From an uncultured Bacilli bacterium (GTDB lineage: Bacteria > Bacillota_I > Bacilli_A > RF39 > UBA660): a stretch of DNA of 64,000 bases. Within the stretch, counting starts at the first letter, position 1. Every line of letters begins with the position of its first letter. This document shows positions 1 through 64,000 of the stretch, piece after piece. Location: positions 25,200-89,199 of the forward strand of contig CAKORY010000002.1 in assembly GCA_934101795.1 (NCBI GenBank), written 5' to 3'. The position numbers and the translations under genes were made by a program. The notes beneath the pieces were generated by a model, which worked only from the letters and a program-made list of their open reading frames with translations, had not been told where the DNA came from and did not search any database.

Positions 1-41
1 ATAAATAAAATAGAAGTTGAATAAGGAAGGAAGATAAATTT

Positions 42-338
42 ATGAATATGCAACAAATAATGCAACAAGCACAAAGAATGCAAAGAGATATTACTAAGAA
101 AAAAGAAGAAATTGATGCTATGGAATTTACTGGCAAATCAGAATGGGTTGAAATAGTTTTTAACGGAAAAAAAGAAATTAAAGCATTTAAATTATTAAAT
201 GAGGGAACTATTGATGCTGATGATAAAGATATGCTTGAAGATATGATTATGTTAGCAATTAAAGATGCATTTACAAAAATTGATAAAGAAACTGAAAGTA
301 AACTTGGAAGTTATGCATCTATGAGTGGACTTTTCTAA
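42..338 (+). CDS. ybaB: Nucleoid-associated protein YbaB/EbfC
   Basis: 98 aa, Gln-rich N-terminus (MNMQQIMQQAQRMQ) and ~100 aa size typical of YbaB family; lies next to recR as in conserved dnaX-ybaB-recR synteny. Confidence 0.8.
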   Translation: MNMQQIMQQAQRMQRDITKKKEEIDAMEFTGKSEWVEIVFNGKKEIKAFKLLNEGTIDADDKDMLEDMIMLAIKDAFTKIDKETESKLGSYASMSGLF

Positions 339-339
339 A

Positions 340-939
340 ATGATATATCCTGAGTCATTAGAAAAATTAATTAATTATTATAAGAAATTACCTGGTATTG
401 GTGAAAAGAATGCTGAAAGACTTGCTCTTGCAACTTTGAATTTCAAAGAAGAAGATTTAGATAAGTTTTCTGACGCTATTAAAAATATAAAAAAGATTCA
501 CAAATGCAGTATTTGTGGACATTTAACAGAAGATGATATTTGCAATATTTGTGCAGATCCATCACGTGATAAGAATTTAATATGTGTTATTGAAGATTAT
601 AAAAGTGTATTTTCTTTTGAAAAAGCTGGTAATTTTCGAGGAGTTTATCATGTTTTAAATGGACTTATTAGTCCAGCTGATAATATTGGTCCTGATAATA
701 TTAATTTATCTAGTTTAGTTAAAAGGGTTGAAGAATCAAAGAAACCTGAACTAATACTAGCATTAAAATCAACTGTTGAAGGCGAAACAACAACGCTTTA
801 TATAAAGAAAATATTTGAAAAGAAAAATGTGCTTATATCTAGGCTTTCTTATGGAATACCTATGGGTGCTGAGATAGATTATTTAGATATAATTACTTTA
901 GATAAAGCTTTAGAAGATAGAAAAAAAATAAGTGATTAA
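340..939 (+). CDS. recR: Recombination protein RecR
   Basis: C4 zinc finger (CSICGHLTEDDICNICAD) followed by Toprim-like region; start moved to ATG (MIYPESLEK) just after ybaB stop; ORF track start at 325 is GTG inside ybaB stop. Confidence 0.9.
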   Translation: MIYPESLEKLINYYKKLPGIGEKNAERLALATLNFKEEDLDKFSDAIKNIKKIHKCSICGHLTEDDICNICADPSRDKNLICVIEDYKSVFSFEKAGNFRGVYHVLNGLISPADNIGPDNINLSSLVKRVEESKKPELILALKSTVEGETTTLYIKKIFEKKNVLISRLSYGIPMGAEIDYLDIITLDKALEDRKKISD

Positions 940-977
940 AAAATTATTTTTTCATATAGTTTTATTGGGAGAAACTT

Positions 978-1166
978 ATGAAAAAAGTAATATTTATTAT
1001 AGTAAAAAAAATAGTTCTTGCAATATGCTTAGTATATGCTTTTAATTTACTAGCATCTGGGTTAAAAGTGTTTATTCCAATTAATGTTATAACAGTAAGC
1101 GTTGTTGCATCTCTTGGAATGAGTGGACTTTTGGCTTTAGTGGCAATATATTTTGTTTTACTCTAG
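978..1166 (+). CDS. Small hydrophobic membrane protein (BofA-like position after recR)
   Basis: 62 aa, two predicted TM helices; position equivalent to yaaL/bofA in Bacillus; no motif certainty. Confidence 0.3.
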   Translation: MKKVIFIIVKKIVLAICLVYAFNLLASGLKVFIPINVITVSVVASLGMSGLLALVAIYFVLL

Positions 1167-1175
1167 GAGGCAGAA

Positions 1176-2045
1176 GTGGAAGCAAAAGCATTAGAAAAAT
1201 TAGTAAAATATTATCATGAGAATAAATTATCTCATGCTTATTTGCTTGAAACAAATAATTTAGAAAAATGCTTTTTAGAGCTTAAAACAGTTATAAAACA
1301 ATTATTTTGTCAAGATGAATATAGTGAAAAATGTTCTAAATGTAATTTATGTAATTTGGTAGAGCAAAATTATTTGCCATCACTTGTTATAATTGAACCA
1401 GATGGAATGAATATAAAAAAAGAACAAGTACTTGAATTAAAAAAACAATTTAGTATGGTACCAATTTATACAAAAGATAATATTTATGTTATTAAAAATG
1501 CTGAAAAGCTAAATGGAGCTTCGGCAAATACTATGCTTAAGTTTTTGGAAGAACCAGAACCAAATATTATTGGTTTTTTTATAACTGACAATGCAAATAA
1601 TGTTATATCTACGATTAAAAGTAGATGTGAAACTGTAAAAGTTTATTATAATAATCTTGAACTTGATATTAATTCGATTAATAATGATACTTATAAAAAT
1701 TACACAGATGTAGCAATTAATTATTTATTTAAATTAGAAGTAGAAAAAAAAGATGTAATAATGTATAATAAAGATGTAATTTTGTGTAAGTTTAAAGAAA
1801 GAGAAGAAATTAAAACTATTTTTAAAATAATTCTTATTATTTATGAAGAATTACTAAATAAAGTAATGGGATTTGAAAATAAGTTTAGTTTTGATAATTT
1901 GATTAGCTTATGTAAATTAGATTATAAAGATATATTAAAAAGAATAAATTTAGTCATTAAATTTATTGATGATATAGATAGTAATGTTAATATTGAATTG
2001 TTACTTGATAGATTTGTTATAGAATTAGGTGATTATAGTGAATAA
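1176..2045 (+). CDS. holB: DNA polymerase III delta' subunit
   Basis: GTG start 6 nt after GGAGG; AAA+ clamp-loader sensor motif region '...ASANTMLKFLEEPEP' typical of HolB; conserved position before yaaT. Confidence 0.8.
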   Translation: MEAKALEKLVKYYHENKLSHAYLLETNNLEKCFLELKTVIKQLFCQDEYSEKCSKCNLCNLVEQNYLPSLVIIEPDGMNIKKEQVLELKKQFSMVPIYTKDNIYVIKNAEKLNGASANTMLKFLEEPEPNIIGFFITDNANNVISTIKSRCETVKVYYNNLELDINSINNDTYKNYTDVAINYLFKLEVEKKDVIMYNKDVILCKFKEREEIKTIFKIILIIYEELLNKVMGFENKFSFDNLISLCKLDYKDILKRINLVIKFIDDIDSNVNIELLLDRFVIELGDYSE

Positions 2046-2811
2046 AATTTATGGTGTAGTGTTTAATGGTTTAAATAAAAAGTATTATTATGAAAGTGAA
2101 AAAGATTTAGCGCTAGATACACTTGTAATTGTTAATACTGAAAGAGGTCTTCAACTTGTTAAAGTTGTTGAAGTTTTGGATAAAAAATTGGAAGAAAACT
2201 TAGAAAGGATAAAAAGAGTTGCAACTGATGAAGAATATGAAACTTATTTAAATAATTTGAAAGATGCAGATAGAGCTTTAAAAAAGTGTAACGAGTTTGT
2301 ACGTGAACTTGAACTTGATATGAATGTTGTTAATGCTCAATTTAATTTAGATAGAAGTCAGCTTTTATTTAATTTTACAGCCGATGCCAGAGTTGATTTT
2401 AGAGAGCTTGCTAAAAGACTTGCTTCAATATATCATACAAGAATTGAATTAAGACAAATCGGAGCACGTGATAAAGCTAAAGAAATTGGAGGTATTGGTG
2501 TTTGTGGCGGAGAATTATGTTGCCTTAGATTTTTGAAAAAAATTGATACAATAAGCATGAATATGGCAAAAGATCAAAATATTGCATTAAATCCATCAAA
2601 GATAAATGGTGCGTGTGGAAGACTTTTATGTTGTCTTCTTTATGAGGATGAAGCTTATATTGAAGCAGCTAAGAAATTACCTAAAGTTGGTGAAAAAATT
2701 AAAACTAGAAATGGTGAGGCTCAAGTTGTTAGTGTAGATATTATAAATCATCGTGGAAAGATTATGATTAATGGAGAAAAAATAGATTATGATTTTGAAA
2801 GTGAAGAATGA
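2029..2811 (+). CDS. ricT: PSP1-domain protein RicT/YaaT (stage 0 sporulation protein YaaT-like)
   Basis: Cys-rich C-terminal PSP1-type region (GVCGGELCCLRF...GACGRLLCCLLYE), conserved holB-yaaT order. Confidence 0.75.
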   Translation: MIIVNKIYGVVFNGLNKKYYYESEKDLALDTLVIVNTERGLQLVKVVEVLDKKLEENLERIKRVATDEEYETYLNNLKDADRALKKCNEFVRELELDMNVVNAQFNLDRSQLLFNFTADARVDFRELAKRLASIYHTRIELRQIGARDKAKEIGGIGVCGGELCCLRFLKKIDTISMNMAKDQNIALNPSKINGACGRLLCCLLYEDEAYIEAAKKLPKVGEKIKTRNGEAQVVSVDIINHRGKIMINGEKIDYDFESEE

Positions 2812-3511
2812 TTTATTTGATTATCCGAATAGATACATTATGCAAATTAAAGATGGGTTTAAGTTTTCCTTGGACTCACTTTTACTCGCGGAATTTATAA
2901 GTTTACGCCAAAGTGATAAATTAATTTTAGATATGTGTACTGGTAATGCTCCGGTTCCTTTAGTTTTGAGTTTAAAAACAGATGCTAAAATTATTGGCTT
3001 TGAATTACAAAAAGATATAGCAGAACTTGCCTTAGAGTCTATATCTATAAATGGACTTGATAAACAAATAAAAGTAATTAATGATGATGTTAAAAATATT
3101 GATGAATTTTTTAAACCTAATTCATTTGATGTAATAACTTGTAACCCACCTTATTTTAAAGTAAATGATGATAAAAGCAAAAATAAAAATGATTATTTAA
3201 CACTTGCAAGACATGAAATTGCTATAGATTTAGAAACTATTTTTAAGCTTGTTAATAGATTTTTAAAAGATAATGGTAATTTTTATATGGTGCATAGGTC
3301 TGAAAGGCTTGACGAAATTATAATTTTTGCAAATAAATATAGGTTAAATGTTAAAGAAATTCAGTTTATTTCAACTAAAACGAATAATAATCCTAATACT
3401 ATTTTAGTAAAGTGCGTTAAAAATAGTAAGTTGGGTGTTAAAATAAAAAAAGAAATTTGTGTTGATAACATAAGCACTTATCAACATATATTTGAAGGGA
3501 GTAGTAAATAA
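2789..3511 (+). CDS. SAM-dependent N6-adenine methyltransferase (tRNA1(Val) m6A37 TrmN6/YabB-like)
   Basis: NPPY catalytic motif (CNPPYFK), glycine-rich SAM motif (LDMCTGNAPVPL); conserved position after yaaT. Confidence 0.7.
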   Translation: MILKVKNDLFDYPNRYIMQIKDGFKFSLDSLLLAEFISLRQSDKLILDMCTGNAPVPLVLSLKTDAKIIGFELQKDIAELALESISINGLDKQIKVINDDVKNIDEFFKPNSFDVITCNPPYFKVNDDKSKNKNDYLTLARHEIAIDLETIFKLVNRFLKDNGNFYMVHRSERLDEIIIFANKYRLNVKEIQFISTKTNNNPNTILVKCVKNSKLGVKIKKEICVDNISTYQHIFEGSSK

Positions 3512-4062
3512 TGAAACTTATTGTTGGACTTGGAAATCCTGGTAAAGAATATGAAAATACTAGACATAATGTTGGTTTTATGATTTTAGATGATTATTTA
3601 GGAAATGTTAAATGGTCAAATAAATTTAATGCTTTATATTATGAATGCTTTATTAGTATTGAAAAAGTAATATTTGTAAAACCCTTAACTTATATGAATA
3701 ATTCTGGTAATGCAGTTGGAGAATTTGTTAGATATTATAATATTGAGGTAAAAGACATTTTAATTATTCAGGACGATTTAGATGAAGAAATAGGTTTATA
3801 TAAACTAAAATTAAATTCATCTAGTGGTGGTCATAATGGTATTAAATCAATTATTAGTTCTCTTGGAACTCAAAGTTTTCCTAGATTAAAGGTAGGAATT
3901 GGAAGTGTTAAAAAAGATGAAGTTATAGATTATGTACTTGGAAAATTTAGTAAAAGGGAAATGGAAATATTAAATAATGAATTTAGCACTTTTAGAAAAA
4001 TAATTGAATCTTTTGTAAATGTAGGAATAGATAAAACAATGAATGTTTATAATACTAAATAA
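3511..4062 (+). CDS. pth: Peptidyl-tRNA hydrolase
   Basis: N-terminus MKLIVGLGNPGKEYENTRHNVGF is the canonical Pth signature; 183 aa. Confidence 0.92.
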   Translation: MKLIVGLGNPGKEYENTRHNVGFMILDDYLGNVKWSNKFNALYYECFISIEKVIFVKPLTYMNNSGNAVGEFVRYYNIEVKDILIIQDDLDEEIGLYKLKLNSSSGGHNGIKSIISSLGTQSFPRLKVGIGSVKKDEVIDYVLGKFSKREMEILNNEFSTFRKIIESFVNVGIDKTMNVYNTK

Positions 4063-4071
4063 AGAGGAAAT

Positions 4072-7000
4072 ATGAAGTTTTTAGATGATTATTTTAATTA
4101 TGAAATTGGAACGGAAATATCTGGTTTAACTAATGAGTTAAACGTTTTTTACATTGATAAATTAGGTGAAAAGTTTGATAGAAATATAATTGTTCTTACA
4201 AGTTCTTTGTTTGAAGCTAATAAAATATATGATAATTTAGTTAAAATGCATGATAATACTTTACTTTTTCCAATGGATGATTTTTTGTCATCTATGTTGG
4301 TGGCAAGTAGTCCCGAACTTAAGTATAAAAGACTTGAAACTTTAGATAAATTAAAAAGTGGTAATAAATATATTATAGTTACAAATTTAATGGGGTATTT
4401 AAAATATTTACCTAGTGCAAGTATTAAAAATTTTATTGATATTAAGAAAAATGATATTATTAAACGTGATGATTTAGTTAAAGAAATGGATGACTTAGGT
4501 TATCATCGTGAGTCTTTAGTAACAATGTCCGGAGAGTATGCTGTTCGTGGATTTATTTTAGACTTGTATCCGATTGATTATGATCATCCGATTAGAATTG
4601 AATTTGATGGTAATGTAATTGATAATATAAAATATTTTGATGAAAATACACAGATGTCAAATAATGATATTCATGATATTAAAATTAAGGCTATTGATGA
4701 AATTGTATCAAGTGATAAAAATTCGTTATTTGATTATGCAAATAATCCTTTGGTAGTTTATGTGGATAAATCTCAGATTGAAGCTTCATATTCTAAGTTA
4801 CTTGATGATATATCGGAATATAAAGAGTCAAATGAAATAACAAATGATTTAATGTATTCTTTAAATGATATTCATGATACTGATAGAATATATGTTAATT
4901 TATTTGCTAGTGAAGGTTTAAATTTGAACGCTCAAAGTATTATAAATTATAAGGAAAATTTTGAAAAATTATCTGCGGATTATGATGCTTGGATTAAAGC
5001 TGGAAAAATAGTATATTTTTATTTAAGTAAAGTAGAAGAAAAGAAAAAGTTACTTAAGATTATACCTAGTGCTCATATTGTAATGAAAGAATTATCTCAT
5101 GGTTTTATACTGGATAAGTATGTAGTTATTTCTGAAAATGATATTGAAGATGTAAAAGTAAGTAATGGAGTTTATAAAAATAATTTTCATGTTGGTAAAA
5201 GAATAAAGGATTTTAATCAACTCGAAAAAGGAGATTATGTTGTTCATATTTCTCATGGTATTGGTATTTATCAGGGAATTACCACGCTTTCTGTTCGCGG
5301 TGTTCAAAAAGATTTTTTAACAATATTTTATGAAGGATCTGATAAGATTTATGTGCCTGTTGAAAAAATAAATTTAATATATAAATATACTGGTAAAGAT
5401 GGAATAAAACCTAAACTTAATAAACTTGGAAGTACAAACTGGGAAAAAACTAAAAAATATATTTCTGAAAAAGTTAAAGATATTTCTAGAGAACTTATTA
5501 TTCTTTATAAAAAAAGATTAGAACTTAAGAAAAAACCTTATAAGGATTATCCTGAAGAAGATGTGTTTGCTAGTGAGTTTAAGTATGACCTTACGGTGGA
5601 TCAAGCTAAAGCAGTCGTAGAAATTAATAATGACTTGAAAAAAACTAATCCGATGGATAGGTTACTTTGTGGTGATGTAGGTTTTGGTAAAACTGAAGTT
5701 GCTATGAGAGCTATGTTTAAGGCTGTTTTAAATAATGAACAAGTACTTTATTTGTGTCCAACTACTATTCTTTCAAAACAACAATATAATGTTGCAAAAG
5801 AAAGATTTAAAAATTGGCCAATAGAAATAGCCCTTTTAAATAGACATGTAAGTGTTAAGAAAGCTAAAGAAATACTGGAAGATTTAAAGAATGGCAAAAT
5901 TGATATATTGTTTGGTACTCATAGGATACTTAGTGATGATATTGTTTGTAAAAATTTAGGCATGTTGGTAGTTGATGAAGAACAAAGATTTGGTGTTACT
6001 CATAAAGAAAAAATTAAAACCATGAAAAGTGATGTTAATGTTTTAACGCTTAGTGCCACTCCGATACCTAGAACATTAAAGATGGCTATGTCTGGTCTTA
6101 GAGATTTATCAGTTATCGATACACCACCAGTTAATAGATATCCAGTTCAGACTTATGTAGCAGTTGAAGATGATTTTTTAATTAAAGATGCTATTTATAA
6201 GGAATTAGCTAGAAAAGGACAAATATTTATTCTTTATAATAGAGTGGAAACAATTGAAAAATATATGAAACATATAAAAGATTTGATTCCAGATGCTAGA
6301 ATAAATTTTGCACATGGTAAAATGGAAAAAGATGAGCTTGATAGCATAATGACATCATTTATAAATAATGAATTTGATATTTTAATTTGTACAACAATAA
6401 TTGAAAGTGGAATTGATATTCCAAATGTTAATACTTTAATAATTCATGATGCAGATAATTTTGGCCTAAGTCAGCTTTATCAAATTCGTGGTCGTGTGGG
6501 TCGTAGTGATAAGGTTGCTTATGCTTATTTAATGTATGAAAAAAATAAAATGCTAAATGATATTGCTATTAAAAGGCTCAATACTATTAAGGAATTTACA
6601 GAACTTGGTAGTGGATATAGAATTGCTATGAGAGATTTAAGTTTACGGGGTGCAGGTGATGTATTTGGGGCTTCTCAGGCTGGTTTTGTGGATAGTGTTG
6701 GTATTTCCCTTTATATGAAAATGATTGAAGATGAAATTAAACGTCAACGCGGAGAGAAAGTGGAAGATGAAGATACTGAAACTCAAGCTTTAATTAATGT
6801 AAATACCCATATTAGTGATACATATGTAACTGATGAAGATATTAAAATTGAAATACATCAAAAGATTAATGAAATTGATTCTTATGAAAAATTATTAGAA
6901 ATAAAAGGTGAACTTGAAGATAGATTTGGTAAAGTTACTCAAGATATGCTAGTTTATATGTATGAAGAATGGTTTGAAAAACTTGCTAAAAAATATAATA

Positions 7001-7221
7001 TAAAACAAGTAGTCCAAACGGATAGAAGCATTGAAATAACCTTACCTGAGGATGTATCAAGTAATATTAAAGGTGATAAGCTTTTAATTGAAGCAATGAA
7101 CTTATCAAGAAGCTTTAATATAAAGTATGTTAATAAAAAAATTAGTATTTTACTTTATACTAAAGATTTACCTAAACACTTTATATTTTATATAGTAACT
7201 TTACTTGAAAAGATACTTTAA
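4072..7221 (+). CDS. mfd: Transcription-repair coupling factor Mfd
   Basis: 1049 aa; UvrB-homology N-term, CarD/RNAP-interacting domain, SF2 helicase motifs (GDVGFGKTEVA, DEEQRFGV, QLYQIRGRVGRS), conserved pth-mfd-spoVT order. Confidence 0.95.
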   Translation: MKFLDDYFNYEIGTEISGLTNELNVFYIDKLGEKFDRNIIVLTSSLFEANKIYDNLVKMHDNTLLFPMDDFLSSMLVASSPELKYKRLETLDKLKSGNKYIIVTNLMGYLKYLPSASIKNFIDIKKNDIIKRDDLVKEMDDLGYHRESLVTMSGEYAVRGFILDLYPIDYDHPIRIEFDGNVIDNIKYFDENTQMSNNDIHDIKIKAIDEIVSSDKNSLFDYANNPLVVYVDKSQIEASYSKLLDDISEYKESNEITNDLMYSLNDIHDTDRIYVNLFASEGLNLNAQSIINYKENFEKLSADYDAWIKAGKIVYFYLSKVEEKKKLLKIIPSAHIVMKELSHGFILDKYVVISENDIEDVKVSNGVYKNNFHVGKRIKDFNQLEKGDYVVHISHGIGIYQGITTLSVRGVQKDFLTIFYEGSDKIYVPVEKINLIYKYTGKDGIKPKLNKLGSTNWEKTKKYISEKVKDISRELIILYKKRLELKKKPYKDYPEEDVFASEFKYDLTVDQAKAVVEINNDLKKTNPMDRLLCGDVGFGKTEVAMRAMFKAVLNNEQVLYLCPTTILSKQQYNVAKERFKNWPIEIALLNRHVSVKKAKEILEDLKNGKIDILFGTHRILSDDIVCKNLGMLVVDEEQRFGVTHKEKIKTMKSDVNVLTLSATPIPRTLKMAMSGLRDLSVIDTPPVNRYPVQTYVAVEDDFLIKDAIYKELARKGQIFILYNRVETIEKYMKHIKDLIPDARINFAHGKMEKDELDSIMTSFINNEFDILICTTIIESGIDIPNVNTLIIHDADNFGLSQLYQIRGRVGRSDKVAYAYLMYEKNKMLNDIAIKRLNTIKEFTELGSGYRIAMRDLSLRGAGDVFGASQAGFVDSVGISLYMKMIEDEIKRQRGEKVEDEDTETQALINVNTHISDTYVTDEDIKIEIHQKINEIDSYEKLLEIKGELEDRFGKVTQDMLVYMYEEWFEKLAKKYNIKQVVQTDRSIEITLPEDVSSNIKGDKLLIEAMNLSRSFNIKYVNKKISILLYTKDLPKHFIFYIVTLLEKIL

Positions 7222-7240
7222 TACATAAAAATTTTAATTT

Positions 7241-7278
7241 GCTCCACAATAAGTAATGAAGTGGAGTGAATTTTTTTG
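7241..7278 (+). terminator. Rho-independent terminator after mfd (stem gctccac/gtggag + T7), overlapping spoVT RBS/start
   Basis: hairpin gctccacaataagtaatgaagtggag followed by ttttttt; the TTG start of spoVT is the end of the T-tract. Confidence 0.5.
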
Positions 7279-7788
7279 AAACAAACTGGTGTAACAAGAA
7301 AAATAGATGAACTTGGAAGAATAGTTATTCCAAAGGAAATTAGAAAGAACTTAGGTATTAGAGATGGTGAAGCTCTAGAGATATTTACTAGTGAAGATAG
7401 CATTATATTAAAAAAATATTTTGAGGTAAGAAGGTATGAAGATTTAAGTAGTAAATTATGTGAACTTATTAAAAATATTTATAATGTTGATTTAGTAATT
7501 ACAGATAGAGAAAAGGTTATTACTTCTTCGAATAAGGATATTGTGGAAAACTCTAAACTTAATAACAAATTTTTGGAACTTATTGATAACAGAGAAATGT
7601 TTATAACTAAAGAGTTATCAACAATAAATTTAGGTGTTGATATAAGTGGATATTTTACTTTGATACCCATTATTGCATCAAGTGATTCTTTGGGGCTTGT
7701 TATTATTATAAGTGATAAAATAAATGATTATAGTTCTTTGGGAAAATTACTTGCAAAAATTATTGCTGATAAAATTGATATATTTTAA
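7276..7788 (+). CDS. spoVT: Stage V sporulation protein T (AbrB-type N-domain + GAF-like C-domain)
   Basis: TTG start; N-terminus KQTGVTRKIDELGRIVIPKEIRKNLGIRDGEALEIF matches the SpoVT/AbrB swapped-hairpin domain; 170 aa; directly downstream of mfd as in Bacillus. Confidence 0.8.
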   Translation: MKQTGVTRKIDELGRIVIPKEIRKNLGIRDGEALEIFTSEDSIILKKYFEVRRYEDLSSKLCELIKNIYNVDLVITDREKVITSSNKDIVENSKLNNKFLELIDNREMFITKELSTINLGVDISGYFTLIPIIASSDSLGLVIIISDKINDYSSLGKLLAKIIADKIDIF

Positions 7789-7789
7789 C

Positions 7790-8034
7790 TTGAATTAAAC
7801 TAAGATTTATGATAAACTAGTTTTAATTAACGAAGAAGGAAAGAGTAGATATCATTCGTTTCATAGAGATTTTTTGGTTGGTGGAAAAGAAAAGATGAAG
7901 ATATTCGAACATGGCTCTGGAGTTAAAAGCGGGTAATTACGTTATAAATTTTAAGTTGCATGATAAATCATGAATTAAGGTGGTACCGCGGGTTATACTC
8001 GTCCTTAGTTTGTGGTTTTTTTATTGGAGGAAAT
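7790..8034 (+). promoter_or_regulatory. T-box riboswitch-like leader (candidate Met specifier) upstream of dut-metG
   Basis: near-consensus T-box sequence aattaaGGTGGTACCGCGGg at ~7972-7991 (consensus AATTAGGGTGGNACCGCGG), followed by T-run; AUGA candidates in the upstream region. Confidence 0.55.
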
Positions 8035-8532
8035 ATGAGAAAGTTTGAAAAAATAAGTTATCCTGAATTTGTTAAAGTTTTTGGAGATAATAAGACTTTA
8101 TATGATGATTATATGCTCCCTTTAAGAGGGACAAAATGTAGTGCAGGTTATGATTTTTTTGCCATAAAAGATTATGTTATTAAACCAAATGAGATTGTTA
8201 AGATACCAACTGGTTATAAGGCTACTTTTGAAAGTGATGAAATGCTTATGATCGTGGTAAGAAGTAGCATGGGTTTTAAATACAATATAAGACTTACTAA
8301 TCAAGTGGGAATTATTGAAAGTGATTACTATAATAATTCAGATAATGAAGGCCACATGTGGGTATGTTTACAAAATCATGGTGATAAGGAATATATAATA
8401 AATAAGGGAGATGCTTATGCCCAAGGGATTTTTGTTAAGTTTTTGATAACTGATGATGATAAAGCTGATACAATTAGAACTGGTGGTATAGGTAGTACAA
8501 ATAAAAAGAAAGAAGGAAATGAAAATGAATAA
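8035..8532 (+). CDS. dut: dUTP diphosphatase (trimeric dUTPase family)
   Basis: dUTPase motifs SAGYDFFA, GIIESDYY, RTGGIGSTN; start placed at ATG 8 nt after GGAGG (ORF track start 7960 lies inside the leader). Confidence 0.75.
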   Translation: MRKFEKISYPEFVKVFGDNKTLYDDYMLPLRGTKCSAGYDFFAIKDYVIKPNEIVKIPTGYKATFESDEMLMIVVRSSMGFKYNIRLTNQVGIIESDYYNNSDNEGHMWVCLQNHGDKEYIINKGDAYAQGIFVKFLITDDDKADTIRTGGIGSTNKKKEGNENE

Positions 8533-10057
8533 AAAATATTACATAACAACACCAATATATTATCCAAGTGCGAATTTTCATATTGGTCATTGTTATACAA
8601 CTATAATAGCTGATGCTATTGCAAGATATAAAAGATTAAATGGATATGATGTGTTTTTCCAAACTGGAACAGATGAACATGGTGCAAAAATTGAACAAAA
8701 AGCAAAGGAAGCTGGTGTTACTCCGAAAGAATATGTTGATGAAATAATATTAAATGCAAAAGATTTATGGAAAAGCTTAAATATTTCATATGATTATTTT
8801 ATTAGAACAACTGATGAACATCACGTAAAAGCAGTACAAAAAATATTTAAAAAATTGTATGATAAAGGTGATATTTACAAGGGCTCTTATGAAGGATTGT
8901 ATTGTGTTCCATGTGAGTCTTTTTGGACTGAAACTCAACTTGTAGATGGTAAATGTCCAGATTGTGGAAGAGATGTTAAAACTGTTACTGAAGAAGCATA
9001 CTTTTTTAAGTTATCTAAGTATCAAGATGCCTTAATCAAATTATATGATGAAAATCCTGAATTTATTTTACCTGTTTCAAGAAAGAATGAACTTGTAAAT
9101 AACTTTATTAAACCAGGACTTGAAGATTTATGTGTTTCAAGAACTTCAGTTAAATGGGGAATTCCTGTAGATTTTGATCCAAAGCATGTAATTTATGTAT
9201 GGATTGATGCTTTATCAAACTATATTACATCTTTAGGTTATCCAGATGAAAATGCTCCATTATTTAAAAAATATTGGCCTGCTGATTTACACTTAGTTGG
9301 TAAGGAAATAACAAGATTTCATGCTATTATTTGGCCAGCACTTCTTATGGCTTTAGATTTACCACTTCCAAAGCAAGTATTTGGTCATGGATGGCTTGTT
9401 ATAAATGGTGGTAAGATTTCTAAGTCACTTGGAAATTATAAAGATCCTAGAGAATATATTGATGCTTATGGTGTTGATGCAGTTAGATATTTTGCTTTAA
9501 GGGAAGTATCTTTTGGAAGTGATGGTGCTTTTTCTGAAGAAGCTTTAATTAATAGAACAAATGCAGATTTGGTAAATAACTTAGGTAATTTAGTTAATAG
9601 AACAATAAGTATGAGTCATAAATATTTTGATGGTGTGGTAGAAAATCCAAGAGTAAATGAAGAAATTGATAATGATTTAATTAGTGCTGTTACAAGTTTA
9701 AAAGCAAAAGTTGATGAAAAAATGGATGGTTTAAAGGTTAATGAAGCTTTAGAAGAAATATTTGAAGTTTTAAAAAGATGTAATAAATATATTGATGAAA
9801 CAACTCCATGGATACTTGCTAAAGATGAAACTAAACAAGATAGATTAAAAACTGTTTTATATAATATTTTAGAAAGTATCAGAGTATGTGCAATACTTCT
9901 TGAACCATTTATCAATATAACAAGTGAAAAAATATTAAATGAAATTAATACTAATGAAAGAAATATTGAAAGTATAAGTAAGTTTGGTAATTTAGAATGT
10001 GGAATTACATTAAATAAACCAGAAATTTTATTTAATAGGATTGAAATAAATGAATAA
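8519..10057 (+). CDS. metG: Methionyl-tRNA synthetase (short form lacking C-terminal tRNA-binding domain)
   Basis: HIGH motif (NFHIGHCYT), Zn knuckle CVPCE...CPDCG, KMSKS motif (KISKSLGN); 512 aa. Confidence 0.95.
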   Translation: MKMNKKYYITTPIYYPSANFHIGHCYTTIIADAIARYKRLNGYDVFFQTGTDEHGAKIEQKAKEAGVTPKEYVDEIILNAKDLWKSLNISYDYFIRTTDEHHVKAVQKIFKKLYDKGDIYKGSYEGLYCVPCESFWTETQLVDGKCPDCGRDVKTVTEEAYFFKLSKYQDALIKLYDENPEFILPVSRKNELVNNFIKPGLEDLCVSRTSVKWGIPVDFDPKHVIYVWIDALSNYITSLGYPDENAPLFKKYWPADLHLVGKEITRFHAIIWPALLMALDLPLPKQVFGHGWLVINGGKISKSLGNYKDPREYIDAYGVDAVRYFALREVSFGSDGAFSEEALINRTNADLVNNLGNLVNRTISMSHKYFDGVVENPRVNEEIDNDLISAVTSLKAKVDEKMDGLKVNEALEEIFEVLKRCNKYIDETTPWILAKDETKQDRLKTVLYNILESIRVCAILLEPFINITSEKILNEINTNERNIESISKFGNLECGITLNKPEILFNRIEINE

Positions 10058-10820
10058 TTATTTTGTAGATACGCATTGTCATATATTTAAATCTGATTAT
10101 GAAAATATTGATGACGTATTAAAAGATGCCAGTAATAACTGTATAAAATATTTTATTAATAATGGTAGTAATGATAAATACAATAAAGAAGTACTTGAAC
10201 TTATAGAAAAATATCCATGTATGTATGGCGCAATTGGTATTCATCCAGAAGATGTAGATAGTTATTCTTTAGATGATATAAAATTTATTGAAAATAATAT
10301 TTCTAATAAAAAAATTGTTGCTATTGGTGAAATTGGTTTAGATTATCATTATACAAAAGAAAATAAAGATGAACAGATTAAATTATTTGAAATGCAACTT
10401 TCTTTAGCTGAAAAGTATAATATGCCTGTTATTGTGCATTCAAGAGATGCTACGGAAGATACAATTAATTCTTTAAAAAAATTTAATTGTAAAGGTGTAA
10501 TTCATTCATTTTCGGGAAGTTTAGAAACTGCGAGAATATACATTAAAATGGGATATATGATAGGTGTTAATGGGGTTATAACTTTTAAAAACGCTAAAAT
10601 TAAAGACGTTATTAAAGAAGTAGGACTTGAACATATTGTTCTAGAAACTGATAGTCCATATCTTACACCAGAGCCTTTTAGAGGAAAACAAAATAATCCT
10701 GGACATGTGTTAGAGGTAGCTAAATTTGTAGCTAATTTGTATGGCATTTCTCTAGAAGAACTTGCTGTTCAAACTAATAAAAATGTTACAAATATGTATA
10801 AAAAGATGAAGTTAGATTAA
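10050..10820 (+). CDS. tatD: TatD family metal-dependent DNase
   Basis: N-terminal FVDTHCH metal-binding motif, 256 aa, conserved metG-tatD adjacency. Confidence 0.88.
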   Translation: MNNYFVDTHCHIFKSDYENIDDVLKDASNNCIKYFINNGSNDKYNKEVLELIEKYPCMYGAIGIHPEDVDSYSLDDIKFIENNISNKKIVAIGEIGLDYHYTKENKDEQIKLFEMQLSLAEKYNMPVIVHSRDATEDTINSLKKFNCKGVIHSFSGSLETARIYIKMGYMIGVNGVITFKNAKIKDVIKEVGLEHIVLETDSPYLTPEPFRGKQNNPGHVLEVAKFVANLYGISLEELAVQTNKNVTNMYKKMKLD

Positions 10821-10841
10821 TTTTAACTTCATCTTTTTTTG
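10804..10841 (+). terminator. Rho-independent terminator after tatD
   Basis: stem agatgaagtt/aacttcatct with T7 run; tatD stop codon lies in loop. Confidence 0.7.
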
Positions 10842-10986
10842 ACTAATTTAAAGTGGTACCCCTTGAATAATTTAAAATTACTTGTATGTTATTAATATTA
10901 CAAAATAAATATGTAAAATATTGTCAATTGCTTTATTAGAATATTAATGTTATAATTTAGATATCCAAGAAGGAGTGGATATCTAT

Positions 10987-11514
10987 ATGAAAGTAGTAAA
11001 TTACTTTATTAGAATGTCAATTGTTATATTTATGTTTATAGTTGCTAAAAGTAGTTCTGATATTAAAATTGCTACAGTTGAAAATAATAATGTTAATAAA
11101 ACAGTTAATTTAACTACGATGGCTATGAAAATAATTGAAGTTGAAGATAATATAAAATATAGTCCAATTGCTACATATACAGGTGATTTAACTGGTTATG
11201 CTTATAATTGTCCATTATGTAATGGTACTTTAGGATGTATGCCAAAGTATAACATTAAAGATGGCACAACAACTTATAAAGATTATGAATATGGTGAAGT
11301 TAAAATTGTTGCTTCAAGTAATAATATAGCTTGTGGTTCAATAATTAGGTTTAAAAGTGATAGAGTTGGTGAAGGGGAACAATTTGCTATAGTTCTAGAC
11401 CGTGGTGTTGGTGGCTATGCACTTGATTTACTTACACCAAGTGAAGATTATGCATCCAAATATATTGGAAGAAGTAAAATAACATATGATGTTTTAAGGA
11501 GCGGGTGGGAATAA
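10987..11514 (+). CDS. Secreted 3D-domain protein (YabE/RlpA-like)
   Basis: signal/TM N-terminus, C-terminal 3D-like region with conserved Asp (GSIIRFKSD...AIVLDRGVGGYALDLL); occupies yabE position between tatD and rsmA. Confidence 0.6.
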   Translation: MKVVNYFIRMSIVIFMFIVAKSSSDIKIATVENNNVNKTVNLTTMAMKIIEVEDNIKYSPIATYTGDLTGYAYNCPLCNGTLGCMPKYNIKDGTTTYKDYEYGEVKIVASSNNIACGSIIRFKSDRVGEGEQFAIVLDRGVGGYALDLLTPSEDYASKYIGRSKITYDVLRSGWE

Positions 11515-11534
11515 AACCCTACCCGAATTTTTTT

Positions 11535-12314
11535 ATGAAGGCAAAGAAGAGTTTAGGACAAAATTTTTTAATTGATAACAATATAATAAATAAAATTGTT
11601 GATGAAGTTTCAGCGTGTGAAGATGATTTAATTATTGAAATCGGGCCTGGAAGAGGAGCCCTTACAAGTAAACTTAAGAAAAAAGGTTGTAATTTAATTG
11701 CTTACGAACTTGATAGAGATTTAAGTAATATACTAAGTAAATTAGAAGATGAAAAATTGCATGTAATTTATGGTGATTTTTTAAAAAGTGATATAAAGGA
11801 AGATATAAAAAATATTAAATATGATAATTTGTATTTAGTTGGTAACCTTCCTTATTATATAACTACACCAATAATTGAACATATTATTGATGAAAATATA
11901 GATTTTAGTAAGTTTACAATTATGATACAAAAAGAAGTTGCAGATAGATTTATGGCTGTTGCAGGTACTAAAGATTATGGTTATATTACCTTAGTGCTTA
12001 AATATTATTTTAATATTAGTAAAGTTTGTGATGTATCTAAATATTCTTTTAATCCTGTACCAAAAGTTGAAAGTAGTGTTGTAAGTTTTGTGCCACGAAA
12101 AGATAAGTTAGATGTTGATGCTGATGGTTACTTTAAGTTTTTGAAAAATGCTTTTAGACAAAAAAGAAAAAATTTGAGAAATAATCTATATGGATTATAT
12201 AATTTGGATATTGTCTTGCAAGTGTTAAGTAAATATGATTTAGATTTAAGTGTTAGAGCGGAAAGTTTAAGTGAAGAAATATTAGTAGATATCTATAAAA
12301 GTGTTACCCGATGA
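11535..12314 (+). CDS. rsmA: 16S rRNA (adenine1518/1519-N6)-dimethyltransferase
   Basis: KKSLGQNFLID N-terminal signature, NLPY motif (GNLPYYITTP); start set at ATG MKAKK. Confidence 0.9.
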   Translation: MKAKKSLGQNFLIDNNIINKIVDEVSACEDDLIIEIGPGRGALTSKLKKKGCNLIAYELDRDLSNILSKLEDEKLHVIYGDFLKSDIKEDIKNIKYDNLYLVGNLPYYITTPIIEHIIDENIDFSKFTIMIQKEVADRFMAVAGTKDYGYITLVLKYYFNISKVCDVSKYSFNPVPKVESSVVSFVPRKDKLDVDADGYFKFLKNAFRQKRKNLRNNLYGLYNLDIVLQVLSKYDLDLSVRAESLSEEILVDIYKSVTR

Positions 12315-13141
12315 GGGTAATTTTTTTTTGGCAATTTTCATATACTTTATTGGTGATAATTATTTTGAATATAGAAAAAGGTGATTATGTAACTAGAAAT
12401 AGTTATGGTAATGATACCGTATTTAGAGTTATTAATATAAAAGATGGAATATATTATTTAAAAGGTGTGGAGGTTAGATTGGTAGCGGATGCAGAAGTTT
12501 TAGATTTAAGAAAAGAAGAGAATATCAAATCAGATGATTTACTAGATGATATTGATTTATTAGATGATAATTTAGATCGGGGGGAGTTTTTTTACTTGCC
12601 TGCGAAGGCTTTGCATATTGATTCTGATGAAGAATATCTATCAAGATGCCTAAAGTTTTACAAAAGAAATGGCATAATGGCTGTTGGCAAAAAAATAAAT
12701 GAAAAAAATGTTTATGAACAGCTTCCCATGCTTTTAAAAGAGTTTAGACCTGATATTGTGGTTATTACTGGACATGATGCTTATTATAGAAAAAAGGGAG
12801 ATGCTAAAGATATCAAGAATTATAAAAATTCGGCATATTTTGTTAAAGCAGTAAAAGCAGCAAGAAATTATGAAAAAAGCCATGATAAATTAGTTATAAT
12901 TGCTGGTGCTTGTCAAAGTGATTATGAAGAATTAATTAAGGCTGGTGCTAATTTTGCATCAAGTCCTAAGAGAGTTAATATTCATGCTTTAGATCCAGCT
13001 ATTATTGCAAGTACTGTTGCTCTTACTGAGAGAAATAAAGAAATCGATTTAAAAAAATTACTTGATAAAACAAAATATAAAGAAGATGGGATGGGAGGTC
13101 TTATATGTAATGGTCTTATGTATGTAGGTTATCCTAGATAA
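12311..13141 (+). CDS. yabG: Sporulation-specific protease YabG
   Basis: conserved rsmA-yabG-veg order; YabG-like central region (VVITGHDAY...IIAGACQSDYE); true start probably internal to the 276-aa ORF. Confidence 0.7.
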   Translation: MRVIFFWQFSYTLLVIIILNIEKGDYVTRNSYGNDTVFRVINIKDGIYYLKGVEVRLVADAEVLDLRKEENIKSDDLLDDIDLLDDNLDRGEFFYLPAKALHIDSDEEYLSRCLKFYKRNGIMAVGKKINEKNVYEQLPMLLKEFRPDIVVITGHDAYYRKKGDAKDIKNYKNSAYFVKAVKAARNYEKSHDKLVIIAGACQSDYEELIKAGANFASSPKRVNIHALDPAIIASTVALTERNKEIDLKKLLDKTKYKEDGMGGLICNGLMYVGYPR

Positions 13142-13150
13142 GGAGGAATA

Positions 13151-13363
13151 ATGAATATTAATTTAATAAAAGAAGAAATAAGTAAAAAGCTTAATAGTAA
13201 AGTGCTTGTGTCTGTTTATGGTATGCGTAATAGAGTTAATAAAATGGTGGGAATACTTTATAAAATTTATCCAAATTTGTTTACTGTTATGGTAGATGGA
13301 GAAGAGAAAAGTTTTTGTTATAGAGATGTAATAACTGGTGATGTCAAAATAAAATATTTATAA
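13151..13363 (+). CDS. veg: Veg protein
   Basis: 70 aa; directly after yabG as in Bacillus; size/composition typical of Veg. Confidence 0.8.
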   Translation: MNINLIKEEISKKLNSKVLVSVYGMRNRVNKMVGILYKIYPNLFTVMVDGEEKSFCYRDVITGDVKIKYL

Positions 13364-13441
13364 AATATCAAAAAGATATTGCAAAATATTTGATTATGCT
13401 TTAAAATGAAATTATGTAATACATCATAAGGAGGTAATGTT

Positions 13442-13714
13442 ATGGAAATTACAAAAATAGAAATTTATAGGAGAGAAAAAGAAGGGTCAAGATTAAAAGC
13501 TTTTGTTGATTTTACTTTAGATGATTGCTTAGCTATTCGTGGCGCTAAGATTATTGATGGTAATTCAAGAATGTTTGTTTCTATGCCAGGAAAATTGAAT
13601 AAGGCTGGTAAAGAAGAAAATGTTGTTTTTCCAACAAATAAAGCAACAAGAGATAAATTTGAAAAAGCTATTCTTGATGCATATAATAAGAAAGTTGAAG
13701 AAGATGAAGCTTAA
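13442..13714 (+). CDS. spoVG: Septation protein SpoVG
   Basis: 90 aa, MEITKIEIYRREKEGSRLKAFVDFTLDDCLAIRGAKIIDG is highly characteristic of SpoVG. Confidence 0.9.
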   Translation: MEITKIEIYRREKEGSRLKAFVDFTLDDCLAIRGAKIIDGNSRMFVSMPGKLNKAGKEENVVFPTNKATRDKFEKAILDAYNKKVEEDEA

Positions 13715-13729
13715 TAAGCTTCTTTTTTG
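13705..13729 (+). terminator. Rho-independent terminator after spoVG
   Basis: gaagctt aat aagcttc + tttttt. Confidence 0.65.
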
Positions 13730-13826
13730 ATAAAATTCATAAAATTATTCAATAAAAAGGTTATCTTGACATATTATGAATATGTGGTATAATTAGAAAA
13801 CGTCGCTTAAAAAGGAGTGAATTTAA

Positions 13827-14309
13827 ATGTTATACAATATTCAATATGTTTACGGTAAAAATAAAAATGATGAAAAAACTTTAATTGGTGCTAAGGTTTT
13901 AGAATTTGATGGAGAAAAAACTTATGTTCAAGAAATATATATTGGTTTAGAATTCTCTTTAGAAGATATACTTGAAAATAAAATAAATGCAGATGCTATT
14001 GGTATTACAAATACTGATATTTTAAAAACTAGATATAAAAATTTAAATGCTGCAGGTATTGTTTATTTTCCTGAATTAGAACGTTATGAGTTTCTTGAAG
14101 AAGGAGATTTAGTTATTCCTTGGATATCAACAGAATTAGTTGCTAATTCATTAGAAGATGCTTTACAACCTTATAGAAACAAAGCGACAGATATGGTTGT
14201 AAAAGAAAAAATAGCTGCTAAAAAAGCTTATGTTGAAAGTTTAGATCCTGCAGATCCAATGGTTGAACTTAATGGTTTATCTTTACGTAGACGTGTTTCG
14301 AACAGATAG
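13827..14309 (+). CDS. Hypothetical protein (160 aa) between spoVG and yabP
   Basis: ORF preceded by TTGACA-16-TGgTATAAT promoter-like sequence at ~13767-13794 and AAGGAG RBS; no recognisable motif. Confidence 0.4.
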   Translation: MLYNIQYVYGKNKNDEKTLIGAKVLEFDGEKTYVQEIYIGLEFSLEDILENKINADAIGITNTDILKTRYKNLNAAGIVYFPELERYEFLEEGDLVIPWISTELVANSLEDALQPYRNKATDMVVKEKIAAKKAYVESLDPADPMVELNGLSLRRRVSNR

Positions 14310-14352
14310 TTATAAATTATCTGTTTTTTTCATATAATTAATTGGTGATATT

Positions 14353-14628
14353 ATGGATAATACTTATGGTACTCAAGAAGTAAAAATTATTGATAGAAGT
14401 AGTATTAGTTTAAATGGGGTTAATAAAATAGTAAGTTTTGATGATGAAGAATTCTTAATGGAAACAGTAATGGGGAATTTAAGAATACTTGGTAGTGGAC
14501 TTGAGCTTTTAAAACTTGACACTATTGATGGAAATGTAAAGATAAAAGGAAAGATTAATTCATTTATGTACATTGATGGTAAAACTAAAAATAAGGAAGA
14601 TAGCATTATAAGTAAATTGTTTAAATGA
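14353..14628 (+). CDS. yabP: Sporulation protein YabP
   Basis: 91 aa; LNGVNKIVSFDDEEFLMETVMGNL core matches YabP family; followed by yabQ-divIC as in Bacillus. Confidence 0.75.
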   Translation: MDNTYGTQEVKIIDRSSISLNGVNKIVSFDDEEFLMETVMGNLRILGSGLELLKLDTIDGNVKIKGKINSFMYIDGKTKNKEDSIISKLFK

Positions 14629-14924
14629 ATAGTTATGTTCAAGTATTTTCTTTCTTAGTATCTTTTATTTATGGTGTGTTATTTTATTTGTTTGCAAGAT
14701 TTAATAGATTTATGATTAGTAATAAAAATAATGCTATTAAGTTAATCGTAACACTTGTTTTTGTAATAGATATGGTTATTTTATATATTTATTTAATGTA
14801 TAGAATTAATTTTGGAATTATTCATCCATATTTTGTAATTGTAGTTGTCTTAGGTTTTTTGTTTATGATGAAAATGTATAATAAATGTAAAAATTGTGTA
14901 AAAAAAATAAAATTTCTAAAATAA
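14625..14924 (+). CDS. yabQ: Spore cortex biosynthesis membrane protein YabQ-like
   Basis: 99 aa multi-TM hydrophobic protein overlapping yabP stop; conserved position. Confidence 0.5.
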   Translation: MNSYVQVFSFLVSFIYGVLFYLFARFNRFMISNKNNAIKLIVTLVFVIDMVILYIYLMYRINFGIIHPYFVIVVVLGFLFMMKMYNKCKNCVKKIKFLK

Positions 14925-14984
14925 TGGTTTATGTTTTAGAAATTTTTTTGTATAATTTTTGTTGAAGAATGAGGAGGATCCGGT

Positions 14985-15269
14985 ATGAAGAAAACAAAAA
15001 AAGAAAAAAAACGGCTTTTTGTAATATCTGCCGTGATTATACTACTTATTGTTTCTTTAGTTAGTTCTGTTACAGGAGATTGGACTAAAATTATGGAAAA
15101 TAAAAGTAAAATTACAAGTTTGAATAAAAAATATAATAACTTATTGGGTGAAGAAGAAAAGTTGGTTAGTGAAGTTACTAAATTACAAGATGATGATTAT
15201 GTCCTTAGATATGCAAAAGAGAAGTTTTTGTATTCTGAAGATGGAGAAGTTATAATTAGAATGAACTAG
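14985..15269 (+). CDS. divIC: Septum formation initiator DivIC/FtsB-like
   Basis: 94 aa, N-terminal TM, coiled-coil region ([25 protein letters not shown]); conserved yabQ-divIC order. Confidence 0.55.
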
Positions 15270-15287
15270 AATTCATTCTTTTTTATT
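15258..15287. terminator. Bidirectional terminator shared by divIC (+) and clpP (-)
   Basis: agaatgaa ctagaa ttcattct flanked by A/T runs on both strands; both stop codons within hairpin. Confidence 0.55.
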
Positions 15288-15844
15288 ATATCATCAACTA
15301 GCCCATATTCTTTAGCTTCAATGGCATTTAAAAAATTATCTCTTTCTGTATCTTCATATATTTTTTCTAGTGGTTGATGTGTGTTATCCGCTAAAATTCT
15401 GTTTAGTTTTTCTTTTAGTTTTATGATGCGTTCAGCAGCTATTTTAATATCTGTTGCCTGTCCTTGAGCACCTCCGAGTGGTTGGTGGATCATGACTTCG
15501 GCATTTGGAAGAATATATCTTTCATCACCACTTGAAAGTAAAAATGCTGCCATGCTAGCACACATTCCAACTCCGATTGTTATAACTTTACTTTCAATAA
15601 ATCTCATTGTGTCATATATACCCATTCCTGAGGTTATGGCACCACCCGGAGAATTTATATATAAATAGATATTCTCATGATTTATATTATCTAAATAGAG
15701 AAGTTCACTTATAATGATATTAGCCATAGTGTCATCTATTTCACCAGTTAAAAATATAATTCTGTCTTGAAGTAGTCTAGAATATAAATCATAAGCATAT
15801 TCTTTATTATTACTCTTTGTAATTACTGTTGGAATTATGTTCAA
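15266..15844 (-). CDS. clpP: ATP-dependent Clp protease proteolytic subunit
   Basis: 192 aa, catalytic region [22 protein letters not shown]; canonical ClpP. Confidence 0.95.
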
Positions 15845-15940
15845 AATATATCACCTACATAAATAATAGTAAAATGTGTTATTTTTTATTCACAAATGAT
15901 AAAAAAATTGATATAATTAATAAGAATAGAGGGAGATTAG

Positions 15941-17587
15941 ATGGATATAGTCAAAGTTACATTTAATGATAATACTGTTCACGAGTACAGAAAAGGTACT
16001 TTGTTTTATGATGCAAGTAAAGACTTTGATATGGAAAATATTGTTGGTTATAAAATAAATAATGAAGTATTTTCTTTAGATAATAAAATTCTTGAAGATG
16101 TAAAAATAGATTTTATAAATACAAATGATTTGATTGGAAATAGAATTTATAAAGCAGGCTTAAAATTTTTGTTTTTAGTGGCATTGCAAGAAGTTTTTAA
16201 TGGTTTTGATGTTTCGTTTGAACATAGTGTTCCAAGAGGAATGTTAGGAATTATTGAAGGGACTCGTATACTTACTCAAGAAGATATTTCTCTTATTAAA
16301 GAAAAAATGTGTAAAATAATTAGTGACAATGAAATAATTACTAAGTTAAATGTATCTCCGAAAGATGCAATTAAGTATTATAGAGATAAAAAAGAGTATG
16401 AAAAAGCAAATAATATACAAAATATAAGTGATAAGGTTGTTAATTTATATAAACTTAAAAATAAACTTAATTATTTTTATTCGTTAATGCCTTATAGTAC
16501 AGGAGTTTTAAATAAGTTTGAACTAGTTTATTTGGGAAATAATAGGGTAATACTTTTGTTTCCTACGACTAGAAGCAACGGAAATGTTCCTGAGTATGTT
16601 CATTATGATAAGATTATTGATAGTTTTGCAAGTGGAAAAAAATGGCTTGAAAAGTTAAATATGCCATATGTTACTGATTTAAATAAAGATGTTGGTAATG
16701 GAAAAATAATTAACTTTATTAAATCTAGCGAACTTGTATTTAATTTAAATATTGCCGGGGCTTGTAAAGAAATAGAACAAAATAAAGATATTAAGTTTAT
16801 ACTTATTGCGGGGCCTTCATCAAGTGGAAAAACTACTACAACAAGTAGGTTAGCATCATATTTTGAAGCTTTAGGTTATAATCCAATTAGTATTAGTTTA
16901 GATGATTATTTTGTAAATAGAGATGATACTCCAAAAGATGAAAATGGTAATTTTGATTTTGAATGTTTAGAGGCATTAGATGTTAAATTGTTTAACGAAA
17001 ATTTAAAAAGATTACTGGCGGGTGAAAGTGTTAAGTTTCCTAAATATAACTTTATGACAGGTCTTAGAGAATACTATAAAGATGAAGTTAAAATGACTGA
17101 TAAAAGTGTTTTCTTAATTGAAGGGTTGCATGCGTTAAATGATGAACTTACAAAAGATGTTGATGCTAAGTATAAATATAAAATTTATTTGAGTCCATTT
17201 ATTCCTTTGAGTATAGATAAATACAATTATGTATCAACGCTTGATTTACGGTTGCTTAGAAGAATAGTTAGGGATAATAGAACACGTGGATATGATGCTT
17301 TAAAAACTATTGATAATTGGCAAAGTGTAAGAAATGGAGAAGAAAAATATATATTTCCGTATATACATCAAGCTAATACAATAATTAATACAGCCCTTCC
17401 ATATGAAGTTGGGGTTTTGAAGGTTTATGTAGAGCCGCTTCTTTTATCAGTAAGTGTGGATAACATTTATTATGAGGAAGCTAGAAGATTAGTGGATTTT
17501 TTAAAACAATTTTTTCCAATACCGGGAGAATATGTTAATGATGAATCAATATTGCGTGAATTTATAGGAGGAAGATATAATGATTAA
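15941..17587 (+). CDS. TGS-domain/uridine-kinase-family fusion protein (ThrRS-like N-domain + P-loop nucleoside kinase)
   Basis: N-terminal TGS-like region; Walker A IAGPSSSGKTTT; PRK/uridine kinase-like C-terminal region; 548 aa. Confidence 0.65.
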   Translation: MDIVKVTFNDNTVHEYRKGTLFYDASKDFDMENIVGYKINNEVFSLDNKILEDVKIDFINTNDLIGNRIYKAGLKFLFLVALQEVFNGFDVSFEHSVPRGMLGIIEGTRILTQEDISLIKEKMCKIISDNEIITKLNVSPKDAIKYYRDKKEYEKANNIQNISDKVVNLYKLKNKLNYFYSLMPYSTGVLNKFELVYLGNNRVILLFPTTRSNGNVPEYVHYDKIIDSFASGKKWLEKLNMPYVTDLNKDVGNGKIINFIKSSELVFNLNIAGACKEIEQNKDIKFILIAGPSSSGKTTTTSRLASYFEALGYNPISISLDDYFVNRDDTPKDENGNFDFECLEALDVKLFNENLKRLLAGESVKFPKYNFMTGLREYYKDEVKMTDKSVFLIEGLHALNDELTKDVDAKYKYKIYLSPFIPLSIDKYNYVSTLDLRLLRRIVRDNRTRGYDALKTIDNWQSVRNGEEKYIFPYIHQANTIINTALPYEVGVLKVYVEPLLLSVSVDNIYYEEARRLVDFLKQFFPIPGEYVNDESILREFIGGRYND

Positions 17588-18584
17588 AGTAGCAATTAAT
17601 GGTTTTGGTAGAATAGGTAGACTTGCTTTTAGGCAAATAGTTACACAAACAGATTTTGATATAGTAGCTATTAATGATTTAACAAGTGCAGAGGATTTAG
17701 CTTATTTAGTTAAATATGATACAGTGCATGGTTCTTTTCATGAAGATGAAATTAAAGCAGAAGGTAATGAAATAGTAGTGGCAGGTGTTAAGAGAATTAA
17801 GGTTTTTAGTGAAACTGATCCAGCTAATTTACCTTGGGGTGAACTTGGAGTTGATTTAGTACTTGAATGTACTGGTAAGTTTACTCAAAAAGAAGATGCA
17901 ATGAAACATATTACTGCAGGCGCTAAAAAGGTACTAATTAGTGCACCTGGTAAAGGTGATATGAAGACAATTGTTTACAATGTTAATGATAATATTTTAA
18001 CAAATGATGATGTTATAGTAAGTGCAGCGAGTTGTACAACAAATTGTTTAGCACCAGTTGTTAATATTTTACAAAAGAATATTGGTATTAAAAAAGGTTT
18101 TATGACTACTATTCATGCTTATACAAATGATCAAGCAACTCTAGATATAGCACATAAAAAGGGTATTAAATCAAGACGTGGTAGAGCTTGTGCTCAAAAT
18201 ATTGTTCCATCTAGTACAGGAGCTGCTAAAGCAATTGGTTTAGTTATTCCTGAACTTCTTGGTAAATTAGATGGTAGTGCATTAAGAGTTCCTACTGCTG
18301 ATGGTTCTGTTGTGGATTTAACATTAGAACTAAACAGAAATACAAGTGTGGAAGAAATTAATAAATTATTTAGTGAAAATCAAAATGAAACAATTAAATT
18401 TACAATGGATCCAATCGTTTCAAGTGATTGTCTAGACAAAAAGGTTGGGGCAATAGTTGATGGACTTTCTACAAGTACTCTAGAATCTGATGGTTCTCAA
18501 CTTGTTAAAGTACTTGCTTGGTATGACAATGAATATGGTTATACTGCTCAAATGCTTAGAACTGCTAAAAAAATGTTTCAATAA
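17580..18584 (+). CDS. gap: Glyceraldehyde-3-phosphate dehydrogenase
   Basis: INGFGRIGR NAD-binding motif, active-site SAASCTTNCLAP; 334 aa. Confidence 0.95.
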   Translation: MIKVAINGFGRIGRLAFRQIVTQTDFDIVAINDLTSAEDLAYLVKYDTVHGSFHEDEIKAEGNEIVVAGVKRIKVFSETDPANLPWGELGVDLVLECTGKFTQKEDAMKHITAGAKKVLISAPGKGDMKTIVYNVNDNILTNDDVIVSAASCTTNCLAPVVNILQKNIGIKKGFMTTIHAYTNDQATLDIAHKKGIKSRRGRACAQNIVPSSTGAAKAIGLVIPELLGKLDGSALRVPTADGSVVDLTLELNRNTSVEEINKLFSENQNETIKFTMDPIVSSDCLDKKVGAIVDGLSTSTLESDGSQLVKVLAWYDNEYGYTAQMLRTAKKMFQ

Positions 18585-18589
18585 AAATA

Positions 18590-18616
18590 AACTCTCAATA
18601 ATTTGAGAGTTTTTGT
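18590..18616 (+). terminator. Rho-independent terminator after gap
   Basis: aactctcaa taatt ttgagagtt ttt. Confidence 0.7.
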
Positions 18617-18700
18617 GTGTCTTTAAAAAGTTAATAAAACTTCTTTTAATAATGATTTTATTACAGCTATTTGCCATTTTTGTGTTAGTTATAAAATAAA

Positions 18701-18790
18701 AAACGCATCTAAATCAACGGGGGTGATTTAGATGCACCAAAACAAATTGATAGCATCCAATCTCTGAAAAAACTGGATGTTACTTTTTCT
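18701..18790 (+). ncRNA. Conserved two-hairpin intergenic element, copy A (candidate sRNA / REP-like repeat)
   Basis: ~90 nt with 12-bp perfect stem gcatctaaatca/tgatttagatgc and second stem catcca/tggatg + U-run; near-identical copy at 48921-49010. Confidence 0.45.
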
Positions 18791-20405
18791 ATTTTTTTAT
18801 TTTTTTATTAAATTTATTTAATAATCTATCTCCGAGGAGTTTGTTAAGTAAGTCTTTATTCATTAAATAATAAAGTATTAGACAAATAAGACCTATAAAT
18901 CCTAGAGCTAGTAACATATAGAATTTACCATTAATATGATTAAATATAACTGGTTTAATAATTAGACATATTGCTATTAATATTGCTATTGTTAATATAA
19001 GTTTTGGTATTGATTTAACTGTTTCTTTATAACTAAAGTTGTATTTATGATGTAATGTATAAAGCGGAATTATTAATGATAATATATAACCAATCGTAGT
19101 TGCGAGTATTGCTCCGTAGAACGGATATATACCAATTTTATTAAATAATAATATCAATGGAATATCTAATATTGTTTTGGTAATTAATCCGGTTCCACAA
19201 GATATATAAATTAGTTTTGTTTTCGACAAACCTTGTAGAGCACTGCATATCATTATGTAAGCGGAATCTAATATTGCAAGTAATATTGTATATTTGAATA
19301 TTAATGGACCATAGAAGCTTTTACCATAAAATATTGTCCAAACTTCTTTTGAAAAGATGCTTAAGAATATTGAAAGTGGTAATATTACATATAATAGCAC
19401 TTGAAGTGTTTTATTAAATTGTGAGTTTACTTCTTTCATATCTTTTTTTGTGTAAGACTCCACAATTGTGGGAATTAGGCTTATTACAAGTCCTGTTGCA
19501 ATTGCAGTTACTACACTTACAAGTTTACTTCCCCAGGTGGTAAATACTGAGGAAATTGTTTCAATATCCCCAGCTGGGTAACCTATCCAATTTAAACCTT
19601 TGATAACTAGTATCATATCTACAGTATTATAAATACTATTGGCAACGTTGATAACAATAAATGGTATACAATAACCAATTAGTTTTTTAAATATTGTTTT
19701 CTTTTCATCTTTGGATACTTCTTCATATGGTACAAATAAATCTTTTTTTACTTTGTTTGTTTTAATAAGTAGGTAAAGATATGAAACTAGAGCACCTGCG
19801 CATGCTCCGAATACAGCAATACCAACAGCCTCTGCAATTGATAAATGGAATACTTTAAGTGCTAAGTAAGAACCGACAATAATTACTAGAACTCTTACAA
19901 ATTGTTCAATTACTTGTCCAATGGATGGGGCAGCGATATAATGGTGTCCTTGTAAGTAACCTCTGAAGATACTTAAAAGTGGTACAACTAAAATGGCAAA
20001 TGATACACATCTGATTACAAATGCAACATCCGATACTGTGTTTCCTCCAGTTAAATCACCAACTATAGCATTTGCTATTAAATTTGCTCCAAAGAAACAA
20101 ATACAAAACGATACAATTGAGAATATTCTTATAATTTTTTGCGAATATTTAAACATGTAAGTTTTTTCTTTCATTTTACCCAATGTGTTGTATTCGCTTG
20201 TGATTTTACTTATTGCAAGTGGAATACCTGCGGATGATATAATTAAAAAGAAATTGTATATATTGTATGCATAACCATATAAGGAACCACCATTTTCACC
20301 AATAATATTATAAAATGGAATTACATAAAGAACTCCGAGTATTTTGGATAAAATTATGGCTATGGTTGCTATAAGAGCACCTTCGATAAATTCGTTTTTT
20401 TTCAA
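18789..20405 (-). CDS. MOP-superfamily polysaccharide/lipid-linked oligosaccharide flippase (SpoVB/MurJ-like)
   Basis: 538 aa, ~14 TM segments, basic C-terminal tail; family-level call only. Confidence 0.55.
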   Translation of the reverse strand: MKKNEFIEGALIATIAIILSKILGVLYVIPFYNIIGENGGSLYGYAYNIYNFFLIISSAGIPLAISKITSEYNTLGKMKEKTYMFKYSQKIIRIFSIVSFCICFFGANLIANAIVGDLTGGNTVSDVAFVIRCVSFAILVVPLLSIFRGYLQGHHYIAAPSIGQVIEQFVRVLVIIVGSYLALKVFHLSIAEAVGIAVFGACAGALVSYLYLLIKTNKVKKDLFVPYEEVSKDEKKTIFKKLIGYCIPFIVINVANSIYNTVDMILVIKGLNWIGYPAGDIETISSVFTTWGSKLVSVVTAIATGLVISLIPTIVESYTKKDMKEVNSQFNKTLQVLLYVILPLSIFLSIFSKEVWTIFYGKSFYGPLIFKYTILLAILDSAYIMICSALQGLSKTKLIYISCGTGLITKTILDIPLILLFNKIGIYPFYGAILATTIGYILSLIIPLYTLHHKYNFSYKETVKSIPKLILTIAILIAICLIIKPVIFNHINGKFYMLLALGFIGLICLILYYLMNKDLLNKLLGDRLLNKFNKKIKK

Positions 20406-20545
20406 AAAATATCATCTCCGTATGTAGTTATTATATTAAAATTATGTACGTGTTTCAAGTAAACATGAGTTAAATCTGTGTAAATTACATAAATTTGGCA
20501 TTTATTTGAGGCAAAAATCATGGTATAATTATGATGGAGGACCAT

Positions 20546-21247
20546 ATGAAGTTTATAGAATTAAAAAATGTTAATAAAACTTATAAAAATGGAATTACTG
20601 CGGTTGCAGATATGACAGTTAGTGTAGCTAAGGGTGAATTTGTTTTTGTTATTGGTCTAACTGCAAGTGGTAAATCAACATTTATTAAGATGCTTTATAG
20701 AGAAGAAAAACCAACAAGTGGTACTGTTTTTGTTGGTGGTTTAAATGTTGGAAAACTTAGAAATAGAAAAGTTTATAAATTAAGAAGAAAAGTTGGTATT
20801 GTATTTCAAGACTTTAAATTATTACCTAGGCTTACAGTGTATGAGAATGTAGCATTTGCTTTGGAGTGTATTGGTATGAAAGGTTCTGAAATAAGACCTA
20901 AAGTTTTGAATGCTTTAGAAAGAGTTGGACTTAAAGAAAAGGTACGTTCTTTTCCTGGAGAACTTTCTGGTGGAGAACAACAAAGAGTTTGTATTGCTAG
21001 AGCAATTGTTAATGAACCAAAATTATTAATTTGTGATGAACCAACAGGAAATTTAGACCCTGAAACTAGTAAAGAAATAATGAAAGTTATTGAAAATATT
21101 AATAAAGAATTGGGAACCACTATAATTATGGCTACTCATGACAAAGAGATTGTTGATAGAATGAAGAAAAGAGTTCTAGTTATTAATCATGGTGTTTTGA
21201 CTCATGATTATGCGAAAGGAAGTTATAAGACAAATGAGGGCATGTAG
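20546..21247 (+). CDS. ftsE: Cell division ABC ATPase FtsE
   Basis: MKFIELKNVNKTY start, Walker A GLTASGKST, signature LSGGEQQRV, Walker B LLICDEPTGNLD; followed by ftsX. Confidence 0.9.
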   Translation: MKFIELKNVNKTYKNGITAVADMTVSVAKGEFVFVIGLTASGKSTFIKMLYREEKPTSGTVFVGGLNVGKLRNRKVYKLRRKVGIVFQDFKLLPRLTVYENVAFALECIGMKGSEIRPKVLNALERVGLKEKVRSFPGELSGGEQQRVCIARAIVNEPKLLICDEPTGNLDPETSKEIMKVIENINKELGTTIIMATHDKEIVDRMKKRVLVINHGVLTHDYAKGSYKTNEGM

Positions 21248-22127
21248 AATATTTTTTAGAAGTATAAGAGATGCTTTCAAAAGCGTCGTTAGAAATTTTT
21301 CTTTGAGTTTTGCATCAATTATGTGTACAACAATTACTCTTATTTTGGTGGCTGTTGCTATTGTGGCTGCTGCTAATGTTCAAAATGCAACTAAGTTAAT
21401 TGAAGATGAACTTACAATTGTTACATATCTTAAAAAAGATGTAACTGAAGAACAAATTGAAAATATAAAAACTGAGTTGAAAAGTTATAGATATATTGAT
21501 GAAGTAGTATTTAAAAGCAAAGATGAATGGAAGCTTGAAATGAGTAATTATGATGACTCATTTAAGACAGTTCTGGATTATTTAGATGAAAATCCTTTGA
21601 AAGACTCTTTTGTATTGAAGGTAAATGATGTTAAAAAATTAAGTGAAACAAGTGAATATGTTAAGGCCATAACTGGAGTTGATACTGTTAAGTATGGTGA
21701 AGGTATGGTTGAACAAGTAATATCTGTATTTGACGTTGTTCAAAAAATTGTTGTAGTTGTTGTAATAGCTTTAATTTTAGTAACGGGTTTTTTAATTAGT
21801 AACACGATTAAACTTACAATATTTAGTAGAAGAAGTGAAATTGAAATTATGAGGCTTGTTGGTGCTAGTAATATTACTATTAAACTTCCTTTCTTATTTG
21901 AAGGGTTAATTATTGGCTTGATTGGTTCTGTTATTCCAATATGTGTTACTATTTATGGATACGTTATTCTTTACTCAAGACTTCATGGCAAATTATTTTC
22001 AAATATGATTATGCTTATTAAGCCTTATCCATTTGTGTTCTATGTATCATTTATTGTAGTTGCAATTGGAGCTTTGGTTGGTATGTATGGCAGTATTAAA
22101 GCTGTTAGAAAGTACTTGAAGGTGTAA
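21235..22127 (+). CDS. ftsX: Cell division permease FtsX
   Basis: four TM segments with large extracytoplasmic loop; overlaps ftsE stop; start chosen at ATG MRACRIFF. Confidence 0.8.
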
Positions 22128-22129
22128 AT

Positions 22130-23368
22130 ATGAGTGTAAAAAAATTAAGTGGATATTTTGTTAGATATATTTTAGCAATATTTATATTTGTTTCATGTTT
22201 TATTTTTAAACCTGCGGATACTTATGCTAAAGCAAATACTTTTGGAGAATTAAAACAGGAACTTGCTGATTTAAAAGCTAAACAACAAGCTAATAATAAT
22301 AAAAAGAATTTGACTAAAAATCAAATTGCATCTAAGAATAATGATATTAATAATGCTGAAAAAGAAATTGATAATGGAAGACAAAAGATTGAAGAAGCTA
22401 AACAATTAATTAATGATACTCAGGTAAAGATACAAGAACTTGAAGAAAAAACTAATCAGTTAATGGAAGCTTATCAAGTTATGATGAGCAATAATTCATA
22501 TATCGAATTTGTTACTAGTTCTTCATCAATGACCGATTTAATCATGAGAATTGATGCTGTTAAAGAGTTATCTAATTATAATAAAGATAAATTAACTGAA
22601 TTTGAGGAATTAATTAATACTAATAAACAAACTCAAGTTGATTTAGCTAATTATGAAAAAACTTTGGAAGCTAATATAGAAACATATAAAAATAATATTC
22701 AGTCTCTTCAAAATGATTTAGCAAGTCTTAATGAAATAGGAATGGATTTAGTCGATGAGATTAATTCTAAACAACAACTTGTTGACTATTATAATAAAAT
22801 AGGTTGTAAAAGTGAACAAACTTTAGAGGATTGTTCTAGAATTGCTGGTAATGATGCGTGGCTTAAACCTTTAAATAAAGGTAGGGTTAATAGTAAATTT
22901 GGACAAAGAATTGACCCAATTAGTGGTAAACTTAAAATACATAAAGCTGTTGATTTGGGTGGTAATGCAGAAGGTACAAATGTATATTCTATTGGTAATG
23001 GTGTTGTTGTTGGCATTGTTGATGCTAAAAAAACCATGGCTAGAACTGGTAGAAAAGTGTGTGGTGGTAATCAAGTTTATATTCAGTATGTTATTAAGGG
23101 TGAATATTATACTATTTTATATGCTCATTTGCTTACTTTAAATGTTTCAGTATCTCAGAAAGTAACTTCAGAAACTGTAATTGGAAAACAAGGCGGAGGT
23201 ACACAAACTAGATCTTGGGAAAGCTGTTCAACTGGCACACATTTGCATTTTCAAGTAAGTAAACACCAATATGAAGGTTATAATACATTTATGGCTTATA
23301 GTATTGTGCCACCAGGATATCCGGGAGGAGGAGGCTGGTTCTATTCAAGAACTCAGTACTTTAATTAA
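22130..23368 (+). CDS. Coiled-coil M23 peptidase (PcsB/EnvC-like FtsEX-associated peptidoglycan hydrolase)
   Basis: signal peptide, ~230 aa coiled coil, C-terminal LytM/M23 motifs (HKAVDLGG, THLHFQV); immediately downstream of ftsEX. Confidence 0.8.
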   Translation: MSVKKLSGYFVRYILAIFIFVSCFIFKPADTYAKANTFGELKQELADLKAKQQANNNKKNLTKNQIASKNNDINNAEKEIDNGRQKIEEAKQLINDTQVKIQELEEKTNQLMEAYQVMMSNNSYIEFVTSSSSMTDLIMRIDAVKELSNYNKDKLTEFEELINTNKQTQVDLANYEKTLEANIETYKNNIQSLQNDLASLNEIGMDLVDEINSKQQLVDYYNKIGCKSEQTLEDCSRIAGNDAWLKPLNKGRVNSKFGQRIDPISGKLKIHKAVDLGGNAEGTNVYSIGNGVVVGIVDAKKTMARTGRKVCGGNQVYIQYVIKGEYYTILYAHLLTLNVSVSQKVTSETVIGKQGGGTQTRSWESCSTGTHLHFQVSKHQYEGYNTFMAYSIVPPGYPGGGGWFYSRTQYFN

Positions 23369-23369
23369 T

Positions 23370-23867
23370 ATGAAGATAGATATATTAGTTGTTGGTTCTT
23401 TGCAAGAAAATTGTTATGTTGTAACTATTGGAAATAATTCATTTATTGTTGATCCAGGTGATGAAGCAGAAAGAATAATTAATGCTTGCAAAGATAAAAA
23501 TATAAAAGAAATACTTGTTACTCATCATCATTTTGATCATGTTGGAGCTTTAAAAGAGGTTGAAGAATATTTTGGATTAAAAGAAAATGTTAAAAGTGGT
23601 TTATTTGATTATGAAGTAATTAAAACACCGGGACATACAGTTGATAGTTTAACTTATTATTTTTCAAATGAAAAAGTAATGTTTACTGGCGATTTTCTCT
23701 TTTATCATACAATTGGTAGATGTGATTTACCAACTGGAAGTGAAGAAGATATGATGAAAAGTCTTGAGTTAATAAGCAAGTATCCAGATAATATTGAAAT
23801 ATATCCTGGACATGGACCTAAGACAAGTTTAGGTAAAGAAAAACAAAACTTTAAATATTATTTTTGA
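23370..23867 (+). CDS. MBL-fold metallo-hydrolase
   Basis: HxHxDH motif (VTHHHFDHVGAL), later His/Asp ligands (TPGHT, YPGHG); start at ATG MKIDIL. Confidence 0.75.
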   Translation: MKIDILVVGSLQENCYVVTIGNNSFIVDPGDEAERIINACKDKNIKEILVTHHHFDHVGALKEVEEYFGLKENVKSGLFDYEVIKTPGHTVDSLTYYFSNEKVMFTGDFLFYHTIGRCDLPTGSEEDMMKSLELISKYPDNIEIYPGHGPKTSLGKEKQNFKYYF

Positions 23868-23963
23868 ATATGTAAAAGACACGTTGTGTCTTTTTTAGTA
23901 TTGACATGTATATTTTTTTATGATATATCTATTTTAGATATAAATAGGAAAAGGTGAAGATGA

Positions 23964-24608
23964 GTGAAGAAAAAAGTTGATTTTAAAGTTATTCAAATTA
24001 GTTTGTTGATTGTGATAATAGTATTGCTTTTAATATTGTGTTTTATGAACTTAAAACATAAAAAAAATGAAAATATAGATGGAACATCAAAGTTGTGGGA
24101 TATATATGATTTAAATTTAACTGAAATGAAATATAATCTGGATAAAACAATGGATAAACCGAAGGAAAATGTCACTTGTGGTAATTTAAAAGGAATAACA
24201 TTAAAAAATGACTCTTATGAAGCTTTGCTTAATAATTTAGGGTGTTATATTACTTTATATTATTATGGATTAATTGAATATAATGAAACCTATCATAATC
24301 CTATAGCTGATTATAGAAATAAGCATGAAGTTACAAAAAAAGATATTTTAGATTTAAAGCATAATTTGAAAAGCGATACAAGTTTATACTCTAATTTAAA
24401 AGGTATGTTAACGTTAAAAATGGATAAGGAAGGTTCTGGAAATGATTTATATAATGTCGTATCTGAATTTATAAATAAATTTGATGTTTCATTTTATGAT
24501 GGTAATAAAACATATCAAGAAATTTTTTCTTATAAACTTTCTGAGATTTCTTATGTTACTTATTTATCTGATTGGTTAAAAAATGAATATTATAATCTAG
24601 TGAAATAA
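23964..24608 (+). CDS. Hypothetical membrane-anchored protein
   Basis: GTG start after AAGGTGA RBS; single N-terminal TM; no recognisable domain. Confidence 0.35.
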   Translation: MKKKVDFKVIQISLLIVIIVLLLILCFMNLKHKKNENIDGTSKLWDIYDLNLTEMKYNLDKTMDKPKENVTCGNLKGITLKNDSYEALLNNLGCYITLYYYGLIEYNETYHNPIADYRNKHEVTKKDILDLKHNLKSDTSLYSNLKGMLTLKMDKEGSGNDLYNVVSEFINKFDVSFYDGNKTYQEIFSYKLSEISYVTYLSDWLKNEYYNLVK

Positions 24609-24617
24609 TAAAAAAAT

Positions 24618-24650
24618 ACCTCTGCAAAATTGATTGCTGCAGAGGTTTTA
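24618..24650 (+). terminator. Rho-independent terminator
   Basis: acctctgca ... tgcagaggt ttt. Confidence 0.65.
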
Positions 24651-24855
24651 AAATAGCTGAATATCCTAGTTATCGACATAAAATTGATGCAAATATAGTA
24701 AAATATGTCGATAACTGGCAATTTCAAGCCGATTTATTAAGAGATTATATAATGGTTAATGATTAAAATTAATGTTAATGCTGAAGTTTCTTATAATGAA
24801 AAATTACATAAATTTAAATTGATAAAACATCGACATTAAAATTGTCGATGTTTTC

Positions 24856-25224
24856 TTAGTATGTTTTTTCTGAGAAACTGTGAGAATAGATAATTGGTTC
24901 CATGAACTCAACATAGTTTAAATAAATTATTCTAATTAAGTACCAAAGGTTATTTGTGTTATCTCTAATTATAAGATGATCTCTGCCGGCTTCTTCAATT
25001 ATACCTTCATATACTTTGTTTTGCCATGCACTACTGTCTGGGTAAGAAACATAAGCTTTAATCTTTCTTCCTTTGTTAAGTCTTAGAATATTTTCTATAT
25101 AACTTTGTTCTTCTGGCAATTTATTATTTACCTCAGTTACTGACATATTTCCTGGTGGTGTTTGAAAACTTTGACTAGGAAATGTTGGATTTTGATAGAA
25201 ATTACCATTCATTTTTAAATTCAC
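24856..25224 (-). CDS. gerQ: Spore coat protein GerQ-like
   Basis: Q/P-rich N-terminus then conserved YIENILRLNKGRKIKAYVSY core typical of GerQ (YwdL) family; 122 aa. Confidence 0.6.
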   Translation of the reverse strand: MNLKMNGNFYQNPTFPSQSFQTPPGNMSVTEVNNKLPEEQSYIENILRLNKGRKIKAYVSYPDSSAWQNKVYEGIIEEAGRDHLIIRDNTNNLWYLIRIIYLNYVEFMEPIIYSHSFSEKTY

Positions 25225-25310
25225 CTCTAAAACAATATATGTTTTTTATATTAATAATTGCTAAAAAGTTGTTAATCGTTTATAATTGATATAGAAAAGT
25301 GGTTGGAAAA

Positions 25311-26186
25311 ATGGAAAAGATAAATTATAAAGAAATTATATTAGATGGATGTTCTTTGGTTTTTGGGTTATTCTTTTATGCTCTTTGTTTTAATTTGTTT
25401 TTAACTCCGAATGATTTAGTTGTATCTGGTTTTAGTGGTATTGCGATTGTTATGCAAAAATTATTTGGGTGGACACCATCAATATTCTTATTATGTGCAA
25501 ATGTAATTTTACTTATTATTTGCTATATATTTTTAGGATGGGGTACAACGAAGAAAAATATAGTTGGTTCATTACTTTATCCCATTATGGTTACAATTTC
25601 ACTTCCAGTGTCAACTTTCTTAAGTAAGTACCTTATTACTGAAGATTTTTATTTAACTTTGTTATTTGCTCTTATTTTGTATGGCGTAAGTAGTGGATTT
25701 GTTTATAGAAGCGGATTTACTGCGGGTGGTTCTGATATTATAATGCAAATTATTAATAAATATTGTAAAGTTAGTGAATCAAAAGCAATGATATTTGCTA
25801 ATGGTTTAATTATTGTTTCAGGTATGTTTGTATTTGGGTTTACTAAAGGTGTTTATTCATTTATTATTTTGTATTGTTCAACATTCTTTGTTGATAAAAT
25901 TATGTTTGGTATTTCTGACAGTAAGTTATTTTATATTTACACTAGAAAAACTAGAAAAATAAAAAAATTAATTTTAGAAGAATTTCAAACTGGTTTTACT
26001 ACAATACCTGGAACTGGTGGATATTCACATAAAAAGGGACTTATGATTATGTGTGCTGTATCTAATAATGATTATTATAATTTAAAGAAAAGAATTTTAG
26101 AAATAGACCCTAGTGCTTTTATGATTATTGATAAATGTTATGAAGTTAATGGAGGAGTTAAGCGAAGTAATATTCCATTTTTGTAA
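25311..26186 (+). CDS. YitT-family membrane protein (DUF161/DUF2179)
   Basis: 5-6 TM N-terminal region with soluble C-terminal domain, typical YitT architecture. Confidence 0.55.
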   Translation: MEKINYKEIILDGCSLVFGLFFYALCFNLFLTPNDLVVSGFSGIAIVMQKLFGWTPSIFLLCANVILLIICYIFLGWGTTKKNIVGSLLYPIMVTISLPVSTFLSKYLITEDFYLTLLFALILYGVSSGFVYRSGFTAGGSDIIMQIINKYCKVSESKAMIFANGLIIVSGMFVFGFTKGVYSFIILYCSTFFVDKIMFGISDSKLFYIYTRKTRKIKKLILEEFQTGFTTIPGTGGYSHKKGLMIMCAVSNNDYYNLKKRILEIDPSAFMIIDKCYEVNGGVKRSNIPFL

Positions 26187-26217
26187 TATTTGTGATATAG
26201 TTATTATGTGATAAATT

Positions 26218-27174
26218 ATGAAGAAAATTGTTATATTTGGTGGAGGAAGTGGTCTTTCTCAACTTTTAAAAGGTATTAAACTTTTTCCCGTAGAAATAAC
26301 TGCGGTTGTTTCTGTTGCAGATAATGGAGGAAGTACAGGTTTACTTAGAAGAGAACTTAATATTCCCGCGGTTGGTGATATTACGAAAGTTATGCTTAGT
26401 ATGGCTGATACTAATCAAGATGTTATAGATTTAATGAATTATAGATTTACTAAGTCTAAATCTTTGGGTATTCATTCTGTTAAAAATTTGCTTTTAATTG
26501 CTTTGATGGATTTGAAGGGTAGTTTTGCTGGGGCTATGCCAGTTATGGAAAAATTACTTGATGTTAGAGGCAATGTTTTGCCTTTAACTGAAGATAATGT
26601 TAATTTGGTGGGAATTACTTCAAGTGGTAAAAAAGTGTATGGAGAGCATCAATTAACTAAGTGTGCAAATAAAATTGTAGAAGTTAAATATGATAAAGAA
26701 ATTGAGGTAAATCCTAAGGTTATTCATGCAGTCGAAGAAGCTGATTTGATTATTTTTTCATCTGGTAGTTTACTTACAAGCATTGTACCACATTTAATTA
26801 ATAAAAAGTTAGTTAATACAATTAATAAAGCTAAGGCTGATAAAGTATATATTTGTAATTTGTTTACTCAACCGGGAGAAACAGATGATTTTACTGTAAA
26901 AGATCATGTTGATTATTTAGAAAAATATTTAGGTAAAGGTAGTATAGATGTTGTTATTGCTAATAATGAAGTTATTAGTAGTGACTTAGCAAATAAATAT
27001 GCAACAGAAGAACAAAAAGATCCGGTTATTTTAGATATGCATGAACTTGATGAAAAAGATATTTATGTTATTCAAGATAAATTATTTACAATTGAAGATG
27101 GTTGGTATAGACATGATGCGCTCAAAACTGGATATTTACTTTTCTCATATTTAATGGATGGTAAGAGAAAATGA
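26218..27174 (+). CDS. yvcK: Gluconeogenesis factor YvcK (UPF0052/CofD-like)
   Basis: MKKIVIFGGGSGLSQLLKGIK N-terminus is YvcK signature; followed by whiA. Confidence 0.85.
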   Translation: MKKIVIFGGGSGLSQLLKGIKLFPVEITAVVSVADNGGSTGLLRRELNIPAVGDITKVMLSMADTNQDVIDLMNYRFTKSKSLGIHSVKNLLLIALMDLKGSFAGAMPVMEKLLDVRGNVLPLTEDNVNLVGITSSGKKVYGEHQLTKCANKIVEVKYDKEIEVNPKVIHAVEEADLIIFSSGSLLTSIVPHLINKKLVNTINKAKADKVYICNLFTQPGETDDFTVKDHVDYLEKYLGKGSIDVVIANNEVISSDLANKYATEEQKDPVILDMHELDEKDIYVIQDKLFTIEDGWYRHDALKTGYLLFSYLMDGKRK

Positions 27175-28097
27175 CATTTACTACGAGTTTAAAAGAGGAA
27201 ATAACTAAAAATAATATTAATTCTATGGAAGCTAGATATGAATTAATAGCATTTTTAAATAGTGTTGCTAAGTTTAATAAAGAAGAAATTAGTATAACTT
27301 TAGAGAATGCTAGTATTGCTAGAAGAATTTATAAAGAAATAAAAGAAATATATGGTGTTAATCCTAGTATCGTTATAAGAATGCAGAAAAGATTTAAAGT
27401 AAAACAAATATATATTCTTAATATTAAAGAAAAAGTTGATTTTATTAAAAAAGATATTAGTGTTGGAATAAAAATAGAAGTTGACGATTTGGTTAGTGAT
27501 GAGGAAAAAATAGCTTTTTTGGAAGGTGCTTTTCTTGCGGTTGGGAATGTTTCTAATCCAAGTACAAGTGGTTATCATTTAGAATTTATTTTTACTAAGG
27601 AAAGATTAGCTAAACAAGTTCTTAATTTACTTATATATTTTAAACTAAATGCTAAGCTTATTAAAAGAGGTTATAAAACTGTTGTTTATATTAAGGCTAG
27701 TGAAGATATAAGTGATTTAATTAAAAGATTTAAAGCTACTAATTCGTTATTTTATTTTGAAGATATAAGGATATATAGAGATCATAAGAATATGGTTAAT
27801 AGATTAAATAATTGCGAAATTGCTAATCAAGAAAAGACTTTTAGAACAGGACAGATGCAACTGGAAAATATTGATTATTTGAAAAATTATGATTTATATG
27901 GATTACTTGATGAAAACACTAGAATTGTTGCGGATGCAAGAGTTAAGTATCCTGAAGTTTCTATGCAAGAACTTGCAGATATTGTAACGCTTGAAAATGG
28001 TTATAAAATAGGTAAATCTGGGGTTAATCATCATTTTATTAAGATAAAAAACCTAGTTAATAGACATAAAGAAAGAAGTGAAGATTATGATAGTTAG
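27171..28097 (+). CDS. whiA: Sporulation/cell-division transcriptional regulator WhiA
   Basis: 308 aa; LAGLIDG-type degenerate homing-endonuclease-like N-domain and C-terminal HTH; conserved yvcK-whiA pairing. Confidence 0.85.
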   Translation: MTFTTSLKEEITKNNINSMEARYELIAFLNSVAKFNKEEISITLENASIARRIYKEIKEIYGVNPSIVIRMQKRFKVKQIYILNIKEKVDFIKKDISVGIKIEVDDLVSDEEKIAFLEGAFLAVGNVSNPSTSGYHLEFIFTKERLAKQVLNLLIYFKLNAKLIKRGYKTVVYIKASEDISDLIKRFKATNSLFYFEDIRIYRDHKNMVNRLNNCEIANQEKTFRTGQMQLENIDYLKNYDLYGLLDENTRIVADARVKYPEVSMQELADIVTLENGYKIGKSGVNHHFIKIKNLVNRHKERSEDYDS

Positions 28098-28584
28098 ACT
28101 TGCTGCAGATATTCAACCTGATAGTATTTTAGATGGTTCTGGTATTAGAACTGTAATTTGGTTTCAAGGCTGTTTGCATAAGTGTGAAGGATGTCAAAAT
28201 CCTGAGACTCATGATATGAATGGTGGATTTGAAATCGATACTAAAGATATTTGTGAAAAATTAAAAAATTTAAAGTATCAAACAGGTATTACATTATCTG
28301 GTGGAGATCCTTTTTTTCAAGCTAAAGGAGCTTTGGAAATAGCTAAATTTGCTAAAAGTATTGGACTTAACGTTTGGGCTTATACTGGTTTTACATATGA
28401 GGCATTGCTTGCTGGTGATAAAGATAGATTAGAACTTTTAAAAAATGTAGATGTTTTAGTAGATGGTAAATTTGTACTTGCTAAAAAGAGTTTAAATTGT
28501 AAGTTTAGGGGTAGTACTAATCAAAGACTTATTGATGTAAAAAGAAGCATGGAAGAAGGAGATATTGTTTTATATGGAGTTTAG
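28078..28584 (+). CDS. Radical-SAM activating enzyme, anaerobic RNR activase NrdG-like
   Basis: CxxxCxxC cluster motif (GCLHKCEGCQNPETH) near N-terminus, 168 aa; start could be ATG at 28087. Confidence 0.6.
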   Translation: MKIMIVRLAADIQPDSILDGSGIRTVIWFQGCLHKCEGCQNPETHDMNGGFEIDTKDICEKLKNLKYQTGITLSGGDPFFQAKGALEIAKFAKSIGLNVWAYTGFTYEALLAGDKDRLELLKNVDVLVDGKFVLAKKSLNCKFRGSTNQRLIDVKRSMEEGDIVLYGV

Positions 28585-29047
28585 TAATAATGTAAATTAT
28601 GTTATTCTTTCAAATAATGCTGATAAAAAGTTTATGTCTATGTTTGGTATGTATCAAGTAATTGATGTATTATCGTTTGAAAAACTTAAAAATACTTTAG
28701 AAATGTTTCCAAGTAAAAGAGTAGTATTTAATGAAAGTTTAAGTGTATTAAGTAATAAGGAAAAAAAAGAAATATTTGATTTATTAGATAAACAAAATAT
28801 TAATTATGTGAATATTACAAGTAATATAGAAGAATCTTTATTTGGTGATTATGTAATAGTATATGATGAAGATTCTAAAGTTCTTGAAGGTAATAGAGAT
28901 GTTGTTTTAAAGAATGAAAAAATACTTAAGAAACTAGGCTTTGGTGTACCTTTTGTGGTGGATTTATCTATACAACTTATGTATTATGATATTTTAGATA
29001 AAGTTTACTATGATGTTGATAACTTGTTGGAGGCTTTATGGAATTAA
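28565..29047 (+). CDS. Hypothetical protein
   Basis: 160 aa ORF, no motifs; occupies ecfA position upstream of truA. Confidence 0.3.
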   Translation: MFYMEFSNNVNYVILSNNADKKFMSMFGMYQVIDVLSFEKLKNTLEMFPSKRVVFNESLSVLSNKEKKEIFDLLDKQNINYVNITSNIEESLFGDYVIVYDEDSKVLEGNRDVVLKNEKILKKLGFGVPFVVDLSIQLMYYDILDKVYYDVDNLLEALWN

Positions 29048-29592
29048 GTGGTTTAAAGGGAAATATTATCGGAGTAATTAGTAAGGATTACATAGAAGAT
29101 GATTATAGCGGAAAACTTGTTAAGGATATTGTTTTAAATAAAGCAAGTGATGCTTTGAAAATGGTTGGGCTTAATGAAAATACACTTGAATGTAATTTTG
29201 ATGATTTGAGTCATGGTAATAAAAATAGAGTAATACTTGCTAGTAAACTTCAAGATAAATGTATTATTTTAAATAATTTTAGTATTGGATTAACAAGTAA
29301 AGATATAGAATTTTTTAAAAAATTATTTAAAAGAATAACTAGTTATGGAAGAAAAATAATTTTAGTAGATGTAAATAGTAATTTGTTTTTTAATCTTGTG
29401 GATAAAGTGTATGTTATAAGCGATGAAAAAATTTATGAAACAAGTAATATGTTTGATAAAACTTTGGGTGAATATATTGATTTACCAAATTTAGTGGAGT
29501 TTACTAGCCTTAGTGAAAATAAAGGAATTAAAATAAATCATTATAAAGAATTAGATGAACTTTTAAAGGCTATTTATAGGATTAAGTCATGA
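29038..29592 (+). CDS. Degenerate ABC-ATPase-like protein (catalytically dead NBD relic)
   Basis: ABC signature-like LSHGNKNRVILASKL and Walker-B-like IILNNFSIGL with D/E replaced by N; no Walker A in this or preceding ORF. Confidence 0.45.
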   Translation: MELSGLKGNIIGVISKDYIEDDYSGKLVKDIVLNKASDALKMVGLNENTLECNFDDLSHGNKNRVILASKLQDKCIILNNFSIGLTSKDIEFFKKLFKRITSYGRKIILVDVNSNLFFNLVDKVYVISDEKIYETSNMFDKTLGEYIDLPNLVEFTSLSENKGIKINHYKELDELLKAIYRIKS

Positions 29593-30308
29593 GATATTTA
29601 ATTAGATTTAGTTATGATGGAACATTATTTCATGGTTTTCAAAGGCAAAATGATGTTAAAAGTGTGCAAAAAACTTTGGAAGATGCTTTAAGTAAACTTT
29701 TGAGTGTGGAAATAGTTATAAAGGGTAGTGGAAGAACTGATGCTGGTGTTCATGCTTTGGATCAATGTGCTCATTTTGATTATGATGGTAAAATTACTAA
29801 TAAAGAAATTTTTAAATTAAATGAAATATTAAATGATGAAATAGTAATAAAGAATTGTAAAAAAGTACCTAATGATTTTCATGCTAGACATAATGTGAAG
29901 AAAAAGACTTATGTTTATAAAATAAATAATGGTATGTATAAAAAATGTTATGATGGTTATTATTTTCAAATTAAATATTCTTTGGATATAAAAAAAATGA
30001 AAAAAGCAAGTAAGTTGTTTGTTGGAGTTCATGATTTTCATAATTTTGTAAGTGGATTTAGAGTTGATTATACTACTTGTATATACAAGATTAATATTAA
30101 AAGACGTGGAGATATTGTTCTTGTGAAGTTCGTGGGTGCAGGTTTTTATCGTTATATGGTTCGTCATTTAGTTGGTGCTTTACTTGATGTTGGTAGAGGT
30201 AAGGTAGACATTAATGTGATAGAAAATATGCTTTTAAATGAAAATTTAAATAAAAAGCTTAGTATAGTGCCAGCGGATGGACTTTATTTGGTTGAGGTAG
30301 ATTATTAG
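29589..30308 (+). CDS. truA: tRNA pseudouridine(38-40) synthase
   Basis: N-terminal LIRFSYDGTLFHGFQRQ and catalytic RTDAGVHA motif. Confidence 0.92.
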   Translation: MRYLIRFSYDGTLFHGFQRQNDVKSVQKTLEDALSKLLSVEIVIKGSGRTDAGVHALDQCAHFDYDGKITNKEIFKLNEILNDEIVIKNCKKVPNDFHARHNVKKKTYVYKINNGMYKKCYDGYYFQIKYSLDIKKMKKASKLFVGVHDFHNFVSGFRVDYTTCIYKINIKRRGDIVLVKFVGAGFYRYMVRHLVGALLDVGRGKVDINVIENMLLNENLNKKLSIVPADGLYLVEVDY

Positions 30309-30378
30309 TTTCTTAATCGTTGACATTATTACTTTATCGGAGTAAAATAACAACTTGTGATGAAGGAGATATAAGGTT

Positions 30379-30948
30379 ATGAATAGAATTAAAAACGGAA
30401 TAAAATATAAAGTTAAGAAAATAAGTAAAAATAATAATTTTAAACTTAGAGAAACAGCGTTAGAAATGGGAACAGTTATATTTATAAATCGAGCTTTGAA
30501 ATGCCAAAATGCATATGATCAAGCTCTTTTTGCGAGTGCTGCTGCGGGAATGTGCGCTAGTACCTTGTTTTTTAGTACTTTTATAATTGAGTTAAAGAAA
30601 TATATTAAGAAATATGATTATTTAGAAAATTATTTACAAAGAATGTCATTTGATAAAGCTATAAAATATTGTGATCGTAAATTTAGTAAGACTAATATTA
30701 ATGAAAATAAAGTTTCTCAATTAGTTGGAATTGAAATTGTTTTTGGTTTATTGATGTTATTTGCTACAAGGTTTTTAAAAATAGATAATTGTGCTGAATT
30801 TATAAAAAGTATTATAATTATATTTAGTTCTTTGTTACTTGTTGATGGTGTTAATAATATTTTTAAATCACTTTTTTTAATGAAAGAAATGTATTATTAT
30901 CAAAATAAATCTAAAGATTTGGAAAATGTTAGAAATTTGAAAAAATAA
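30379..30948 (+). CDS. Hypothetical membrane protein
   Basis: 189 aa with 3-4 predicted TM segments; no motif. Confidence 0.35.
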   Translation: MNRIKNGIKYKVKKISKNNNFKLRETALEMGTVIFINRALKCQNAYDQALFASAAAGMCASTLFFSTFIIELKKYIKKYDYLENYLQRMSFDKAIKYCDRKFSKTNINENKVSQLVGIEIVFGLLMLFATRFLKIDNCAEFIKSIIIIFSSLLLVDGVNNIFKSLFLMKEMYYYQNKSKDLENVRNLKK

Positions 30949-30956
30949 GGATAGAT

Positions 30957-30985
30957 TTGACATTTGGTGTGGAATAATGTACAAT
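30957..30985 (+). promoter_or_regulatory. Sigma-A-type promoter TTGACA-17-TACAAT
   Basis: ttgaca tttggtgtggaataatg tacaat. Confidence 0.5.
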
Positions 30986-31398
30986 ATTTCGTAACAAATT
31001 GGGGCTTGTTATGAAATATATAAATTTTCTTCGCGTGAGTATGTTGTTAAAAATATTAAACATTGTAAGTGGGGTATTTTAAGTAAAGTTTATTATAACT
31101 TTATGAAGTTAGCTACATTTTCATCTGTTAGTACAATGTTTTTATGGGACTTTATTCACAACTTGCAATGATGAAGAATGTAGATGAGTTGAGATATAAG
31201 AGATTATATAAATGAATTTGCTCTTAGATGTCAAACTAAAGAGAATTTAGCAATGAACTTGTATTAAGAGAAGTTGTTGATGATACTATTTTAGAAAAAA
31301 ATAAGTTACAAACAATGAAAGATATGAGAGAATTGCTTAATAAAATAGTGCAAATTTAAAGAAATTTGTAAAAATATAGAGAAAATGGCTAAAAACGT

Positions 31399-31427
31399 TT
31401 GACTTTTGGTCATTTTTTTCATATAAT
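31399..31427 (+). promoter_or_regulatory. Sigma-A-type promoter TTGACT-17-TATAAT upstream of rplM
   Basis: ttgact tttggtcatttttttca tataat; 80 nt upstream of rplM start. Confidence 0.6.
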
Positions 31428-31506
31428 TTTAATCGGTACATTTTATTTATGTGATTTGTTTAGTCGTGGGAAAATTAAACAGAAAACATGATGAAAGGAT
31501 TAGTAT

Positions 31507-31938
31507 ATGAAAACATTTATGCAAAAAAAAGAAAATATCGAAAGAAATTGGTATGTTATTGATGCTGAAGGTCAAACTTTAGGTCGTTTAGCTACTAAAG
31601 CTGCTCACGTTTTACGTGGAAAACACAAAGTTACTTACACTCCATATGTTGATTGTGGTGACTATGTAATCATTGTTAATGCTGAAAAGGTTGTTTTAAC
31701 TGGAAATAAGCTAGAAGATAAGAAATATTATAATCATAGTGGTTTCCCAGGAGGACTTAGAGAAAGAACTGCTAAAGAAATGATTAATAATTATCCAGAA
31801 GAAATGGTTGAAAGAGCTGTTAAAGGAATGCTTCCTCATAATAGATTAGGAAGAGCTATGGGTAAGAAATTATTTGTTTATAGCGGACCTGATCATAAAC
31901 ATGAAGCTCAAAAGCCAAAAGCTTTGGAAGTTAAATAG
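31507..31938 (+). CDS. rplM: 50S ribosomal protein L13
   Basis: 143 aa, N-terminal ...[18 protein letters not shown] is the L13 signature. Confidence 0.95.
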
Positions 31939-31946
31939 GAGGAATT

Positions 31947-32366
31947 ATGGCTAAGAAACAAGAATGGACAGCAACTGGTAGAAGAAAAAGAAGTGTAGCA
32001 AGAGTTAGACTTGTTGGTGGTACTGGTAATATTACTGTTAATGGTGTTGATGTTAATGAATATATGCCATTTGCAACACTAGTTATGGATTTAAAACAAC
32101 CATTAGTTGCAACAGGTAATGAAAACAGATTTGACATTGATGTTAATGTAACTGGTGGTGGATTTTCAGGACAAACTGGAGCAATTCGTTTAGGTATTAC
32201 TAGAGCATTACTTGCATTTGATGCTAATACAGATCAAACTAGAGAAGATAGTTATAGACATATTCTTAAGAATGCTGGATTTGTTACAAGAGATCCAAGA
32301 GTTAAAGAACGTAAGAAATATGGTCTTAAGAAAGCAAGAAGAGCTCCACAATTTAGTAAACGTTAG
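31947..32366 (+). CDS. rpsI: 30S ribosomal protein S9
   Basis: [15 protein letters not shown]... and C-terminal [12 protein letters not shown]. Confidence 0.95.
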
Positions 32367-32385
32367 TAGATATTTTGATTTTAAT

Positions 32386-32417
32386 CCTCATGAACCTTTG
32401 GTTTGTGAGGTTTTTTG
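32386..32417 (+). terminator. Rho-independent terminator after rpsI
   Basis: cctcatgaacc ttt ggtttgtgagg tttttt. Confidence 0.8.
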
Positions 32418-32478
32418 ATGACATTTACTTAGAAATTTGGTAAAATATTTATGAAATAGCTGAGATAGGTGGTTAGTC

Positions 32479-33345
32479 ATGAGAATTAGTAATGAATGGA
32501 AAGATTATGAATGTTTGGATGCTGGTAATGGTGAGAAATTAGAACGTTGGGGTAATATTGCGTTAAGAAGACCAGAACCTCTTGCTATGTGGCCAATTGA
32601 AATGGATAATGCTTGGAAAAAAGTTGATGGAGTTTATTATAGGTTTGTTGATGGAGGAGGACACTGGGAATTTAATAAAAAATTACCTGATTTTTGGACT
32701 ATAAATTATAAAAATTTAAAGTTTAAAGTTAGTCCAACTAATTTTAAGCATACTGGTTTATTTCCTGAACAAGCTTGTAATTGGGATTTTATGATGGATA
32801 AAATTAAAAATGCTAATAGACCTATAAAAGTTCTTAATTTATTTGGTTACACAGGTGGTGCAACTGTTGCATGTAGTAAAGCTGGTGCAGAACTTGTTGT
32901 TCATGTTGATGCGGCTCGTGGAATGGTTGAGTGGGCAAAAGAAAATGCTAAACTTTCAGGAATAGAAAATAATTATATTAGATTTTTAGTAGATGATTGT
33001 TTAAAGTTTGTTGAAAGAGAAATTAGACGTGGTAATAAGTATGATGCTATTGTTATGGACCCTCCGTCTTATGGAAGAGGACCAAGTGGTGAAGTATGGA
33101 AACTTGAAAAGAATTTGGAAGAACTTGTTAGTAGATGTACTTTTCTTTTAAGTGATAAACCTTTATTTTTCCTTATTAATGCTTATACTACCGGTGTTTC
33201 TAGTACTGTTTTACATAACATATTAAAATTAACAGTTGGTAAAACTTATGGCGGTGTTGTTGATGCTGGGGAAATTGGCCTTCCAATAAGTAAGAATGAT
33301 TTGGTTCTTCCATGCGGTATTTATGGTAGATGGCAAGATGAATAA
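32479..33345 (+). CDS. Class I SAM-dependent RNA methyltransferase (RlmI/COG1092-like, PUA-less)
   Basis: SAM-binding GYTGG motif and catalytic DPPSY motif. Confidence 0.6.
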   Translation: MRISNEWKDYECLDAGNGEKLERWGNIALRRPEPLAMWPIEMDNAWKKVDGVYYRFVDGGGHWEFNKKLPDFWTINYKNLKFKVSPTNFKHTGLFPEQACNWDFMMDKIKNANRPIKVLNLFGYTGGATVACSKAGAELVVHVDAARGMVEWAKENAKLSGIENNYIRFLVDDCLKFVEREIRRGNKYDAIVMDPPSYGRGPSGEVWKLEKNLEELVSRCTFLLSDKPLFFLINAYTTGVSSTVLHNILKLTVGKTYGGVVDAGEIGLPISKNDLVLPCGIYGRWQDE

Positions 33346-34003
33346 AATTATTTATGAAGATAATCATTTATTGGTGGTAGAAAAACCTCAGAACGTACTT
33401 GTGCAAGCTGATAATACTAATGATTTGGATTTACTTACTAGTTTAAAAAAATATATTAAAGAAAAATATAATAAACCTGGTGAAGTTTATTTGGGGCTAG
33501 TGCATAGACTTGATAGACCTGTTGGTGGTGTTATGGTTTTTGCAAGGACTAGTAAATCTGCATCAAGACTAAGTAACATGATAAGAATTGACGAATTTGA
33601 AAAAAATTATTTAGCTATTGCCCGTGGTATGCTTCCAGAAGAAGGTGTATTTGAAGATTATTTGTTAAAACTAGAAAATGAAAATAGAACTATTGTAGAT
33701 AAGAATGGAAAGTATTCTAAATTAAGTTATAAATTATTAGGTTTTAAAGATGGACTTAGTTTAGTTAAAATTAAACTTGAAACTGGAAGATCTCATCAGA
33801 TTAGGGTACAATTCTCATCTCGTGGATACGCATTGTGGGGGGATCAAAAATATAATTCTAAGGCGAAAGTAGGAGAACAAATTGCTTTGTGGGCTTATGA
33901 ACTTAGATTTAAACATCCTGTGCGTGATGAAATAATGGATTTTAAATGTAATCCACCACTTAAATATCCCTGGACTTTATTTGGAGATGTAATTCATGAC
34001 TAA
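33338..34003 (+). CDS. RluA-family pseudouridine synthase
   Basis: catalytic motif LVHRLDRPVGGVMVFART; start chosen at ATG MNKIIYEDNHLLVV. Confidence 0.8.
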   Translation: MNKIIYEDNHLLVVEKPQNVLVQADNTNDLDLLTSLKKYIKEKYNKPGEVYLGLVHRLDRPVGGVMVFARTSKSASRLSNMIRIDEFEKNYLAIARGMLPEEGVFEDYLLKLENENRTIVDKNGKYSKLSYKLLGFKDGLSLVKIKLETGRSHQIRVQFSSRGYALWGDQKYNSKAKVGEQIALWAYELRFKHPVRDEIMDFKCNPPLKYPWTLFGDVIHD

Positions 34004-34730
34004 TGAAGAAATATTTATGGAATATGTTCGTAGCTTTGATGTTTCTTGTAAATCAATAAATAGAAAAATAAATCATAGTCTTAGAGTAAGCGAAATTTGT
34101 AAAAAAATAGCTATATCATTAAATTTGAATGATGAACTTATTGAGGTAGCTGCCTTTATTGGTTTAGTTCATGATATTGGCAGATTTAAACAGTGGGAAA
34201 TATATCATACATATAATGATTTAAAAAGTGTTGATCATGCTATGGTTGGAATTAAGATTTTATTTGATAATAATTTTATTAAAAAATTTATTGTTGATAA
34301 TAAATATTATGATATTATATTAAATGCAATTAAGTGCCATAATGAATATATTCTTGATTGTGAGCTTGATGAAAACAGTTTAATTATGTCTAAAATACTA
34401 AGAGATGCTGATAAAATCGATATCCTTTATATGATTGTAAACGGCGATGTAGAAATTGAGAAACCTAGTTTTGATATTACTCAAGAAGTAATTTCTGAAT
34501 TTTTACAAAAAAAGTGTATTAAAAATAAATATTTAAATACAGACTCTGATAAAATCTTACTTAGATTTGCATTAGTATTTGATTTAAATTATTCCTTTAG
34601 TTTAAACTATATTTTAAATAATAATTATTTAAAACTGATTTATAAAAGATTGGAAAATAAAAAAGTAATAAAACCTTATTATGAATTTGCTCAAAAATAT
34701 TTAGAGGAGGGGTGCTATGGAAAAATATAA
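33996..34730 (+). CDS. HD-domain phosphohydrolase
   Basis: H...HD motif (LVHDIGRF) and downstream D (DADKIDIL). Confidence 0.6.
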   Translation: MTNEEIFMEYVRSFDVSCKSINRKINHSLRVSEICKKIAISLNLNDELIEVAAFIGLVHDIGRFKQWEIYHTYNDLKSVDHAMVGIKILFDNNFIKKFIVDNKYYDIILNAIKCHNEYILDCELDENSLIMSKILRDADKIDILYMIVNGDVEIEKPSFDITQEVISEFLQKKCIKNKYLNTDSDKILLRFALVFDLNYSFSLNYILNNNYLKLIYKRLENKKVIKPYYEFAQKYLEEGCYGKI

Positions 34731-35544
34731 AGAAATAGAAAGAAGTATTATAAAAAGATTTAGAAAAGAAATATGGGCTAAGTTTGTAAATGCTGTTAAG
34801 GATTATCGCCTTATTAATGAAGGTGATAAAGTTATGGTATGTATTTCCGGAGGTAAAGATTCTTTTTTGCTTGCTAAGTGTGTGGAAGAATTAAAAAGAC
34901 ATGGCGGAGTAAATTTTGATGTTTGTTATGTTTGTATGAATCCTGGATATAATGAAATAAATAAACAAATGATACTTAAAAATGCTAATTTGTTGAATAT
35001 TAATTTAGAAATGTTTGATAGTGATATATTTGAAGTTGCTAATACTTTAAATGAGAAAAGTCCTTGTTATATGTGTGCAAGAATGAGAAGAGGACATCTT
35101 TATAATAAAGCAAAAGAACTTGGATGTAATAAAATTGCTTTGGGTCATCATTTTGATGATGTTATTGAAACAACACTTTTATCTATGTTTTATGGTAGTG
35201 AAGTTAAAACTATGCTTCCTAAGTTACATAGTGAAAATTTTGAAGGTGTAGAGCTTATTAGACCACTTTATTTAGTAAAAGAAGCAAATGTTCTGGCTTG
35301 GTGTAAATATAATAATTTAACTTTTATTAATTGCGCATGTAAGTTTACTGATAAAGTAAGTAAAAGTGATGAACATATTAGTAAGAGAAAAGAAATGAAA
35401 GAACTTATTAAGAATCTTAGAGAAATGAATCCTGATATTGATTATAATATATTTAAATCTATGGATAATGTTAATTTGAATTGTGTCCTTGGCACTAGAA
35501 AAGATGGAGTTCATAAAAGTTTTATGGAAGATTATGATAAATAA
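34717..35544 (+). CDS. ttcA: PP-loop ATP pyrophosphatase, tRNA 2-thiocytidine TtcA family
   Basis: PP-loop SGGKDS (MVCISGGKDSF), Cys motifs CYMCARMRRG and CxxC later. Confidence 0.7.
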   Translation: MEKYKEIERSIIKRFRKEIWAKFVNAVKDYRLINEGDKVMVCISGGKDSFLLAKCVEELKRHGGVNFDVCYVCMNPGYNEINKQMILKNANLLNINLEMFDSDIFEVANTLNEKSPCYMCARMRRGHLYNKAKELGCNKIALGHHFDDVIETTLLSMFYGSEVKTMLPKLHSENFEGVELIRPLYLVKEANVLAWCKYNNLTFINCACKFTDKVSKSDEHISKRKEMKELIKNLREMNPDIDYNIFKSMDNVNLNCVLGTRKDGVHKSFMEDYDK

Positions 35545-35572
35545 TTCTTCTTTTTTTATAATATAATATATT

Positions 35573-36223
35573 ATGAAAAATTATTATGTTAAAATTATGT
35601 TCCTTTTTTTAGGTTTATTTATTCTGATGTATGGATATCCGGTTAGGGCTGATTTACCCCTTCAAGGCAAAGTTATTGTTGTTGATAGTGGTCATGGTGG
35701 TCTTGATCCTGGTGCTCTTTATAATGATATTTATGAAAAAGATATAACACTTGCAATTGGTAAATATTTGGAATACGACTTAAGTAAAATGGGCGCTACA
35801 GTTATTATGACAAGAAGTGATGATAATGATTTGAGTAATGGGGTTAAAAATCATCGTAAAAAGGCTGATTTTGATGAAAGAATTAAAATCATTAATCAGA
35901 AGTTTGTTGATATGTATGTATCTATTCATTTAAATTATTTAACTGATTCTAGGTATTATGGAGCTCAAGTTTTTTATAATAATGATAATAAAAGGTTAGC
36001 TGAAAGTGTACAAGAATATTTAAATAAAAATACAAATGGTGATAGAAAGGTAAAAAAAATACCTACTTCAACATATATGTATGATAAGTTAAAAACTAAA
36101 GGCATTTTAGTTGAATGTGGTTTTTTGTCAAACTCTATGGAAAGAAGTAAGCTGGTAATAAAAGAATATCAAATGGAATTTGCTCGGGTTTTATCCGAAG
36201 CTATAAGTCATTATTATAATTAA
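35573..36223 (+). CDS. cwlD: Germination-specific N-acetylmuramoyl-L-alanine amidase CwlD-like (Amidase_3)
   Basis: signal/TM N-terminus, Amidase_3 motifs VIVVDSGHGGLDPGA ... SIHLN ... ECGFLSN; 216 aa. Confidence 0.7.
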   Translation: MKNYYVKIMFLFLGLFILMYGYPVRADLPLQGKVIVVDSGHGGLDPGALYNDIYEKDITLAIGKYLEYDLSKMGATVIMTRSDDNDLSNGVKNHRKKADFDERIKIINQKFVDMYVSIHLNYLTDSRYYGAQVFYNNDNKRLAESVQEYLNKNTNGDRKVKKIPTSTYMYDKLKTKGILVECGFLSNSMERSKLVIKEYQMEFARVLSEAISHYYN

Positions 36224-36331
36224 GTTAATATTTCACTTTTTTTTCACAAGTTTTTTACATTATATCCATTAATTAGGTATATATTTATTTTGTCAGTTGT
36301 GATATAATGTTTAAAGTAAAGGCGGTATAGT

Positions 36332-37267
36332 GTGAAATCAAAAACATTTAAAACATTAGATGAACAAATTGACATACTAACTAAAAAAGGTTTAGTGGTT
36401 GAAGATTTTGAAACTGCTAAAACTGTTTTGCTTAGAGAAAATTACTTTTTCTTAAGTGGTTACCGTCATTTATTTATGAGACCCGATGATAACAAAACTT
36501 ATCTTGAAGGTACAACATTTAATGAATTGTATTCAATGTTTCTTTTTGATAGACAAATAAGAAATATAATTTTTAAAAATATTTTAATAGTAGAAAATAA
36601 TTTAAAAAGTATACTTGCTTATATTATGAGTAAAAATCATGGATTTAAAGAAAATAATTATTTAAATCCAAATAACTTTGTAAGAGATTCAAGAAGAAAT
36701 AGACAAATTAATGATTTAATCAGAAAAATGAAAAGACAAATAAGTGTTAATGGTAAACAACATAGTGCAACAGCTCATTACATCATTAATTATGGTTATA
36801 TTCCTTTGTGGGTTGTTGTTAAAGTTTTATCGTTTGGAATAGTTGGTGAACTTTATACAATACTACAGTATCAAGACCAAAAGGAAATTGCTGATGTTTT
36901 TGGGGTTAGTATTGATAGTATGGTTGATTATTTACCAATTGTTGCTAATTATCGTAATTTGTGTGCTCATGAAGATATTTGTTATATTAATAGAACTCAA
37001 AAAGCTATTGATGATACAAAATATCATAAACTATTGTATATTCCTAAGATAAATGAAGAATATATATATGGAAAGAATGATTTGTTTGCACTCATAATTA
37101 TTTTGAAACAATTATTAGATGAAGATAATTTTAACTTATTTATTAGTGAGATAAGTTATGAACTTGATAGGCTTTCAGGTAAATTAAAGGTAATTAAAGT
37201 AGAAAAAGTATTACATGAAATGGGATTTCCAAATAATTTTAAAGAAATAGTGAGGTTAGAAAAATGA
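36332..37267 (+). CDS. Abi_2 family abortive-infection protein (AbiD/AbiF-like, HEPN superfamily)
   Basis: N-terminus KTLDEQIDILTKKGLVVEDFETAKTVLLRENYFFLSGYRHLF matches Abi_2 signature (sIdEQIelLksRGL...A...L..inYYrLsgY); own extended -10 promoter (TGaTATAAT ~36298-36308); 4-nt overlap ATGA with htrA. Confidence 0.7.
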   Translation: MKSKTFKTLDEQIDILTKKGLVVEDFETAKTVLLRENYFFLSGYRHLFMRPDDNKTYLEGTTFNELYSMFLFDRQIRNIIFKNILIVENNLKSILAYIMSKNHGFKENNYLNPNNFVRDSRRNRQINDLIRKMKRQISVNGKQHSATAHYIINYGYIPLWVVVKVLSFGIVGELYTILQYQDQKEIADVFGVSIDSMVDYLPIVANYRNLCAHEDICYINRTQKAIDDTKYHKLLYIPKINEEYIYGKNDLFALIIILKQLLDEDNFNLFISEISYELDRLSGKLKVIKVEKVLHEMGFPNNFKEIVRLEK

Positions 37268-38376
37268 ATGAAGAACAAAACAAACAAAGAAAAAAAATAG
37301 TCTATTATTTAATTGCATTTTTTGTGGGATGCTTAGCTATGTATGCTGTTGTGTACTTTTTTCCAACAAGCATAACAGAAAGTATTACTAAACTAGAAAA
37401 AGATGTAACTGTTACTGATACTGGTATAGCTGATGCTGTTGAAAAGGTCTATGATGCGGTGGTGGTTGTATCTACTTATAAAGATCAAACTTTGATATCA
37501 TCGGGTACAGGATTTGTATATAAAAAGGAAGGTAATAAATATTATATTTTAACAAATCATCATGTTGTTGATGGTGGAAATAAAGTTACCGTTACATTTA
37601 CAAGTAAAGATGTTAAAGAAACTAAAATTGTTGGTTCAGATCAATATGCTGATATAGCTGTATTAAGTTTAGAAAGTTCAAAAGATTTAACTGTTGCTGA
37701 GCTTGGAAAGAGTGAAAATTTAAGAGTTGGTGATACAGCGTTTGCGGTAGGAGCACCACTTGATACTGCCTATTCTTGGACTGTTACAAGAGGCATAGTA
37801 TCAGGTAAAGAAAGAGAAGTGGCTGTTTCTCTTAATAATTCTAGAAGTAATGATTACGTTATGAAAGTATTACAAACTGATGCAGCAATTAATTCAGGTA
37901 ATAGTGGTGGACCTTTATGTAATAGTAATGGTGAAGTGATTGGTATTACATCACTTAAACTTGTAAGTAATGGTGTTGAAGGTATGGGATTTGCTATTCC
38001 AATTGAAAATGCTGTTACTAAAGCTGAACAAATAATAAGTGGTGATTCATATGAATATCCATATTTAGGTATTCAAATGCTAGATATTACAGATGCTTAT
38101 AGTTTATATCAATATTATGATTTAATTAAATCTTCTGGTCTTTCTAGTGGTGTTCTTGTTGCAAGTATAGAAAAAGGTAGTCCAGCTAGTAAAGCTAAAT
38201 TTGAAAAAAATGATATAATTACTAAAATAGATGGTAATGATATTAAGAATCTAGCTTATTTAAGATATTATTTATATCAACATAAAGTTGGAGATACTAT
38301 TAAAGTTACAGTTTATAGAGATGGAAAAACTAAAGAACTTAGTGTTACTTTAGGAACAAATAAGCAAACAACATAG
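37264..38376 (+). CDS. htrA: HtrA/DegP-family serine protease with PDZ domain
   Basis: N-terminal TM, trypsin-like catalytic triad motifs (HHVV, DIAVL, GNSGGPL), C-terminal PDZ. Confidence 0.9.
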   Translation: MNEEQNKQRKKIVYYLIAFFVGCLAMYAVVYFFPTSITESITKLEKDVTVTDTGIADAVEKVYDAVVVVSTYKDQTLISSGTGFVYKKEGNKYYILTNHHVVDGGNKVTVTFTSKDVKETKIVGSDQYADIAVLSLESSKDLTVAELGKSENLRVGDTAFAVGAPLDTAYSWTVTRGIVSGKEREVAVSLNNSRSNDYVMKVLQTDAAINSGNSGGPLCNSNGEVIGITSLKLVSNGVEGMGFAIPIENAVTKAEQIISGDSYEYPYLGIQMLDITDAYSLYQYYDLIKSSGLSSGVLVASIEKGSPASKAKFEKNDIITKIDGNDIKNLAYLRYYLYQHKVGDTIKVTVYRDGKTKELSVTLGTNKQTT

Positions 38377-38404
38377 TTTGCTTATTTAACTCTTTGGAGG
38401 GTAT

Positions 38405-39016
38405 ATGAGATTTAAAAGATTTGTTGCATATATAATTGATGTTTTACTTGTTGGATTTATTGCATCAGCTATTGCAAGTATTGATGTAATAAATCCTTAC
38501 TATGATAATTATTTAGATGCATATGAAAATTTTAATGAAACTATGGATAGCATAGATGAAAGTAATGTAATAGAAATTGTTACAAGTAATGATTTTATTT
38601 ATGAATATAGAAGTGTTTTAAAATATGGAGCATGTGTATCTATTATTTCTGTTTCTTGTTATTTGCTTTATTTTGTTGGTTTCCAAAAATGGAATAAAAA
38701 TCAAACCATTGGTAAGAAACTTATGAAAATTAAAGTTGTTAATAAAGATGATAGTGATAGTGTAAGTGTTTGGAGATATATTGCAAGAACAATATTTGCT
38801 TATAATTTATTTTTTAATAGTTTAGGCATATGCATAGCATTTTATTTAAGTGGAAAATCATTTTTAATTACATTTGGGGTTGTTAGTTTACTTGGATATT
38901 TAATCACTTATGCAGGTTATTTAATGATTTTATTTAAGAAAGATGGAAGAGGTATTCATGACATAGTTGGTGGTACTAAAGTTGTGGAGGTAGAAAATGT
39001 CACTTGTGAAAGTTAG
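38405..39016 (+). CDS. RDD-family membrane protein
   Basis: N-terminal RFxAYIIDVLLVGF pattern and multi-TM layout typical of RDD family. Confidence 0.55.
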   Translation: MRFKRFVAYIIDVLLVGFIASAIASIDVINPYYDNYLDAYENFNETMDSIDESNVIEIVTSNDFIYEYRSVLKYGACVSIISVSCYLLYFVGFQKWNKNQTIGKKLMKIKVVNKDDSDSVSVWRYIARTIFAYNLFFNSLGICIAFYLSGKSFLITFGVVSLLGYLITYAGYLMILFKKDGRGIHDIVGGTKVVEVENVTCES

Positions 39017-39458
39017 GGAATATTTAAAACAATATGGAAAAGATAAAGAAATAATAGAATTTAATGAATCGAGTGCAACGGTTAGTGAAGCTGCTCATGC
39101 TATTGGTTGTGATGAAGCTGATATTGCAAAAACTTTATCATATATAGTTGATGGTAAACCAATTTTAATTGTCATGGCTGGTGATAAGAGATGTGATAAC
39201 CATAAATATAAAGCATATTTTCACGAAAAAGCTCATATGATACCAAAAGAAAATTTAGTTGAATTAGTAGGTCATGAAGCTGGTGGTGTATGTCCATTCG
39301 GAGTAAATGGAAATGTGGATATATATCTTGATGTATCTTTGAAGGAACATGAATTTGTGTATCCTGCTTGTGGAAGTACTAATAGTGCTATTAAACTTTC
39401 TATTCAAGAATTGGAAAGGCTATCTAATTATAAAGAATGGATTGATGTTACAAATTAG
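38997..39458 (+). CDS. YbaK/ProX-type aminoacyl-tRNA deacylase
   Basis: 153 aa, YbaK-like core with GHEAGGVCPFG motif. Confidence 0.7.
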   Translation: MSLVKVREYLKQYGKDKEIIEFNESSATVSEAAHAIGCDEADIAKTLSYIVDGKPILIVMAGDKRCDNHKYKAYFHEKAHMIPKENLVELVGHEAGGVCPFGVNGNVDIYLDVSLKEHEFVYPACGSTNSAIKLSIQELERLSNYKEWIDVTN

Positions 39459-39473
39459 AATTAACTTTTATAG

Positions 39474-39686
39474 TTAGTTCTTTTTTTCATTTATAATTTC
39501 GATAAGTTCACCTAGAGCACAGTTTAAATATTTACAAAATTCTTCAATGTACTTAAATGATATAGATGTTATATATCCATTTATTATTCTATTTAAATTT
39601 CTTGATGTTATGTTCATTTTTTGACATAGCTAATATTCTGTTTTACTATTTTTCTTAAGTAATTCAGTTGTATTTAATTTTATCAT
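39474..39686 (-). pseudogene. XRE-family HTH regulator interrupted by in-frame TAG (amber) at codon 19
   Basis: AGGGAG RBS then MIKLNTTELLKKNSKTEY-TAG-LCQKMNITSRNLNRIINGYITSISFKYIEEFCKYLNCALGELIEIINEKKN; full-length reading is a typical Cro/C1-type HTH; divergent from Hint-domain gene. Confidence 0.5.
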
Positions 39687-39794
39687 AGTATATTCTCCCT
39701 ATAACTTAATTTATCTAATAAGAAAAGTATAAATATGATACTTGTATTACTCCTATTTTGGGGTTATAATTATAATCAAGATAGGAGTCTGTAT

Positions 39795-41252
39795 ATGAAA
39801 AAGAAATTATTTTTAATTTTTAGTTTAGTCATTGTACTTTGTGTTGGAATATTAATTTGTATATTAAAAAATTCGAATGATGTGTATGAAGAAAGCACAA
39901 TTAAAAGCTTTAAAAAAAATGAAAATATGCTTTCTATGATGCTTGAAACGAAACCTGAGAGTGGAAATTATGAAATGACCATCAGAGATAGTTGGCCAAC
40001 AAGTGGATATAAATTTAATTCAATATTATCTAAATGTGAAAATGGCGGAGAAATTAGCTGGGATGATGAAAATAAAAGAGTTTTGATGTCTGGTAATGTT
40101 TCAGATAAATGTTATGTGTATTTTGATTTAATTGTTAAGACTCAAATAAACATAAATGATACTTTATTGGAAAAGTTAAGTGAGAAAAGTTCATATGATT
40201 TTGTGAAAAGGTGTTGGTCTTCTGATTCACCACGTAATTTAACTATTACTATTGATAAAAATTATAAAGTTAATTATTTTGATTTGTTTGAATATATTAA
40301 CACTAATTATTCAGATACTATTTCATATGATTTTAATACTTATTTTTTTACTATGAATTCAATTAATTTACCTGATAGTTATTGTGAAGTTGCAGATACA
40401 TTATGTCTTTCTAGTAATATATCTGATCTGAATTTTACTACTAAATATTATTATGCACCAGATTCCAGTAGTTCAGGTTCGGGAATCGAATTAAATCCTG
40501 ACTCTGATTACCTTTCTAATATGTTTTATGATGGTCAAAATTTAATTGTGAATGGTGCTTCTGCAGCACATGCATTTGCTATACAATTTATTGAAGAGGG
40601 AAAAACTCCAAGTGATTGGTATAAAATATTTTTATGTTCATATTGTTTATCAGAAAATACCGAGGTGTATGTTTATGACAAAAAGAAAAAGAAGTTTAAA
40701 AAGAAGAAAATTAGTGAAGTTGATTATGATGATGAAATATTATGTTGGGACTTTGATAATGGTGAATTTGCTATAGCTAAACCTATTTGGATTAAAAAGT
40801 GTGAACAAACAAATAAATATAACTTACTTAAATTTAGTGATGGAAGTAGTTTAGAAACAATTAATCAACACAGAATATTTAATGTAGAAAAAGGTATGTT
40901 TACTTATCCAATGAGTGATGATACACCGATTGGAACAACAACATTTAATAGTAAAGGCGAATATGTTAAATTGGTAAGTAAAGAAGTAATTGAAAAACCA
41001 ATAGATTATTATAATGTAATGACAGAATATCATATTAATTTATTTGCAAATGATATACTTACATCCTGTAGATTAAGTAATATGTATAAGGTTAAGAATA
41101 TGAAATATGAATATAATAACAAAAGAAATAATGAATATGATTTATCTAAATATGATGAAAAGTTAGTAAACGGACTTAGATTAAGAGAGCAAGATATAGA
41201 AGAAAGTAAATTGAAAACTTATGTTGATAATATGCTTAGATTAATGAAATAA
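39795..41252 (+). CDS. Membrane-anchored extracytoplasmic protein with C-terminal Hint/bacterial-intein-like (BIL) autoprocessing domain and 60-aa tail
   Basis: TAGGAG RBS, MKKKLFLIFSLVIVLCVGILICIL TM anchor; Ser-rich linker SSSSGSG; Hint block A CLSENTEVYVYD (Cys at nt 40644), block B-like LETINQHRIF, C-terminal block NLFANDILTSC (nt ~41040-41069); lysine tract inside Hint. Confidence 0.55.
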   Translation: MKKKLFLIFSLVIVLCVGILICILKNSNDVYEESTIKSFKKNENMLSMMLETKPESGNYEMTIRDSWPTSGYKFNSILSKCENGGEISWDDENKRVLMSGNVSDKCYVYFDLIVKTQININDTLLEKLSEKSSYDFVKRCWSSDSPRNLTITIDKNYKVNYFDLFEYINTNYSDTISYDFNTYFFTMNSINLPDSYCEVADTLCLSSNISDLNFTTKYYYAPDSSSSGSGIELNPDSDYLSNMFYDGQNLIVNGASAAHAFAIQFIEEGKTPSDWYKIFLCSYCLSENTEVYVYDKKKKKFKKKKISEVDYDDEILCWDFDNGEFAIAKPIWIKKCEQTNKYNLLKFSDGSSLETINQHRIFNVEKGMFTYPMSDDTPIGTTTFNSKGEYVKLVSKEVIEKPIDYYNVMTEYHINLFANDILTSCRLSNMYKVKNMKYEYNNKRNNEYDLSKYDEKLVNGLRLREQDIEESKLKTYVDNMLRLMK

Positions 41253-41266
41253 TAAAACCAGCAAGT

Positions 41267-41830
41267 TTAAATGCTTGCTGGTTTTAGTCTTATTCTTGCT
41301 TTACCTAGTTCTTCGTCAGGTGTTTTTAATGTGTAATCCAAATGTGCATCATTTAATGCATAGCTAAATCTGTTTTTAAGTACATTTACCATGTTTGTGT
41401 ATACTTGAATAGCATTTTCATAACGATTTTGCTTAATTAAATCATAGCATGGAAGTATGTAATTGTGTGCTAAAATAATGGAATCAATTATTGGGCAATT
41501 TGCTAATTCATGACTTATTACGGGCCCAATAATGTCATATTCTTGAAGTAATGCTCTTCCTTCTTTTGTTTTCTTTAAATAATTTTCTCTGATAAATCTT
41601 AATGTTTGTAATACCTCGCAATTGTCTTCGTATCCAAGAATTTCACATACTATTGTAGTTATAAAACAACCAGATGGTGTGTATCCTCCTTCAAGTTTTT
41701 TTACGTAGCTATAGCATGCTTTTTCACTTGCATCTTTATATTTGCAAGTTTCTGTACAGTAACACCTATCTCCCCAATATTCTTTTTGATTTTTGTCAAA
41801 ATGTGCGCAATTTCCGCAGTAATCTGCCAT
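41267..41830 (-). CDS. Cys-rich hypothetical protein (zinc-ribbon-like N-terminus, CFITTIVC motif)
   Basis: 187 aa; nine Cys in first 71 aa (CGNCAHFD...CYCTETC...C...GCFITTIVCEILGYEDNC); convergent with Hint gene; own promoter region shared divergently with marR. Confidence 0.4.
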   Translation of the reverse strand: MADYCGNCAHFDKNQKEYWGDRCYCTETCKYKDASEKACYSYVKKLEGGYTPSGCFITTIVCEILGYEDNCEVLQTLRFIRENYLKKTKEGRALLQEYDIIGPVISHELANCPIIDSIILAHNYILPCYDLIKQNRYENAIQVYTNMVNVLKNRFSYALNDAHLDYTLKTPDEELGKARIRLKPASI

Positions 41831-41942
41831 TTTATTATTCCCCCTTTTTTTGAGTAATATATATTATAGTCATTTTTTAAAAAAAGTCAAGCTTTTTTAT
41901 TGTAAGGCACTTGACAATTTTTATTTAATGTATTAATATTGT

Positions 41943-42410
41943 ATGGCGGTGGTAGAAATGGAAGATAAATTACTTTATAATTTACATTTGTTAAATAAGC
42001 TTATTGCAAGAGAATTTATTTGTAATAATAAAGATTTATTTTGTGGTGATCCAAGTGCAACACAGATGATTATTATGAATTATATTTTAAATCATCAAAA
42101 TGAAGATATTTATCAAAAAGATTTAGAAGAAGCACTTCATTTAAGAAGAGCCACTGTTTCTGGAGTCCTTCAAACCATGGAAAAGCATGAGTTAATTGAA
42201 AGAGTTTTGTGTGATAATGATGTTAGATGTAAGAAAATTATTTTAAAAGAAAAAGCTAAGAAAATGTTTGATGTTAAAAAAATGGAATTTTTTAAATTAG
42301 AGGAAGTTATTAAAAAAGGTTTAAGTGATGAAGAAATTGAAATATTTTGTCATATAATAGAGAGTATGCAAAATAATATAAATGAGTATGCAAAGAGAAG
42401 AAAGGATTAA
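41943..42410 (+). CDS. MarR-family transcriptional regulator
   Basis: 155 aa, winged-HTH region (LEEALHLRRATVSGVLQTMEKHELIER); promoter TTGACA-17-TAATAT upstream. Confidence 0.8.
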   Translation: MAVVEMEDKLLYNLHLLNKLIAREFICNNKDLFCGDPSATQMIIMNYILNHQNEDIYQKDLEEALHLRRATVSGVLQTMEKHELIERVLCDNDVRCKKIILKEKAKKMFDVKKMEFFKLEEVIKKGLSDEEIEIFCHIIESMQNNINEYAKRRKD

Positions 42411-42412
42411 TT

Positions 42413-44176
42413 ATGTTTAAATTATTAAAAAGTTTTAGAAAAAAAGAATGGTTAATTACTATAGTTAGTGTTTGTTTAATAGTTATGCAAGTGTGGCTTG
42501 AATTAAAGATGCCTGATTATATGTCAAAAGTTACTATTTTAGTGCAAACTGAAGGTAGTAAAATGTCTGATATTTTAATAAATGGTGGATATATGCTTTT
42601 ATGTGCTTTTGGAAGTTTAGTTGGTGCTGTTATTGTTGGATATTCAATTGCGTTGTTGTCAGCTGGATTTTCTAAGAAACTTAGAGGTAAACTGTTTAGA
42701 AAAGTAGAAGAAATGTCTATGAGTGAAGTAAAAGGTTTTTCTACGAATAGTTTGATTACGAGAACTACGAATGATATTACACAAGTTGAAATGTTTGTAG
42801 GCTTTGGGTTGCAATTATTAATTAAAGCTCCAGTTACGGCGGTTTGGGCTATAACTAAAATTCTTAATAAAAGTTGGGAATGGAGTGTGGTAACATCTGT
42901 TGCTGTAGTTATTTTACTTGTTGTAATTGGCATTTTAACTATTATTGTGCTACCTAAATTTAAGATTGTACAAAAGTTAACAGATAAATTAAATGAAGTT
43001 ACAAGAGAAAATTTAACTGGTATAAGAGTAGTTAGAGCATTTAATGCGGAAGACTATCAAGAAAAGAAATTTAAAAATGTAAATGATGATTTAACTAATT
43101 TACAATTGTTTAATCAAAAATCAATGTCAATTATGTCGCCGGTTATGTATTTAATTATGTATATGTTAACACTTGTTATATATTTTATTGGGGCTTATCT
43201 TATTAAGGATGCCATGATGGCTGATAAAATAGCATTATTTGGTGATATGGTAGTTTTTTCATCTTATGCAATGCAGATTATAATGTCATTCTTGATGCTT
43301 GCTATGATATTTATGATTTTGCCAAGAGCAGAGGTTTCTGCATCTAGAATTAATGAAGTTCTTGATACTGATATAAGTGTTAAGGATGGTGATGCTCAAA
43401 CTAAAAGTGAAGTTGGTACAATTGAATTTAAAAATGTTTCGTTTAAGTATCCTGATGCCGAAGAGTATGTTTTAAGAAATATATCGTTTAAGGCAAATAA
43501 AGGAGATACTGTGGCATTTATTGGTTCTACTGGTTCAGGTAAATCGACTTTGATTAATTTAATTGTAAGATTTTATGATGTGACTGAAGGCGAAATACTT
43601 ATTGATGGTAGAAATATTAAGGATTATAAGCTTGAGTATTTATATAAGTTAATTGGTTATGTTCCTCAGAAAGCAGTTATGTTTAATGGAACAGTAAATT
43701 CTAATATTGCTTATGGTGATGCTAAAAAAGTAATATCTGATAATGAAATAAAGGAAGCAGCAAGAGTTGCACAGGCTGATGATTTTGTGTCAAAAATGGA
43801 TAATGGGTATGAATCTCATATAGCTCAAGGTGGTACGAATGTTTCTGGGGGTCAAAAACAAAGACTTGCAATTGCACGTGCTATAGCTAAAAATCCTGAA
43901 ATATATATTTTTGATGACTCATTTTCTGCTTTAGATTATAAAACTGATGCTGTTCTTCGTGAAGAATTAAAGAAATACACAAAGGATGCAACTAGTTTAA
44001 TAGTTGCTCAAAGGATTGGTACAATAATGAATGCTGATAAAATAATAGTTCTAGATAATGGAACATCTGTAGGTGTTGGTACACATGAAGAATTATTAAA
44101 AAATTGTGAAGTTTATAAAGAAATTGCTTTATCACAACTTTCAAAGGAGGAATTAGATAATGCCAAGACCAAATAG
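42413..44176 (+). CDS. ABC exporter half-transporter (TMD-NBD), heterodimer partner 1
   Basis: 6 TM + NBD: Walker A GSTGSGKST, signature VSGGQKQRLAIARA, Walker B IYIFDDSFSALD. Confidence 0.9.
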   Translation: MFKLLKSFRKKEWLITIVSVCLIVMQVWLELKMPDYMSKVTILVQTEGSKMSDILINGGYMLLCAFGSLVGAVIVGYSIALLSAGFSKKLRGKLFRKVEEMSMSEVKGFSTNSLITRTTNDITQVEMFVGFGLQLLIKAPVTAVWAITKILNKSWEWSVVTSVAVVILLVVIGILTIIVLPKFKIVQKLTDKLNEVTRENLTGIRVVRAFNAEDYQEKKFKNVNDDLTNLQLFNQKSMSIMSPVMYLIMYMLTLVIYFIGAYLIKDAMMADKIALFGDMVVFSSYAMQIIMSFLMLAMIFMILPRAEVSASRINEVLDTDISVKDGDAQTKSEVGTIEFKNVSFKYPDAEEYVLRNISFKANKGDTVAFIGSTGSGKSTLINLIVRFYDVTEGEILIDGRNIKDYKLEYLYKLIGYVPQKAVMFNGTVNSNIAYGDAKKVISDNEIKEAARVAQADDFVSKMDNGYESHIAQGGTNVSGGQKQRLAIARAIAKNPEIYIFDDSFSALDYKTDAVLREELKKYTKDATSLIVAQRIGTIMNADKIIVLDNGTSVGVGTHEELLKNCEVYKEIALSQLSKEELDNAKTK

Positions 44177-46424
44177 AGAAGTAGAAAAAGCTAAAGATTT
44201 TAAGGGCGCTATTAAAAGGTTAATTAATGAATTGTCAGGTTTTAAAAAATTAACTGTAGTTGCGTTAGTTCTAGCAGCTTTAGGTTCTATTCTTACTATA
44301 GTAACACCTGATATTTTGTCTAATTTAACTGATGAAATATCAAATGGTTTAGTTATGAATAAAGATAATTTTGAAAAAATTACAAAAGAAGTAACTGGTA
44401 GTTTAAATGAAGAAAATATTAATAAAGTTGTTAAAATAGACTTTAGTGAAAAAAATATAACAAGTATTATGATGGATAATGGTATTTCTTCAGAAGATAA
44501 GGAAAGTTTTCGTAAATTACTAGGAGAAATGCAAAGTGATTCTGGTAATAAAGTTAAGTTAATTGCTAATATTCCAGATAGTATTTTACATAAACTTGTT
44601 GTAAGCAATAAGGAAGATACCATTAAATTTATTAAGAGCTTAAATGGAAATGTTGAAATCCCAGATAGTATTGCTAAAGAAATATTTAAAGAATTTGAAA
44701 TTGATGGTGTTAAAATAAGTGTAAGTGATCAGAGGAAATTTTTGAAAATAGTTAGTGGTATGAATGAAAATATGGATGCAACTAGTATATATGCAAAAGT
44801 AGATGAAATGCCTAGTTCTATAAAAGAATTAGTTGAACCATATATGAATATTGATAAAATAGAAAATATAGCTATATTTTTGGTTACTATTTACTTGATT
44901 AGTGCAATATTTACTTATTTTGAGTCAATACTTATGTGTGATGTTTCAAATAATTTTGCTAGAAAACTACGTGGTAATATTTCAAGTAAAATAAATAGGT
45001 TGCCACTTAAATATTTTGACAAACATGCAATTGGTGATACTTTATCAAGAGTAACAAATGATGTTGATACAATTGCTCAATCTATGAATCAATCATTATC
45101 AACTTTGGTTAGTGCAATTACATTATTCGTGGGAACTACAATTATGATGTTTGTAACGAACTGGGTTATGGCTATTACAGCAATACTTGCAAGTTTATTC
45201 GGGTTTGCATTTATGGCAGTTATTTTAGGTAAATCTCAAAAATACTTTGTGGCTAAACAAAAAGAACTTGGTAATTTAAATGGACATATTGAAGAAGTAT
45301 ATTCAGGACTTAATGTAGTTAAAACATATAATGGTCAAAAAATATCAAATGAAAAGTTTGATGAATTAAATGATAAATTATATAAAGCTAATTGGAAGAG
45401 TGGTTTTTTATCTGGGCTTATGATGCCTATGATGAATTTTATTGGTAACTTTGGTTATGTTGCAGTATGCGTTGTTGGGGCACTACTTGCCTTAAATGGT
45501 TATATTAGTTTTGGAGTAATCGTTGCATTTATTGTTTATGTTAGATTATTTGTTTCTCCGCTTTCTCAAATAGCTCAAGCTATGACTAGCTTACAATCAA
45601 CTGCAGCAGCTAGTGAAAGGGTATTTGAATTTTTAGATGAAAAAGAAATGCTTGATGAAAGCAAATTAATAAAAATCTTAGATAAAAAAGAAGTAAAAGG
45701 TAATATTGAATTTAAAAATGTTGAATTTAAATATGATGGTAATGAAACTCCAACAATTAAGAATTTTAGTGCTAAAGCAAAAGCTGGCCAAAAAATAGCT
45801 ATTGTTGGACCTACAGGTGCTGGTAAGACTACGATGGTAAATTTACTTATGAAGTTCTATGATATTAATAGTGGAGAAATACTTATTGATGGTGTTTCTA
45901 CCAAAGAATTAACAAGGAATAATATTCATAGGTTGTTTACTATGGTTCTTCAAGATACTTGGGTATTTAATGGTACTGTTAGGGATAATATTGTTTATAA
46001 TGCTGAAAATATAACTGATGAAGAAGTTGAAACTGTTTGTAAAACTGTTGGACTTGACCATTTCATTAAAACGTTACCTGATGGATATAATACTATATTA
46101 AGTGATAATGATTCCATTTCTGCAGGTCAAAGACAACTTTTAACTATTGCCCGAGGTATGTTGCAAGATGCACCATTCTTAATTTTGGATGAAGCTACTA
46201 GTAATGTTGATACAAGAACTGAAGAATTAGTGCAAAAGGCAATGGATAAATTAACTCATGGTAAAACTTCATTTATTATTGCCCACAGATTATCAACAAT
46301 AAAAAATGCTGATTTAATACTTGTTATGAATAATGGTAATATAATTGAGCAAGGAAATCACGAGGATCTTATGAAACAAAAAGGTTTTTATGCCGATTTG
46401 TATAATTCACAATTTAAGTTATAA
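44160..46424 (+). CDS. ABC exporter half-transporter (TMD-NBD) with ~170-aa extracytoplasmic insertion between TM1 and TM2
   Basis: Walker A GPTGAGKTT, signature ISAGQRQLLTIARG, Walker B FLILDEATSNVD; 754 aa, long soluble segment after first TM. Confidence 0.88.
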   Translation: MPRPNREVEKAKDFKGAIKRLINELSGFKKLTVVALVLAALGSILTIVTPDILSNLTDEISNGLVMNKDNFEKITKEVTGSLNEENINKVVKIDFSEKNITSIMMDNGISSEDKESFRKLLGEMQSDSGNKVKLIANIPDSILHKLVVSNKEDTIKFIKSLNGNVEIPDSIAKEIFKEFEIDGVKISVSDQRKFLKIVSGMNENMDATSIYAKVDEMPSSIKELVEPYMNIDKIENIAIFLVTIYLISAIFTYFESILMCDVSNNFARKLRGNISSKINRLPLKYFDKHAIGDTLSRVTNDVDTIAQSMNQSLSTLVSAITLFVGTTIMMFVTNWVMAITAILASLFGFAFMAVILGKSQKYFVAKQKELGNLNGHIEEVYSGLNVVKTYNGQKISNEKFDELNDKLYKANWKSGFLSGLMMPMMNFIGNFGYVAVCVVGALLALNGYISFGVIVAFIVYVRLFVSPLSQIAQAMTSLQSTAAASERVFEFLDEKEMLDESKLIKILDKKEVKGNIEFKNVEFKYDGNETPTIKNFSAKAKAGQKIAIVGPTGAGKTTMVNLLMKFYDINSGEILIDGVSTKELTRNNIHRLFTMVLQDTWVFNGTVRDNIVYNAENITDEEVETVCKTVGLDHFIKTLPDGYNTILSDNDSISAGQRQLLTIARGMLQDAPFLILDEATSNVDTRTEELVQKAMDKLTHGKTSFIIAHRLSTIKNADLILVMNNGNIIEQGNHEDLMKQKGFYADLYNSQFKL

Positions 46425-46587
46425 AGAGTGCTTAGGCATTCTTTTTTTGAAAATGTAATAATTTATTTTTTTTACATAATGAAAGCATTTAAAACTAAGT
46501 ATTTTTATGATATACTGGAGTTGAATTTAAATTTGAAAAAACTATATATAGGTGTTATAATAATTCCTGATTTAGGAGGTGACTTTT

Positions 46588-47289
46588 TTGCATAATAAAA
46601 TTTTGGTAGCAGAAGATGATACGGATATAGTAGAACTTCTTAAACTTTATTTAGAAAGTAATGGTTTTGAAGTGACATCAACATACGATGGATTTGAAGC
46701 TTTGGATGCTTTTAAAAAAGGTAATTATGATATTATAATTGCAGATTTAATGATGCCCGGCTTAAATGGTTATGAACTTATTAAAATTGTAAGAGAAACT
46801 AGTAATATTCCTATAATTATTGTATCTGCTAAAAATATGGATAGTGATAAAGTTCTGGGACTTGATATCGGTGCTGATGCTTATATAACTAAACCATTTA
46901 ATCCTTTGGAGTTAGTTGCTTATGTTAAAGCACTTCTTCGTAGATATTATGAGTTTAAAAGTTTAAATAATGAAATTAATACCTTAAATGTTGGTGAACT
47001 TTCTCTTGATTTAAGTAAATATATTTTTATGAAAAATAATAAAATTGTGCCCCTTACATCAACTGAAATTAAAATACTTGCAATGATGATGAAGTCACCT
47101 GGTAAAGTATTTACAAGGAGCCAAATTTATGAATGTATAAATGGTAATTTTTATGATACTGATGATAATACCATGATGGTTCATATTTCAAATATAAGGG
47201 GGAAAATTGAGGATAATCCTGCAAAACCAGAGTATATAAAAACAGTTAGGGGGTTAGGTTATAAACTTGAAAATAAAGAAGAATTATAG
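46588..47289 (+). CDS. OmpR-family response regulator
   Basis: receiver domain (ILVAEDD...D...IADLMMPGLNG...K) plus winged-helix C-terminus (GYKLE); likely TTG start 10 nt after GGAGG (ORF track GTG at 46579). Confidence 0.85.
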   Translation: MHNKILVAEDDTDIVELLKLYLESNGFEVTSTYDGFEALDAFKKGNYDIIIADLMMPGLNGYELIKIVRETSNIPIIIVSAKNMDSDKVLGLDIGADAYITKPFNPLELVAYVKALLRRYYEFKSLNNEINTLNVGELSLDLSKYIFMKNNKIVPLTSTEIKILAMMMKSPGKVFTRSQIYECINGNFYDTDDNTMMVHISNIRGKIEDNPAKPEYIKTVRGLGYKLENKEEL

Positions 47290-48841
47290 TTTTAGCAAAT
47301 ATATTATTATTCAATTTGCTATTTACACATTAATTATTTTAGGGGTTGCTTTATTAACATATTTATCAATTAATTGGAGGCTTAATAATAGTTTCTTAGT
47401 ATTGGATGATTTTCTTCTTTATAAAGAAAAACTTGAGTATGAAGATTATGATGGTATTCCAATGTCTAAGTTTCCTGGCTGCGATTTTGCCATATATGAT
47501 GAAAATAATGAACTTATTTTTACAACTGATGGTGATGTAAATGATATTGTTGAAGGTGATGACTTAGAGTTTGTTAACGATTATAGTGGAACTTATTATT
47601 ATAATATTTTTAATTACAAAGAAAAAAATAGAGATAAAATATATAAAATATATAAAACCACATATGATGCTGAAATTGATGAAGAAATAGTTATTGGTAA
47701 TGCTAAATTAAATGAAGACTTGGAAATAGTTGATGGCAATCTTTTTAATGAGAAAAATAGCTTAACTGAAAGAGAACTTAATTTACTAAATGGTTATTAT
47801 AATGATGAACAAATGGTAGAAAAGTATGAATATGTAACATCTGGTAATGGATTAAAGAGAACTTTGCTTTTTATGTCACCGACATTTACTGCGGAAAGCT
47901 ATGATTCTGCGGTTTCTGATTCTAGTAACGTGTGGTTTATTTCTATTCCAATTTTGATAATTATTATTATAATTGAAACTTATATATTTAATCGTAGAGT
48001 TAAAAAAATCTTAAAAGAATTAAATAAAGTTATTTCATCTTATGAAAATGAAGAAATTATTGTAAATGATACGAATTTACCAAAGGAATTTGATGAAGTT
48101 GCAGAAAGTTTTGAAAATTTAATGGAAAAATTAAAAAAATCAAATGCAGAAAAAATTAAAATTTATGAAGATAAACAAAAATCTATTGCTAATTTATCTC
48201 ATGATTTAAAAACCCCCCTTACTGTTATTAGTGGGTACTCAAAAGCATTTTTAGATGATTTGGTTCCTGATAATAAGAAAAGACAATATATGGAGAGTAT
48301 CAATAAGAAAGCGTGCGTTGCAACAGATGCTATTGATTCATTGTTTTTATATACACATATGAATAATTCAGAGTATAGTTTATGTAGAGAAAAAATAGAT
48401 ATAGTAACATTTACTAAAGAATATTTAGCGGAAAAATATAATGAAATTGAATCTGCTGGTATGTATTTAGAAGTAGATATTAAAGTGAATAAAATAATGT
48501 TTGATGCTGATAAAAATGCTTTCAGAAGAATATATGAGAATATAATAAATAATTCTATTAAATATAATAAAAAAGGAACTAAGATATATTTTAAAATGTG
48601 GAAAGATAAAACGTTAAATATAGTAATCGGAGATGATGGCATTGGAATTGATAAAGAAATAAAAGATAGATTATTTGAACCATTTGTTACAAGTAATAAA
48701 GCTAGGACATCTGGTGAAGGTACTGGACTGGGACTTGCAATTGTTAAAAACTTTGTAGAACTTCATGATGGTGAAATAGTTTTAGTAAGTAAAGCACATA
48801 GAAAAATGAAGACCGAGTTTTTAATGAAATTTAAAATTTAA
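47267..48841 (+). CDS. Sensor histidine kinase with ~170-aa extracytoplasmic sensor domain
   Basis: two TM segments flanking periplasmic-type domain; H-box LSHDLKTPLT; HATPase motifs GDDGIGI, GTGLGLAIV. Confidence 0.85.
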   Translation: MKIKKNYSFSKYIIIQFAIYTLIILGVALLTYLSINWRLNNSFLVLDDFLLYKEKLEYEDYDGIPMSKFPGCDFAIYDENNELIFTTDGDVNDIVEGDDLEFVNDYSGTYYYNIFNYKEKNRDKIYKIYKTTYDAEIDEEIVIGNAKLNEDLEIVDGNLFNEKNSLTERELNLLNGYYNDEQMVEKYEYVTSGNGLKRTLLFMSPTFTAESYDSAVSDSSNVWFISIPILIIIIIIETYIFNRRVKKILKELNKVISSYENEEIIVNDTNLPKEFDEVAESFENLMEKLKKSNAEKIKIYEDKQKSIANLSHDLKTPLTVISGYSKAFLDDLVPDNKKRQYMESINKKACVATDAIDSLFLYTHMNNSEYSLCREKIDIVTFTKEYLAEKYNEIESAGMYLEVDIKVNKIMFDADKNAFRRIYENIINNSIKYNKKGTKIYFKMWKDKTLNIVIGDDGIGIDKEIKDRLFEPFVTSNKARTSGEGTGLGLAIVKNFVELHDGEIVLVSKAHRKMKTEFLMKFKI

Positions 48842-48920
48842 TAAGTAATTTGTTGCTAAAATAAAACAAGTATATACATGTATATACTTGTTTTTATGCT
48901 GTAATAAATAACAATATAAG

Positions 48921-49010
48921 AAAAGCATCTAAATCAACGGGGTTGGTTTAGATGCAAACCACTAAATTGGTAGCATCCAATCTCGACAAAAACTGGATGT
49001 TCCTTTTATT
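48921..49010 (+). ncRNA. Conserved two-hairpin intergenic element, copy B (in leader of Dlt-like cluster)
   Basis: ~85% identical to 18701-18790 with same two stems (gcatctaaa.../...tttagatgc; catcca/tggatg) and U-rich 3' end; located after HK terminator hairpin (48860-48895). Confidence 0.45.
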
Positions 49011-49148
49011 ATATGCAAATCTTCTTTGCTAAATACATAAATAACATAAATGTGGCTAAAAGTCAAATTCAATTTCTTAATAAAAATTAAGATTTGGTTA
49101 AGAAATAATTTATTATATTAATGTATAATTGTTTTGAGGTAAAAATGT

Positions 49149-50633
49149 ATGAAAAGCGTATTAGAATATTTAGAAAATATTAGTAATGATAATAAAGTAA
49201 TTGATAAAAATGGAAGTATTACTTATAAAGACTTGCAAGTGGTTAGTAAAAAAATAGGTAGTGGACTTGCAAAGTATGTTAAAAATAATGCCCCCGTTCC
49301 AGTTTATATGGAAAAAGGAATTTCTTGTCTTGAAGTTTTTATGGGAAGTTTGTATGCTGGTGGCTTTTATAGTTTACTTAATGCTGGACTTCCAAAAATG
49401 AGGCTTGAACAAATAATTAATGTTTTAGATGTAGATTATGTAGTAACTGATAAAGAACATTTGGAAAATGCTAAAGAATTTTTTCCTGATAAGGAGTTAA
49501 TACTTTATGAAGACTTGGTTGATAGTGAAATAGATGATGAATCGCTTTCTAATATTAGAGCTAGAAAACTTGATGTTGATCCTGTTTATGCAAATTTTAC
49601 AAGTGGTTCAACAGGTGTACCTAAAGGAGTTGTGGTTGGAAATCGTTCAATAATTGATTTTATAGATAATTTTACAAGTACCTTTGGGATTAATGAAACT
49701 GATATTATTGCTAATCAAGCCCCATTTGATTTTGATGTTTCTGTTAAAGATATATATCCAGCTTTAAAAACAGGAGCAACACTTGTTATTGTTCCTAAAG
49801 AATTATTTTCAAGACCTGCGGAGCTTATTGATTTTTTGGTAGAACATAAAGTTACAACGATGACTTGGGCAGTGTCTGCACTTTGCTTAATTTCGACATT
49901 TCATGGTTTAGATTATAAAGTGCCTGAAACAGTTAAAAGAGTTATGTTTAGTGGTGAAGTTATGCCAATGAAACATTTAAAAGAATGGATGAAACACTTA
50001 CCAAATGCAACTTTTGTTAATTTGTACGGGCCCACTGAAATTACATGTAATTGTACTTATCATATTATTGATAGAAATCGTGAATATGAAAAAATACCTG
50101 TTGGTATACCATTTAATAATGAAGATGTTTTCTTGTTAGATGAAAATAATAAATTGGTTGAAATTAGCGGAATAAAAGGGGAAATATGTGTTAGAGGCAG
50201 TGCACTTGCACTTGGTTATTATAAAAATAAAGAACAAACTGATAGAGCATTTGTTAGAAATCCATTAAATGATAAGTATATAGAATATATTTATAGAACT
50301 GGAGATCTAGGTTATTATGAAAATAATGATTTGTATTTTGGAGGAAGAAAAGATTTTCAAATAAAATATATGGGACATAGAATTGAGCTAGAAGAAATAG
50401 ATAAAGCTATTGGTAGTTTTGATGGTGTAGAAAGAGTTTGTTCTATATTTAAAGAAGAAAAAAGTAAACTTTATGCCTTTTATATTGGTGACATTGAAGT
50501 AAAAGAATTACATGAAAAGTTATCTAAAGAGTTACCAGTATTTATGATACCTAGTAAATTTGTTAAATTAGAACAAATGCCTTTAACTAAGAATGGTAAG
50601 ATTGATAGAAAGAAATTGGAGGAATTTATATGA
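49149..50633 (+). CDS. DltA-like carrier-protein ligase (stand-alone adenylation domain, ANL superfamily)
   Basis: adenylation core motifs FTSGSTGVPKGV, YGPTE, GEICVRGSALALGYY, YRTGD, GRKDFQIKYMGHRIELEEID, LTKNGKIDRKKL; 494 aa like DltA. Confidence 0.8.
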   Translation: MKSVLEYLENISNDNKVIDKNGSITYKDLQVVSKKIGSGLAKYVKNNAPVPVYMEKGISCLEVFMGSLYAGGFYSLLNAGLPKMRLEQIINVLDVDYVVTDKEHLENAKEFFPDKELILYEDLVDSEIDDESLSNIRARKLDVDPVYANFTSGSTGVPKGVVVGNRSIIDFIDNFTSTFGINETDIIANQAPFDFDVSVKDIYPALKTGATLVIVPKELFSRPAELIDFLVEHKVTTMTWAVSALCLISTFHGLDYKVPETVKRVMFSGEVMPMKHLKEWMKHLPNATFVNLYGPTEITCNCTYHIIDRNREYEKIPVGIPFNNEDVFLLDENNKLVEISGIKGEICVRGSALALGYYKNKEQTDRAFVRNPLNDKYIEYIYRTGDLGYYENNDLYFGGRKDFQIKYMGHRIELEEIDKAIGSFDGVERVCSIFKEEKSKLYAFYIGDIEVKELHEKLSKELPVFMIPSKFVKLEQMPLTKNGKIDRKKLEEFI

Positions 50634-51808
50634 TAGATAGTAAAACTATTGAAAGTATTGGAACACCATTTTATGTATTTGATATTGATGTTTTGAAAAA
50701 CAGAATAAATTATCTTAAAAGTATGTTGCCAGAAAATGTTCATTTATGTTTTGCAATGAAAGCTAATCCTTTTGTAGTTAAAGAAATAGAGGATACTATA
50801 GAAAAGTATGAAATATGTTCTTATGGTGAATGGAATATTGCAAATGAGCTTGGAGTTACACATGAAAAAATGGTTATATCAGGTGTTTATAAAGATGAAA
50901 CTAGCATGATAGATATAATTAATCATTATAAACATGGTGAAGTTATTACAATTGAATCATTAAATCAAATAAAATTAGTTGATAAAATAACTAAAGATAA
51001 AAATGTTGTCGTGGATGTAATTTTAAGACTTACAAGTGGTAATCAATTTGGTATGAGTGAAGAAGAAATAATATCCATTTTGGAAAATAGATCAAAATAT
51101 AATATGTTAAATATTATGGGTATTCAATATTTTTCGGGAACTCAAAAAAAATTATCAAGAAGAATTATAAAAGAACTTGAATATGTTGATGACTTTGTTC
51201 AAAAATTAAAAAATGAATTAGGTTTTGTAACTGAAGAATTAGAGTTTGGTCCTGGTTTTCCCGTTATGTATTTTGAAGCAGAAACTGATTTTGATGAAAA
51301 TACATACTTAATGGAAATTGCTGATAAGATAAAAAATTTGAAATATCAAGGTCATATTACAATGGAACTTGGAAGAAGTATTGCGGCATCATGTGGAAGT
51401 TATTATACTAAAGTTGTTGATAAAAAAACAAATAAAGAAGGAAATTTTGCTATTTTAGATGGTGGTATGCATCATATTGTGTATTATGGTCAAATGATGG
51501 CAATGAAAAAACCGATGTTGGATATAATTCCTAGAAGAAGTGGAAATGAAGAAAATTGGAACTTAGTTGGAGCATTATGTACAATTAATGATTTAATTGT
51601 TAAAGGATTACCTGTTAAAAGTTTAGAACTTGGTGATGTTTTTGTTTTTAAAAACACTGGTGCTTATGCTATGACTGAAGGAATTAGTTTATTCTTAAGT
51701 CGTGATTTACCTAAAGTTTTATTTGTTAAAGATGGTAAAATAGAAGTGGTTAGAAGTAATATTCAAACTTATAAATTAAATATGCCATTTAAAGGAGGTG
51801 AAAATTAA
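50630..51808 (+). CDS. Fold-type III PLP-dependent decarboxylase (Orn/DAP/Arg decarboxylase family, LysA-like)
   Basis: GTPFYVFDIDVL... FAMKANPF (PLP-Lys), CSYGE, D-GGM..., ELGRS (EPGR-like), C-terminal GALCTINDLIV (CESGD-like) motifs. Confidence 0.7.
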   Translation: MIDSKTIESIGTPFYVFDIDVLKNRINYLKSMLPENVHLCFAMKANPFVVKEIEDTIEKYEICSYGEWNIANELGVTHEKMVISGVYKDETSMIDIINHYKHGEVITIESLNQIKLVDKITKDKNVVVDVILRLTSGNQFGMSEEEIISILENRSKYNMLNIMGIQYFSGTQKKLSRRIIKELEYVDDFVQKLKNELGFVTEELEFGPGFPVMYFEAETDFDENTYLMEIADKIKNLKYQGHITMELGRSIAASCGSYYTKVVDKKTNKEGNFAILDGGMHHIVYYGQMMAMKKPMLDIIPRRSGNEENWNLVGALCTINDLIVKGLPVKSLELGDVFVFKNTGAYAMTEGISLFLSRDLPKVLFVKDGKIEVVRSNIQTYKLNMPFKGGEN

Positions 51809-52038
51809 TGGAAAAATTAATAGAAATATTAGAAGATTTAAATCCAGAAGTTGATTATAATACATGTACTAATTTAATAGATGGACATTATTTAGACTCA
51901 CTTGCAATTTTATCACTTGTTGCTGAAATTGAAGAAGAATTTGATGTTGTAATTCCAACAGTTGAAATAATTCCTAGTAATTTTAACTCAGCTCAAAGTT
52001 TATGGAGCCTAATTGAAAGATTAAAGGAAGAAGATTAG
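51808..52038 (+). CDS. DltC-like acyl/peptidyl carrier protein
   Basis: 76 aa; phosphopantetheine attachment motif YLDSLAILSLVAEIEEEF closely parallels DltC LLDSFGTVELLLAIENRF. Confidence 0.75.
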   Translation: MEKLIEILEDLNPEVDYNTCTNLIDGHYLDSLAILSLVAEIEEEFDVVIPTVEIIPSNFNSAQSLWSLIERLKEED

Positions 52039-52039
52039 T

Positions 52040-53626
52040 ATGCAATATTGTAGTTTAGTTTATTTGGTTGCTTTTTTGCCAATTACACTATTAATATATG
52101 CTTTAACTAATAAGAAGAAAAGATGGCTTGTTTTACTTATGGCAAGCTATATTTTCTTTTTATCTTTAAGTGGTAAGTTAATTGTGTATTTACTATTTTC
52201 TACACTTTCAATTCATCATTTTGGATTATGGCTTGATAGATTAAATAAAGATAGAGATAAAGAAGTAGAGTTAAATAAGGAAAATAAAAAAGAAATAAAA
52301 GAATTATATAAGAAAAGAATGGGGAGAGTAGTGTTTCTTGCAGTACTTATTCATATTGGTTTGTTAGTATGTTTAAAATATACAGGCTTTTTTGGTGAAA
52401 ATATTAATAATTTATTAGAAATTTTAAATTTTGATTTTAGATTTAAGATACCTAAAATATTAATACCTATTGGTATATCTTTTTATACTTTGCAAGGACT
52501 TTCTTATATATTTGATGTTTACAAAGGGAAAATTGATGCTGATTTTAATTTAGGTAGACTTGCTTTATTTATGTCATTTTTTCCATGTATTATGGAAGGG
52601 CCAATTTGTAGATATAGCGATACTGCAACTAAACTTTATGATGGTGAAGATTTAACTTACAAAAATTTGGCTTTTGGTTCTCAAAGAATACTATGGGGAT
52701 TATTTAAGAAAATGATTATTGCTGATAGGCTTAACCCTTTTATAGAAAAAATATTTTGTGAATATAATTCCTTGGATGGTGGAGTAATACTTTTGGGGGC
52801 AATATTTTATACAATTCAGCTTTATGCAGATTTTTCTGGTACAATTGATGTTGTAATAGGTTCTGGTGAACTGTTTGGAATATCTTTGCCTGAAAATTTT
52901 AGACAACCATTCTTTAGTAAGAATATATCTGATTTTTGGACAAGATGGCATATTACTTTGGGAACTTGGTTTAGGGATTATATCTTTTATCCAGTTTCGC
53001 TTTCTAAACCTATGAAGAAAATGACCCTTAATTTAAGAAAAATTTTAGGTAATCATTTTGGACCTTTGGTAGCTGGAAGTGTAGCACTTTTATGTGTTTG
53101 GCTTTCAAATGGATTATGGCATGGAGCAGCATGGACTTTTGTTTTCTTCGGTATATATCATTTTATACTTATTGTTTTAGGTAATATTTTTACACCACTT
53201 ATTATTAATATTTGTAAAAGATGGCATATTACTAGAACTAGTAAGCCATATGTGATTATGCAAATATTTAAAACTAGTATTTTAGTTGTATTTGGAGAGC
53301 TTTTCTTTAGAGCAACTACTTTATCAAGTGGTTTTGCAATGTTCAAAAAAATATTTACTGATTTTAGTTTTAATTCATTAAAAACTGGTTCAATTTTTAA
53401 ACTTGGATGTGATAGAGCCGATTTTACAATTATTTTACTTGCTTTAGTTATTATATTTATGGTTGGATTACTTAAAGAAAAAGGCTTTAATGTAAGGGAA
53501 TTAGTTGCAAAGCAAAATATATTTGTTAGATGGACTTTGTATTATTTGCTAATTATTGCTATTGTAATTTTTGGAGCTTATGGGTTTGGTTATGCACCAG
53601 TTGACCCAATATATGCTAATTTTTAG
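52040..53626 (+). CDS. MBOAT-family membrane-bound acyl/aminoacyl transferase (DltB/AlgI-like)
   Basis: 528 aa multi-TM; MBOAT His motifs FWTRWHITLGTWFRDYIFYP and NGLWHGAAW. Confidence 0.85.
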   Translation: MQYCSLVYLVAFLPITLLIYALTNKKKRWLVLLMASYIFFLSLSGKLIVYLLFSTLSIHHFGLWLDRLNKDRDKEVELNKENKKEIKELYKKRMGRVVFLAVLIHIGLLVCLKYTGFFGENINNLLEILNFDFRFKIPKILIPIGISFYTLQGLSYIFDVYKGKIDADFNLGRLALFMSFFPCIMEGPICRYSDTATKLYDGEDLTYKNLAFGSQRILWGLFKKMIIADRLNPFIEKIFCEYNSLDGGVILLGAIFYTIQLYADFSGTIDVVIGSGELFGISLPENFRQPFFSKNISDFWTRWHITLGTWFRDYIFYPVSLSKPMKKMTLNLRKILGNHFGPLVAGSVALLCVWLSNGLWHGAAWTFVFFGIYHFILIVLGNIFTPLIINICKRWHITRTSKPYVIMQIFKTSILVVFGELFFRATTLSSGFAMFKKIFTDFSFNSLKTGSIFKLGCDRADFTIILLALVIIFMVGLLKEKGFNVRELVAKQNIFVRWTLYYLLIIAIVIFGAYGFGYAPVDPIYANF

Positions 53627-53635
53627 GGAGGTATT

Positions 53636-54604
53636 ATGAAGGAAGGTTATAAACCAATAGTTTTCGTTATTATTCTATTTTTTATACTGCTTGGAATTTC
53701 ACATTTTTTTGTTCCTAAAAGTAATGCTAAAGGTAATGGTATTCATGAAGCTCGTGCAAATGGTGTTTTTGGTGAAGCAAAAGATACTATTGATGTTTTA
53801 GTAATTGGAGATAGTGAGTCTTTTACAAGTATTTCTCCATTACCTATTTGGAATAAATATGGTTTTACTATGTATAATGGTGGTGTTTCAAGACAATATT
53901 TGGTTGATACATATGATTATTTAAATAAAGTTTTAAAAAATCAAAGTCCAAAGGTTGTACTTCTTGAAGCAAATGCTATTTATAGAAAAATGAATGTTAA
54001 TAACGTGTTATCAACAAAAAGTCAAAGCATTTTACCAATTTTTCAATATCATGATAGATGGAAGAGTATGACAAGTAATGATTTTACTAAAAAAATAAAA
54101 TATACATGGACTGATGAATTAAAAGGTTTTTATTATAATATAAGTGTTGTTCCACCAAAAAGTGTAGGAGATTATATGAAAAATAATAAAAAAAGAACCG
54201 GTATAAGTTCTATTAATAAATACTATTTAGATAAAATAATTGATAAATGTCATCAAAAAAATATTAAAATAATTTTATACACTGTTCCTAGTACCCTTAA
54301 TTGGAATGAAAAAAGAGATGAAGAAGTTACAAAATATGCCAAAAGTAAAAATATTGAATATTTAGATTTAAATTTATTGGTTAATGAACTGGGAATAGAT
54401 TGGAATCAGGATTCTCGTGATGGTGGGGACCATTTAAATTATTATGGTGCTGTTAAAGTTACGGAATTTATGGGTAAATATTTATATGATTTAAATATAC
54501 TTCCAAATCATAAAGGTGATGCTAAATATGATAGTTGGAATAAAGCCTATGAAAAATATGAAAATAAGATACTTAGTAAAAGTATAAGTGTAACTAATAT
54601 TTAA
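53636..54604 (+). CDS. SGNH/DHHW-like extracytoplasmic transferase (DltD/AlgX-N-like partner of MBOAT)
   Basis: N-terminal TM anchor; SGNH block I VLVIGDSESF, QYHDRW (DHHW-like), block V DGGDHLN. Confidence 0.6.
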   Translation: MKEGYKPIVFVIILFFILLGISHFFVPKSNAKGNGIHEARANGVFGEAKDTIDVLVIGDSESFTSISPLPIWNKYGFTMYNGGVSRQYLVDTYDYLNKVLKNQSPKVVLLEANAIYRKMNVNNVLSTKSQSILPIFQYHDRWKSMTSNDFTKKIKYTWTDELKGFYYNISVVPPKSVGDYMKNNKKRTGISSINKYYLDKIIDKCHQKNIKIILYTVPSTLNWNEKRDEEVTKYAKSKNIEYLDLNLLVNELGIDWNQDSRDGGDHLNYYGAVKVTEFMGKYLYDLNILPNHKGDAKYDSWNKAYEKYENKILSKSISVTNI

Positions 54605-54672
54605 TAAGAAAATTTGTTGTATAATTATTTTGGTATATGAAAAGAGATGTTTTGTTCTCACATGTCTTCACA

Positions 54673-54707
54673 AATTTCTTATCAGTAATTGATAAGAAAT
54701 TTTTTTG
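54673..54707 (+). terminator. AT-rich perfect palindrome + T-run (terminator or operator)
   Basis: aaatttcttatca gtaat tgataagaaattt tttt; 13-bp arms. Confidence 0.4.
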
Positions 54708-54886
54708 ATGAATAATCATCGTAATAAATGCGCTTTTTTAGAACAAAATTACATCGTGGCGTAATAAATTAGTTTGAAAGATTTATTATTTTAATGTAAT
54801 CATGGTATAAAATTATTTAAATTATTAAAATATGTAAATTAATCACTTATTATTATATATTTCATAATATATTTTAGGTGATAAAC

Positions 54887-56086
54887 ATGGATGAAAGAGC
54901 TATAAAAAAGGTGGTTTTGGATAGTGGTCATGGTGGGGAAGATCCAGGTACTATAGCTAATGGAATAACTGAAAAAGATTATACTCTTAAGATTAGTGAA
55001 TATATTCATAAAAGATTGGATGAAATGGGTGTGCCCAATAAAATGACTAGAACTAGTGATGTTACTCTGACACCTAGTGAAAGGCCTAAGAAGGTACAAA
55101 GTTTTTATGGTAATGGCAGTGATGTAATTGTTGTGTCTAATCATATAAATGCAGGTGGTGGCGATGGTGCTGAAATTATTTATGCCCTTAGAAATAATGA
55201 TACATTTGCTAGAAAAATAGCAAATGAATTTGAAAATGCTGGCCAAAATGTTAGAAAATATTATCAAAGAAGACTTCCTAGTAATCCTGCTAAAGATTAT
55301 TATTATATAATGCGTGATACTCCAAATAATGAAACTGTTATTGTAGAATATGGTTTTGCTGATTCTACAGGTGATGATATTTCTCAACTTAAAAATAATT
55401 GGGAAAAATTAGCGGAAGCAGTAACTAAAGCAATTGTGGAATATGCTGGGGGAAAATATGTTGCTCCGCTTGATTCTAATTATTATACTGTTAAAAGTGG
55501 TGATAGTTTATGGAGTATTTCTAGAAAATTTGGTATTACTGTTGATGAGCTTAAAAATGCAAATAATTTATCTAGTAATTTACTTAGTGTAGATCAAAAT
55601 TTAATTATTCCTGGAAAAGATCTTGATGCTATTGGTGAAGAATATGTTGTTAAAAAGGGAGATACTTTATATAGTATAGCTAGAAAATATAATACGAGTG
55701 TTGATAACCTTAAATCTATCAACAATATAATAACTGATTCACTTGCAATTGGTCAAATAATTAAGTTGCCATCAACAAGTAATGTTGCAAGTGATACATA
55801 TATTGTAAAAAAAGGAGATAGTTTATATAGTATTGCAAGAACTTATAATACAAGTGTCGATAAGTTAAAAGAAATTAATAATTTAACTTCAAATGCCTTG
55901 GCTATTGGGCAAGTTCTTAAGCTACCTAGCAGTAATGCAAGTGGAAATGTAGTATATACTGTTAAAAAAGGAGATAGCCTTTATAGTATTGCAAGAGAAT
56001 ATGGAACTACTGTTGATGCAATAAAAAAACTTAATAATATAACATCTAATACTCTTAGTATAGGACAAAAACTATTGTTACCTTAA
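54887..56086 (+). CDS. N-acetylmuramoyl-L-alanine amidase (Amidase_3) with four C-terminal LysM repeats
   Basis: VVLDSGHGGEDPGT Amidase_3 motif; four ~45-aa LysM repeats (YTVK[KS]GD[ST]L[WY]SIAR...). Confidence 0.85.
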   Translation: MDERAIKKVVLDSGHGGEDPGTIANGITEKDYTLKISEYIHKRLDEMGVPNKMTRTSDVTLTPSERPKKVQSFYGNGSDVIVVSNHINAGGGDGAEIIYALRNNDTFARKIANEFENAGQNVRKYYQRRLPSNPAKDYYYIMRDTPNNETVIVEYGFADSTGDDISQLKNNWEKLAEAVTKAIVEYAGGKYVAPLDSNYYTVKSGDSLWSISRKFGITVDELKNANNLSSNLLSVDQNLIIPGKDLDAIGEEYVVKKGDTLYSIARKYNTSVDNLKSINNIITDSLAIGQIIKLPSTSNVASDTYIVKKGDSLYSIARTYNTSVDKLKEINNLTSNALAIGQVLKLPSSNASGNVVYTVKKGDSLYSIAREYGTTVDAIKKLNNITSNTLSIGQKLLLP

Positions 56087-56161
56087 CAATAGTTTTTTGA
56101 TAAATGCCAGATTTTCACCAGAAAATACCATTAAACGGTATTTTCTAGTGAAATTATGCTA

Positions 56162-56803
56162 TTATTTTATTTTTTTCTTTCTATTTAAATTAGGAAAAGC
56201 TTTTAGTATTCTTTCGTAAACATATAAGTCATTTTTAATAAATTTAGAAATGGCTTTTTTTATATCAATCGTTGAGTCTTTCTTGTCTTTGGCAACTAGT
56301 TTTATTTTAAATACTATAATTAAAGAAATTACAATGTCTACGATAAAAATTGTGATTAAAATTATTGATATTATAAGTATTACTTTTAAAGAAAAATTAT
56401 TCATAACATTTATAAGATATGGTGTTACATATTTTATGGCAAGAGCTCCGAGTATTGAAAATGGGGTCATTGTTTCAAGACATATTCTACCATTAAGGTT
56501 ATATTTCATGTTTGTATAATCCCACCACCTTAATTTAAATATTTTTTCCATGATATAGCTAGTAGTATATTCTAGTAAAGAACAAATGAACATTGTTAAA
56601 ATAAATAATACTATAAAATTATTAGTATAACTTTTTAAAAGAAAATATAAAAGTAATGAACCAAAGCCATATATTGGACAACATGGACCAAGTAAAAAGC
56701 CTCGATTGACAAATTTATGTTCATTATAAAGACTTAAGATTACTTCCATAAGCCAACCTAAAAAGGAATAAATAAAAAATAATATAGAATAAGTATAGAA
56801 CAT
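56162..56803 (-). CDS. Membrane protein of putative ABC-transporter type IV (CmpB-like) family
   Basis: N-terminal FIYSFLGWLMEVI...NRGFLLGPCCPIYGFG pattern typical of PF06541-type proteins; 213 aa. Confidence 0.45.
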   Translation of the reverse strand: MFYTYSILFFIYSFLGWLMEVILSLYNEHKFVNRGFLLGPCCPIYGFGSLLLYFLLKSYTNNFIVLFILTMFICSLLEYTTSYIMEKIFKLRWWDYTNMKYNLNGRICLETMTPFSILGALAIKYVTPYLINVMNNFSLKVILIISIILITIFIVDIVISLIIVFKIKLVAKDKKDSTIDIKKAISKFIKNDLYVYERILKAFPNLNRKKKIK

Positions 56804-56854
56804 AATATCCTCCTTGATACTTATTATACATTATTTTAAAAAATATTCTATATT

Positions 56855-57277
56855 TTAATGAATTTTTTTGCAAACTCCAGGGTCGGGATTATAGAAACAA
56901 TGACTTTTGTAGCTTCCTGCTAGGTCTTGATTATACCAAGTTTGTTTGCATGATGCACCTTTTGTAGGTGAATAAAACCATAAAGCATTAGTAGCTGGAT
57001 GATAGTATTCACCTCGGACTATTCTTTTTGCTAGTTGTTTTTCAAGAGTAGTTGATTCAGCATTAAATAATGATGAAGTAGCCCCAGTAAATTGATTTTT
57101 TTGATAAATAACATCACGAATATTGTTTACATTTTTAAAAGTTAAACAATCTGCTAAAACTCTATTGGCCACAACGTTTCCAACCATTAACATTCCAAGG
57201 TTTCCTTCGCCGAGTGCCTCAGCCCGCATTATTCTTGCCAGTAAATCCAGTTCTCGATCTGTATAAGTAAAAAGCAT
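56855..57277 (-). CDS. cwlJ: Spore cortex-lytic cell wall hydrolase, CwlJ/SleB catalytic-domain family (Hydrolase_2)
   Basis: 140 aa; DLLARIMRAEALGEG...MVGNVVANRV...NQFT core of Hydrolase_2 domain. Confidence 0.7.
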   Translation of the reverse strand: MLFTYTDRELDLLARIMRAEALGEGNLGMLMVGNVVANRVLADCLTFKNVNNIRDVIYQKNQFTGATSSLFNAESTTLEKQLAKRIVRGEYYHPATNALWFYSPTKGASCKQTWYNQDLAGSYKSHCFYNPDPGVCKKIH

Positions 57278-57383
57278 AATATCACCTAATGTAGTTTATG
57301 AAAAAATAAAAATGTTGTTAAAATTTTGGATTTACATATAATTATTTTAGTGTTATAATATTTTTCCATTTTCAGAAAGGGGA

Positions 57384-57863
57384 ATGTATATGAAAATGAA
57401 TGATGCAATATTAAATCAATATGTTTTTTTACCAAATGTTAAGTTGTCGTTATTAATTGATTGTAAGCTTATGGAGTTTTATACTTATAAAAAAGCAGCA
57501 GAAATTGCTGAACAGGTTTTGATTCAAAATGGATATCCTGGAGTTATTAATATTTATTTTGGTGATAAAGAAAATGAAATACAAAAACTACTTTGTTTAG
57601 CTAAGCTTAGAAGTGTTTCTGTAAATGTTACCATGGATAATGTGAATGTTACAATTGATGATGTAGTTAGAGTTATTGAAGACGTTTATAGAAAAACACT
57701 TGCATTAATTACTGATGTAGATTATGATCCTTATAGTGAAATGGGTATAAGTAAATGCAGTAAAGAATCTGTTATAGCTGAACTTAGTAAAGATGTATCT
57801 AGAATAATTGATAGTTTAAAAACGGATGATATTGTGTTACAAAGAAATATGAAGATTTCATAA
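57384..57863 (+). CDS. Hypothetical protein
   Basis: 159 aa, no recognisable motif. Confidence 0.35.
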   Translation: MYMKMNDAILNQYVFLPNVKLSLLIDCKLMEFYTYKKAAEIAEQVLIQNGYPGVINIYFGDKENEIQKLLCLAKLRSVSVNVTMDNVNVTIDDVVRVIEDVYRKTLALITDVDYDPYSEMGISKCSKESVIAELSKDVSRIIDSLKTDDIVLQRNMKIS

Positions 57864-57931
57864 AAATATGAAGTCTTTTTCTTTGCAATGAAATAATTTA
57901 ATGGTATAATTAATTAAGATAGAGGTGTTAT

Positions 57932-58654
57932 ATGAAAAAGATAATAATTATTTTAGTTAGTTTATTAATGGTAACTGGATGTGTGAAAAAGGATGAGAAT
58001 CAGTTAATTATGGTTACTGAAGCTGGTTTTGCTCCGTATGAATATTATGAAAATGGAGAAGTTGTTGGTGTCGATGTTGATATTGCTAGGGAAATTGCAA
58101 AATATTTAGGTAAGACACTAGTTGTAAAAGATATCGCTTTTGATTCAATTATTAATGAAGTTAGGACTGGTAAAGCTGATTTTGGAGCTGCTGGTATTAG
58201 TTATAGTGAGGACAGAGCTAAGAATGTTGATTTTTCTATTAATTATGCTGTTAGTAAACAAGTGGTAATTGTAAATAATAATAGTAGTATTACAAATGTA
58301 AATGAGATAAGTAATAAAAAAATTGCTGTTCAACTTGGTAGTATAGCGGATACTTTTGTTACTGAAAGACATAAAAATGCAAATGTGGTAAGACAAAAGA
58401 AGTATTTGGCAGCGATTGAAGATTTGAAAACTGGTAAAGTGGATTGTGTTGTTATGGATGAGCTTCCTGCTAAAGAAATTGTTTCAAAAAATGAAGGTAT
58501 TAAGATACTTGATGGTAGTTTAACTAATGATTCTTATGGAATGATTGTTAAAAAAGGCAATAAAGAATTGTTAGATGCAATTAATACTGTGTTACAAAAT
58601 TTAAAAGATGAAGGTAAAATTGATGAATTTATTATAAAACATACAGAAAAGTAG
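57932..58654 (+). CDS. Amino-acid ABC transporter substrate-binding lipoprotein (SBP_bac_3)
   Basis: lipobox LMVTGC, family 3 SBP layout. Confidence 0.85.
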   Translation: MKKIIIILVSLLMVTGCVKKDENQLIMVTEAGFAPYEYYENGEVVGVDVDIAREIAKYLGKTLVVKDIAFDSIINEVRTGKADFGAAGISYSEDRAKNVDFSINYAVSKQVVIVNNNSSITNVNEISNKKIAVQLGSIADTFVTERHKNANVVRQKKYLAAIEDLKTGKVDCVVMDELPAKEIVSKNEGIKILDGSLTNDSYGMIVKKGNKELLDAINTVLQNLKDEGKIDEFIIKHTEK

Positions 58655-58663
58655 AGGTTTTAA

Positions 58664-59356
58664 ATGTTTAAAGATATTTATAATAGTTTTTATGATAGTG
58701 TTATTTATGATGACAGATATAAATTTATTTTGGAAGGGTTATTTAATACATTAATTATTGCTTTATTTGCGGTTTTTATTGGCTTTATTATTGGCATAAT
58801 TATTGCTATCATTCGTCATAATCATGATACAAATGGTAAATTAAAGATTTTTAATAAAATTGTTGTTTGGTATGTAAACATAATAAGGGGTACACCAGTT
58901 TTACTCCAACTTATGATAATTTATTATGTTATTTTTAAATCTAGTAATATTAGTGTTGTTATTGTTGGTATTCTTGCCTTTGGTCTTAATTCTGGAGCTT
59001 ATGTATCTGAAATTATTAGGTCTGGTTTAAATGCTATAGATAAAGGGCAAATGGAGGCTGGACTTGCTCTTGGTTTTAATTATGCAAAAACTATGAGATA
59101 TATTATTATGCCTCAAGGAGTAAGAAATGTTTTGCCAGCACTTGGTAATGAATTTATTACTTTAATTAAAGAAACTTCTACTGGAGCTTATATTGGTATT
59201 ATGGAACTTACCAAAGCTAGTGATATTATAGCATCAAGAACTTATGATTATTTTTTCCCGTTAATTATGATTGCTTGTATTTATTTACTTATTACTTTGG
59301 GACTTACTAATCTGGTAAATAAAATGGAGGTGAAACTTTCTAATGCTAAGTGTTAA
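58664..59356 (+). CDS. Amino-acid ABC transporter permease (His/Gln/Arg type)
   Basis: 5 TM, EAA-like loop (EAGLALGFNYAKTMRYIIMPQG). Confidence 0.85.
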   Translation: MFKDIYNSFYDSVIYDDRYKFILEGLFNTLIIALFAVFIGFIIGIIIAIIRHNHDTNGKLKIFNKIVVWYVNIIRGTPVLLQLMIIYYVIFKSSNISVVIVGILAFGLNSGAYVSEIIRSGLNAIDKGQMEAGLALGFNYAKTMRYIIMPQGVRNVLPALGNEFITLIKETSTGAYIGIMELTKASDIIASRTYDYFFPLIMIACIYLLITLGLTNLVNKMEVKLSNAKC

Positions 59357-60065
59357 ACATTTAAAGAAAAAATTTGATAAAATAAGTGTATTAAAAGATA
59401 TAAGTTTTGATGTAGAAAAAGGAGATATTTTAGCAATAGTTGGACCTTCAGGAAGTGGGAAAAGTACACTTCTTAGATGTTTAAATATGTTAGAAACACC
59501 AACAAGTGGAAAGATTGTTTTTGAAGGCGTTAATCTTACAAGTAAAGATGCTAATTTACCTTTAGTAAGAGAAAAAATGGGAATGGTTTTTCAACAATTT
59601 AATTTGTTCAATCATTTAACAGTTATGGAAAATCTTACTTTAGCTCCGATTAAACTTAAGGTTATGGGTGAAGGCAGTAGTAAAAGAAAAGCAACTGAAC
59701 TTTTGAAAATGATTGATTTATACGATAAAGCAAATAGTTATCCAAGTTCTTTATCGGGAGGGCAAAAACAAAGAATTGCAATTATTAGAACACTTATGAT
59801 GAATCCAGATATTATACTTTTTGATGAACCTACGAGTGCGTTAGATCCATTGATGGTTGGAGAAGTACTTGATTTAATAAAAAGACTTGCAAATGATAAT
59901 AAAACAATGATTATTGTATCTCATGAACTTAATTTCGTTAAAAACATTGCAAGCAAGGTGTTATTCTTGGATGATGGAAAAGTTAAATTTTATGGAAGTA
60001 ATAAAGAATTTTTTGCTAGTAAAAATAAAGATATAAAAGAATTTCTAGATAAAGTCAATAATTGA
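59343..60065 (+). CDS. Amino-acid ABC transporter ATP-binding protein (GlnQ-like)
   Basis: Walker A GPSGSGKST, signature LSGGQKQRIAIIRT, Walker B ILFDEPTSALD. Confidence 0.9.
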   Translation: MLSVKHLKKKFDKISVLKDISFDVEKGDILAIVGPSGSGKSTLLRCLNMLETPTSGKIVFEGVNLTSKDANLPLVREKMGMVFQQFNLFNHLTVMENLTLAPIKLKVMGEGSSKRKATELLKMIDLYDKANSYPSSLSGGQKQRIAIIRTLMMNPDIILFDEPTSALDPLMVGEVLDLIKRLANDNKTMIIVSHELNFVKNIASKVLFLDDGKVKFYGSNKEFFASKNKDIKEFLDKVNN

Positions 60066-60119
60066 TTGAAAATATAAAATTAGTCTGTTATAATTAAGGT
60101 AGAATAAGGAGAGGATTAA

Positions 60120-62435
60120 ATGAATGCAATTAATGTAAGAAGTGAAATTGGACCACTTAAAAAAGTACTTTTGCATAGACCTGGTAATGAACTTTTAAAT
60201 TTAACACCAGATTCTTTGGGTAGATTACTTTTTGATGATATACCTTTTTTACCTGATGCTCAAGCTGAACATGATGAGTTTGCTAGAGTATTAAAAGAAA
60301 ATGGTATTGAAGTAGTATATCTTGAAGATTTAATGGCTAGTGTACTTGAATTAAGTGGAGATATTGAAGATAAATTTATTAGACAATTTATCTATGAAGC
60401 GGGGATAACTACTCCGAAGTATAAAAATTTAGTATATAGTTATCTAAAGAGTTTTAATAATAAAAAAGAACTTGTTTTAAAAACTATGGAAGGGATAAAA
60501 CTTGAAGAAATTAGTAGAGCTAAAAGAGAAGTTGAAAAGTCTTTAGTTGACTTAGTTAGTGAAGAATCAGATTTTTTAGCAGATCCGATGCCAAACCTTT
60601 ATTTTACAAGAGATCCATTTGCTAGTGCTGGTAATGGAGTAATTTTAAATAAAATGTATTCTGTTACTAGAAGTAGAGAAACTATTTATGCTGAATATAT
60701 CTTTAATTATCATCCAGATTTTAAAGATAGTTTAGATAAATATTATGATAGATATTTACCATATCATATTGAAGGTGGAGATGTCTTAAATTTAAATAGT
60801 CATATTTTAGCTGTTGGTATTTCTCAAAGAACTGAAGCTGCAGCAATAGATGAACTAGCTAAGAATTGTTTTAGAGATCCTAATTGTAAGATTGATACAA
60901 TACTTGCATTTAATATACCTGAGTCAAGAGCTTTCATGCACTTAGATACTGTATTTACTCAAATTGATTATGATAAATTTACATATCATCCAGGTATTAT
61001 GGATACACTTCAAGTTTTTGAAATTACTGAAGGGGATATTCCTGATTCTGATGAAGATTTAAATGTTAAAGAAGTAAATGGTAGTTTGGAAGAAATTCTT
61101 GAAAAATACTTAGGTAGAGAAATTGAAGTTATTCCATGTGCTGGTGGGGAAAAGATTTCATCAGAAAGAGAACAATGGAATGATGGAACAAATACTTTAT
61201 GTATTGCTCCGGGTGTTGTAGTTGTTTATGATAGAAACAATATTACTAATAATATTTTAAGAGAACATGGTCTTAAAGTAATTGAAGTAAGTAGTGCTGA
61301 ACTTTCGCGTGGTAGAGGTGGCCCTAGATGTATGAGTATGCCACTTATTCGTGAAGATATTGAAGAATTAGAACCTAATAAAGAAGAAATGCTTGAAACT
61401 ATAAAGATTGAAGATTTTATAAAGGTTCAAAATATAAATAAAATTGATTTGAGAGGTAGAAATTTCCTAAAACTTCTTGATTATACACCAGAAGAAATAA
61501 GATATTTACTTGATTTATCTAAAGATTTAAAAGATAAAAAGAGAAGAGGTATTGAACATAGATACTTAAGTGGTAAAAATATTGTTTTACTTTTTGAAAA
61601 AACTTCAACTAGAACTAGATGTGCTTTTGAAGTTGCTGGTATGGATTTGGGTATGGGTGTAACTTACTTAGATCCTGGAGCTTCTCAAATGGGTAAAAAA
61701 GAATCAATTAGTGATACTGCGAAAGTTCTTGGTAGAATGTATGATGGTATTGAATATCGTGGATATGACCAAGCTATTGTGGAAGAACTTGCTGAAAATG
61801 CTGGTGTTCCTGTTTGGAATGGTTTAACTACTGAATTCCATCCAACACAAATGCTTGCTGATATTTTAACTGTTGAAGAAAATTTTGGACATTTAAAAGG
61901 CATTAAACTTGTTTTTATGGGTGATGCTAGAAATAATGTTGCTAATTCACTTATGGTTGTATGTAGTAAGATGGGAATGCATTTTGTTGCTTGTGGACCT
62001 AAGAGCTTATGGCCAAATGAAGAATTAATTGAAGAATGCAAGGAAATTTGTAAGACAACTGGTGGATTAATCGAAATGAATGAAAACGTTTTAGAAGCTA
62101 CCCGTGATGCTGATGTTATTTATACTGATGTTTGGGTTTCTATGGGAGAACCTGATGATGTATGGAATGAAAGAATCAATTTACTTAAACCTTATCAAGT
62201 AAATATGGATGTTATGAATAATGCAAGACCTGATGCTATATTCTTACATTGTCTTCCATCATTCCACAATTTAAAAACAACTATTGGTAAAGATATATAT
62301 AGTAAATTTGGTTTAAAAGAAATGGAAGTAACTGATGAAGTATTTAATTTACCTTGTTCTAAAGTATTTGATCAAGCTGAAAATAGATTACATACTATTA
62401 AAGCTGTCGTTTATGCAACAATGAGGGAAGATTAA
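60120..62435 (+). CDS. arcAB: Fused arginine deiminase (ArcA) - catabolic ornithine carbamoyltransferase (ArcB), single 771-aa ORF
   Basis: N-part: ADI motifs incl. C-terminal catalytic GGPRCMSMP; ~26-aa linker; C-part: OTC STRTR carbamoyl-phosphate motif, HPTQ, HCLP; no stop between domains. Confidence 0.8.
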
Positions 62436-63371
62436 ATGAGTAAAATAGTTATTGCCTTAGGTGGTAATGCCTTAGGTAAAAATCCTAAAGAACAAATGAA
62501 TTTACTTCAAAATGTTTCTAAAATAATTGTGAAACTTGTTAAAGATGGTAATGATGTTGTTATAACGCATGGGAATGGTCCTCAAGTAGGGCAAATAGCA
62601 CTTGCTATGGAGTATGCAGCTTCAAATGGAGCTGGTACTCCTTATATGCCATTTCCTGAGTGTGGGAGTATGAGTCAAGGTTATATTGGTTATGGTTTAG
62701 AACAATGCCTTTTAAATGAGATGAAAAAGGAAAACGTTCAAAAAAAATGCGTAGCCTTAATAACACAGGTTCTAGTTGATGCAAAAGATAGTGCTTTTTC
62801 TAATCCAACTAAACCAATTGGAATGTTTTATAGTAAGGAAGAGGCTATAAAGCAGGAAAAAGAAAAAGGTTATACTTTTGTAGAAGATGCTGGACGTGGG
62901 TATCGAAGAGTTGTGCCATCTCCGATGCCAATAGATATCATTGAAAAAGAAACTATTAAAGAACTTTTTCAAAATGGTTCACTTGTAATTGCTGCTGGTG
63001 GTGGGGGTATTCCCGTTATAAAAGATGGGGATAACTTAAAAGGTGTAGAAGCTGTTATTGATAAAGATAAAACTGCTGCATTACTCGCTAAGTTAATTGG
63101 TGCTGATACGCTTCTTATTTTAACTAGTGTTGATAAAGTGTCAATACATTACAATACTGATTTTCAAATTGATTTGGATGTGTTAAATGTTCAAGAAGCT
63201 TTGAAGTATATTTCTAATAATGAGTTTGCTAAAGGAAGTATGCTTCCTAAAATAGAAGCTTGTTTAGATTTTGTTAAGGGTACTAATAATAGAGCAATTA
63301 TAGGTTCGCTAGAAAAAGCAGTTGATGCTATAAATGGTGATTCTGGCACAATTATAAAGGAGGAAAAATAA
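62436..63371 (+). CDS. arcC: Carbamate kinase
   Basis: MSKIVIALGGNALG N-terminus, 311 aa. Confidence 0.9.
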   Translation: MSKIVIALGGNALGKNPKEQMNLLQNVSKIIVKLVKDGNDVVITHGNGPQVGQIALAMEYAASNGAGTPYMPFPECGSMSQGYIGYGLEQCLLNEMKKENVQKKCVALITQVLVDAKDSAFSNPTKPIGMFYSKEEAIKQEKEKGYTFVEDAGRGYRRVVPSPMPIDIIEKETIKELFQNGSLVIAAGGGGIPVIKDGDNLKGVEAVIDKDKTAALLAKLIGADTLLILTSVDKVSIHYNTDFQIDLDVLNVQEALKYISNNEFAKGSMLPKIEACLDFVKGTNNRAIIGSLEKAVDAINGDSGTIIKEEK

Positions 63372-63374
63372 AAT

Positions 63375-64000
63375 GGCAAAGGCTAAGAAAAAGGCTAAAC
63401 AAATGTTATCGTCTTTTTCAATAATAATGATTTTAATATTTGGCCTTGGAATATTATCTCATTTACTTCCAAATGCTAAGTTTGTTGGTGATACTTTAGT
63501 TGATGGAAGTGGTACTGTTGGAGCAACTCTTTCTCAAGTTTTAATGTCTCCGATTCAAGGTTTTGAAAATGCTATAGATGTTAGTATTTTCATTATGATG
63601 CTGGGTGGTATGCTTGCGGTTATTAATAAAACTGGGGCATTAGAAACTGGTATCAAAGTTTTAGTTCATAAACTAAAAGGTAAAGAAATTTGGTTGATTC
63701 CAATTCTTATGACAGTATTTTCTGTTTGTGGTACAACTTATGGTATGCTTGAAGAAACTGTTGGATTTTATGTTTTATTATCTGCTACTATGATGGCTGC
63801 TGGTATGGATCCACTTGTTGGTTCTGCGGTTATTCTTCTTGGGGCTGGTAGTGGATGTTTGGGTTCAACAATTAACCCATTTGCAACAGGTGTTGCTTTA
63901 AGTGCTCTTCCAAAAGGGATAACAGCTGATAATGGTTTTGTTATTCTAATTGCAACATTCTTATGGCTTACAACATTAATAGTATCTATTCTATTTGTTA
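63375..64000 (+). CDS. YfcC/DcuC-family membrane transporter (putative arginine/ornithine antiporter of ADI locus), 3'-truncated by window end
   Basis: multi-TM protein following arcC; family-level resemblance only; ORF runs off window. Confidence 0.5.

Follow-up and report, generated by a model that had tools for sequence, protein, structure and literature searches.

A T-box riboswitch ahead of a dut-metG-tatD operon in uncultured gut Bacilli, with a candidate terminator that overlaps Stem III

A dUTPase gene (dut) that lies behind a T-box leader and directly ahead of the methionyl-tRNA synthetase gene metG raises two questions: which gene the riboswitch is there to regulate, and how the leader switches. 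Both arise in a 64-kb stretch of a contig from an uncultured Bacilli bacterium (hereafter the window), for which a first-pass annotation made from the sequence had proposed a T-box leader upstream of dut-metG-tatD. The proposal is borne out by an Rfam covariance-model scan. The sole Rfam match in the whole 64-kb window is to RF00230 (T-box) on the forward strand, scoring 106 bits where the gathering score is 93 (E = 2.2e-22), and it covers model positions 1–219 from end to end. The element is a T-box riboswitch, predicted from its specifier to be specific for tRNA-Met. The T-box itself is ordinary and riboswitches of this kind are well known; what is new is the variant of the expression platform, with a terminator of a Stem III type, and the apparent dUTPase passenger in the operon. 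We consider the explanation as a whole, a class I tRNA-Met T-box with dut as a passenger and a terminator that displaces Stem III, to be probable. The features of the locus are collected in Table 1.

Table 1. Features of the T-box leader and operon (window positions), and genes inserted between the Met T-box and dut at related loci (locus positions)
Feature	Position	Strand	Basis
Promoter: -35 TTGAAT (7790–7795), extended -10 TGaTAAACT (7810–7818)	7790–7818	+	read from sequence, predicted
T-box leader, Stem I through antiterminator	7824–8009	+	RF00230 match
Stem I	7830–7923	+	covariance-model alignment
S-turn in Stem I, AGUA / GAA	7844–7847 / 7907–7909	+	covariance-model alignment
AG bulge, AGAGA	7865–7869	+	covariance-model alignment
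Stem I distal loop, GGUUGGUGGAA	7876–7886	+	covariance-model alignment; tRNA elbow element
Specifier codon AUG (Met), 3' purine G7914	7911–7913	+	RF00230 specifier position
Stem IIA/B-like element, GCGGGUAAUUACGUUA	7929–7944	+	IIA/B positions of model match
Purines around Stem III, AAGUUG and AA	7953–7958 and 7973–7974	+	motif as defined in PMC7583486
Stem III, CAUGA (7959–7963) / UCAUG (7968–7972), loop UAAA	7959–7972	+	
T-box sequence, AATTAAGGTGGTACCGCGGG	7973–7992	+	motif quoted in first-pass annotation
Antiterminator, A1 and A2	A1 7977–7980 / 8003–8006; A2 7988–7993 / 7997–8002	+	every pair checked base by base
Antiterminator bulge, 7 nt, UGGUACC, with UGGU at 7981–7984	7981–7987	+	
Terminator conformer: extension helix 7966–7976 / 8007–8017, then U-run 8016–8022	7966–8022	+	MFE, RNAalifold
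dut Shine-Dalgarno sequence, GGAGG	8026–8030	+	read from sequence, conserved in relatives
dut, trimeric-type dUTPase, 165 aa	8035–8532	+	PF00692, conserved motifs
metG, methionyl-tRNA synthetase, short form, 512 aa	8519–10057	+	NF008900, PF09334
tatD-family hydrolase, 256 aa	10050–10820	+	PF01026 257 bits, TIGR00010 268 bits
HAD / CinA / 170-aa insertions, part 1	L009:3381–4004, L037:3351–3989, L038:3362–3985, L063:323–961		
HAD / CinA / 170-aa insertions, part 2	L072:3372–3995, L079:3290–3994, L011:3521–3985, L077:3456–3968		

The leader has many of the elements found in canonical class I T-boxes such as those of B. subtilis tyrS and glyQS and the RF00230 family. It shares with these a specifier loop, an AG bulge, a distal loop, a UGGN bulge, a Stem III flanked by RRRxG...AA purines, helices A1 and A2, and a U-run just before the RBS, and the specifier likewise corresponds to the amino acid of the downstream synthetase. 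The AUGA triplets originally suggested as specifiers are not the ones used; the covariance-model alignment instead places AUG (7911–7913), followed by G7914, at the specifier position (GAA-C-AUG-G). The T-box motif is present as described, but its end lies 33 nt from the dut RBS rather than the approximately 45 nt first estimated, and the U-run that was said to follow it consists of seven uridines. The 5' purine string AAGUUG is one nucleotide longer than the RRRxG motif. In an alignment of 23 leaders Stem III is paired in 98% of cells, with a closing pair that is C-G in 10 and U-A in 13, and the AA dinucleotide at 7973–7974 is invariant.

The Stem II hairpin is absent. Model positions ~106–132 are almost all deleted in the RF00230 alignment, and the corresponding site in the window is 7924–7928. 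The leader thus departs from canonical class I T-boxes in lacking Stem II although its specifier is not Gly. The best-known natural losses of Stem II are those of glycine T-boxes, whose codon-anticodon duplex is GC-rich; the AUG:CAU duplex is not. Some orthologous leaders keep a Stem II hairpin (L020:3847–3877, L060:3865–3893), while the window leader is without the S-turn hairpin of this domain. Stem II is considered an optional T-box domain (PMC7583486). A search for tRNA genes against which the anticodon and discriminator base could be checked found none in the 64-kb window.

The leader is preceded by a predicted promoter of its own, with a 17-nt spacer and a TG (7810–7811) extending the -10 element (TAAACT, 7813–7818). 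The extended -10 occurs in the same place in relatives as TGnTAAACT, TGnTAGACT or TGnTATAAT, and a consensus scan gives an overlapping match. Transcription is predicted to start at approximately 7825. The 245 nucleotides first described as an untranslated region are therefore only in part leader, as the promoter falls inside them and the transcribed portion is only ~210 nt. The stop codon of a spoVT-like gene (7786–7788) lies directly before the promoter. No terminator is evident between this stop codon and the T-box promoter, so some read-through from upstream is possible.

ORF callers place the dut start at 7960, where an in-frame ATG falls within Stem III, and so add 25 codons that run over the T-box and the terminator. 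We place the start at ATG 8035 because the N-terminus MRxFEKIS is conserved among 35 homologues and because of the position of the RBS. Some N-terminally longer family proteins in the databases (P0027, 219 aa; P0030, 182 aa) may share the start-site error.

In the canonical model of T-box attenuation, it is the 3' strands of A1 and A2 that supply the terminator with its 5' strand (PMC7583486, PMC10907184). The first-pass annotation had been unable to fold the terminator and antiterminator helices by eye. Fold prediction recovers the antiterminator, and the terminator could not be folded because the window leader has no canonical one: the 3' strands of A1 and A2 (7997–8006) have no downstream complement in this leader, and MFE folds from Stem III to the U-run never pair the strand preceding the U-run with them in the window's clade. 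The MFE fold instead pairs 8007–8017 (AGUUUGUGGUU) with 7966–7976, made up of Stem III's 3' strand together with the AAUU linker. A1 is thereby lengthened downward until it takes in the start of the U-run, with helices A1 and A2 and the UGGUACC bulge left intact. Unlike in canonical class I T-boxes, A1 and A2 thus stay paired, and it is the extension of A1 at the expense of Stem III that is predicted to terminate transcription. Stem III and the extension helix are mutually exclusive, since both require nucleotides 7968–7972; two forms still compete, as in other T-boxes, but the terminator's competitor is Stem III. By calculation, the form with Stem III, A1 and A2 has an energy of -9.8 kcal/mol, as against -18.7 kcal/mol once the hairpin is extended. 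The terminator form is more stable by 8.9 kcal/mol, and OFF would thus be the default state, as in other T-boxes.

The extension helix is shared by many related leaders. We sorted the terminators of 64 leaders (the window and 63 further loci) with an MFE classifier, which places 35 of them in the extension class. Of these 32 are clear (the window and 31 relatives), and they include both Met and Tyr leaders; in the remaining 29 the classifier finds a terminator that competes with the antiterminator in the usual way. No canonical terminator could be folded in any of the 32 clear leaders; the extension helix in them is 11–17 bp long and in every case stops precisely at the U-run. When 23 distinct leaders are aligned, 96.8% of the helix's cells are paired, compared with 42–51% in slid controls, and changes on both sides are found in 5 of 14 pairs, the covariation being mostly G-U to A-U among related sequences. 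A consensus obtained independently with RNAalifold also consists of the extension helix with A1 and A2. In an alignment-free duplex test the mean energy is -8.7 kcal/mol for cognate strands, -6.2 for non-cognate strands and -2.5 for shuffled strands, and none of 2000 permutations reached a value as low as the cognate mean, a shuffle statistic that is inflated by shared ancestry. Because the extension stem is AU/GU-rich at its base, its strength as an intrinsic terminator is putative.

For comparison, an independent sample of unrelated T-boxes was fetched from metagenomes by the consensus motif AGGGTGGTACCGCG, 80 of which had a U-run. Among these 80 there are 78 competing terminators and one unpaired case, and the single example scored as 'extension' is a 2-bp artefact with Stem III intact. 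The extension terminator is thus uncommon among T-boxes at large and particular to the window's lineage. We found no description of a terminator overlapping Stem III in T-box reviews, the TBDB paper or a 2026 preprint, and it may have been noted elsewhere.

We propose that a class I (transcription-attenuating) T-box controls whether transcripts begun at its own promoter continue into dut-metG-tatD, a translationally coupled operon, with MetRS as the regulated target. Stem I would read the anticodon of tRNA-Met with AUG 7911–7913, and the UGGU bulge (7981–7984) would pair with the ACCA end of the uncharged tRNA. When no tRNA is present, or only charged tRNA, the purines would be free and 8007–8017 would zip onto the AAUU linker, including AA 7973–7974. 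The zipping strand would then branch-migrate through Stem III, displacing its 5' strand, and A1 would thereby grow into a long hairpin abutting the U-run (8016–8022), leading to termination. With uncharged tRNA-Met docked, Stem III and AA 7973–7974 would be engaged, which would hide the toehold and leave 8007–8017 single-stranded. The hairpin would in this ON state stop ~10 nt before the U-run, and the polymerase would read through. Both alternative helices exist and covary in the sequences, and the dependence on tRNA and the kinetic order of these steps are what we infer. The tRNA 3' end cannot be held without Stem III and the 5'-RRRxG...AA-3' purines (PMC7583486), and this requirement makes Stem III a plausible switching element. 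One feature argues against the mechanism: A1, A2 and the bulge persist in the OFF hairpin, and tRNA might therefore still dock there.

For the M. tuberculosis ileS T-box, Battaglia et al. 2019 (as summarised in PMC10907184) describe a pre-formed antisequestrator and an OFF state that strand invasion brings about once the linker and purines have been dislodged, which resembles the toehold logic proposed here. The ileS T-box differs in that control is translational, through a hairpin that sequesters the Shine-Dalgarno sequence, and in that the invader pairs with the antisequestrator strands and not with Stem III. The metICFE-mdh T-box in S. aureus controls methionine biosynthesis genes and is reportedly specific for initiator tRNA (PMC3771891). 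It shares Met specificity and transcription attenuation with the system proposed for the window, where the predicted target is MetRS instead. The need for Stem III and its purines has emerged from structural studies since 2019, yet textbook models still locate the switch in the antiterminator strands. If the mechanism is correct, a natural T-box family would show that Stem III can itself be the switching element, and the approximately half of orthologous leaders that are canonical offer matched natural controls.

We judge it highly improbable that the switch is a conventional one to which the extension helix is incidental, whether through a canonical terminator that we missed, sequestration of the Shine-Dalgarno sequence, or a duplex involved in processing or decay. 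Pairings that could serve such a switch do exist. UCCUU (8002–8006) can pair with GAGGA (8027–8031) of the RBS, and ACCGCGGGUU (7985–7994) can pair in the window with AGUUUGUGGU (8007–8016) to form 10 bp, five of which are G-U. However, the former comprises only 5 bp over a 20-nt loop and is absent from every MFE fold, and the latter, a weak helix, is broken in the closest relatives L001–L008, which have GUGAU for GUGGU; both candidates were rejected. A processing role has a precedent in a Met T-box leader of S. aureus that is cleaved by RNase III (PMC7913692). The extension helix, however, is both the MFE and the RNAalifold solution, carries compensatory changes in 32 leaders and ends at the U-run. 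Additionally, about half of the orthologous leaders have a clear canonical terminator at the same position, so a terminator is to be expected here.

The missing Stem II and the retention of the antiterminator in the OFF hairpin, which is odd for a switch, could also be taken as signs of a decaying or constitutive T-box relic that has lost its response to tRNA. We see almost no chance that this is so. Stem II is optional (PMC7583486), the core motifs are all intact and the Rfam score is over the threshold, the specifier matches the synthetase in about 60 species and for three amino acids, and invariance or covariation is seen in Stem III, in the bulge and in the AA dinucleotide.

The first gene behind the leader encodes a protein that matches PF00692 with 47 bits (cutoff 22). 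Each of the NCBIfam dUTPase models scores it under its cutoff, with 130 of the required 223 bits for PRK13956 and 78 of 103 and 68 of 103 bits for the others. Several motifs are invariant or near-invariant in 36 sequences, namely A37 G38 Y39 D40, R76 S77, G92-I-I-[E/D]-S-D97-Y, Q130, and R148..G151..G153 S154. These correspond to the five dUTPase motifs, including the acidic residues of motif III and the C-terminal R-GG-GS arm, all of which are present in dut. The nearest solved structure is PDB 3h6x (E = 4.8e-29, residues 23–156). Like the PRK13956-type trimeric dUTPases and 3h6x, the window protein has all five motifs; it differs from the PRK13956 type in that it falls below the equivalog cutoff and in that the first acidic residue of motif III varies between E and D within its family. 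We predict that the product is a trimeric-type dUTPase with the corresponding activity. In one related protein (L079:3995–4486) motif V is degenerate, with ERTGWSGNPNRK for R-GG-GSTN, and motif III reads DYYDNPETHGH; the activity of this protein may be reduced or altered.

The metG product matches NF008900 with 807 bits (cutoff 598) over profile positions 2–513 of 648, and the C-terminal tRNA-binding appendage is thus absent. The coding regions of dut and metG overlap by 14 nt and those of metG and tatD by 8 nt, and both overlaps recur in relatives. Given the overlaps, all three genes must be transcribed through the leader. The operon is flanked by mfd and a SpoVT/AbrB-like gene upstream and by ksgA downstream, which are the usual surroundings of metS-tatD in Firmicutes. 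The SpoVT/AbrB-like protein (window 7276–7788, 170 aa) scores 91 bits against a SpoVT equivalog cutoff of 236.

We identified 80 dut loci in species-representative genomes with a profile of dut homologues. Nearly all of these come from MAGs of uncultured gut bacteria classed as 'Bacilli', 'Tenericutes' or 'Mollicutes', among them Ca. Onthocola and Ca. Coprovivens, and the commonest gene order is mfd - spoVT-like - dut - metG - tatD - rnmV - ksgA. A T-box was found at 63 of the 80 loci with an nhmmer leader profile, in each case upstream of dut and on the dut strand, and the order T-box-dut-metG recurs in dozens of related species. At ten loci dut is followed by tyrS (TIGR00234, ~372 bits) and at two by thrS (TIGR00418, >700 bits). 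The specifier tracks the synthetase that follows dut in every case (AUG with metG, UAC with tyrS and ACU with thrS), and this agreement spans about 60 species and three amino acids. Against RF00230 the Met leaders of relatives score 99–118 bits, the Tyr leaders 70–87 bits and the Thr leader L032 90 bits. The Tyr and Thr matches lie under the gathering score, and were missed at that threshold and recovered with an E-value threshold; they are full-length with E no worse than 5e-13. The second Thr leader, L040, has no Rfam match at E<=0.001 and was assigned from the nhmmer search (70 bits) and by reading its motifs.

The T-box is absent from all nine dut-tatD loci that have no synthetase gene, and an Rfam scan of dut-tatD leaders gave no match at E<=1. 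It is also missing from one clade (L026, L033, L041, L055) in which dut-metG lies behind a plain promoter. At twelve loci another small gene lies between the T-box and dut, encoding a HAD hydrolase, CinA, a dimeric dUTPase (PF08761) or a 170-aa protein. The insertions between a Met T-box and dut comprise a HAD-family hydrolase at six loci, and a CinA domain protein and an uncharacterised 170-aa protein at one locus each. The junction between leader and synthetase thus seems to serve small genes as a landing site, and of these dut would be the longest established and most persistent. At L013:3508–3999, L014:3493–3999, L019:3529–3999 and L057:315–800 two unrelated types of dUTPase are found in tandem behind one riboswitch.

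The tyrS-linked and thrS-linked dut genes each form one derived clade in a neighbour-joining tree of dut, a short protein for which such a tree is weakly resolved. The same weakly resolved tree gives at least four separate origins for the dut-tatD arrangement that has no T-box. Met and Tyr leaders are 0.66 identical in Stem I and 0.80 in the 3' domain, compared with 0.70 and 0.79 among Met leaders. The similarity of Met to Tyr leaders is thus about that among Met leaders, which fits re-specification of a homologous leader. A chimeric origin, with the 3' domain and dut recombined behind a foreign Tyr Stem I, was considered and set aside, as these identities show no clear breakpoint.

The first-pass annotation had read the operon as a coupling of dUTPase to methionyl-tRNA charging. 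The operon arrangement holds and recurs in relatives; the comparative data argue against a biology specific to methionine, because dut lies behind Tyr and Thr T-boxes as well. The riboswitch most likely serves the synthetase, with dut as a probable passenger. We assign it to the synthetase because the specifier follows the synthetase, because the T-box is lost when the synthetase leaves the locus, and because other genes have been inserted in the same position. In this history dut would have been inserted between the leader and the synthetase in the ancestor of this gut Bacilli lineage. Synthetases encoded by the second gene behind a matching T-box are known, as are T-box duplications with a change of specificity (Wels 2008, PMC2494555). 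The 'light green' class and the 'tRNA ligase related hypothetical' genes of that study likewise have an unrelated small gene before the matching synthetase. Unlike in those cases, the intervening gene here is a dUTPase, and it is found in dozens of species and in Met, Tyr and Thr operons. A search of the literature on T-boxes, dUTPase and methionyl-tRNA synthetase gave no account of a T-box operon that contains dut, and Wels 2008 does not mention the gene.

Were dut a passenger placed purely at random, it would be expected with T-boxes of fewer specificities than the three behind which it lies. It is possible, though in our view rather unlikely, that dut is deliberately regulated, with dUTPase output made to follow tRNA charging or the capacity for translation; dUTP sanitation and dUMP supply might, for instance, be geared to growth or starvation. 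Such regulation would explain why dut has been retained directly behind T-boxes of three specificities, as the first or second gene after the Met, Tyr and Thr elements. Additionally, the derived position of the tyrS- and thrS-linked clades would imply that dut became re-associated with a T-box/synthetase operon at least twice, and in tyrS operons a second, dimeric dUTPase (PF08761) adjoins dut. However, the specifier follows the synthetase and never dut, the clade of L026, L033, L041 and L055 has dut-metG behind a plain promoter and no T-box, and dut-tatD loci also occur without one. Unrelated HAD and CinA genes fill the same slot, and no literature link between dut and T-boxes was found. The three contexts can moreover be accounted for by re-specification of a duplicated homologous leader (PMC2494555). 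That dut has been repeatedly selected to sit behind T-boxes (Met, and then Tyr and Thr), and is not a chance passenger, we hold to be improbable. Were it true, dUTP sanitation would be wired to tRNA charging in small-genome gut Bacilli, pointing to an unrecognised link between nucleotide-pool hygiene and translation or to a second, non-enzymatic role of dUTPase.

If dut is a passenger of a synthetase T-box, as we favour, the locus bears on how T-boxes are used in annotation. What the gene next to a T-box does is commonly deduced from the specifier (PMC2494555), a rule that would here wrongly tie a dUTPase, a HAD hydrolase or CinA to methionine. The extension of ORF calls into the riboswitch is a second annotation hazard at dut. 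The leader-dut unit, found with three synthetases and three specifiers and losing its T-box together with the synthetase, provides a clean case of T-box regulon rewiring, and one that comes from uncultured gut Bacilli with reduced genomes.

Two groups of related leaders show features of their own. The Thr T-boxes (L032:3791–3990, L040:3768–4001) have GGAUGGUACC instead of GGUGGUACC, and Stem III is deleted in the Rfam alignment. In L032 the terminator pairs with the strand of the T-box bulge itself. A conserved promoter-like sequence, TATATACT, is found at four dut-tatD loci that have neither metG nor a T-box (L035:3900–4003, L045:3900–4003, L059:3900–4003, L066:1452–1555). It is accompanied at all four by a short leader with a hairpin and a U-run that lie ~10 nt before the dut RBS. 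The hairpin shows one compensatory pair (C-G/A-U), and a 5' UUAAGUA is complementary to its loop sequence UACUUAA. This leader could be a small attenuator.

Follow-up and report, generated by a model that had tools for sequence, protein, structure and literature searches.

The DNA analysed here (the window, 64,000 nucleotides from an uncultured Bacilli bacterium) contains two copies of an element of about 90 nt, each of which lies behind an unrelated gene, and the question is what kind of element this might be. An earlier note on the same DNA had considered a small RNA gene family or a REP/BIME-like repeat. Our analysis led to a different reading. We consider it likely that the element is the core region in which sense and antisense RNAs of a multi-copy chromosomal module resembling type I toxin-antitoxin systems overlap, and that the copies in the window are decayed.

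The repeated element and its relatives

Both copies were found where they had been reported, at 18701-18790 (copy A) and 48921-49010 (copy B). Their similarity is clear, but the identity of about 85% that had been claimed came down to 82% (74/90) in an ungapped comparison. Beyond the element the similarity breaks off abruptly on either side, 10-mer matches in the flanks being no more frequent than by chance, and the 18-mer GCATCTAAATCAACGGGG, which is common to both copies, occurs exactly twice in the window (0.00 occurrences expected by chance). Folding reproduced the shared architecture of two hairpins and a T-rich tail in both copies. Hairpin 1 (12-14 bp) is formed by 18705-18716/18724-18735 in copy A and 48925-48938/48942-48955 in copy B, hairpin 2 by CATCCA/TGGATG at 18754-18759/18774-18779 and 48974-48979/48994-48999, respectively, and the folding z-scores of both copies against shuffles lie between -5.1 and -6.9. 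The pairing-preserving change of A-U to G.U described earlier holds for the plus strand (TGATTT to TGGTTT) but produces a C.A mismatch on the minus strand. Each copy is located just 3' of a separate terminator hairpin belonging to the upstream plus-strand gene, at 18589-18612 for gap and 48863-48894 for a histidine kinase gene, and the elements are therefore, as had been argued, not merely the terminators of these genes.

An Rfam scan, proposed in the earlier note, provided no family for the element: at gathering thresholds the sole match in the whole window was a T-box at 7824-8009, and with both copies and one intact relative as queries at E<=10 only noise and nothing relevant was returned. 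The window DNA has a GC content of 27%, and a generic promoter scan of it gave match counts at or below shuffle level.

Further genomic copies do exist. Scanning representative genomes with the 18-mer revealed four real copies from uncultured low-GC gut bacteria, namely L002 (labelled Erysipelotrichaceae), L003 (Tenericutes), L007 and L010 (both Bacilli). Of these, L002, L003 and L010 turned out to be orthologs of the copy-B locus, with 91-98% identity at the DNA level. When metagenomes were scanned for the pattern of the second hairpin, a further 72 loci were obtained, mostly from human gut samples; since this pattern fixed the second-hairpin sequence, variation in that stem is excluded by design. 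Together with the window, the 76 related loci from gut metagenomes and metagenome-assembled genomes (MAGs) provide 79 copies, which occupy about 8-10 different sites on the chromosome; the modules are flanked by housekeeping genes (gap/MurJ-like, histidine kinase/DltA-like, ValRS-like/acyltransferase-like). Given these sites, and with the flanks lying outside the repeat, a recent local duplication including flanks does not explain the identity of the two window copies. No single contig carried more than two scan matches, and tandem arrangements were found in L066 and L019. In the 64-kb window a covariance model built from the relatives matched copy B with 121.5 bits and copy A with 100.1 bits, both on the minus strand, and neither motif searches nor an unfiltered covariance-model search detected further copies there. 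Scans of IMG/VR viral contigs and blastn searches against phage and plasmid records returned no match, and a mobile-element origin was rejected on these grounds.

Candidate RNAs on the two strands

In the 76 related loci the element forms the core of a module of about 400 bp. The order on the plus strand of intact loci is a promoter, a conserved 5'UTR with an anti-SD sequence, a strong SD sequence, a very hydrophobic ORF of 24-29 aa and, directly 3' of its stop codon, the element as 3'UTR. Both this architecture and its conservation were observed directly in the relatives. In 35/79 copies GAGGTGAT or GGAGGT precedes an ATG or GTG that opens the ORF about 135 nt 5' of the second hairpin, and these 35 ORF-bearing copies share the 5'UTR motif ATGGAATATCCAGTTGATTGGATGCTRCC and a sigma-70-like promoter (e.g. 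TTGCTA-N17-TGnTAGAAT). The conserved 5'UTR consists of the motif ATGGAATATCCAGTT(T)GATTGGATGCTRCC followed by the anti-SD CCTCTT; in the RNA, the 5'UTR hairpin is thus followed by CCUCUU, which pairs with the SD GAGGUGAU. This helix is kept by compensatory changes (UA 6, AU 5 and UG 2 at one pair, CG 11 and UA 2 at the next), and the SD is paired in the minimum free energy fold of all 23 unique intact mRNAs. On the same strand, the second hairpin and T-run of the element would terminate the peptide mRNA.

The peptides fall into three sequence types (MKAREDLIKLLLIIILLQLFAILALIIK; a MNVKDIFILMQFCIIIFLLIIIFIIVK type; and a MFKKDFLILGLWIIIILLILTLMFK / MTKDGMILGLWLIIILLILVLIVR type) with GRAVY values of 1.75-2.46. 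They share a layout of a short charged N-terminus, a hydrophobic run of about 20 residues and usually a terminal K or R. Searches against Pfam, NCBIfam and PADLOC gave no match, in the case of Pfam not even at E<=10. Nine of ten peptide sequences are absent from a collection of 15 billion proteins, and the only one present is a 62-aa, upstream-extended reading of one toxin ORF that is described as "hypothetical protein".

On the minus strand, conservation continues for about 75 nt to the right of the element in nearly all copies. The family alignment contains a near-consensus sigma-70 promoter for this strand, TTGACA-N17-TGnTAATAT (or TACGAT, or TATTAT), followed after about 7 nt by a GCAAA-N5-TTTGC hairpin, then by AUGGAACAUCCAG...UUGGAUGCUACC, a weak small hairpin and finally the long hairpin with a U-run. 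A TATAAT hexamer close to hairpin 2 (49011-49016) was initially a candidate for this promoter and was dropped, as it is not conserved whereas the upstream TTGACA-N17-TGnTAATAT is conserved across variants. From these features we predict an antisense RNA of about 110 nt with three hairpins that ends at the hairpin of 12-13 bp and its U-run, right behind the toxin stop codon. The earlier proposal of a small RNA gene family was hence right in tying the repeated element to a small RNA, but the RNA gene would lie on the minus and not on the plus strand. The extent of about 90 nt covers only part of it: the predicted start of the antisense gene is located about 40 nt beyond the right end, and inclusion of the promoter raises this to about 75 nt.

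Several observations concern the strand on which these structures are formed. The 5' GCAAA/UUUGC hairpin is conserved in 40/41 unique relatives and 99% paired. Strand-specific pairing is seen in the second hairpin, where G.U pairs lengthen the stem of 6-7 bp to 10-11 bp, but only in the minus-strand RNA: its 4-bp extension is canonical in 97.6% of cases when read as minus-strand RNA (102 G.U cells) compared to 35.4% when read as plus-strand RNA. The long hairpin is about equally canonical on the two strands (92% and 93%) and contains substitutions that leave a G.U pair in the plus-strand RNA but a C.A mismatch in the minus-strand RNA, at one pair in 15/41 sequences, which would fit transcription of both strands. 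Two compensatory double changes are present in the long hairpin of a divergent extra copy in L019. The covariation check suggested earlier found double changes at no more than two antisense RNA pairs; the signal is weak, because the family is very uniform (effective sequence number 1.3), and the shuffle controls are unimpressive.

The module has two staggered terminators. Hairpin 2 would terminate the plus-strand RNA and the big hairpin the minus-strand RNA, and the two predicted RNAs are perfectly complementary over about 80-90 nt. The antisense RNA moreover carries a near-copy of the toxin mRNA 5'UTR hairpin (AUGGAAYAUCCAG...UUGGAUGCUACC). The two hairpins constitute an inverted repeat of about 30 nt in the DNA, and the mRNA 5'UTR is in consequence complementary to the second hairpin of the element in its own 3'UTR. 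The predicted 247-nt mRNA of L010 folds with -86 kcal/mol (z = -8.2) into a structure with a 5'-3' end-to-end helix, and in silico all 23 unique intact modules (23/23) show 23-29 end-to-end pairs together with a paired SD.

How the two RNAs might interact is suggested by a comparison of the first 34 nt of the antisense RNA with the toxin 5' region. RNAduplex z-scores range from -2.8 to +1.3, mostly around 0, and the contacts lie off the SD and start codon. This 5' domain is located mostly outside the overlap, and the lack of above-chance complementarity to the translation start region points to an interaction through the 3' overlap. For the same reason we rejected pairing in trans between the antisense 5' domain and the toxin RBS, in the style of Fst or SprA1. 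In the scheme that we propose, the antisense RNA would pair with the 3'UTR of the toxin mRNA and give a long duplex; in known systems long sense/antisense duplexes are substrates of RNase III. The pairing would also displace the mRNA's own 5'UTR from the same 3'UTR segment, with which it would form a helix of 23-29 bp in the absence of the antisense RNA. The net outcome would be that the peptide is kept unexpressed. [quoted passage not shown]

Decay of the module in the window

At the histidine kinase/DltA-like site, copy B and its surroundings comprise the following features:

48863-48894, plus strand: terminator of the histidine-kinase gene (gene at 47267-48841), a perfect 32-nt palindrome
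48901-48920, plus strand: deletion junction, GTAATAAATA joined to ACAATATAAG, from the alignment of orthologous loci
48918-49030, minus strand: predicted antisense (antitoxin-like) RNA of about 110 nt; covariance model match at 48920-49030, 121.5 bits
48925-48955, both strands: hairpin of 13-14 bp; on the minus strand the putative antisense terminator with U-run, in the plus-strand toxin mRNA of intact relatives the first hairpin of the 3'UTR
48958-48971, minus strand: small middle hairpin (ACCA...UGGU) of the antisense RNA, weakly supported by single-sequence folds
48974-48999, minus strand: second hairpin, from folds; its plus-strand complement pairs with the toxin mRNA 5'UTR in intact relatives
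49015-49029, minus strand: 5' hairpin of the antisense RNA (GCAAA-N5-UUUGC), from pattern match and relatives
49037-49066, minus strand: predicted antisense promoter with -35 TTGACT (49066-49061) and -10 TATTTAT

The start of the antisense RNA was placed according to the promoter position and its end according to the terminator. The middle hairpin ACCA...UGGU was not recovered in the consensus fold. A clean deletion of about 212 bp has removed the toxin promoter, 5'UTR, SD and nearly all of the ORF at copy B, so that an L002-type toxin is reduced to its stop and the two codons before it (48911-48919). The orthologs L002, L003 and L010 are intact in this respect and L033, a metagenome locus, has the same deletion. 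Additionally, the -10 box of copy B contains a 1-nt insertion (TATTTAT versus TATTAT with an upstream TG in the orthologs), which is unique to the window among five aligned orthologous sequences. By its predicted parts, copy B is an orphan: the antisense gene is complete, with slight damage to its -10 box, and the toxin is gone.

Copy A has lost more, and the following features were identified at the gap/MurJ-like site:

18589-18612, plus strand: gap terminator hairpin with a 10-bp stem, from the terminator scan (gap gene at 17580-18584)
18631-18699, plus strand: 5'-truncated remnant of a putative toxin ORF, last 22 codons (LIKLLLIMILLQLFAIFVLVIK) and stop
18700-18788, minus strand: body of the predicted antisense RNA, lacking promoter and 5' hairpin, from covariance model and promoter alignment
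18705-18735, both strands: 12-bp hairpin (GCATCTAAATCA / TGATTTAGATGC), from folds
18754-18779, minus strand: second hairpin (CAUCCAG...UUGGAUG), from folds; 10-11 bp on this strand only via G.U pairs

The gap terminator marks the left break of the remnant; similarity to the orthologous loci L049 and L057 reaches 18613/18614 and then breaks. L049, which carries an intact module at the same site downstream of gap, has about 380 bases more on the left than copy A, and these absent 380 nt hold the toxin promoter, 5'UTR and start. What is left of the toxin sequence (18631-18699) has neither promoter nor 5'UTR, SD or start codon; it shares 85-89% identity with the 3' portion of the toxin genes of L003, L010, L049, L080 and L081. 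An ORF at 18613-18699 in the mechanical ORF list has a TTG start and no SD. On the right side, the core of the ortholog L057 is separated from the stop of the MurJ-like gene by about 60 nt that hold the antisense promoter and 5' hairpin. This segment is absent from copy A, where the family promoter alignment gave no match for an antisense promoter, making it the only copy among 79 without this motif.

The covariance model match of copy A extends over 18700-18812 on the minus strand (100.1 bits), and the MurJ-like ORF occupies 18789-20405 on the same strand, with its stop codon (18789-18791) adjoining the copy-A core. The terminator scan calls the long hairpin of copy A a minus-strand terminator at 18738-18702 with the tail TTTTATTTTA, and judged from stem and tail the 12-bp hairpin with the following U-run is an intrinsic terminator on this strand. 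Since the core starts right after the MurJ-like stop, it is expected to serve as 3'UTR and terminator of that gene, and this is probably what copy A now is. As copy A sits between the convergent genes gap and MurJ-like, it cannot be a 5' leader on either strand. A riboswitch or leader for the DltA-like gene downstream of copy B was likewise discarded, given this position of copy A, the many gene contexts of the family and a conserved promoter that faces the other way.

These states recur throughout the family. The antisense promoter motif is kept in 78/79 copies and the toxin ORF/5' region in only 35/79, which makes orphan antisense genes the commonest state among the 79 copies. The typical deletion reaches from the terminator of the upstream gene to a few codons before the toxin stop and spares the antisense terminator. 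Several of the larger sites carry both intact and toxin-less alleles, and intact, toxin-deleted and promoter-deleted alleles are seen at the same chromosomal sites. Orphan antisense genes could be retained for protection against toxin copies elsewhere or for a separate role of the RNA, or they could reflect frequent recent toxin loss.

Alternative readings and known type I systems

At sequence level the module shows the generic features of type I systems, namely a small hydrophobic ORF with RBS (35/79), a cis-antisense gene with promoter and terminator, and a sequestered SD. From these we infer transcription of both RNAs, toxicity of the peptide and antitoxin action of the antisense RNA. Some observations speak against a toxin-antitoxin function. 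The peptides match no toxin family, and most of them lack the charged tail that is typical of type I toxins at the C-terminus and have a single K or R there, or none; the SD is paired in every predicted conformation; and more than half of the copies are devoid of a toxin ORF, so that the antisense RNA may have a role of its own. An alternative is a real module composed of a gene for a non-toxic small membrane protein and its cis-antisense regulator, with the ORF-less copies being free-standing sRNA genes with targets elsewhere. The absence of a match to known toxin families, the mostly missing charged C-terminal tail and the ratio of antisense promoters (78/79) to ORF regions (35/79), which suggests that the RNA is retained for its own sake, would be in agreement with this explanation. 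We nevertheless regard it as rather unlikely, because the extreme hydrophobicity (GRAVY around 2), the multi-copy and tandem arrangement (L066, L019), the tightly locked mRNA with paired SD and paired 5' and 3' ends, and the repeated independent loss of the ORF while the antisense gene is kept are all hallmarks of type I systems (PMC6563280, PMC8594479).

It is very improbable that the element represents a plus-strand small RNA gene family with hairpin 1, a spacer and hairpin 2 as terminator. The plus strand does fold well (z about -5), and the tolerance of the big hairpin for changes that are G.U on the plus and C.A on the minus strand indicates that plus-strand RNA structure matters as well. 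However, the plus strand has no conserved promoter directly in front of the element, the two window copies have unrelated upstream flanks, and both the conserved promoter and the strand-specific hairpin extension are on the minus strand. In relatives with an intact module a stop codon immediately precedes the element, which forms the 3'UTR of the mRNA for a small hydrophobic peptide, and this argues against a free-standing sRNA. For a non-coding repeat of the REP/BIME or MITE kind that spreads through intergenic regions one could cite the multiple, intergenic, palindrome-rich copies located after terminators, as well as the inverted repeat of about 30 nt formed by 5'UTR hairpin and second hairpin. 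Yet two promoters, an SD and an ORF conserved in a fixed frame are part of the unit, terminal inverted repeats or target-site duplications are not visible at the module borders, and the copy number per contig is low, with no match in viral contigs, phage or plasmid records. We thus see hardly any room for the repeat that the earlier note had considered. Duplicated bidirectional terminators without further role would accord with copy A, which lies between convergent genes and is called a minus-strand terminator by the scan, but they leave the conserved promoter, the 5' hairpin, the ORF and 5'UTR of the relatives and the separate terminators of the upstream genes unaccounted for, and the chance of this explanation appears very slight.

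Gram-positive type I systems are characterized by an antisense RNA on the 3' side, convergent transcription, a long complementary region and a sequestered SD (PMC8594479, T1TAdb; PMC6563280, a review on Clostridia). The hydrophobic ORF, locked mRNA, convergent antisense RNA on the 3' side and multi-copy arrangement of the module match the descriptions of these systems (PMC8594479, PMC6563280, PMC7472228). The txpA/RatA and bsrG/SR4 systems of Bacillus subtilis (also bsrE/SR5 and yonT/SR6) are convergent with a 3' overlap of tens to more than 100 nt, as is the case here, and txpA/RatA and bsrG/SR4 have in common with the module a small hydrophobic peptide, an SD buried in mRNA structure and a long perfect duplex that points to decay of the RNase III type (PMC6563280, PMC8594479). 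In contrast to them, the peptides described here are shorter (24-29 aa) and without charged tail, the overlap spares the ORF, and the 3'UTR segment bound by the antisense RNA is at the same time the partner of the mRNA's own 5'UTR. Neither peptide nor RNA shows similarity to these systems (no match in Rfam, Pfam and NCBIfam). According to Jahn and Brantl 2013, binding of SR4 at the 3' end reportedly remodels the RBS region.

The par system of Enterococcus faecalis (Fst/RNA II) and the module are alike in convergent promoters, in a small ORF followed by terminator hairpins that are used both ways, in an intramolecular helix that buries the SD, and in a helix that sequesters the mRNA 5' end (PMC7472228). 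Both also occur in tandem and chromosomal copies. Fst contains a PXXXG motif in its transmembrane segment and a charged C-terminal tail (PMC7472228), whereas the peptides of the module have no P, no PXXXG and no charged C-terminal tail. Moreover, the module lacks the direct repeats DRa/DRb, complementarity of the antisense 5' domain to the start region has a z-score of about 0, and in place of a single shared terminator there are two staggered ones with an overlap of about 80-90 nt. As judged from peptide and RNA sequences, the module is not a member of the Fst/par family.

The Clostridioides difficile pairs of the CD2517.1/RCd8 type resemble the module in that they consist of unannotated small ORFs with convergent antisense RNAs and a long complementary region, stem from a gut Firmicute of low GC content and are not homologous to other toxin families (PMC6563280). 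The C. difficile toxins differ in having 34-59 aa with lysine-rich tails and in being located next to CRISPR arrays or in prophages, while the module is found between housekeeping genes. A further parallel exists to hok/Sok of plasmid R1 and aapA1/IsoA1 of Helicobacter pylori, the mRNAs of which are closed by a long 5'-3' interaction and have a sequestered SD, as is predicted here. Both hok and aapA1 mRNAs use a translationally inert fold-back design. These systems are, however, Gram-negative and their antisense RNAs target the 5' part of the mRNA, whereas the antisense RNA of the module would target the 3' arm of the end-to-end helix; a sequence relationship does not exist.

Taken together, the family appears to be undescribed, but systems of its kind are well known. 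[quoted passage not shown] For the window the result is mostly clarifying, in that the two elements are remnants and not a new RNA class: to judge from the comparison with intact relatives, the family is represented in the window only by two decayed remnants that have both lost the peptide gene. Intact, toxin-deleted and promoter-deleted alleles at the same sites provide a compact natural series for studying decay and co-option of such a module. The predicted design would be a variation of known regulation, with a 5'UTR-mimicking antisense RNA directed at the 3' arm of an mRNA end-to-end helix. If this reading is true, type I systems would extend to an uncultured gut lineage, the related records of which are labelled Tenericutes, Erysipelotrichaceae or Bacilli.

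Surroundings of copy B and the Rfam match in the window

Copy B is one of two decayed copies in the window of a module that comprises a plus-strand gene for a hydrophobic peptide (predicted toxin), a core element serving as its 3'UTR, and a predicted antisense RNA on the minus strand. At 46579-51808 (+) a response-regulator / histidine-kinase gene pair is followed by copy B and then by a DltA-like gene, whose 3' end overlaps the start of the next ORF; genes in this region were assigned by reading the translations alone and not by family search. The sole Rfam match within the 64-kb window was a T-box leader.

Features of the window
7824-8009, plus strand: T-box leader (106 bits, gathering score 93)
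49149-50633, plus strand: DltA-like adenylating enzyme, translation read by eye
50630-51808, plus strand: look-alike of a PLP-dependent decarboxylase, translation read by eye

The -10 box of the antisense promoter at copy B (49037-49044) carries one extra A/T compared with all four orthologous sequences. This may be a genuine mutation that weakens the promoter or, the stretch being homopolymer-like, a mistake in the assembly.

Module variants at related loci

Among related loci from representative genomes and metagenomes (L numbers), four carried tandem modules, with a spacing of about 330-430 nt within pairs.

Tandem pairs
L066: 421-533 and 773-888
L019: 80-190 and 451-560
L060: 9519-9629 and 9950-10054
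L076: 3118-3222 and 3544-3656

The second copy was far more divergent in L019, L060 and L076 (50-83 bits), and in L019 it is toxin-less and its long hairpin carries compensatory changes. The covariance model of the antisense RNA also gave weak matches of about 41 bits each at seven loci (L034 3530-3596, L045 1853-1919, L052 2488-2554, L061 4449-4515, L068 537-603, L075 7045-7111 and L020 4944-5010). These lie on the same strand as the true antisense gene, about 260 nt beyond it and near the toxin promoter / 5'UTR region, and may reflect hairpin sequence common to both regions.

Upstream of the core match in L021 (4279-4310, minus strand), the MFKKDFLILGLW... toxin ORF has TGA in place of the conserved Trp codon TGG; this change either inactivates the ORF as a nonsense mutation or hints that the organism decodes TGA as Trp. 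Two loci of site cluster 2,3, L013 and L056, have an intact 5'UTR and toxin ORF, but the terminator of the upstream gene sits where the promoter is usually found, so toxin expression would depend on read-through from upstream.

Possible cassette exchange and an insertion at the two sites

At the gap / MurJ-like site of L057, an extra segment of about 2.5 kb (411-2976), with ORFs for a membrane protein (177 aa) and a Cys-rich, secreted-looking protein (518 aa), separates gap from the module, which argues that this site is an indel hot spot.

The histidine-kinase / DltA-like site harbored two unrelated types of toxin ORF, MNLKDIVIIAQF... and MKAREDLIKLLL..., in L002 versus L003 and L010.

Regions compared at this site
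L002 5921-6123, minus strand: between the histidine-kinase and DltA-like genes
L003 3096-3296: same chromosomal site
L010 7082-7286: same chromosomal site

Because flanks, core, 5'UTR and promoter are near-identical around both types, the sequences suggest that the coding part is swapped cassette-like between module copies.

Follow-up and report, generated by a model that had tools for sequence, protein, structure and literature searches.

A conserved pair of putative EcfA1 and EcfA2 remnants upstream of truA in uncultured gut Bacilli

EcfA1 and EcfA2 (EcfA-EcfA', CbiO family) form the ATPase heterodimer of group II ECF transporters, and ECF modules are seen as motors that Firmicutes and Mollicutes, even those with minimal genomes, cannot do without for vitamin uptake. 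The segments from the P-loop to the helical subdomain form a groove that receives the coupling helices of EcfT, and in the canonical gene order ecfT is followed by truA. Heterodimeric ABC transporters with degenerate sites (TmrAB, TM287/288, CFTR NBD1) keep one consensus site, their degenerate site still binds ATP, and they are coupled to membrane domains. The gene pair described here resembled them in the loss of catalytic Glu, H-loop His and signature glycines from a retained ABC domain, but it had lost both sites and, at the locus, the membrane partner as well. Pseudoenzymes such as pseudokinases and pseudo-ATPases, dead proteins retained as scaffolds or regulators, resemble the pair in that the fold is conserved, the catalytic residues are gone and selection is purifying. 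However, they are a concept rather than a family and are typically extra paralogues, while the two genes considered here were orthologous replacements.

The window (the whole 64-kb stretch of DNA that was analysed) contained two short ORFs directly before truA-rplM-rpsI, which matched the ancestral Bacilli operon order. The features of this locus were as follows.

26218..28097, + strand: yvcK-like and whiA genes, the upstream section of the overlapping gene chain in all genomes
28078..28584, + strand: nrdG, anaerobic ribonucleotide reductase activase (TIGR02491, E 1.6e-45)
28574..29047, + strand: ORF1, ecfA1 remnant of 157 aa (TIGR04520, PDB profile matches, 46/46 orthologues)
28718..28738, + strand: Walker-B-like strand of ORF1, RVVFNES (alignment to EcfA1, column counts)
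28886..29044, + strand: C-terminal ECF-specific domain of ORF1 (conservation, alignment to the EcfA1 C-terminus)
29038..29047, + strand: ORF1/ORF2 overlap ATGGAATTAA, 10 nt (ORF1 stop to ORF2 start)
29038..29592, + strand: ORF2, ecfA2 remnant of 184 aa (TIGR04521, AF2 model and Foldseek, 46/46 orthologues)
29206..29250, + strand: signature-like motif LSHGNKNRVILASKL of ORF2, residues 57-71
29263..29292, + strand: Walker-B-like strand and D-loop of ORF2, IILNNFSIGL, residues 76-85, acidic pair missing
29589..29592, + strand: ATGA overlap of the ORF2 stop and the truA start, 4 nt, read from the sequence
29589..30308, + strand: truA, tRNA pseudouridine 38-40 synthase (TIGR00071, E 6.9e-56, above cut-off)

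The orthologue set comprised 46 species-level genomes of uncultured gut Bacilli, that of the window and 45 others. The pair was located between whiA, with or without nrdG, and truA in all 46 genomes; nrdG, which overlapped ORF1 by 11 nt, was found in 35 of them. Gene order (A1, A2, truA, rplM, rpsI) and the A1/A2 junction were kept, and ecfT was missing from the locus in every genome (46/46). An alternative ORF1 start was the TTG at 28565. The ATG at 28574 was the start in all 46 orthologues, and public gene callers also gave the 157-aa product; thus, the true ORF1 start was likely this ATG rather than the TTG.

In an NCBIfam search, ORF1 matched TIGR04520 (ECF_ATPase_1) with an E-value of 2.5e-11 over profile positions 156-269 of 269, at a score of 43.5 bits that was below the equivalog cut-off of 315. 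The ORF1 family profile matched solved EcfA1 chains (8bmr_A/5d3m_A) with an E-value of about 1e-12, query residues 49-157 aligning to chain residues 163-276. These residues corresponded to EcfA1 from the Walker-B strand through the C-terminal LW, and since the alignments reached both the end of the profile and the terminal LW of 8bmr_A, the ECF-specific C-terminal domain was present. This domain, with the motif EG...EK.LK.LG.G.PF.vDLS.QL.YY...LWN, was the best-conserved portion of ORF1 and was retained at every stage of the series of relatives described below. The correspondence of residues 1-48 to EcfA1 was ambiguous: they appeared P-loop-like by eye, yet when aligned via intermediates they fell on the Q-loop strand, the helical subdomain and the signature region. 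Alignment through relatives indicated that the region up to the signature helix was deleted. At the Walker-B strand, the canonical Asp position was N in 37/46 orthologues, while the Glu position still had E in 29/46, the others having N, D or G there; the H-loop His position was S in 41/46. A regular-expression match to the pattern hhhhDE was rejected as the Walker B of ORF1, being the strand VIVYDE located after the H-loop. The AF2 monomer of ORF1, built from a shallow alignment, was poor (pLDDT 62, and below 50 for residues 124-157), and its fold match to EcfA1 was weak (TM 0.22), the model being too weak for judging the ABC fold. The protein was acidic and soluble and had no hydrophobic segment.

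ORF2 corresponded to the C-terminal 60% of EcfA2. It matched TIGR04521 (ECF_ATPase_2) with an E-value of 3.5e-11 in the NCBIfam search, at 42.7 bits against an equivalog cut-off of 330, and the alignment ran over profile positions 117-277 of 279, so that here as well the ECF-specific C-terminal domain was present. Alignment with longer relatives revealed an internal deletion between the P-loop strand and the late helical subdomain, by which the P-loop, the next helix, the antiparallel beta subdomain and the Q-loop were gone; the remainder was kept as far as the C-terminal ELLKAIYRIKS. The AF2 model of ORF2 was confident and compact (pLDDT 89.2). Its best Foldseek matches were the EcfA2 chains 7nnu_B, 6zg3_B and 5jsz_B, and it matched ABC domains over the retained part with a Foldseek probability of 1.00 and a TMq of 0.65-0.75, in agreement with an ABC nucleotide-binding-domain fold. 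The signature position had L in 46/46 and S in 44/46 orthologues, both Gly and the Gln of LSGGQ were unconserved, and the H-loop His position was N. Conserved polar positions were K41, S58, K70, K94, D122, D148 and R181. The protein was about neutral in charge and soluble, with no hydrophobic segment.

For each ORF the best or near-best model was that of the corresponding ATPase, EcfA1 for ORF1 and EcfA2 for ORF2, and PDB profile and fold searches agreed. A Walker A motif (G-x4-G-K-[ST]) was found in 0/46 ORF1 and 0/46 ORF2 orthologues and in 0/120 and 0/204 database relatives (324 in total), and neither ORF had LSGG, the Walker-B acidic pair or the H-loop His. It was supported by these comparisons that both ORFs were catalytically dead relics of ecfA-ecfA' at their ancestral site upstream of truA. 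Pfam by itself missed them, and NCBIfam and family profiles were needed for their recognition: the precomputed Pfam field was '-' for every family member, and public records were unnamed or 'hypothetical protein', save one likely mis-annotation.

The initial annotation of this stretch had placed two short ORFs here, with coordinates and strand that were right apart from the probable ORF1 start. The signature-like and Walker-B-like motifs of ORF2 were found at the residues listed above, both ORFs lacked a P-loop, truA followed directly through the ATGA overlap with no ecfT between, and ORF2 was detectably related to ABC domains, all as it had described. It had also read the two Walker-B acids as replaced by Asn-Asn, which was true of the ORF2 of the window but was not fixed across the family, where V, N, I or Y occupied the first position and N or D the second. 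Its view of the locus as an ABC relic was accurate for ORF2 and had missed that ORF1 was an EcfA1 remnant. The comparison with Pfam ABC_tran (PF00005) that it proposed gave no match for ORF1 and a non-significant one for ORF2 (13.5 bits against a cut-off of 25, E 0.11), while the ECF_ATPase models were significant for both.

The pair was similar to EcfA1/EcfA2 (L. delbrueckii 5D3M/5JSZ/8BMR, T. maritima 4HLU) by descent, as judged from model, PDB and fold matches, in the A1-then-A2 order with a 10-nt overlap, in the site upstream of truA-rplM-rpsI, and in the ECF-specific C-terminal domains, including the terminal LW of A1. In contrast to EcfA1/EcfA2, which are about 270-290 aa long, its members had 157 and 184 aa and were devoid of Walker A, Q-loop, LSGGQ, Walker-B Asp-Glu, H-loop His and an adjacent EcfT. 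Judging from these residues, the pair would be able neither to act as an ATPase nor to energise transport. Arg-Asp contacts of the EcfT coupling helices with the ATPase groove have been described (PMC4820897), and the docking groove, i.e. the Q-loop region with its conserved Asp, was not retained by the pair. A search of 737 kb of clade neighbourhoods with ORF1/ORF2 and EcfT profiles found no EcfA or EcfT around the locus; the profile matches were unrelated ABC ATPases (FtsE, GlnQ-like, exporters, TagH-like, MacB-like). The tested membrane proteins of the window included neither an ECF S-component nor a CbiQ. A loss of ECF vitamin uptake was plausible as regards this locus. A 189-aa membrane ORF after truA was considered as an EcfT remnant and rejected, having no T-profile match and being confined to the nearest relatives.

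Metagenome relatives at the same locus position graded from the canonical ecfA1-ecfA2-ecfT-truA order down to the pair of the window. At the start of the series was a canonical locus with A1 (264 aa), A2 (274 aa), T (250 aa, CbiQ E 7e-25) and truA. Next came 36 loci in which full-length A1/A2 were accompanied by a T-like gene; there A1 kept only Walker A (33/33) and A2 had a Walker A in 1/36. Full-length A1/A2 without T followed at 15 loci, and an A2 of less than 250 aa (about 205-aa genes), again without T, at another 15. The clade of the window (157 and 184 aa) represented the most reduced end. Bit scores dropped along the series (239, 113 and 43 for TIGR04520; 250, 122, 43 and 43 for TIGR04521). 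The longer motif-dead relatives (loci L049-L131 and proteins P0335-P0370 of related uncultured Bacilli from gut and rumen) shared with the pair the locus, the A2 C-terminal motif [DE]L[ILM]K[ADE][IV]YR and the terminal LWK/N of A1; like it, they had lost the catalytic Glu, the H-loop His and the P-loop of A2. They differed from it in being full-length or having an A2 of about 205 aa, in an A1 that usually had Walker A, and in a degenerate EcfT kept in about half of them. The 10-nt A1/A2 junction was identical in the canonical relative L053 (A1 end 8010, A2 start 8001). A side observation was that the longer dead-motif relatives scored as ABC_tran.

Both ORFs had intact frames and ATG starts in 46/46 genomes, with lengths of 155-158 aa for ORF1 and 180-186 aa for ORF2, while amino-acid identity among the 46 species went down to 44-49% and synonymous sites were saturated in the more distant pairs. 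Because saturated dS distorts an all-pairs estimate, dN/dS was limited to 21 close pairs; the NG86 values, approximate at 26% GC and judged solely against neighbouring genes, were 0.18 for ORF1, 0.18 for ORF2, 0.145 for truA and 0.08 for yvcK and whiA. The families were large: database clusters numbered at least 167 for ORF2 and at least 1017 for ORF1, and a single ORF1 variant was present on 450 contigs. Selection kept the pair intact across the group, and thus it probably had some other job; it was this selection that pointed to a new function.

We put at roughly 60% the probability that ORF1 and ORF2 are a non-catalytic, EcfT-independent, probably heterodimeric pseudo-ATPase pair that was derived in place and kept by selection. 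In this lineage of uncultured low-GC gut Bacilli, ecfA1 and ecfA2 were stripped of every motif for binding and hydrolysing nucleotides. Deletions in frame then took the P-loop, the Q-loop and the EcfT-docking parts, and ecfT disappeared from the locus too. The product would be two small soluble proteins, both with the beta-sheet core at the centre of the ABC domain and with the C-terminal domain specific to ECF ATPases, presumably unable to bind or hydrolyse ATP or to power a transporter, while purifying selection on the proteins persisted. They would most likely be made in a coupled translation chain, whiA-(nrdG)-ORF1-ORF2-truA, and the retained C-terminal domains may hold them together as an EcfA1/EcfA2-like heterodimer with a transport-independent role. 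The C-terminal domains were the best-conserved retained regions in both ORFs. According to Karpowich and Wang in 2013, the C-terminal domains of EcfA and EcfA' reportedly form a dimer contact. In solved ECF modules these domains belong to the EcfA-EcfA' heterodimer (PDB 4HLU). In a mirror-tree analysis, the evolutionary rates of ORF1 and ORF2 covaried no more strongly with each other (partial r 0.40) than with that of truA (0.38 and 0.50), and so gave no specific sign of a complex.

More tentatively, and at somewhat under even odds, the ECF module may have been converted stepwise, in a whole radiation of uncultured and fast-evolving gut and rumen Bacilli, into something other than a transporter motor. 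An ATP-binding, non-hydrolysing A1/A2/T module in which only the A1 P-loop was kept would have given rise to a soluble mini-domain pair (ORF1/ORF2), independent of nucleotide and EcfT, with a new role and co-translated with TruA. If true, this would define a new family of stand-alone ABC-derived pseudo-ATPases. The stepwise shrinkage over lineages also resembled slow reductive evolution, and part of the constraint could be indirect.

A rival reading, which we considered improbable, would be that the frames are kept open only for the coupled translation of truA and the other chain genes. The proteins would then be idle, and the constraint would reflect the avoidance of toxic misfolding together with the overlapping start, stop and Shine-Dalgarno signals. 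The overlaps were indeed invariant across the 46 genomes (10 nt in 46/46; 4 nt in 44/44 with complete truA), and the Shine-Dalgarno sequences of ORF2 (GGAGG at 29029-33, ahead of its start) and truA (AGGA at 29578-81, within the final ORF2 codons) lay inside the preceding coding sequences. From yvcK/whiA to truA there was no terminator-like site, the sole convincing one being past rpsI at 32386-32410, and no enriched promoter signal was found inside the chain. No Rfam families were matched in the region. However, the AGGA located 7 nt upstream was truA's own, and the constraint was not confined to the gene ends: dN/dS was uniform over the interiors, unchanged between gene halves and with the overlapping ends removed, and close to that of truA. 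Length was fixed in 46 species despite saturated synonymous sites, no clade species had deleted the pair, and polar residues were among the conserved ORF2 positions. Although the in-frame shortening along the lineage series always spared the truA junction, the A2/truA overlap itself was absent in the relatives L089, L090 and L095.

It was quite unlikely that the pair still belongs to an ECF-type transporter, in which it would serve in a structural or regulatory capacity, perhaps beside a second intact ATPase pair, and bind an EcfT or some different membrane partner whose gene lies elsewhere. The search covered 737 kb of clade loci, and the 36 related loci with a T-like gene beside equally motif-dead A1/A2 demonstrated that coexistence is possible. 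Yet those T-retaining relatives had themselves lost the arginine motif of the coupling helix (ALRFIP), the Q-loop and the neighbouring segments of the EcfT groove were deleted in both ORFs, and neither an EcfT-like ORF in the 737 kb nor an S-component or CbiQ among the tested membrane proteins of the window was found.

Ordinary decay, i.e. two recent ecfA/ecfA' pseudogene fragments that happened to stay open, would account for the truncation, the loss of all motifs, the missing Pfam domain and the nameless records, but it was hardly credible given full-length genes with the same boundaries across 46 species-level genomes and in hundreds of clusters from metagenomes, dN/dS of 0.18 and the compact AF2 model of ORF2. 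Neither ORF had a broken frame, variable length, patchy presence or dN/dS near 1. Since lengths and overlaps were constant in 46 species and dN/dS was about 0.18, the ORFs were not pseudogenes, and gene decay in that sense, one of two options of the initial annotation, was not supported. Its alternative of a non-catalytic ABC-like protein fitted, and such a protein may be regulatory. The comparison with relatives that it suggested recovered the same pair in the 45 further genomes as well as the graded series. Both ORFs were conserved as a distinct family, one half of the condition that it had named for its own refutation; as to the other half, an intact ecfAA'T elsewhere, the 737 kb read around the locus contained no EcfA or EcfT.

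Literature searches for truncated or dead EcfA proteins, or for the ECF status of these lineages, found nothing, and as far as these searches show, the motif-dead EcfA series was apparently undescribed. A large and abundant group of bacteria from the guts of humans and animals carried only motif-less miniatures at the ancestral ECF locus, and these were under selection. From the graded series it can be read, as from a natural dissection, what EcfA/EcfA' can lose and in what order, and the series pointed to a scaffold function of EcfA-EcfA' independent of ATP and EcfT. In metabolic reconstructions of these lineages, the pair should not be scored as an ECF transporter, and the longer dead-motif relatives probably are counted as such. 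If the genomes are truly without an ECF module, vitamin acquisition would need another explanation, which would bear on cultivation. At the other end of the series, the canonical relative L053 was itself asymmetric in the manner of ABC heterodimers with a degenerate site, with an A1 signature of LNTNQ and an A2 H-loop of SKD.

In the window, which had a G+C content of ~26% and carried nearly all of its genes on the + strand, ORF1 and ORF2 belonged to a chain of overlapping genes that led into truA:

26218-27174, + strand, yvcK-like gene
27171-28097, + strand, whiA
28078-28584, + strand, nrdG (anaerobic ribonucleotide reductase activase), overlapping both whiA and ORF1
28565 (alternative TTG) or 28574 (conserved ATG) to 29047, + strand, ORF1 (157 aa from the ATG)
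29038-29592, + strand, ORF2 (184 aa)
29589-30308, + strand, truA
30379-30948, beyond the overlapping chain, hydrophobic ORF of 189 aa without a family match

The last of these was followed by rplM and rpsI. No internal terminator was found within the whiA-(nrdG)-ORF1-ORF2-truA chain, and promoter-like sites showed no enrichment there.

The initial annotation had described an ABC ATPase relic in the second ORF and had noted that neither ORF contained a P-loop. The ORF2 motif sequence that it quoted was exact (...DDLSHGNKNRVILASKLQDKCIILNNFSIGL...), and no P-loop was found in either protein. However, the relic was not limited to ORF2, since ORF1 was also related to EcfA1. Pfam called neither protein (ABC_tran matched ORF2 at E 0.11 and ORF1 not at all). 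Among the NCBIfam models, residues 51-159 of ORF1 matched positions 156-269 of 269 in ECF_ATPase_1 (TIGR04520, E 2.5e-11), and residues 29-179 of ORF2 matched positions 117-277 of 279 in ECF_ATPase_2 (TIGR04521, E 3.5e-11). A profile of ORF1 orthologues matched the solved EcfA1 chains 8bmr_A, 5d3m_A and 5jsz_A at ~1e-12, from the Walker-B strand to the C-terminal Leu-Trp. The ORF2 profile matched ABC domains generally, EcfA2 among them at 1e-7 to 1e-5, and the best structural matches of its AlphaFold model (pLDDT 89.2, pTM 0.81) were the EcfA2 chains 7nnu_B, 6zg3_B and 5jsz_B (26% identity, TM ~0.65-0.7 over the query). Therefore, both ORFs were remnants of the two ECF transporter ATPases in their preserved order.

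Walker A, LSGG and the Walker-B acidic pair were present in no orthologue from the 46 genomes of the window's clade. In ORF2, Leu-Ser alone was conserved in the signature and Asn occupied the H-loop position; in ORF1, the Walker-B Asp was replaced by Asn and the H-loop His by Ser. Alignment with longer relatives revealed a single internal deletion in ORF2 that comprised the P-loop, its helix, the antiparallel beta subdomain and the Q-loop but spared the strand leading into the P-loop (G-x-I-I-G-V). ORF1 was missing the first ~80 EcfA1 residues as well as some of the helical subdomain, with an uncertain mapping for residues 1-48. Judging from these motifs, the pair would be capable of neither binding nor hydrolysis of ATP of the ABC type. 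The Q-loop region, which was among the deleted segments, forms the groove for the coupling helices of the membrane subunits in ABC and ECF complexes (PMC4820897). The parts retained, which were also the best conserved, were the ABC core's central sheet and the C-terminal domains specific to ECF ATPases, with the patterns EG..EK.LK.LG.G.PF.vDLS.QL.YY...LWN in ORF1 and Y.D.P.iveF...G....Y.eld.LlKAIyRiKs in ORF2. Hydrophobic segments were absent from both proteins, of which ORF1 was acidic and ORF2 roughly neutral. The pair was soluble and under purifying selection, and had neither the EcfT docking region nor an adjacent ecfT gene.

The protein collection contained no fewer than 167 relatives of ORF2 (identity down to ~50%), and all 120 among the matches listed were 180-188 aa long. 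The ORF1 profile had 1017 relatives, with lengths of 157-158 aa among the matches listed. Scanning a single genome of each species gave 45 loci, which belonged to uncultured gut Bacilli carrying the labels 'Tenericutes', Clostridium sp. CAG:609, Firmicutes bacterium CAG:460 and Candidatus Onthocola (placed by NCBI in Bacilli incertae sedis). In every one of them, as in the window, the order was whiA-(nrdG, 35/46)-ORF1-ORF2-truA, the overlaps were invariably 10 nt (ORF1/ORF2) and 4 nt (ORF2/truA), and no gene ever separated ORF2 from truA. ORF1 was 155-158 aa long and always started with ATG, and ORF2 was 180-186 aa long. ORF1, ORF2 and truA were 44-89%, 49-85% and 55-86% identical to those of the window, respectively. 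In most pairs of genomes, synonymous sites were saturated; dN/dS was calculated by the Nei-Gojobori method from 21 close pairs (reference dS 0.08-0.6). It was 0.18 for both ORF1 and ORF2, 0.145 for truA, and 0.08 for both yvcK and whiA, and did not change between the N- and C-terminal halves or without the overlapping ends. The two ORFs experienced purifying selection at the protein level, similar in magnitude to that on the neighbouring enzyme truA.

We propose, with a probability of about 0.6, that ORF1 and ORF2 are a pseudo-ATPase pair whose translation is coupled along the whiA-(nrdG)-ORF1-ORF2-truA chain. Pairing would involve the C-terminal domains that both proteins keep, in the manner of EcfA and EcfA', and the role of the dimer would require neither nucleotide nor EcfT. 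When ORF1 was modelled alone, pLDDT was below 50 at residues 124-157; such disorder of the monomer precisely at the C-terminal domain fits this mode of pairing. Rate covariation gave no specific ORF1-ORF2 signal. The invariant overlaps could also be accounted for if the frames were held open solely to couple translation into truA. The Shine-Dalgarno sequences of ORF2 and truA and the 10-nt overlap made the ends of the pair dual-coding, and part of the conservation at its extreme ends came from this. However, coupling alone would leave unexplained why dN/dS was 0.18 throughout, why the lengths were fixed and why none of the 46 species had deleted the pair completely, and we consider a purely cis-acting role rather unlikely. 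Participation in a transporter with EcfT encoded elsewhere was distinctly less probable, because the docking region was deleted. The 64-kb window contained no intact ECF module and, among its membrane proteins tested, no S-component (its other ABC ATPases were FtsE, two MsbA-like exporters and a GlnQ-like protein), and neither EcfA nor EcfT was found in 737 kb of clade sequence. Recent decay of ecfA/ecfA' (gene decay was an option in the initial annotation) was very hard to credit given the intact frames and constant lengths in 46 species and the dN/dS of 0.18.

When the ORF2 profile was run against 1.84 billion representative proteins, the matches formed a continuum of size classes with a shared C-terminal [DE]L[ILM]K[ADE][IV]YR: 181-188 aa, 204-211 aa, 260-280 aa without Walker A, signature and Walker B, and 265-283 aa with GxxGSGK[TS], LSxGE and hhhhDEP. 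Gene contexts, collected from individual loci and a metagenome scan (77 loci), placed all the classes at a common locus.

Stages of reduction at the common locus (A1, A2 and T: EcfA1, EcfA2 and EcfT)
Canonical (locus L053): rplQ ... ecfA1 264 aa, ecfA2 274 aa, ecfT 250 aa (CbiQ E 7e-25), truA
Full length with T, motifs dead (36 loci): A1 ~262 aa, A2 ~275 aa, then a T-like gene
Full length without T (15 loci): full-length A1 and A2, truA directly after
Short A2 without T (15 loci): A2 <250 aa (mostly ~200-210), A1 149-248 aa, truA directly after
Window's clade: 157 + 184 aa, the most reduced stage

Bit scores dropped along this series, from 239 (L053) to 113 (L051, dead-motif full length) and 43 (window) for TIGR04520, and from 250 (L053) to 122 (L051), 43 (L050, A2 of ~205 aa) and 43 (window) for TIGR04521. 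The A1/A2 overlap in L053 was 10 nt, as in ORF1/ORF2. The shared junctions and the shared locus demonstrated in situ derivation of the pair from ecfA1 and ecfA2, and ruled out an imported paralogue. In the 36 T-bearing loci, Walker A was kept in 33/33 A1 proteins and 1/36 A2 proteins; in A1, xIDD replaced the Walker-B Asp-Glu, the Q-loop Gln was absent and the H-loop S-H had become T-S or T-T. Retention of only the P-loop in A1 suggests an earlier stage that bound ATP without hydrolysing it. The T-like protein of this class had lost the ALRFIP arginine motif of the coupling helix, and in L051 it matched CbiQ in its N-terminal half only (E 2.5e-4). The most canonical relative (L053, 7216-9567) was itself asymmetric, with LNTNQ instead of LSGGQ in the A1 signature and S-K-D instead of S-H-D in the A2 H-loop; therefore, one ATP site was degenerate before the wholesale loss. 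Intact-ORF ecfA1-ecfA2-ecfT triplets without the hallmark motifs (L049, L051 and L055-L094, from metagenome and NCBI contigs; e.g., L051, 4508-6853) are probably counted as working ECF modules by annotation pipelines.

By descent the pair belongs to EcfA1/EcfA2, but it has none of the functional hallmarks that define ABC ATPases and the EcfA equivalogs: the motifs are lost, the scores stay below the cut-offs and there is no EcfT partner at the locus. ORF1 and ORF2 should not carry the ECF transporter ATPase annotation. The pair looks like an extreme form of the degenerate sites found in heterodimeric ABC transporters, and has the general character of a pseudoenzyme. A literature search found no paper on such proteins, and we regard the two ORFs as a hitherto undescribed pair of families: truncated, stand-alone pseudo-ATPases of ABC origin for which a series of intermediates is documented. 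The case would surprise a transporter specialist and yields testable hypotheses. One ORF1-family protein (P0161, on 450 contigs) was named 'ethanolamine utilization protein EutQ (cupin superfamily)' by one source, which looks like a mis-annotation; the other members listed were mostly nameless, or 'hypothetical protein' where named.

Several minor observations concerned the surroundings of the pair. The nrdG gene was absent from 11/46 clade genomes, and nrdD did not adjoin it in the window. The truA-rplM spacer was the variable part of the locus (~150 nt to >3 kb across species): the 189-aa ORF was restricted to the nearest relatives, L001 and L006, and an unrelated ORF of ~210 aa occupied the spacer in L029, L030 and L036. 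Upstream of rplM (30949-31506), no Rfam family reached threshold, including the ribosomal-protein L13 leader; three 11/12 promoter-like sites were located at 30320, 30957 and 31399. A 213-aa membrane protein (56165-56803, - strand) matched PF06541, 'putative ABC-transporter type IV' (CmpB), at 5e-50, with no adjoining ABC ATPase. The presence of a YabG sporulation peptidase (12311-13138; PF05582, 3e-88) in a genome so small and low in GC suggests retention of at least some of the sporulation machinery by the lineage. Finally, GC skew was positive in all 2-kb bins of the window (0.09 to 0.49) and ~57/64 long ORFs were on the + strand, consistent with a single replichore and a strong leading-strand gene bias.

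Follow-up and report, generated by a model that had tools for sequence, protein, structure and literature searches.

An AbiD/AbiF-type HEPN gene as the conserved first cistron of the htrA operon in a lineage of uncultured gut Bacilli

The abi gene occupies positions 36332-37267 on the forward strand of the window (the whole 64-kb stretch of DNA that was analysed), and all the other elements of the locus described here lie on the same strand. It starts with GTG, encodes an Abi_2/AbiD/AbiF-fold HEPN protein of 311 amino acids and is the first cistron of an operon, followed by htrA (37264-38376), the second cistron, which encodes a membrane-anchored serine protease with Trypsin_2 and PDZ domains. 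The abi stop codon TGA (37265-37267) and the htrA ATG (37264-37266) overlap as ATGA, and the htrA ribosome-binding site GAGG (37252-37255) was read inside the last abi codons. An AGG-type motif is present at this junction in all lineages, and the gap between the two genes ranges from -11 to +12 nt across 35 genomes. The overlap, and with it the likely co-transcription with htrA, had been recognised correctly in the preliminary description, and translational coupling of the two genes is likely as well. The HtrA product matches Pfam Trypsin_2 (1.7e-33) and PDZ_2 (1.2e-23) as well as the NCBIfam models of the HtrA/Do family (1e-82 to 1e-83, under their equivalog cut-offs), and its translation contains the motifs HHVVDG, DIAVL and GNSGGPL together with a hydrophobic N-terminal segment. 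Judged from these features the protein belongs to the HtrA/DegP family, with an S1C triad, a PDZ domain and a predicted N-terminal anchor. Upstream of abi sits an Amidase_3 gene (35573-36223), which is CwlD-like: the best NCBIfam match of its protein is CwlD, at 183.9 bits, under the equivalog cut-off of 221.55. With this reservation about the amidase, the neighbours are indeed those named before, cwlD and htrA. In several lineages, however, cwlD is missing or separated by 0.1-2 kb, so it is a frequent, non-obligatory neighbour, and conservation as a unit applies to abi-htrA and not to cwlD-abi-htrA.

The Pfam Abi_2 profile (PF07751) matches the abi protein at 139.2 bits (E = 2.5e-40) against a cut-off of 25.6 bits, over residues 32-216 and profile positions 2-181 of 184. 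The PADLOC AbiD model matches at 195.6 bits (E = 3.3e-58) over residues 1-308, i.e. profile positions 2-276 of 277, and an NCBIfam search returned no model for the protein. The assignment to the Abi_2/AbiD/AbiF HEPN family, originally made from the N-terminal 50 residues, is thus upheld by the profile search, while its extent has to be widened, since the AbiD match runs over the whole length. No signal peptide or transmembrane segment is apparent in the Abi translation. An AF2 model (pLDDT 87.8, pTM 0.85) aligns in Foldseek with chain A of PbAbiF (8vz6_A; TM 0.75/0.78, probability 1.00, E = 2.7e-10), which is the only PDB match at E<=0.001, and the same entry is also matched by sequence (E = 2e-17). 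R208 and H213 of Abi align with R210 and H215 of PbAbiF in 8vz6. The codons of this HEPN Rx4H motif (R208-N-L-C-A-H213) lie at 36953-36970, and both residues, as well as the surrounding NxRNLCAHE, show no variation across 35 orthologues. Over its full length the abi product has the AbiD/AbiF fold of a HEPN protein, and its Rx4H pair is intact. R210/H215 of PbAbiF and R202/H207 of AbiFCd are needed for activity or toxicity (PMC12373285), and the best reading of the intact R208/H213 is that Abi, too, is catalytically competent, as predicted from these residues.

The gene appears to have its own promoter. An extended -10 element, TGaTATAAT, was read at 36300-36308, 32 nt 5' of the abi start. Since a generic sigma-70 promoter scan is uninformative in AT-rich DNA (34 sites versus 33.7 in shuffled sequence), we used phylogenetic footprinting. 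Of the 90 distinct upstream regions of orthologues, 86 have TGnTAnAAT 24-45 nt 5' of the start codon, well beyond chance. This bears out the extended -10 promoter proposed for abi in the preliminary description. A good -35 is absent and its region is occupied by a conserved block, ATATATTTAT (36279-36288). As estimated from the position of the -10, the leader is short, about 20-30 nt. It carries the ribosome-binding site AAAGGCGG (36318-36325), read 6 nt before the GTG, which is unchanged in closer orthologues and is AGGTGA in more distant ones; the start codon itself is GTG, TTG or ATG depending on the lineage.

Further upstream are three phased hexamers (36231-36258), TTTCAC, TTTCAC and TTTTAC, at 36231, 36242 and 36253, i.e. 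with 11-bp spacing. Exact TTTCAC-N5-TTTCAC occurs only once within the window. In 45 of 90 distinct upstream regions of orthologues TTCAC-N6-T(T)CAC is present with a constant spacing of 68 nt to the extended -10, and in 50 of 86 CAC-N8-CAC is at the position of the abi repeats. The hexamers are invariant while the bases between them vary, and roughly 40% of the regions do not have the TTTCAC repeats. The hexamers are a candidate operator for a DNA-binding protein of the response-regulator type, and they may resemble the octamer TTTTCACA of the CssR-controlled htrA and htrB of B. subtilis. Elsewhere in the window TTCAC-N6-8-TCAC is not enriched (3 matches versus 1.8 expected), so no regulon can be defined. 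An OmpR-family response regulator/histidine kinase pair is found at 46579-48841, with the response regulator at 46579-47289, and is only a candidate regulator of abi-htrA. A conserved RNA structure 5' of abi was also considered and ruled out, as RNAalifold gives -1.05 kcal/mol and 0 covarying pairs for this region; in the absence of covariation we read the conserved footprint as a DNA promoter/operator.

An Abi orthologue lies directly upstream of htrA in all 35 species-representative genomes of an uncultured Bacilli/"Tenericutes" lineage, whose HtrA proteins are 43-98% identical. Of 75 metagenomic loci, 73 show the same arrangement. In databases members of the lineage are labelled Bacilli, Tenericutes, Mollicutes, Firmicutes CAG:460, Clostridium CAG:609 or Ca. 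Fimihabitans. In a sister clade, to which Ca. Fimihabitans belongs, the gene order is rplM-rpsI-...-Amidase_3-Abi_2-HtrA. Two related metagenomic loci (L086 and L105) contain an intact Abi orthologue with htrA not downstream, so the function of Abi does not strictly need linkage to htrA. One MAG has a 1-nt deletion in abi. An apparent Abi-HtrA gene fusion in another locus (L033) was ruled out by a TAA stop at positions 2537-2539 of that locus. The preliminary description had presented abi as a phage-defence gene spliced into housekeeping DNA, and had itself stated that family-wide ubiquity of the gene at this site would refute that reading. Comparison of the cwlD-htrA intervals in relatives reveals exactly such ubiquity, in the lineage as well as in the sister clade, and the insertion reading is therefore refuted.

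The immediate surroundings agree with the earlier statement that no mobile-element marks flank the gene. Direct or inverted repeats around abi amount to short AT-rich chance matches, no tRNA was found next to it, and there is no compositional step, the GC content being 0.24-0.27 in abi and on either side of it. No defence or mobile-element neighbours were seen at the locus or in related loci. Searches of phages, plasmids and IMG/VR contigs found no members of the clade, the best identities being 32%, 30% and 30-36%, respectively. The clade is set off by a sharp score gap among 5,506 family clusters, scoring 386 bits compared to 222 bits (42%) for the next cluster. The nearest outgroups, at 38-42% identity, are located at prophage lysis modules or prophage ends.

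Abi is also strikingly conserved in sequence. Invariant residues make up 97 of its 311 positions in the 35 orthologues. When genomes are compared two by two, Abi is better conserved than HtrA in 591 of 595 pairs, and the pairwise identities of the two proteins change together (Spearman 0.93). At dS<0.6 the dN/dS is 0.02-0.09 for abi versus 0.06-0.22 for htrA, and dN is lower for abi in 574 of 578 pairs. The dS of abi is low, too, which may reflect recombination. Abi is more conserved than seven of ten neighbouring proteins. Locus by locus its identity is above that of cwlD (74/74), htrA (106/107), ttcA (18/18) and ybaK (17/18), equal to that of the neighbouring rRNA methyltransferase and 10-12 points under that of L13/S9. 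Thus abi belongs to the core genome of a deep, AT-rich, uncultured lineage of gut Bacilli, in which it is present in single copy, is inherited vertically and is under strong purifying selection.

A partner RNA of the kind known from abiF systems was not found. An Rfam scan for the abiF antitoxin RNA (RF03085) gave no match at E<=10 in 35400-38600, nor anywhere in the 64-kb window or at nine orthologous loci, while the positive control, upstream of the phiC2 gene, scored 37.6 bits. RF03085 is likewise not found at the nearest prophage-borne outgroups, so the absence of this RNA does not set the clade apart from its mobile relatives. A divergent or trans-encoded antitoxin RNA may serve abi.

What is the role of abi then? 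A conserved, vertically inherited gene at the head of the htrA operon suggests a defence-type RNase that was taken over for a cellular role, a suggestion drawn solely from this evolutionary pattern. On balance we think it somewhat more likely than not that abi, derived from a captured prophage-type abiF, encodes an RNase of the AbiF fold that is domesticated, still catalytically competent and expressed together with HtrA. An ancestral gene of this type would have entered the interval between htrA and its promoter, and domestication would have followed. Its product would most likely still be a homodimeric RNase, made at a low level, as its GTG or TTG start would imply, alongside the extracytoplasmic quality-control protease HtrA. 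Since it would be co-produced with HtrA, abi would share the inducers of htrA and respond to whatever these are; in Bacillus, htrA is induced by secretion and heat stress via the CssRS two-component system (PMC8767453). The mechanism we prefer is stress-coupled cleavage of cellular RNAs by Abi; translation or the secretory load would thereby be reduced at the time when HtrA removes misfolded exported proteins. The main alternative to this mechanism would be that Abi still acts against phages, in response to the same envelope stress, and the two roles are compatible. A bolder proposal, that a prophage-derived AbiF/HEPN toxin has become an antitoxin-free and indispensable member of an envelope-stress regulon, a stress-induced RNase that trims mRNA, possibly of secretory proteins, in an Ire1-like manner, and that is for this reason retained by all genomes of a gut lineage with reduced genomes, seems to us an outside chance. 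A search of one literature library found no paper combining HEPN, HtrA and operon.

The strongest competitor is that abi is a classical single-gene AbiD/AbiF abortive-infection RNase which has become fixed, is triggered, through the htrA operon, by the envelope damage that phage adsorption or lysis proteins inflict, and has no housekeeping role; we consider this possible, albeit rather doubtful. The protein is, after all, homologous to AbiD/AbiF over its full length and has its catalytic residues intact, its nearest outgroups are prophage-borne, loci L086 and L105 retain it without htrA, and those relatives that have been characterised are toxic RNases of the antiphage or TA type (PMC12373285, PMC3710099). 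However, a gene at one position in 35/35 genomes and 73/75 loci, with a dN/dS of 0.02-0.09 and conservation above most housekeeping neighbours over order-level divergence, does not behave like arms-race genes, which are usually patchy (abiF itself is missing from 62% of C. difficile and 11% of S. aureus genomes); nor were defence-island neighbours seen or an antitoxin RNA found. Since core-genome defence genes exist, the ubiquity of abi alone is compatible with an antiphage role. By contrast, that abi is a recent accessory defence gene, inserted as a small island between cwlD and htrA, is hardly credible: its family membership and its own promoter would fit, but every related genome, even at an HtrA identity of 43%, has the orthologue at this site, abi and htrA have diverged together (Spearman 0.93), and there is no compositional anomaly, flanking repeat or tRNA and no close copy on phages, plasmids or viral contigs.

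The tight and conserved abi-htrA adjacency, together with weak PADLOC matches of the protease to protease domains of defence proteins (RT-Protease_XI, 1.8e-18; LmuA, 1.2e-09), could also indicate a two-gene defence system in which Abi_2 and a trypsin-like protease act as effector and sensor. We regard this as very improbable, because the HtrA/Do models match far better (1e-82 to 1e-83) and over the full length including the PDZ domain, the operon lies in conserved housekeeping synteny beside rplM-rpsI, and the two genes are separated in L086 and L105. Moreover, the N-terminal membrane anchor of HtrA would place the protease domain outside the cytoplasm, while Abi has neither a signal peptide nor a transmembrane segment. 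Slightly less improbable, yet still a poor candidate, is the loss of nuclease function in vivo, leaving Abi as an RNA-binding regulator, e.g. of htrA or envelope-protein mRNAs, comparable to catalytically silent HEPN proteins. AbiF proteins do bind structured RNA tightly (PMC12373285), and the whole surface of Abi is strongly conserved beyond the active site, with 97 invariant residues, but the invariance of R208, H213 and NxRNLCAHE is the usual signature of retained catalysis.

AbiD/AbiF proteins are regarded as accessory toxins against phages, and Cas13 has been proposed to descend from them. The clade described here looks like a housekeeping family instead: it occurs throughout a deep lineage of uncultured bacteria that are abundant in the guts of humans and animals, changes more slowly in sequence than most of the housekeeping genes around it, has no detected antitoxin RNA and is translationally coupled to HtrA. 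The function of chromosomal copies of AbiD/AbiF is explicitly described as unknown (PMC12373285). If the cellular role that we favour is true, abi would clearly exemplify the recruitment of a defence toxin into host physiology, and would tie RNA decay in bacteria, in a testable way, to stress of secretion or of the envelope. If, on the other hand, abi is a fixed defence gene, annotations of the PADLOC 'AbiD' type can label core genes, which matters for censuses of the defensome in gut MAGs.

Among known systems, the closest in structure is PbAbiF from a Prevotellaceae bacterium (PDB 8vz6), a homodimeric HEPN RNase bound to an ncRNA and a proposed Cas13 ancestor. Abi shares its fold over the full length and its catalytic pair (R210/H215, corresponding to R208/H213), but the two are only ~20% identical, and PbAbiF comes from a defence-associated locus, in contrast to a core gene in an htrA operon at which no ncRNA was detected. 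In the C. difficile prophages phi027/phiC2, AbiFCd and RCd22 form a type III-TA-like pair of toxin and antitoxin RNA, with two abiF motifs (RF03085; PMC12373285). Abi belongs to the same Abi_2 family, is 26% identical to the phiC2 copy and conserves the R/H pair needed for toxicity. However, the C. difficile gene sits in a prophage lysis module, is preceded by RCd22 and is missing from 62% of strains, whereas the abi of the window is ubiquitous in its lineage and has a leader of only some 20 nt and no RF03085 match at E<=10. The CssRS-controlled htrA and htrB of B. subtilis likewise involve a membrane-anchored HtrA, and the phased repeats upstream of abi may represent a similar, response-regulator-like site, but the Bacillus htrA genes have no Abi_2 cistron in front of them. 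The lactococcal plasmid genes AbiD, AbiD1 and AbiF resemble abi in the end-to-end match to the PADLOC AbiD model and in the HEPN Rx4-6H motif (PMC3710099). They are plasmid-borne, accessory and have a shown antiphage phenotype, in contrast to the chromosomal, syntenic and slowly evolving abi, whose best plasmid match is 30% identical. Finally, HEPN RNases with cellular tasks exist in eukaryotes, where the Ire1/RNase L KEN domain, Las1 and Swt1 are classed as HEPN and Swt1 is grouped with Abi2 (PMC3710099). These serve as an analogy only, since their homology to Abi is confined to the level of the HEPN superfamily and Abi has no sensor domain, but the coupling of RNA cleavage to secretory-protein folding stress in Ire1 may offer a parallel to an RNase that would be co-expressed with HtrA.

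Abi, the 311-aa product of the ORF at 36332-37267 (+; start codon GTG), is a HEPN protein of AbiF fold whose active site is intact. Its assignment to the Abi_2 family in the preliminary description is borne out by a Pfam match (PF07751) of 139 bits (cut-off 25.6; E 2.5e-40), and the PADLOC AbiD profile aligns to it end to end (E 3.3e-58); no NCBIfam model matches the protein. Its sole solved relative by sequence is 8vz6 (E 2e-17), the structure of PbAbiF, a homodimeric HEPN RNase with bound ncRNA (PMC12373285). Our AlphaFold2 model of Abi, built from 26 sequences (pLDDT 87.8, pTM 0.85), superposes over its full length on 8vz6 with TM 0.75/0.78, and there was no other PDB match at E<=0.001. The HEPN motif R208-NLCA-H213 (nt 36953-36970, +) aligns to R210/H215, the counterpart pair in PbAbiF, and the toxicity of AbiFCd needs R202/H207, the counterparts of R208/H213 (PMC12373285).

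By its layout abi is the predicted first cistron of an htrA operon, under its own conserved promoter. The extended -10 (TGaTATAAT, 36300-36308, +) and the ATGA overlap between the abi stop and the htrA ATG (37264-37267, +) are as the preliminary description had them, and so are the neighbours: upstream an Amidase_3 gene (35573-36223, +), for which the top NCBIfam match is CwlD (184 bits, under the equivalog cut-off of 221.55), and downstream a membrane-anchored Trypsin_2+PDZ protease of HtrA type (Pfam, NCBIfam). The abi ribosome-binding site is AAAGGCGG (36318-36325, +), while that of htrA (GAGG, 37252-37255, +) lies within the final abi codons. The reported lack of flanking mobile-element marks also holds, with no GC step, flanking repeat or tRNA found around abi in the window. 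Further downstream, a 505-aa ORF (39735-41252, +) with a hydrophobic N-terminal segment and no Pfam, NCBIfam or PADLOC match is a variable insertion, missing at the equivalent position in L001, a relative's locus, where the RDD gene is directly followed by a minus-strand 186-aa gene. The next gene in the window (41267-41830, -) encodes a Cys-rich 187-aa protein (NCBIfam CFI-box-CTERM, 37.7 bits, just under the cut-off of 40) and relatives keep it in the same place, there as a gene of 183-186 aa without annotation. Elsewhere in the window are a T-box leader (106 bits, 7824-8009, +) upstream of a methionyl-tRNA-synthetase-like gene (8519-10057) and, judged from translations only, sporulation-type genes: SpoVT/AbrB-like at 7276, spoVG-like at 13442, yabP/yabQ-like at 14353-14924 and SleB-like at 56855.

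The preliminary description had read abi as a defence gene spliced into the cwlD-htrA region, and had itself set ubiquity at this position against that reading. Ubiquity is what the orthologous intervals reveal, and the insertion claim falls. With the window HtrA as query against a single genome for each GTDB species, a scan that recovers these intervals with or without abi, we obtained 36 same-lineage loci (HtrA 43-98% identical; labelled uncultured Bacilli, Tenericutes, Erysipelotrichaceae, Mycoplasma sp. and Firmicutes bacterium CAG:460) and 5 loci from other phyla. In tblastn with the window proteins, an Abi orthologue lies immediately upstream of htrA in 35/35 lineage loci with upstream DNA (L041, which begins 301 nt before htrA, was left out) and in none of the 5 other-phyla loci. 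The abi stop to htrA start distance is -11 to +12 nt throughout, with an identical ATGA overlap in ~20 genomes; L036, with an overlapping ORF start, is the spacing outlier. Scanning metagenomes with 17 aligned Abi orthologues yielded 80 loci (59-96% identity), and htrA directly follows abi in 73 of the 75 having at least 400 nt downstream. The exceptions, L086 and L105, are mutually related and represent one sublineage, in which an intact Abi (4365-5294 and 4956-5924, respectively; 63% identity) is followed not by htrA but by a small membrane-anchored protein of 139-157 aa and a multi-pass membrane protein.

A search that started from the most distant Abi orthologue uncovered a sister clade (proteins labelled Ca. 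Fimihabitans intestinipullorum [NCBI: Mycoplasmatota incertae sedis] and Mollicutes bacterium) with the gene order rplM-rpsI-...-methyltransferase-Amidase_3-Abi_2-HtrA; one of its Abi sequences occurs on 637 or more contigs, of which the longest measures 1.17 Mb. The Amidase_3-Abi_2-HtrA triad recurs in the loci of close homologues, also in those with other outer neighbours. Since cwlD is not always adjacent, several lineages having a divergent gene or 1-2 kb in between, or no cwlD, the conserved unit is abi-htrA. The lineage carrying it we take to be, probably, the GTDB order RF39. In the related loci L004 (1746-5897) and L005 a large serine recombinase (L004 3707-5314; Resolvase/Recombinase/Zn_ribbon_recom) and HTH genes lie directly upstream, and Amidase_3 (cwlD-like) is cut to 140 aa with abi-htrA untouched; it looks as if an integrative element has disrupted cwlD in that species. 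In the distant relative L040 the ssNA-helicase RNA motif (RF03070) occurs twice (1002-1051, +, and 10404-10452, -), in opposite orientations and ~9.4 kb apart, once on either side of abi-htrA.

Phylogenetic footprinting of the 130 nt upstream of abi found TGnTAnAAT retained in 86/90 distinct upstream regions and, in 45/90, a TTCAC-N6-T(T)CAC direct repeat that precedes it by exactly 68 nt. A looser CAC-N8-CAC is present in 50/86, and the bases between repeats vary freely; lineages that lack the repeat have, at its position, a terminator-like hairpin belonging to the upstream gene. In the window the repeat takes the form of three phased hexamers with 11-bp spacing (TTTCAC 36231, TTTCAC 36242, TTTTAC 36253), the sole exact occurrence in 64 kb, with the anatomy of a candidate tandem response-regulator site. 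The B. subtilis htrA and htrB promoters presumably carry TTTTCACA octamer repeats, and this octamer is found exactly at 36241-36248, a likeness that we regard as a lead. Both B. subtilis genes are under CssRS two-component control, with secretion and heat stress as signals (PMC8767453). The window does encode an OmpR-family regulator and kinase (46579-48841), and nothing ties this pair to the repeat site. We also observed that TCACA at the end of the second repeat (36244-36248) is the reverse complement of TGTGA at the start of the extended -10 (36298-36302), ~50 nt away in the window; across 13 diverse lineages the two show little or no variation.

In this deep lineage abi belongs to the core genome, is inherited vertically and evolves slowly. 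Across the 35 genomes Abi is more conserved than HtrA in 591/595 pairs (mean identity 71% vs 60%), and 97 of its 311 residues are invariant, including the entire NxRNLCAHE block. At dS<0.6, pairs have a Nei-Gojobori dN/dS of 0.02-0.09 in abi and of 0.06-0.22 in htrA; abi dN is the lower in 574/578 pairs. The Abi and HtrA pairwise identities correlate (Spearman 0.93), which is what joint inheritance of neighbours predicts. Identity to the window is higher for Abi than for CwlD (74/74 loci), HtrA (106/107), TtcA (18/18), YbaK (17/18), pseudouridine synthase (20/21) and, in every comparison, the RDD and HD proteins; the adjacent SAM methyltransferase is on a par with Abi, and ribosomal proteins L13 and S9 surpass it by 10-12 points. 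In one MAG, L019 (UMGS1410), whose orthologue is otherwise 97% identical, a 1-nt deletion next to an A-run (~7120-7130, ~codon 18) reflects either a homopolymer error of the assembly or an isolated pseudogene. Against L012, L014 and L015 (Abi 96%, HtrA 79% and CwlD 75% identical) abi dS is 0.36-0.48 where the adjacent htrA has 0.63-0.77, roughly twice as much, possibly from cross-species recombination of abi or nucleotide-level constraint.

Nor is abi mobile. Among 5,506 Abi_2 clusters (E<=1e-3, all 50%-identity cluster representatives) the clade is represented by a single full-length cluster (55% identity, 386 bits), and the full-length cluster that ranks after it is at 42% and 222 bits. No clade member was found on known mobile elements: identity peaks at 32% among 50,697 phage records and at 30% among 72,556 plasmids, and in IMG/VR the best long alignments reach 30-36%. 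The nearest contig-placed outgroups (L135, L136, L138; 38-42% identity) are found immediately behind lysis genes of prophages (CHAP/LysM; Amidase_2 plus holin; a ChW protein beside a SocA_Panacea/HTH pair), the same setting as reported for abiF in Bacillota (PMC12373285).

What is the role of Abi then? We lean towards a cellular, stress-coupled function in RNA decay, because abi is universal, is kept in small genomes and evolves like a central-metabolism enzyme and not like an arms-race gene. A prophage-type abiF would have been captured and then domesticated; its product would retain RNase activity and be induced together with HtrA. The main rival, appreciably less probable, is a fixed antiphage Abi for which the htrA promoter would act as an envelope-damage trigger; it and the cellular role are not mutually exclusive. 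That Abi is a non-catalytic RNA-binding regulator is a slim possibility, against which stands the invariant active site. A protease-RNase two-gene defence system would fit the tight abi-htrA pairing but is quite unlikely, since the protease is an extracytoplasmic HtrA of canonical type, set in housekeeping synteny. Recent insertion of abi is effectively excluded.

The Abi_2 family and the existence of its chromosomal copies are already known, the function of chromosomal abiF copies being described as unknown (PMC12373285), and the papers that we searched contained no link between HEPN and HtrA in one operon. In characterised AbiF systems an upstream ncRNA with abiF motifs (Rfam RF03085), the RNA bound in 8vz6, neutralises the toxin (PMC12373285). 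Rfam detects the motif upstream of phiC2 abiF, our positive control, at 37.6 bits, whereas RF03085 has no match at E<=10 in 35400-38600, nor in the whole window or nine orthologous loci. The conserved -10 is only 24-45 nt before the abi start codon, and the upstream region has no conserved fold (-1.05 kcal/mol, 0 covarying pairs). The Abi_2 genes of the three prophage outgroups, with 200-380 nt of non-coding DNA upstream, are also without a match (E<=1); therefore the absence is real here and not unique to the clade. Many prophage abiF-like genes may have an ncRNA missed by the Rfam model, or none, and the clade Abi may be served by a divergent or trans-encoded RNA.
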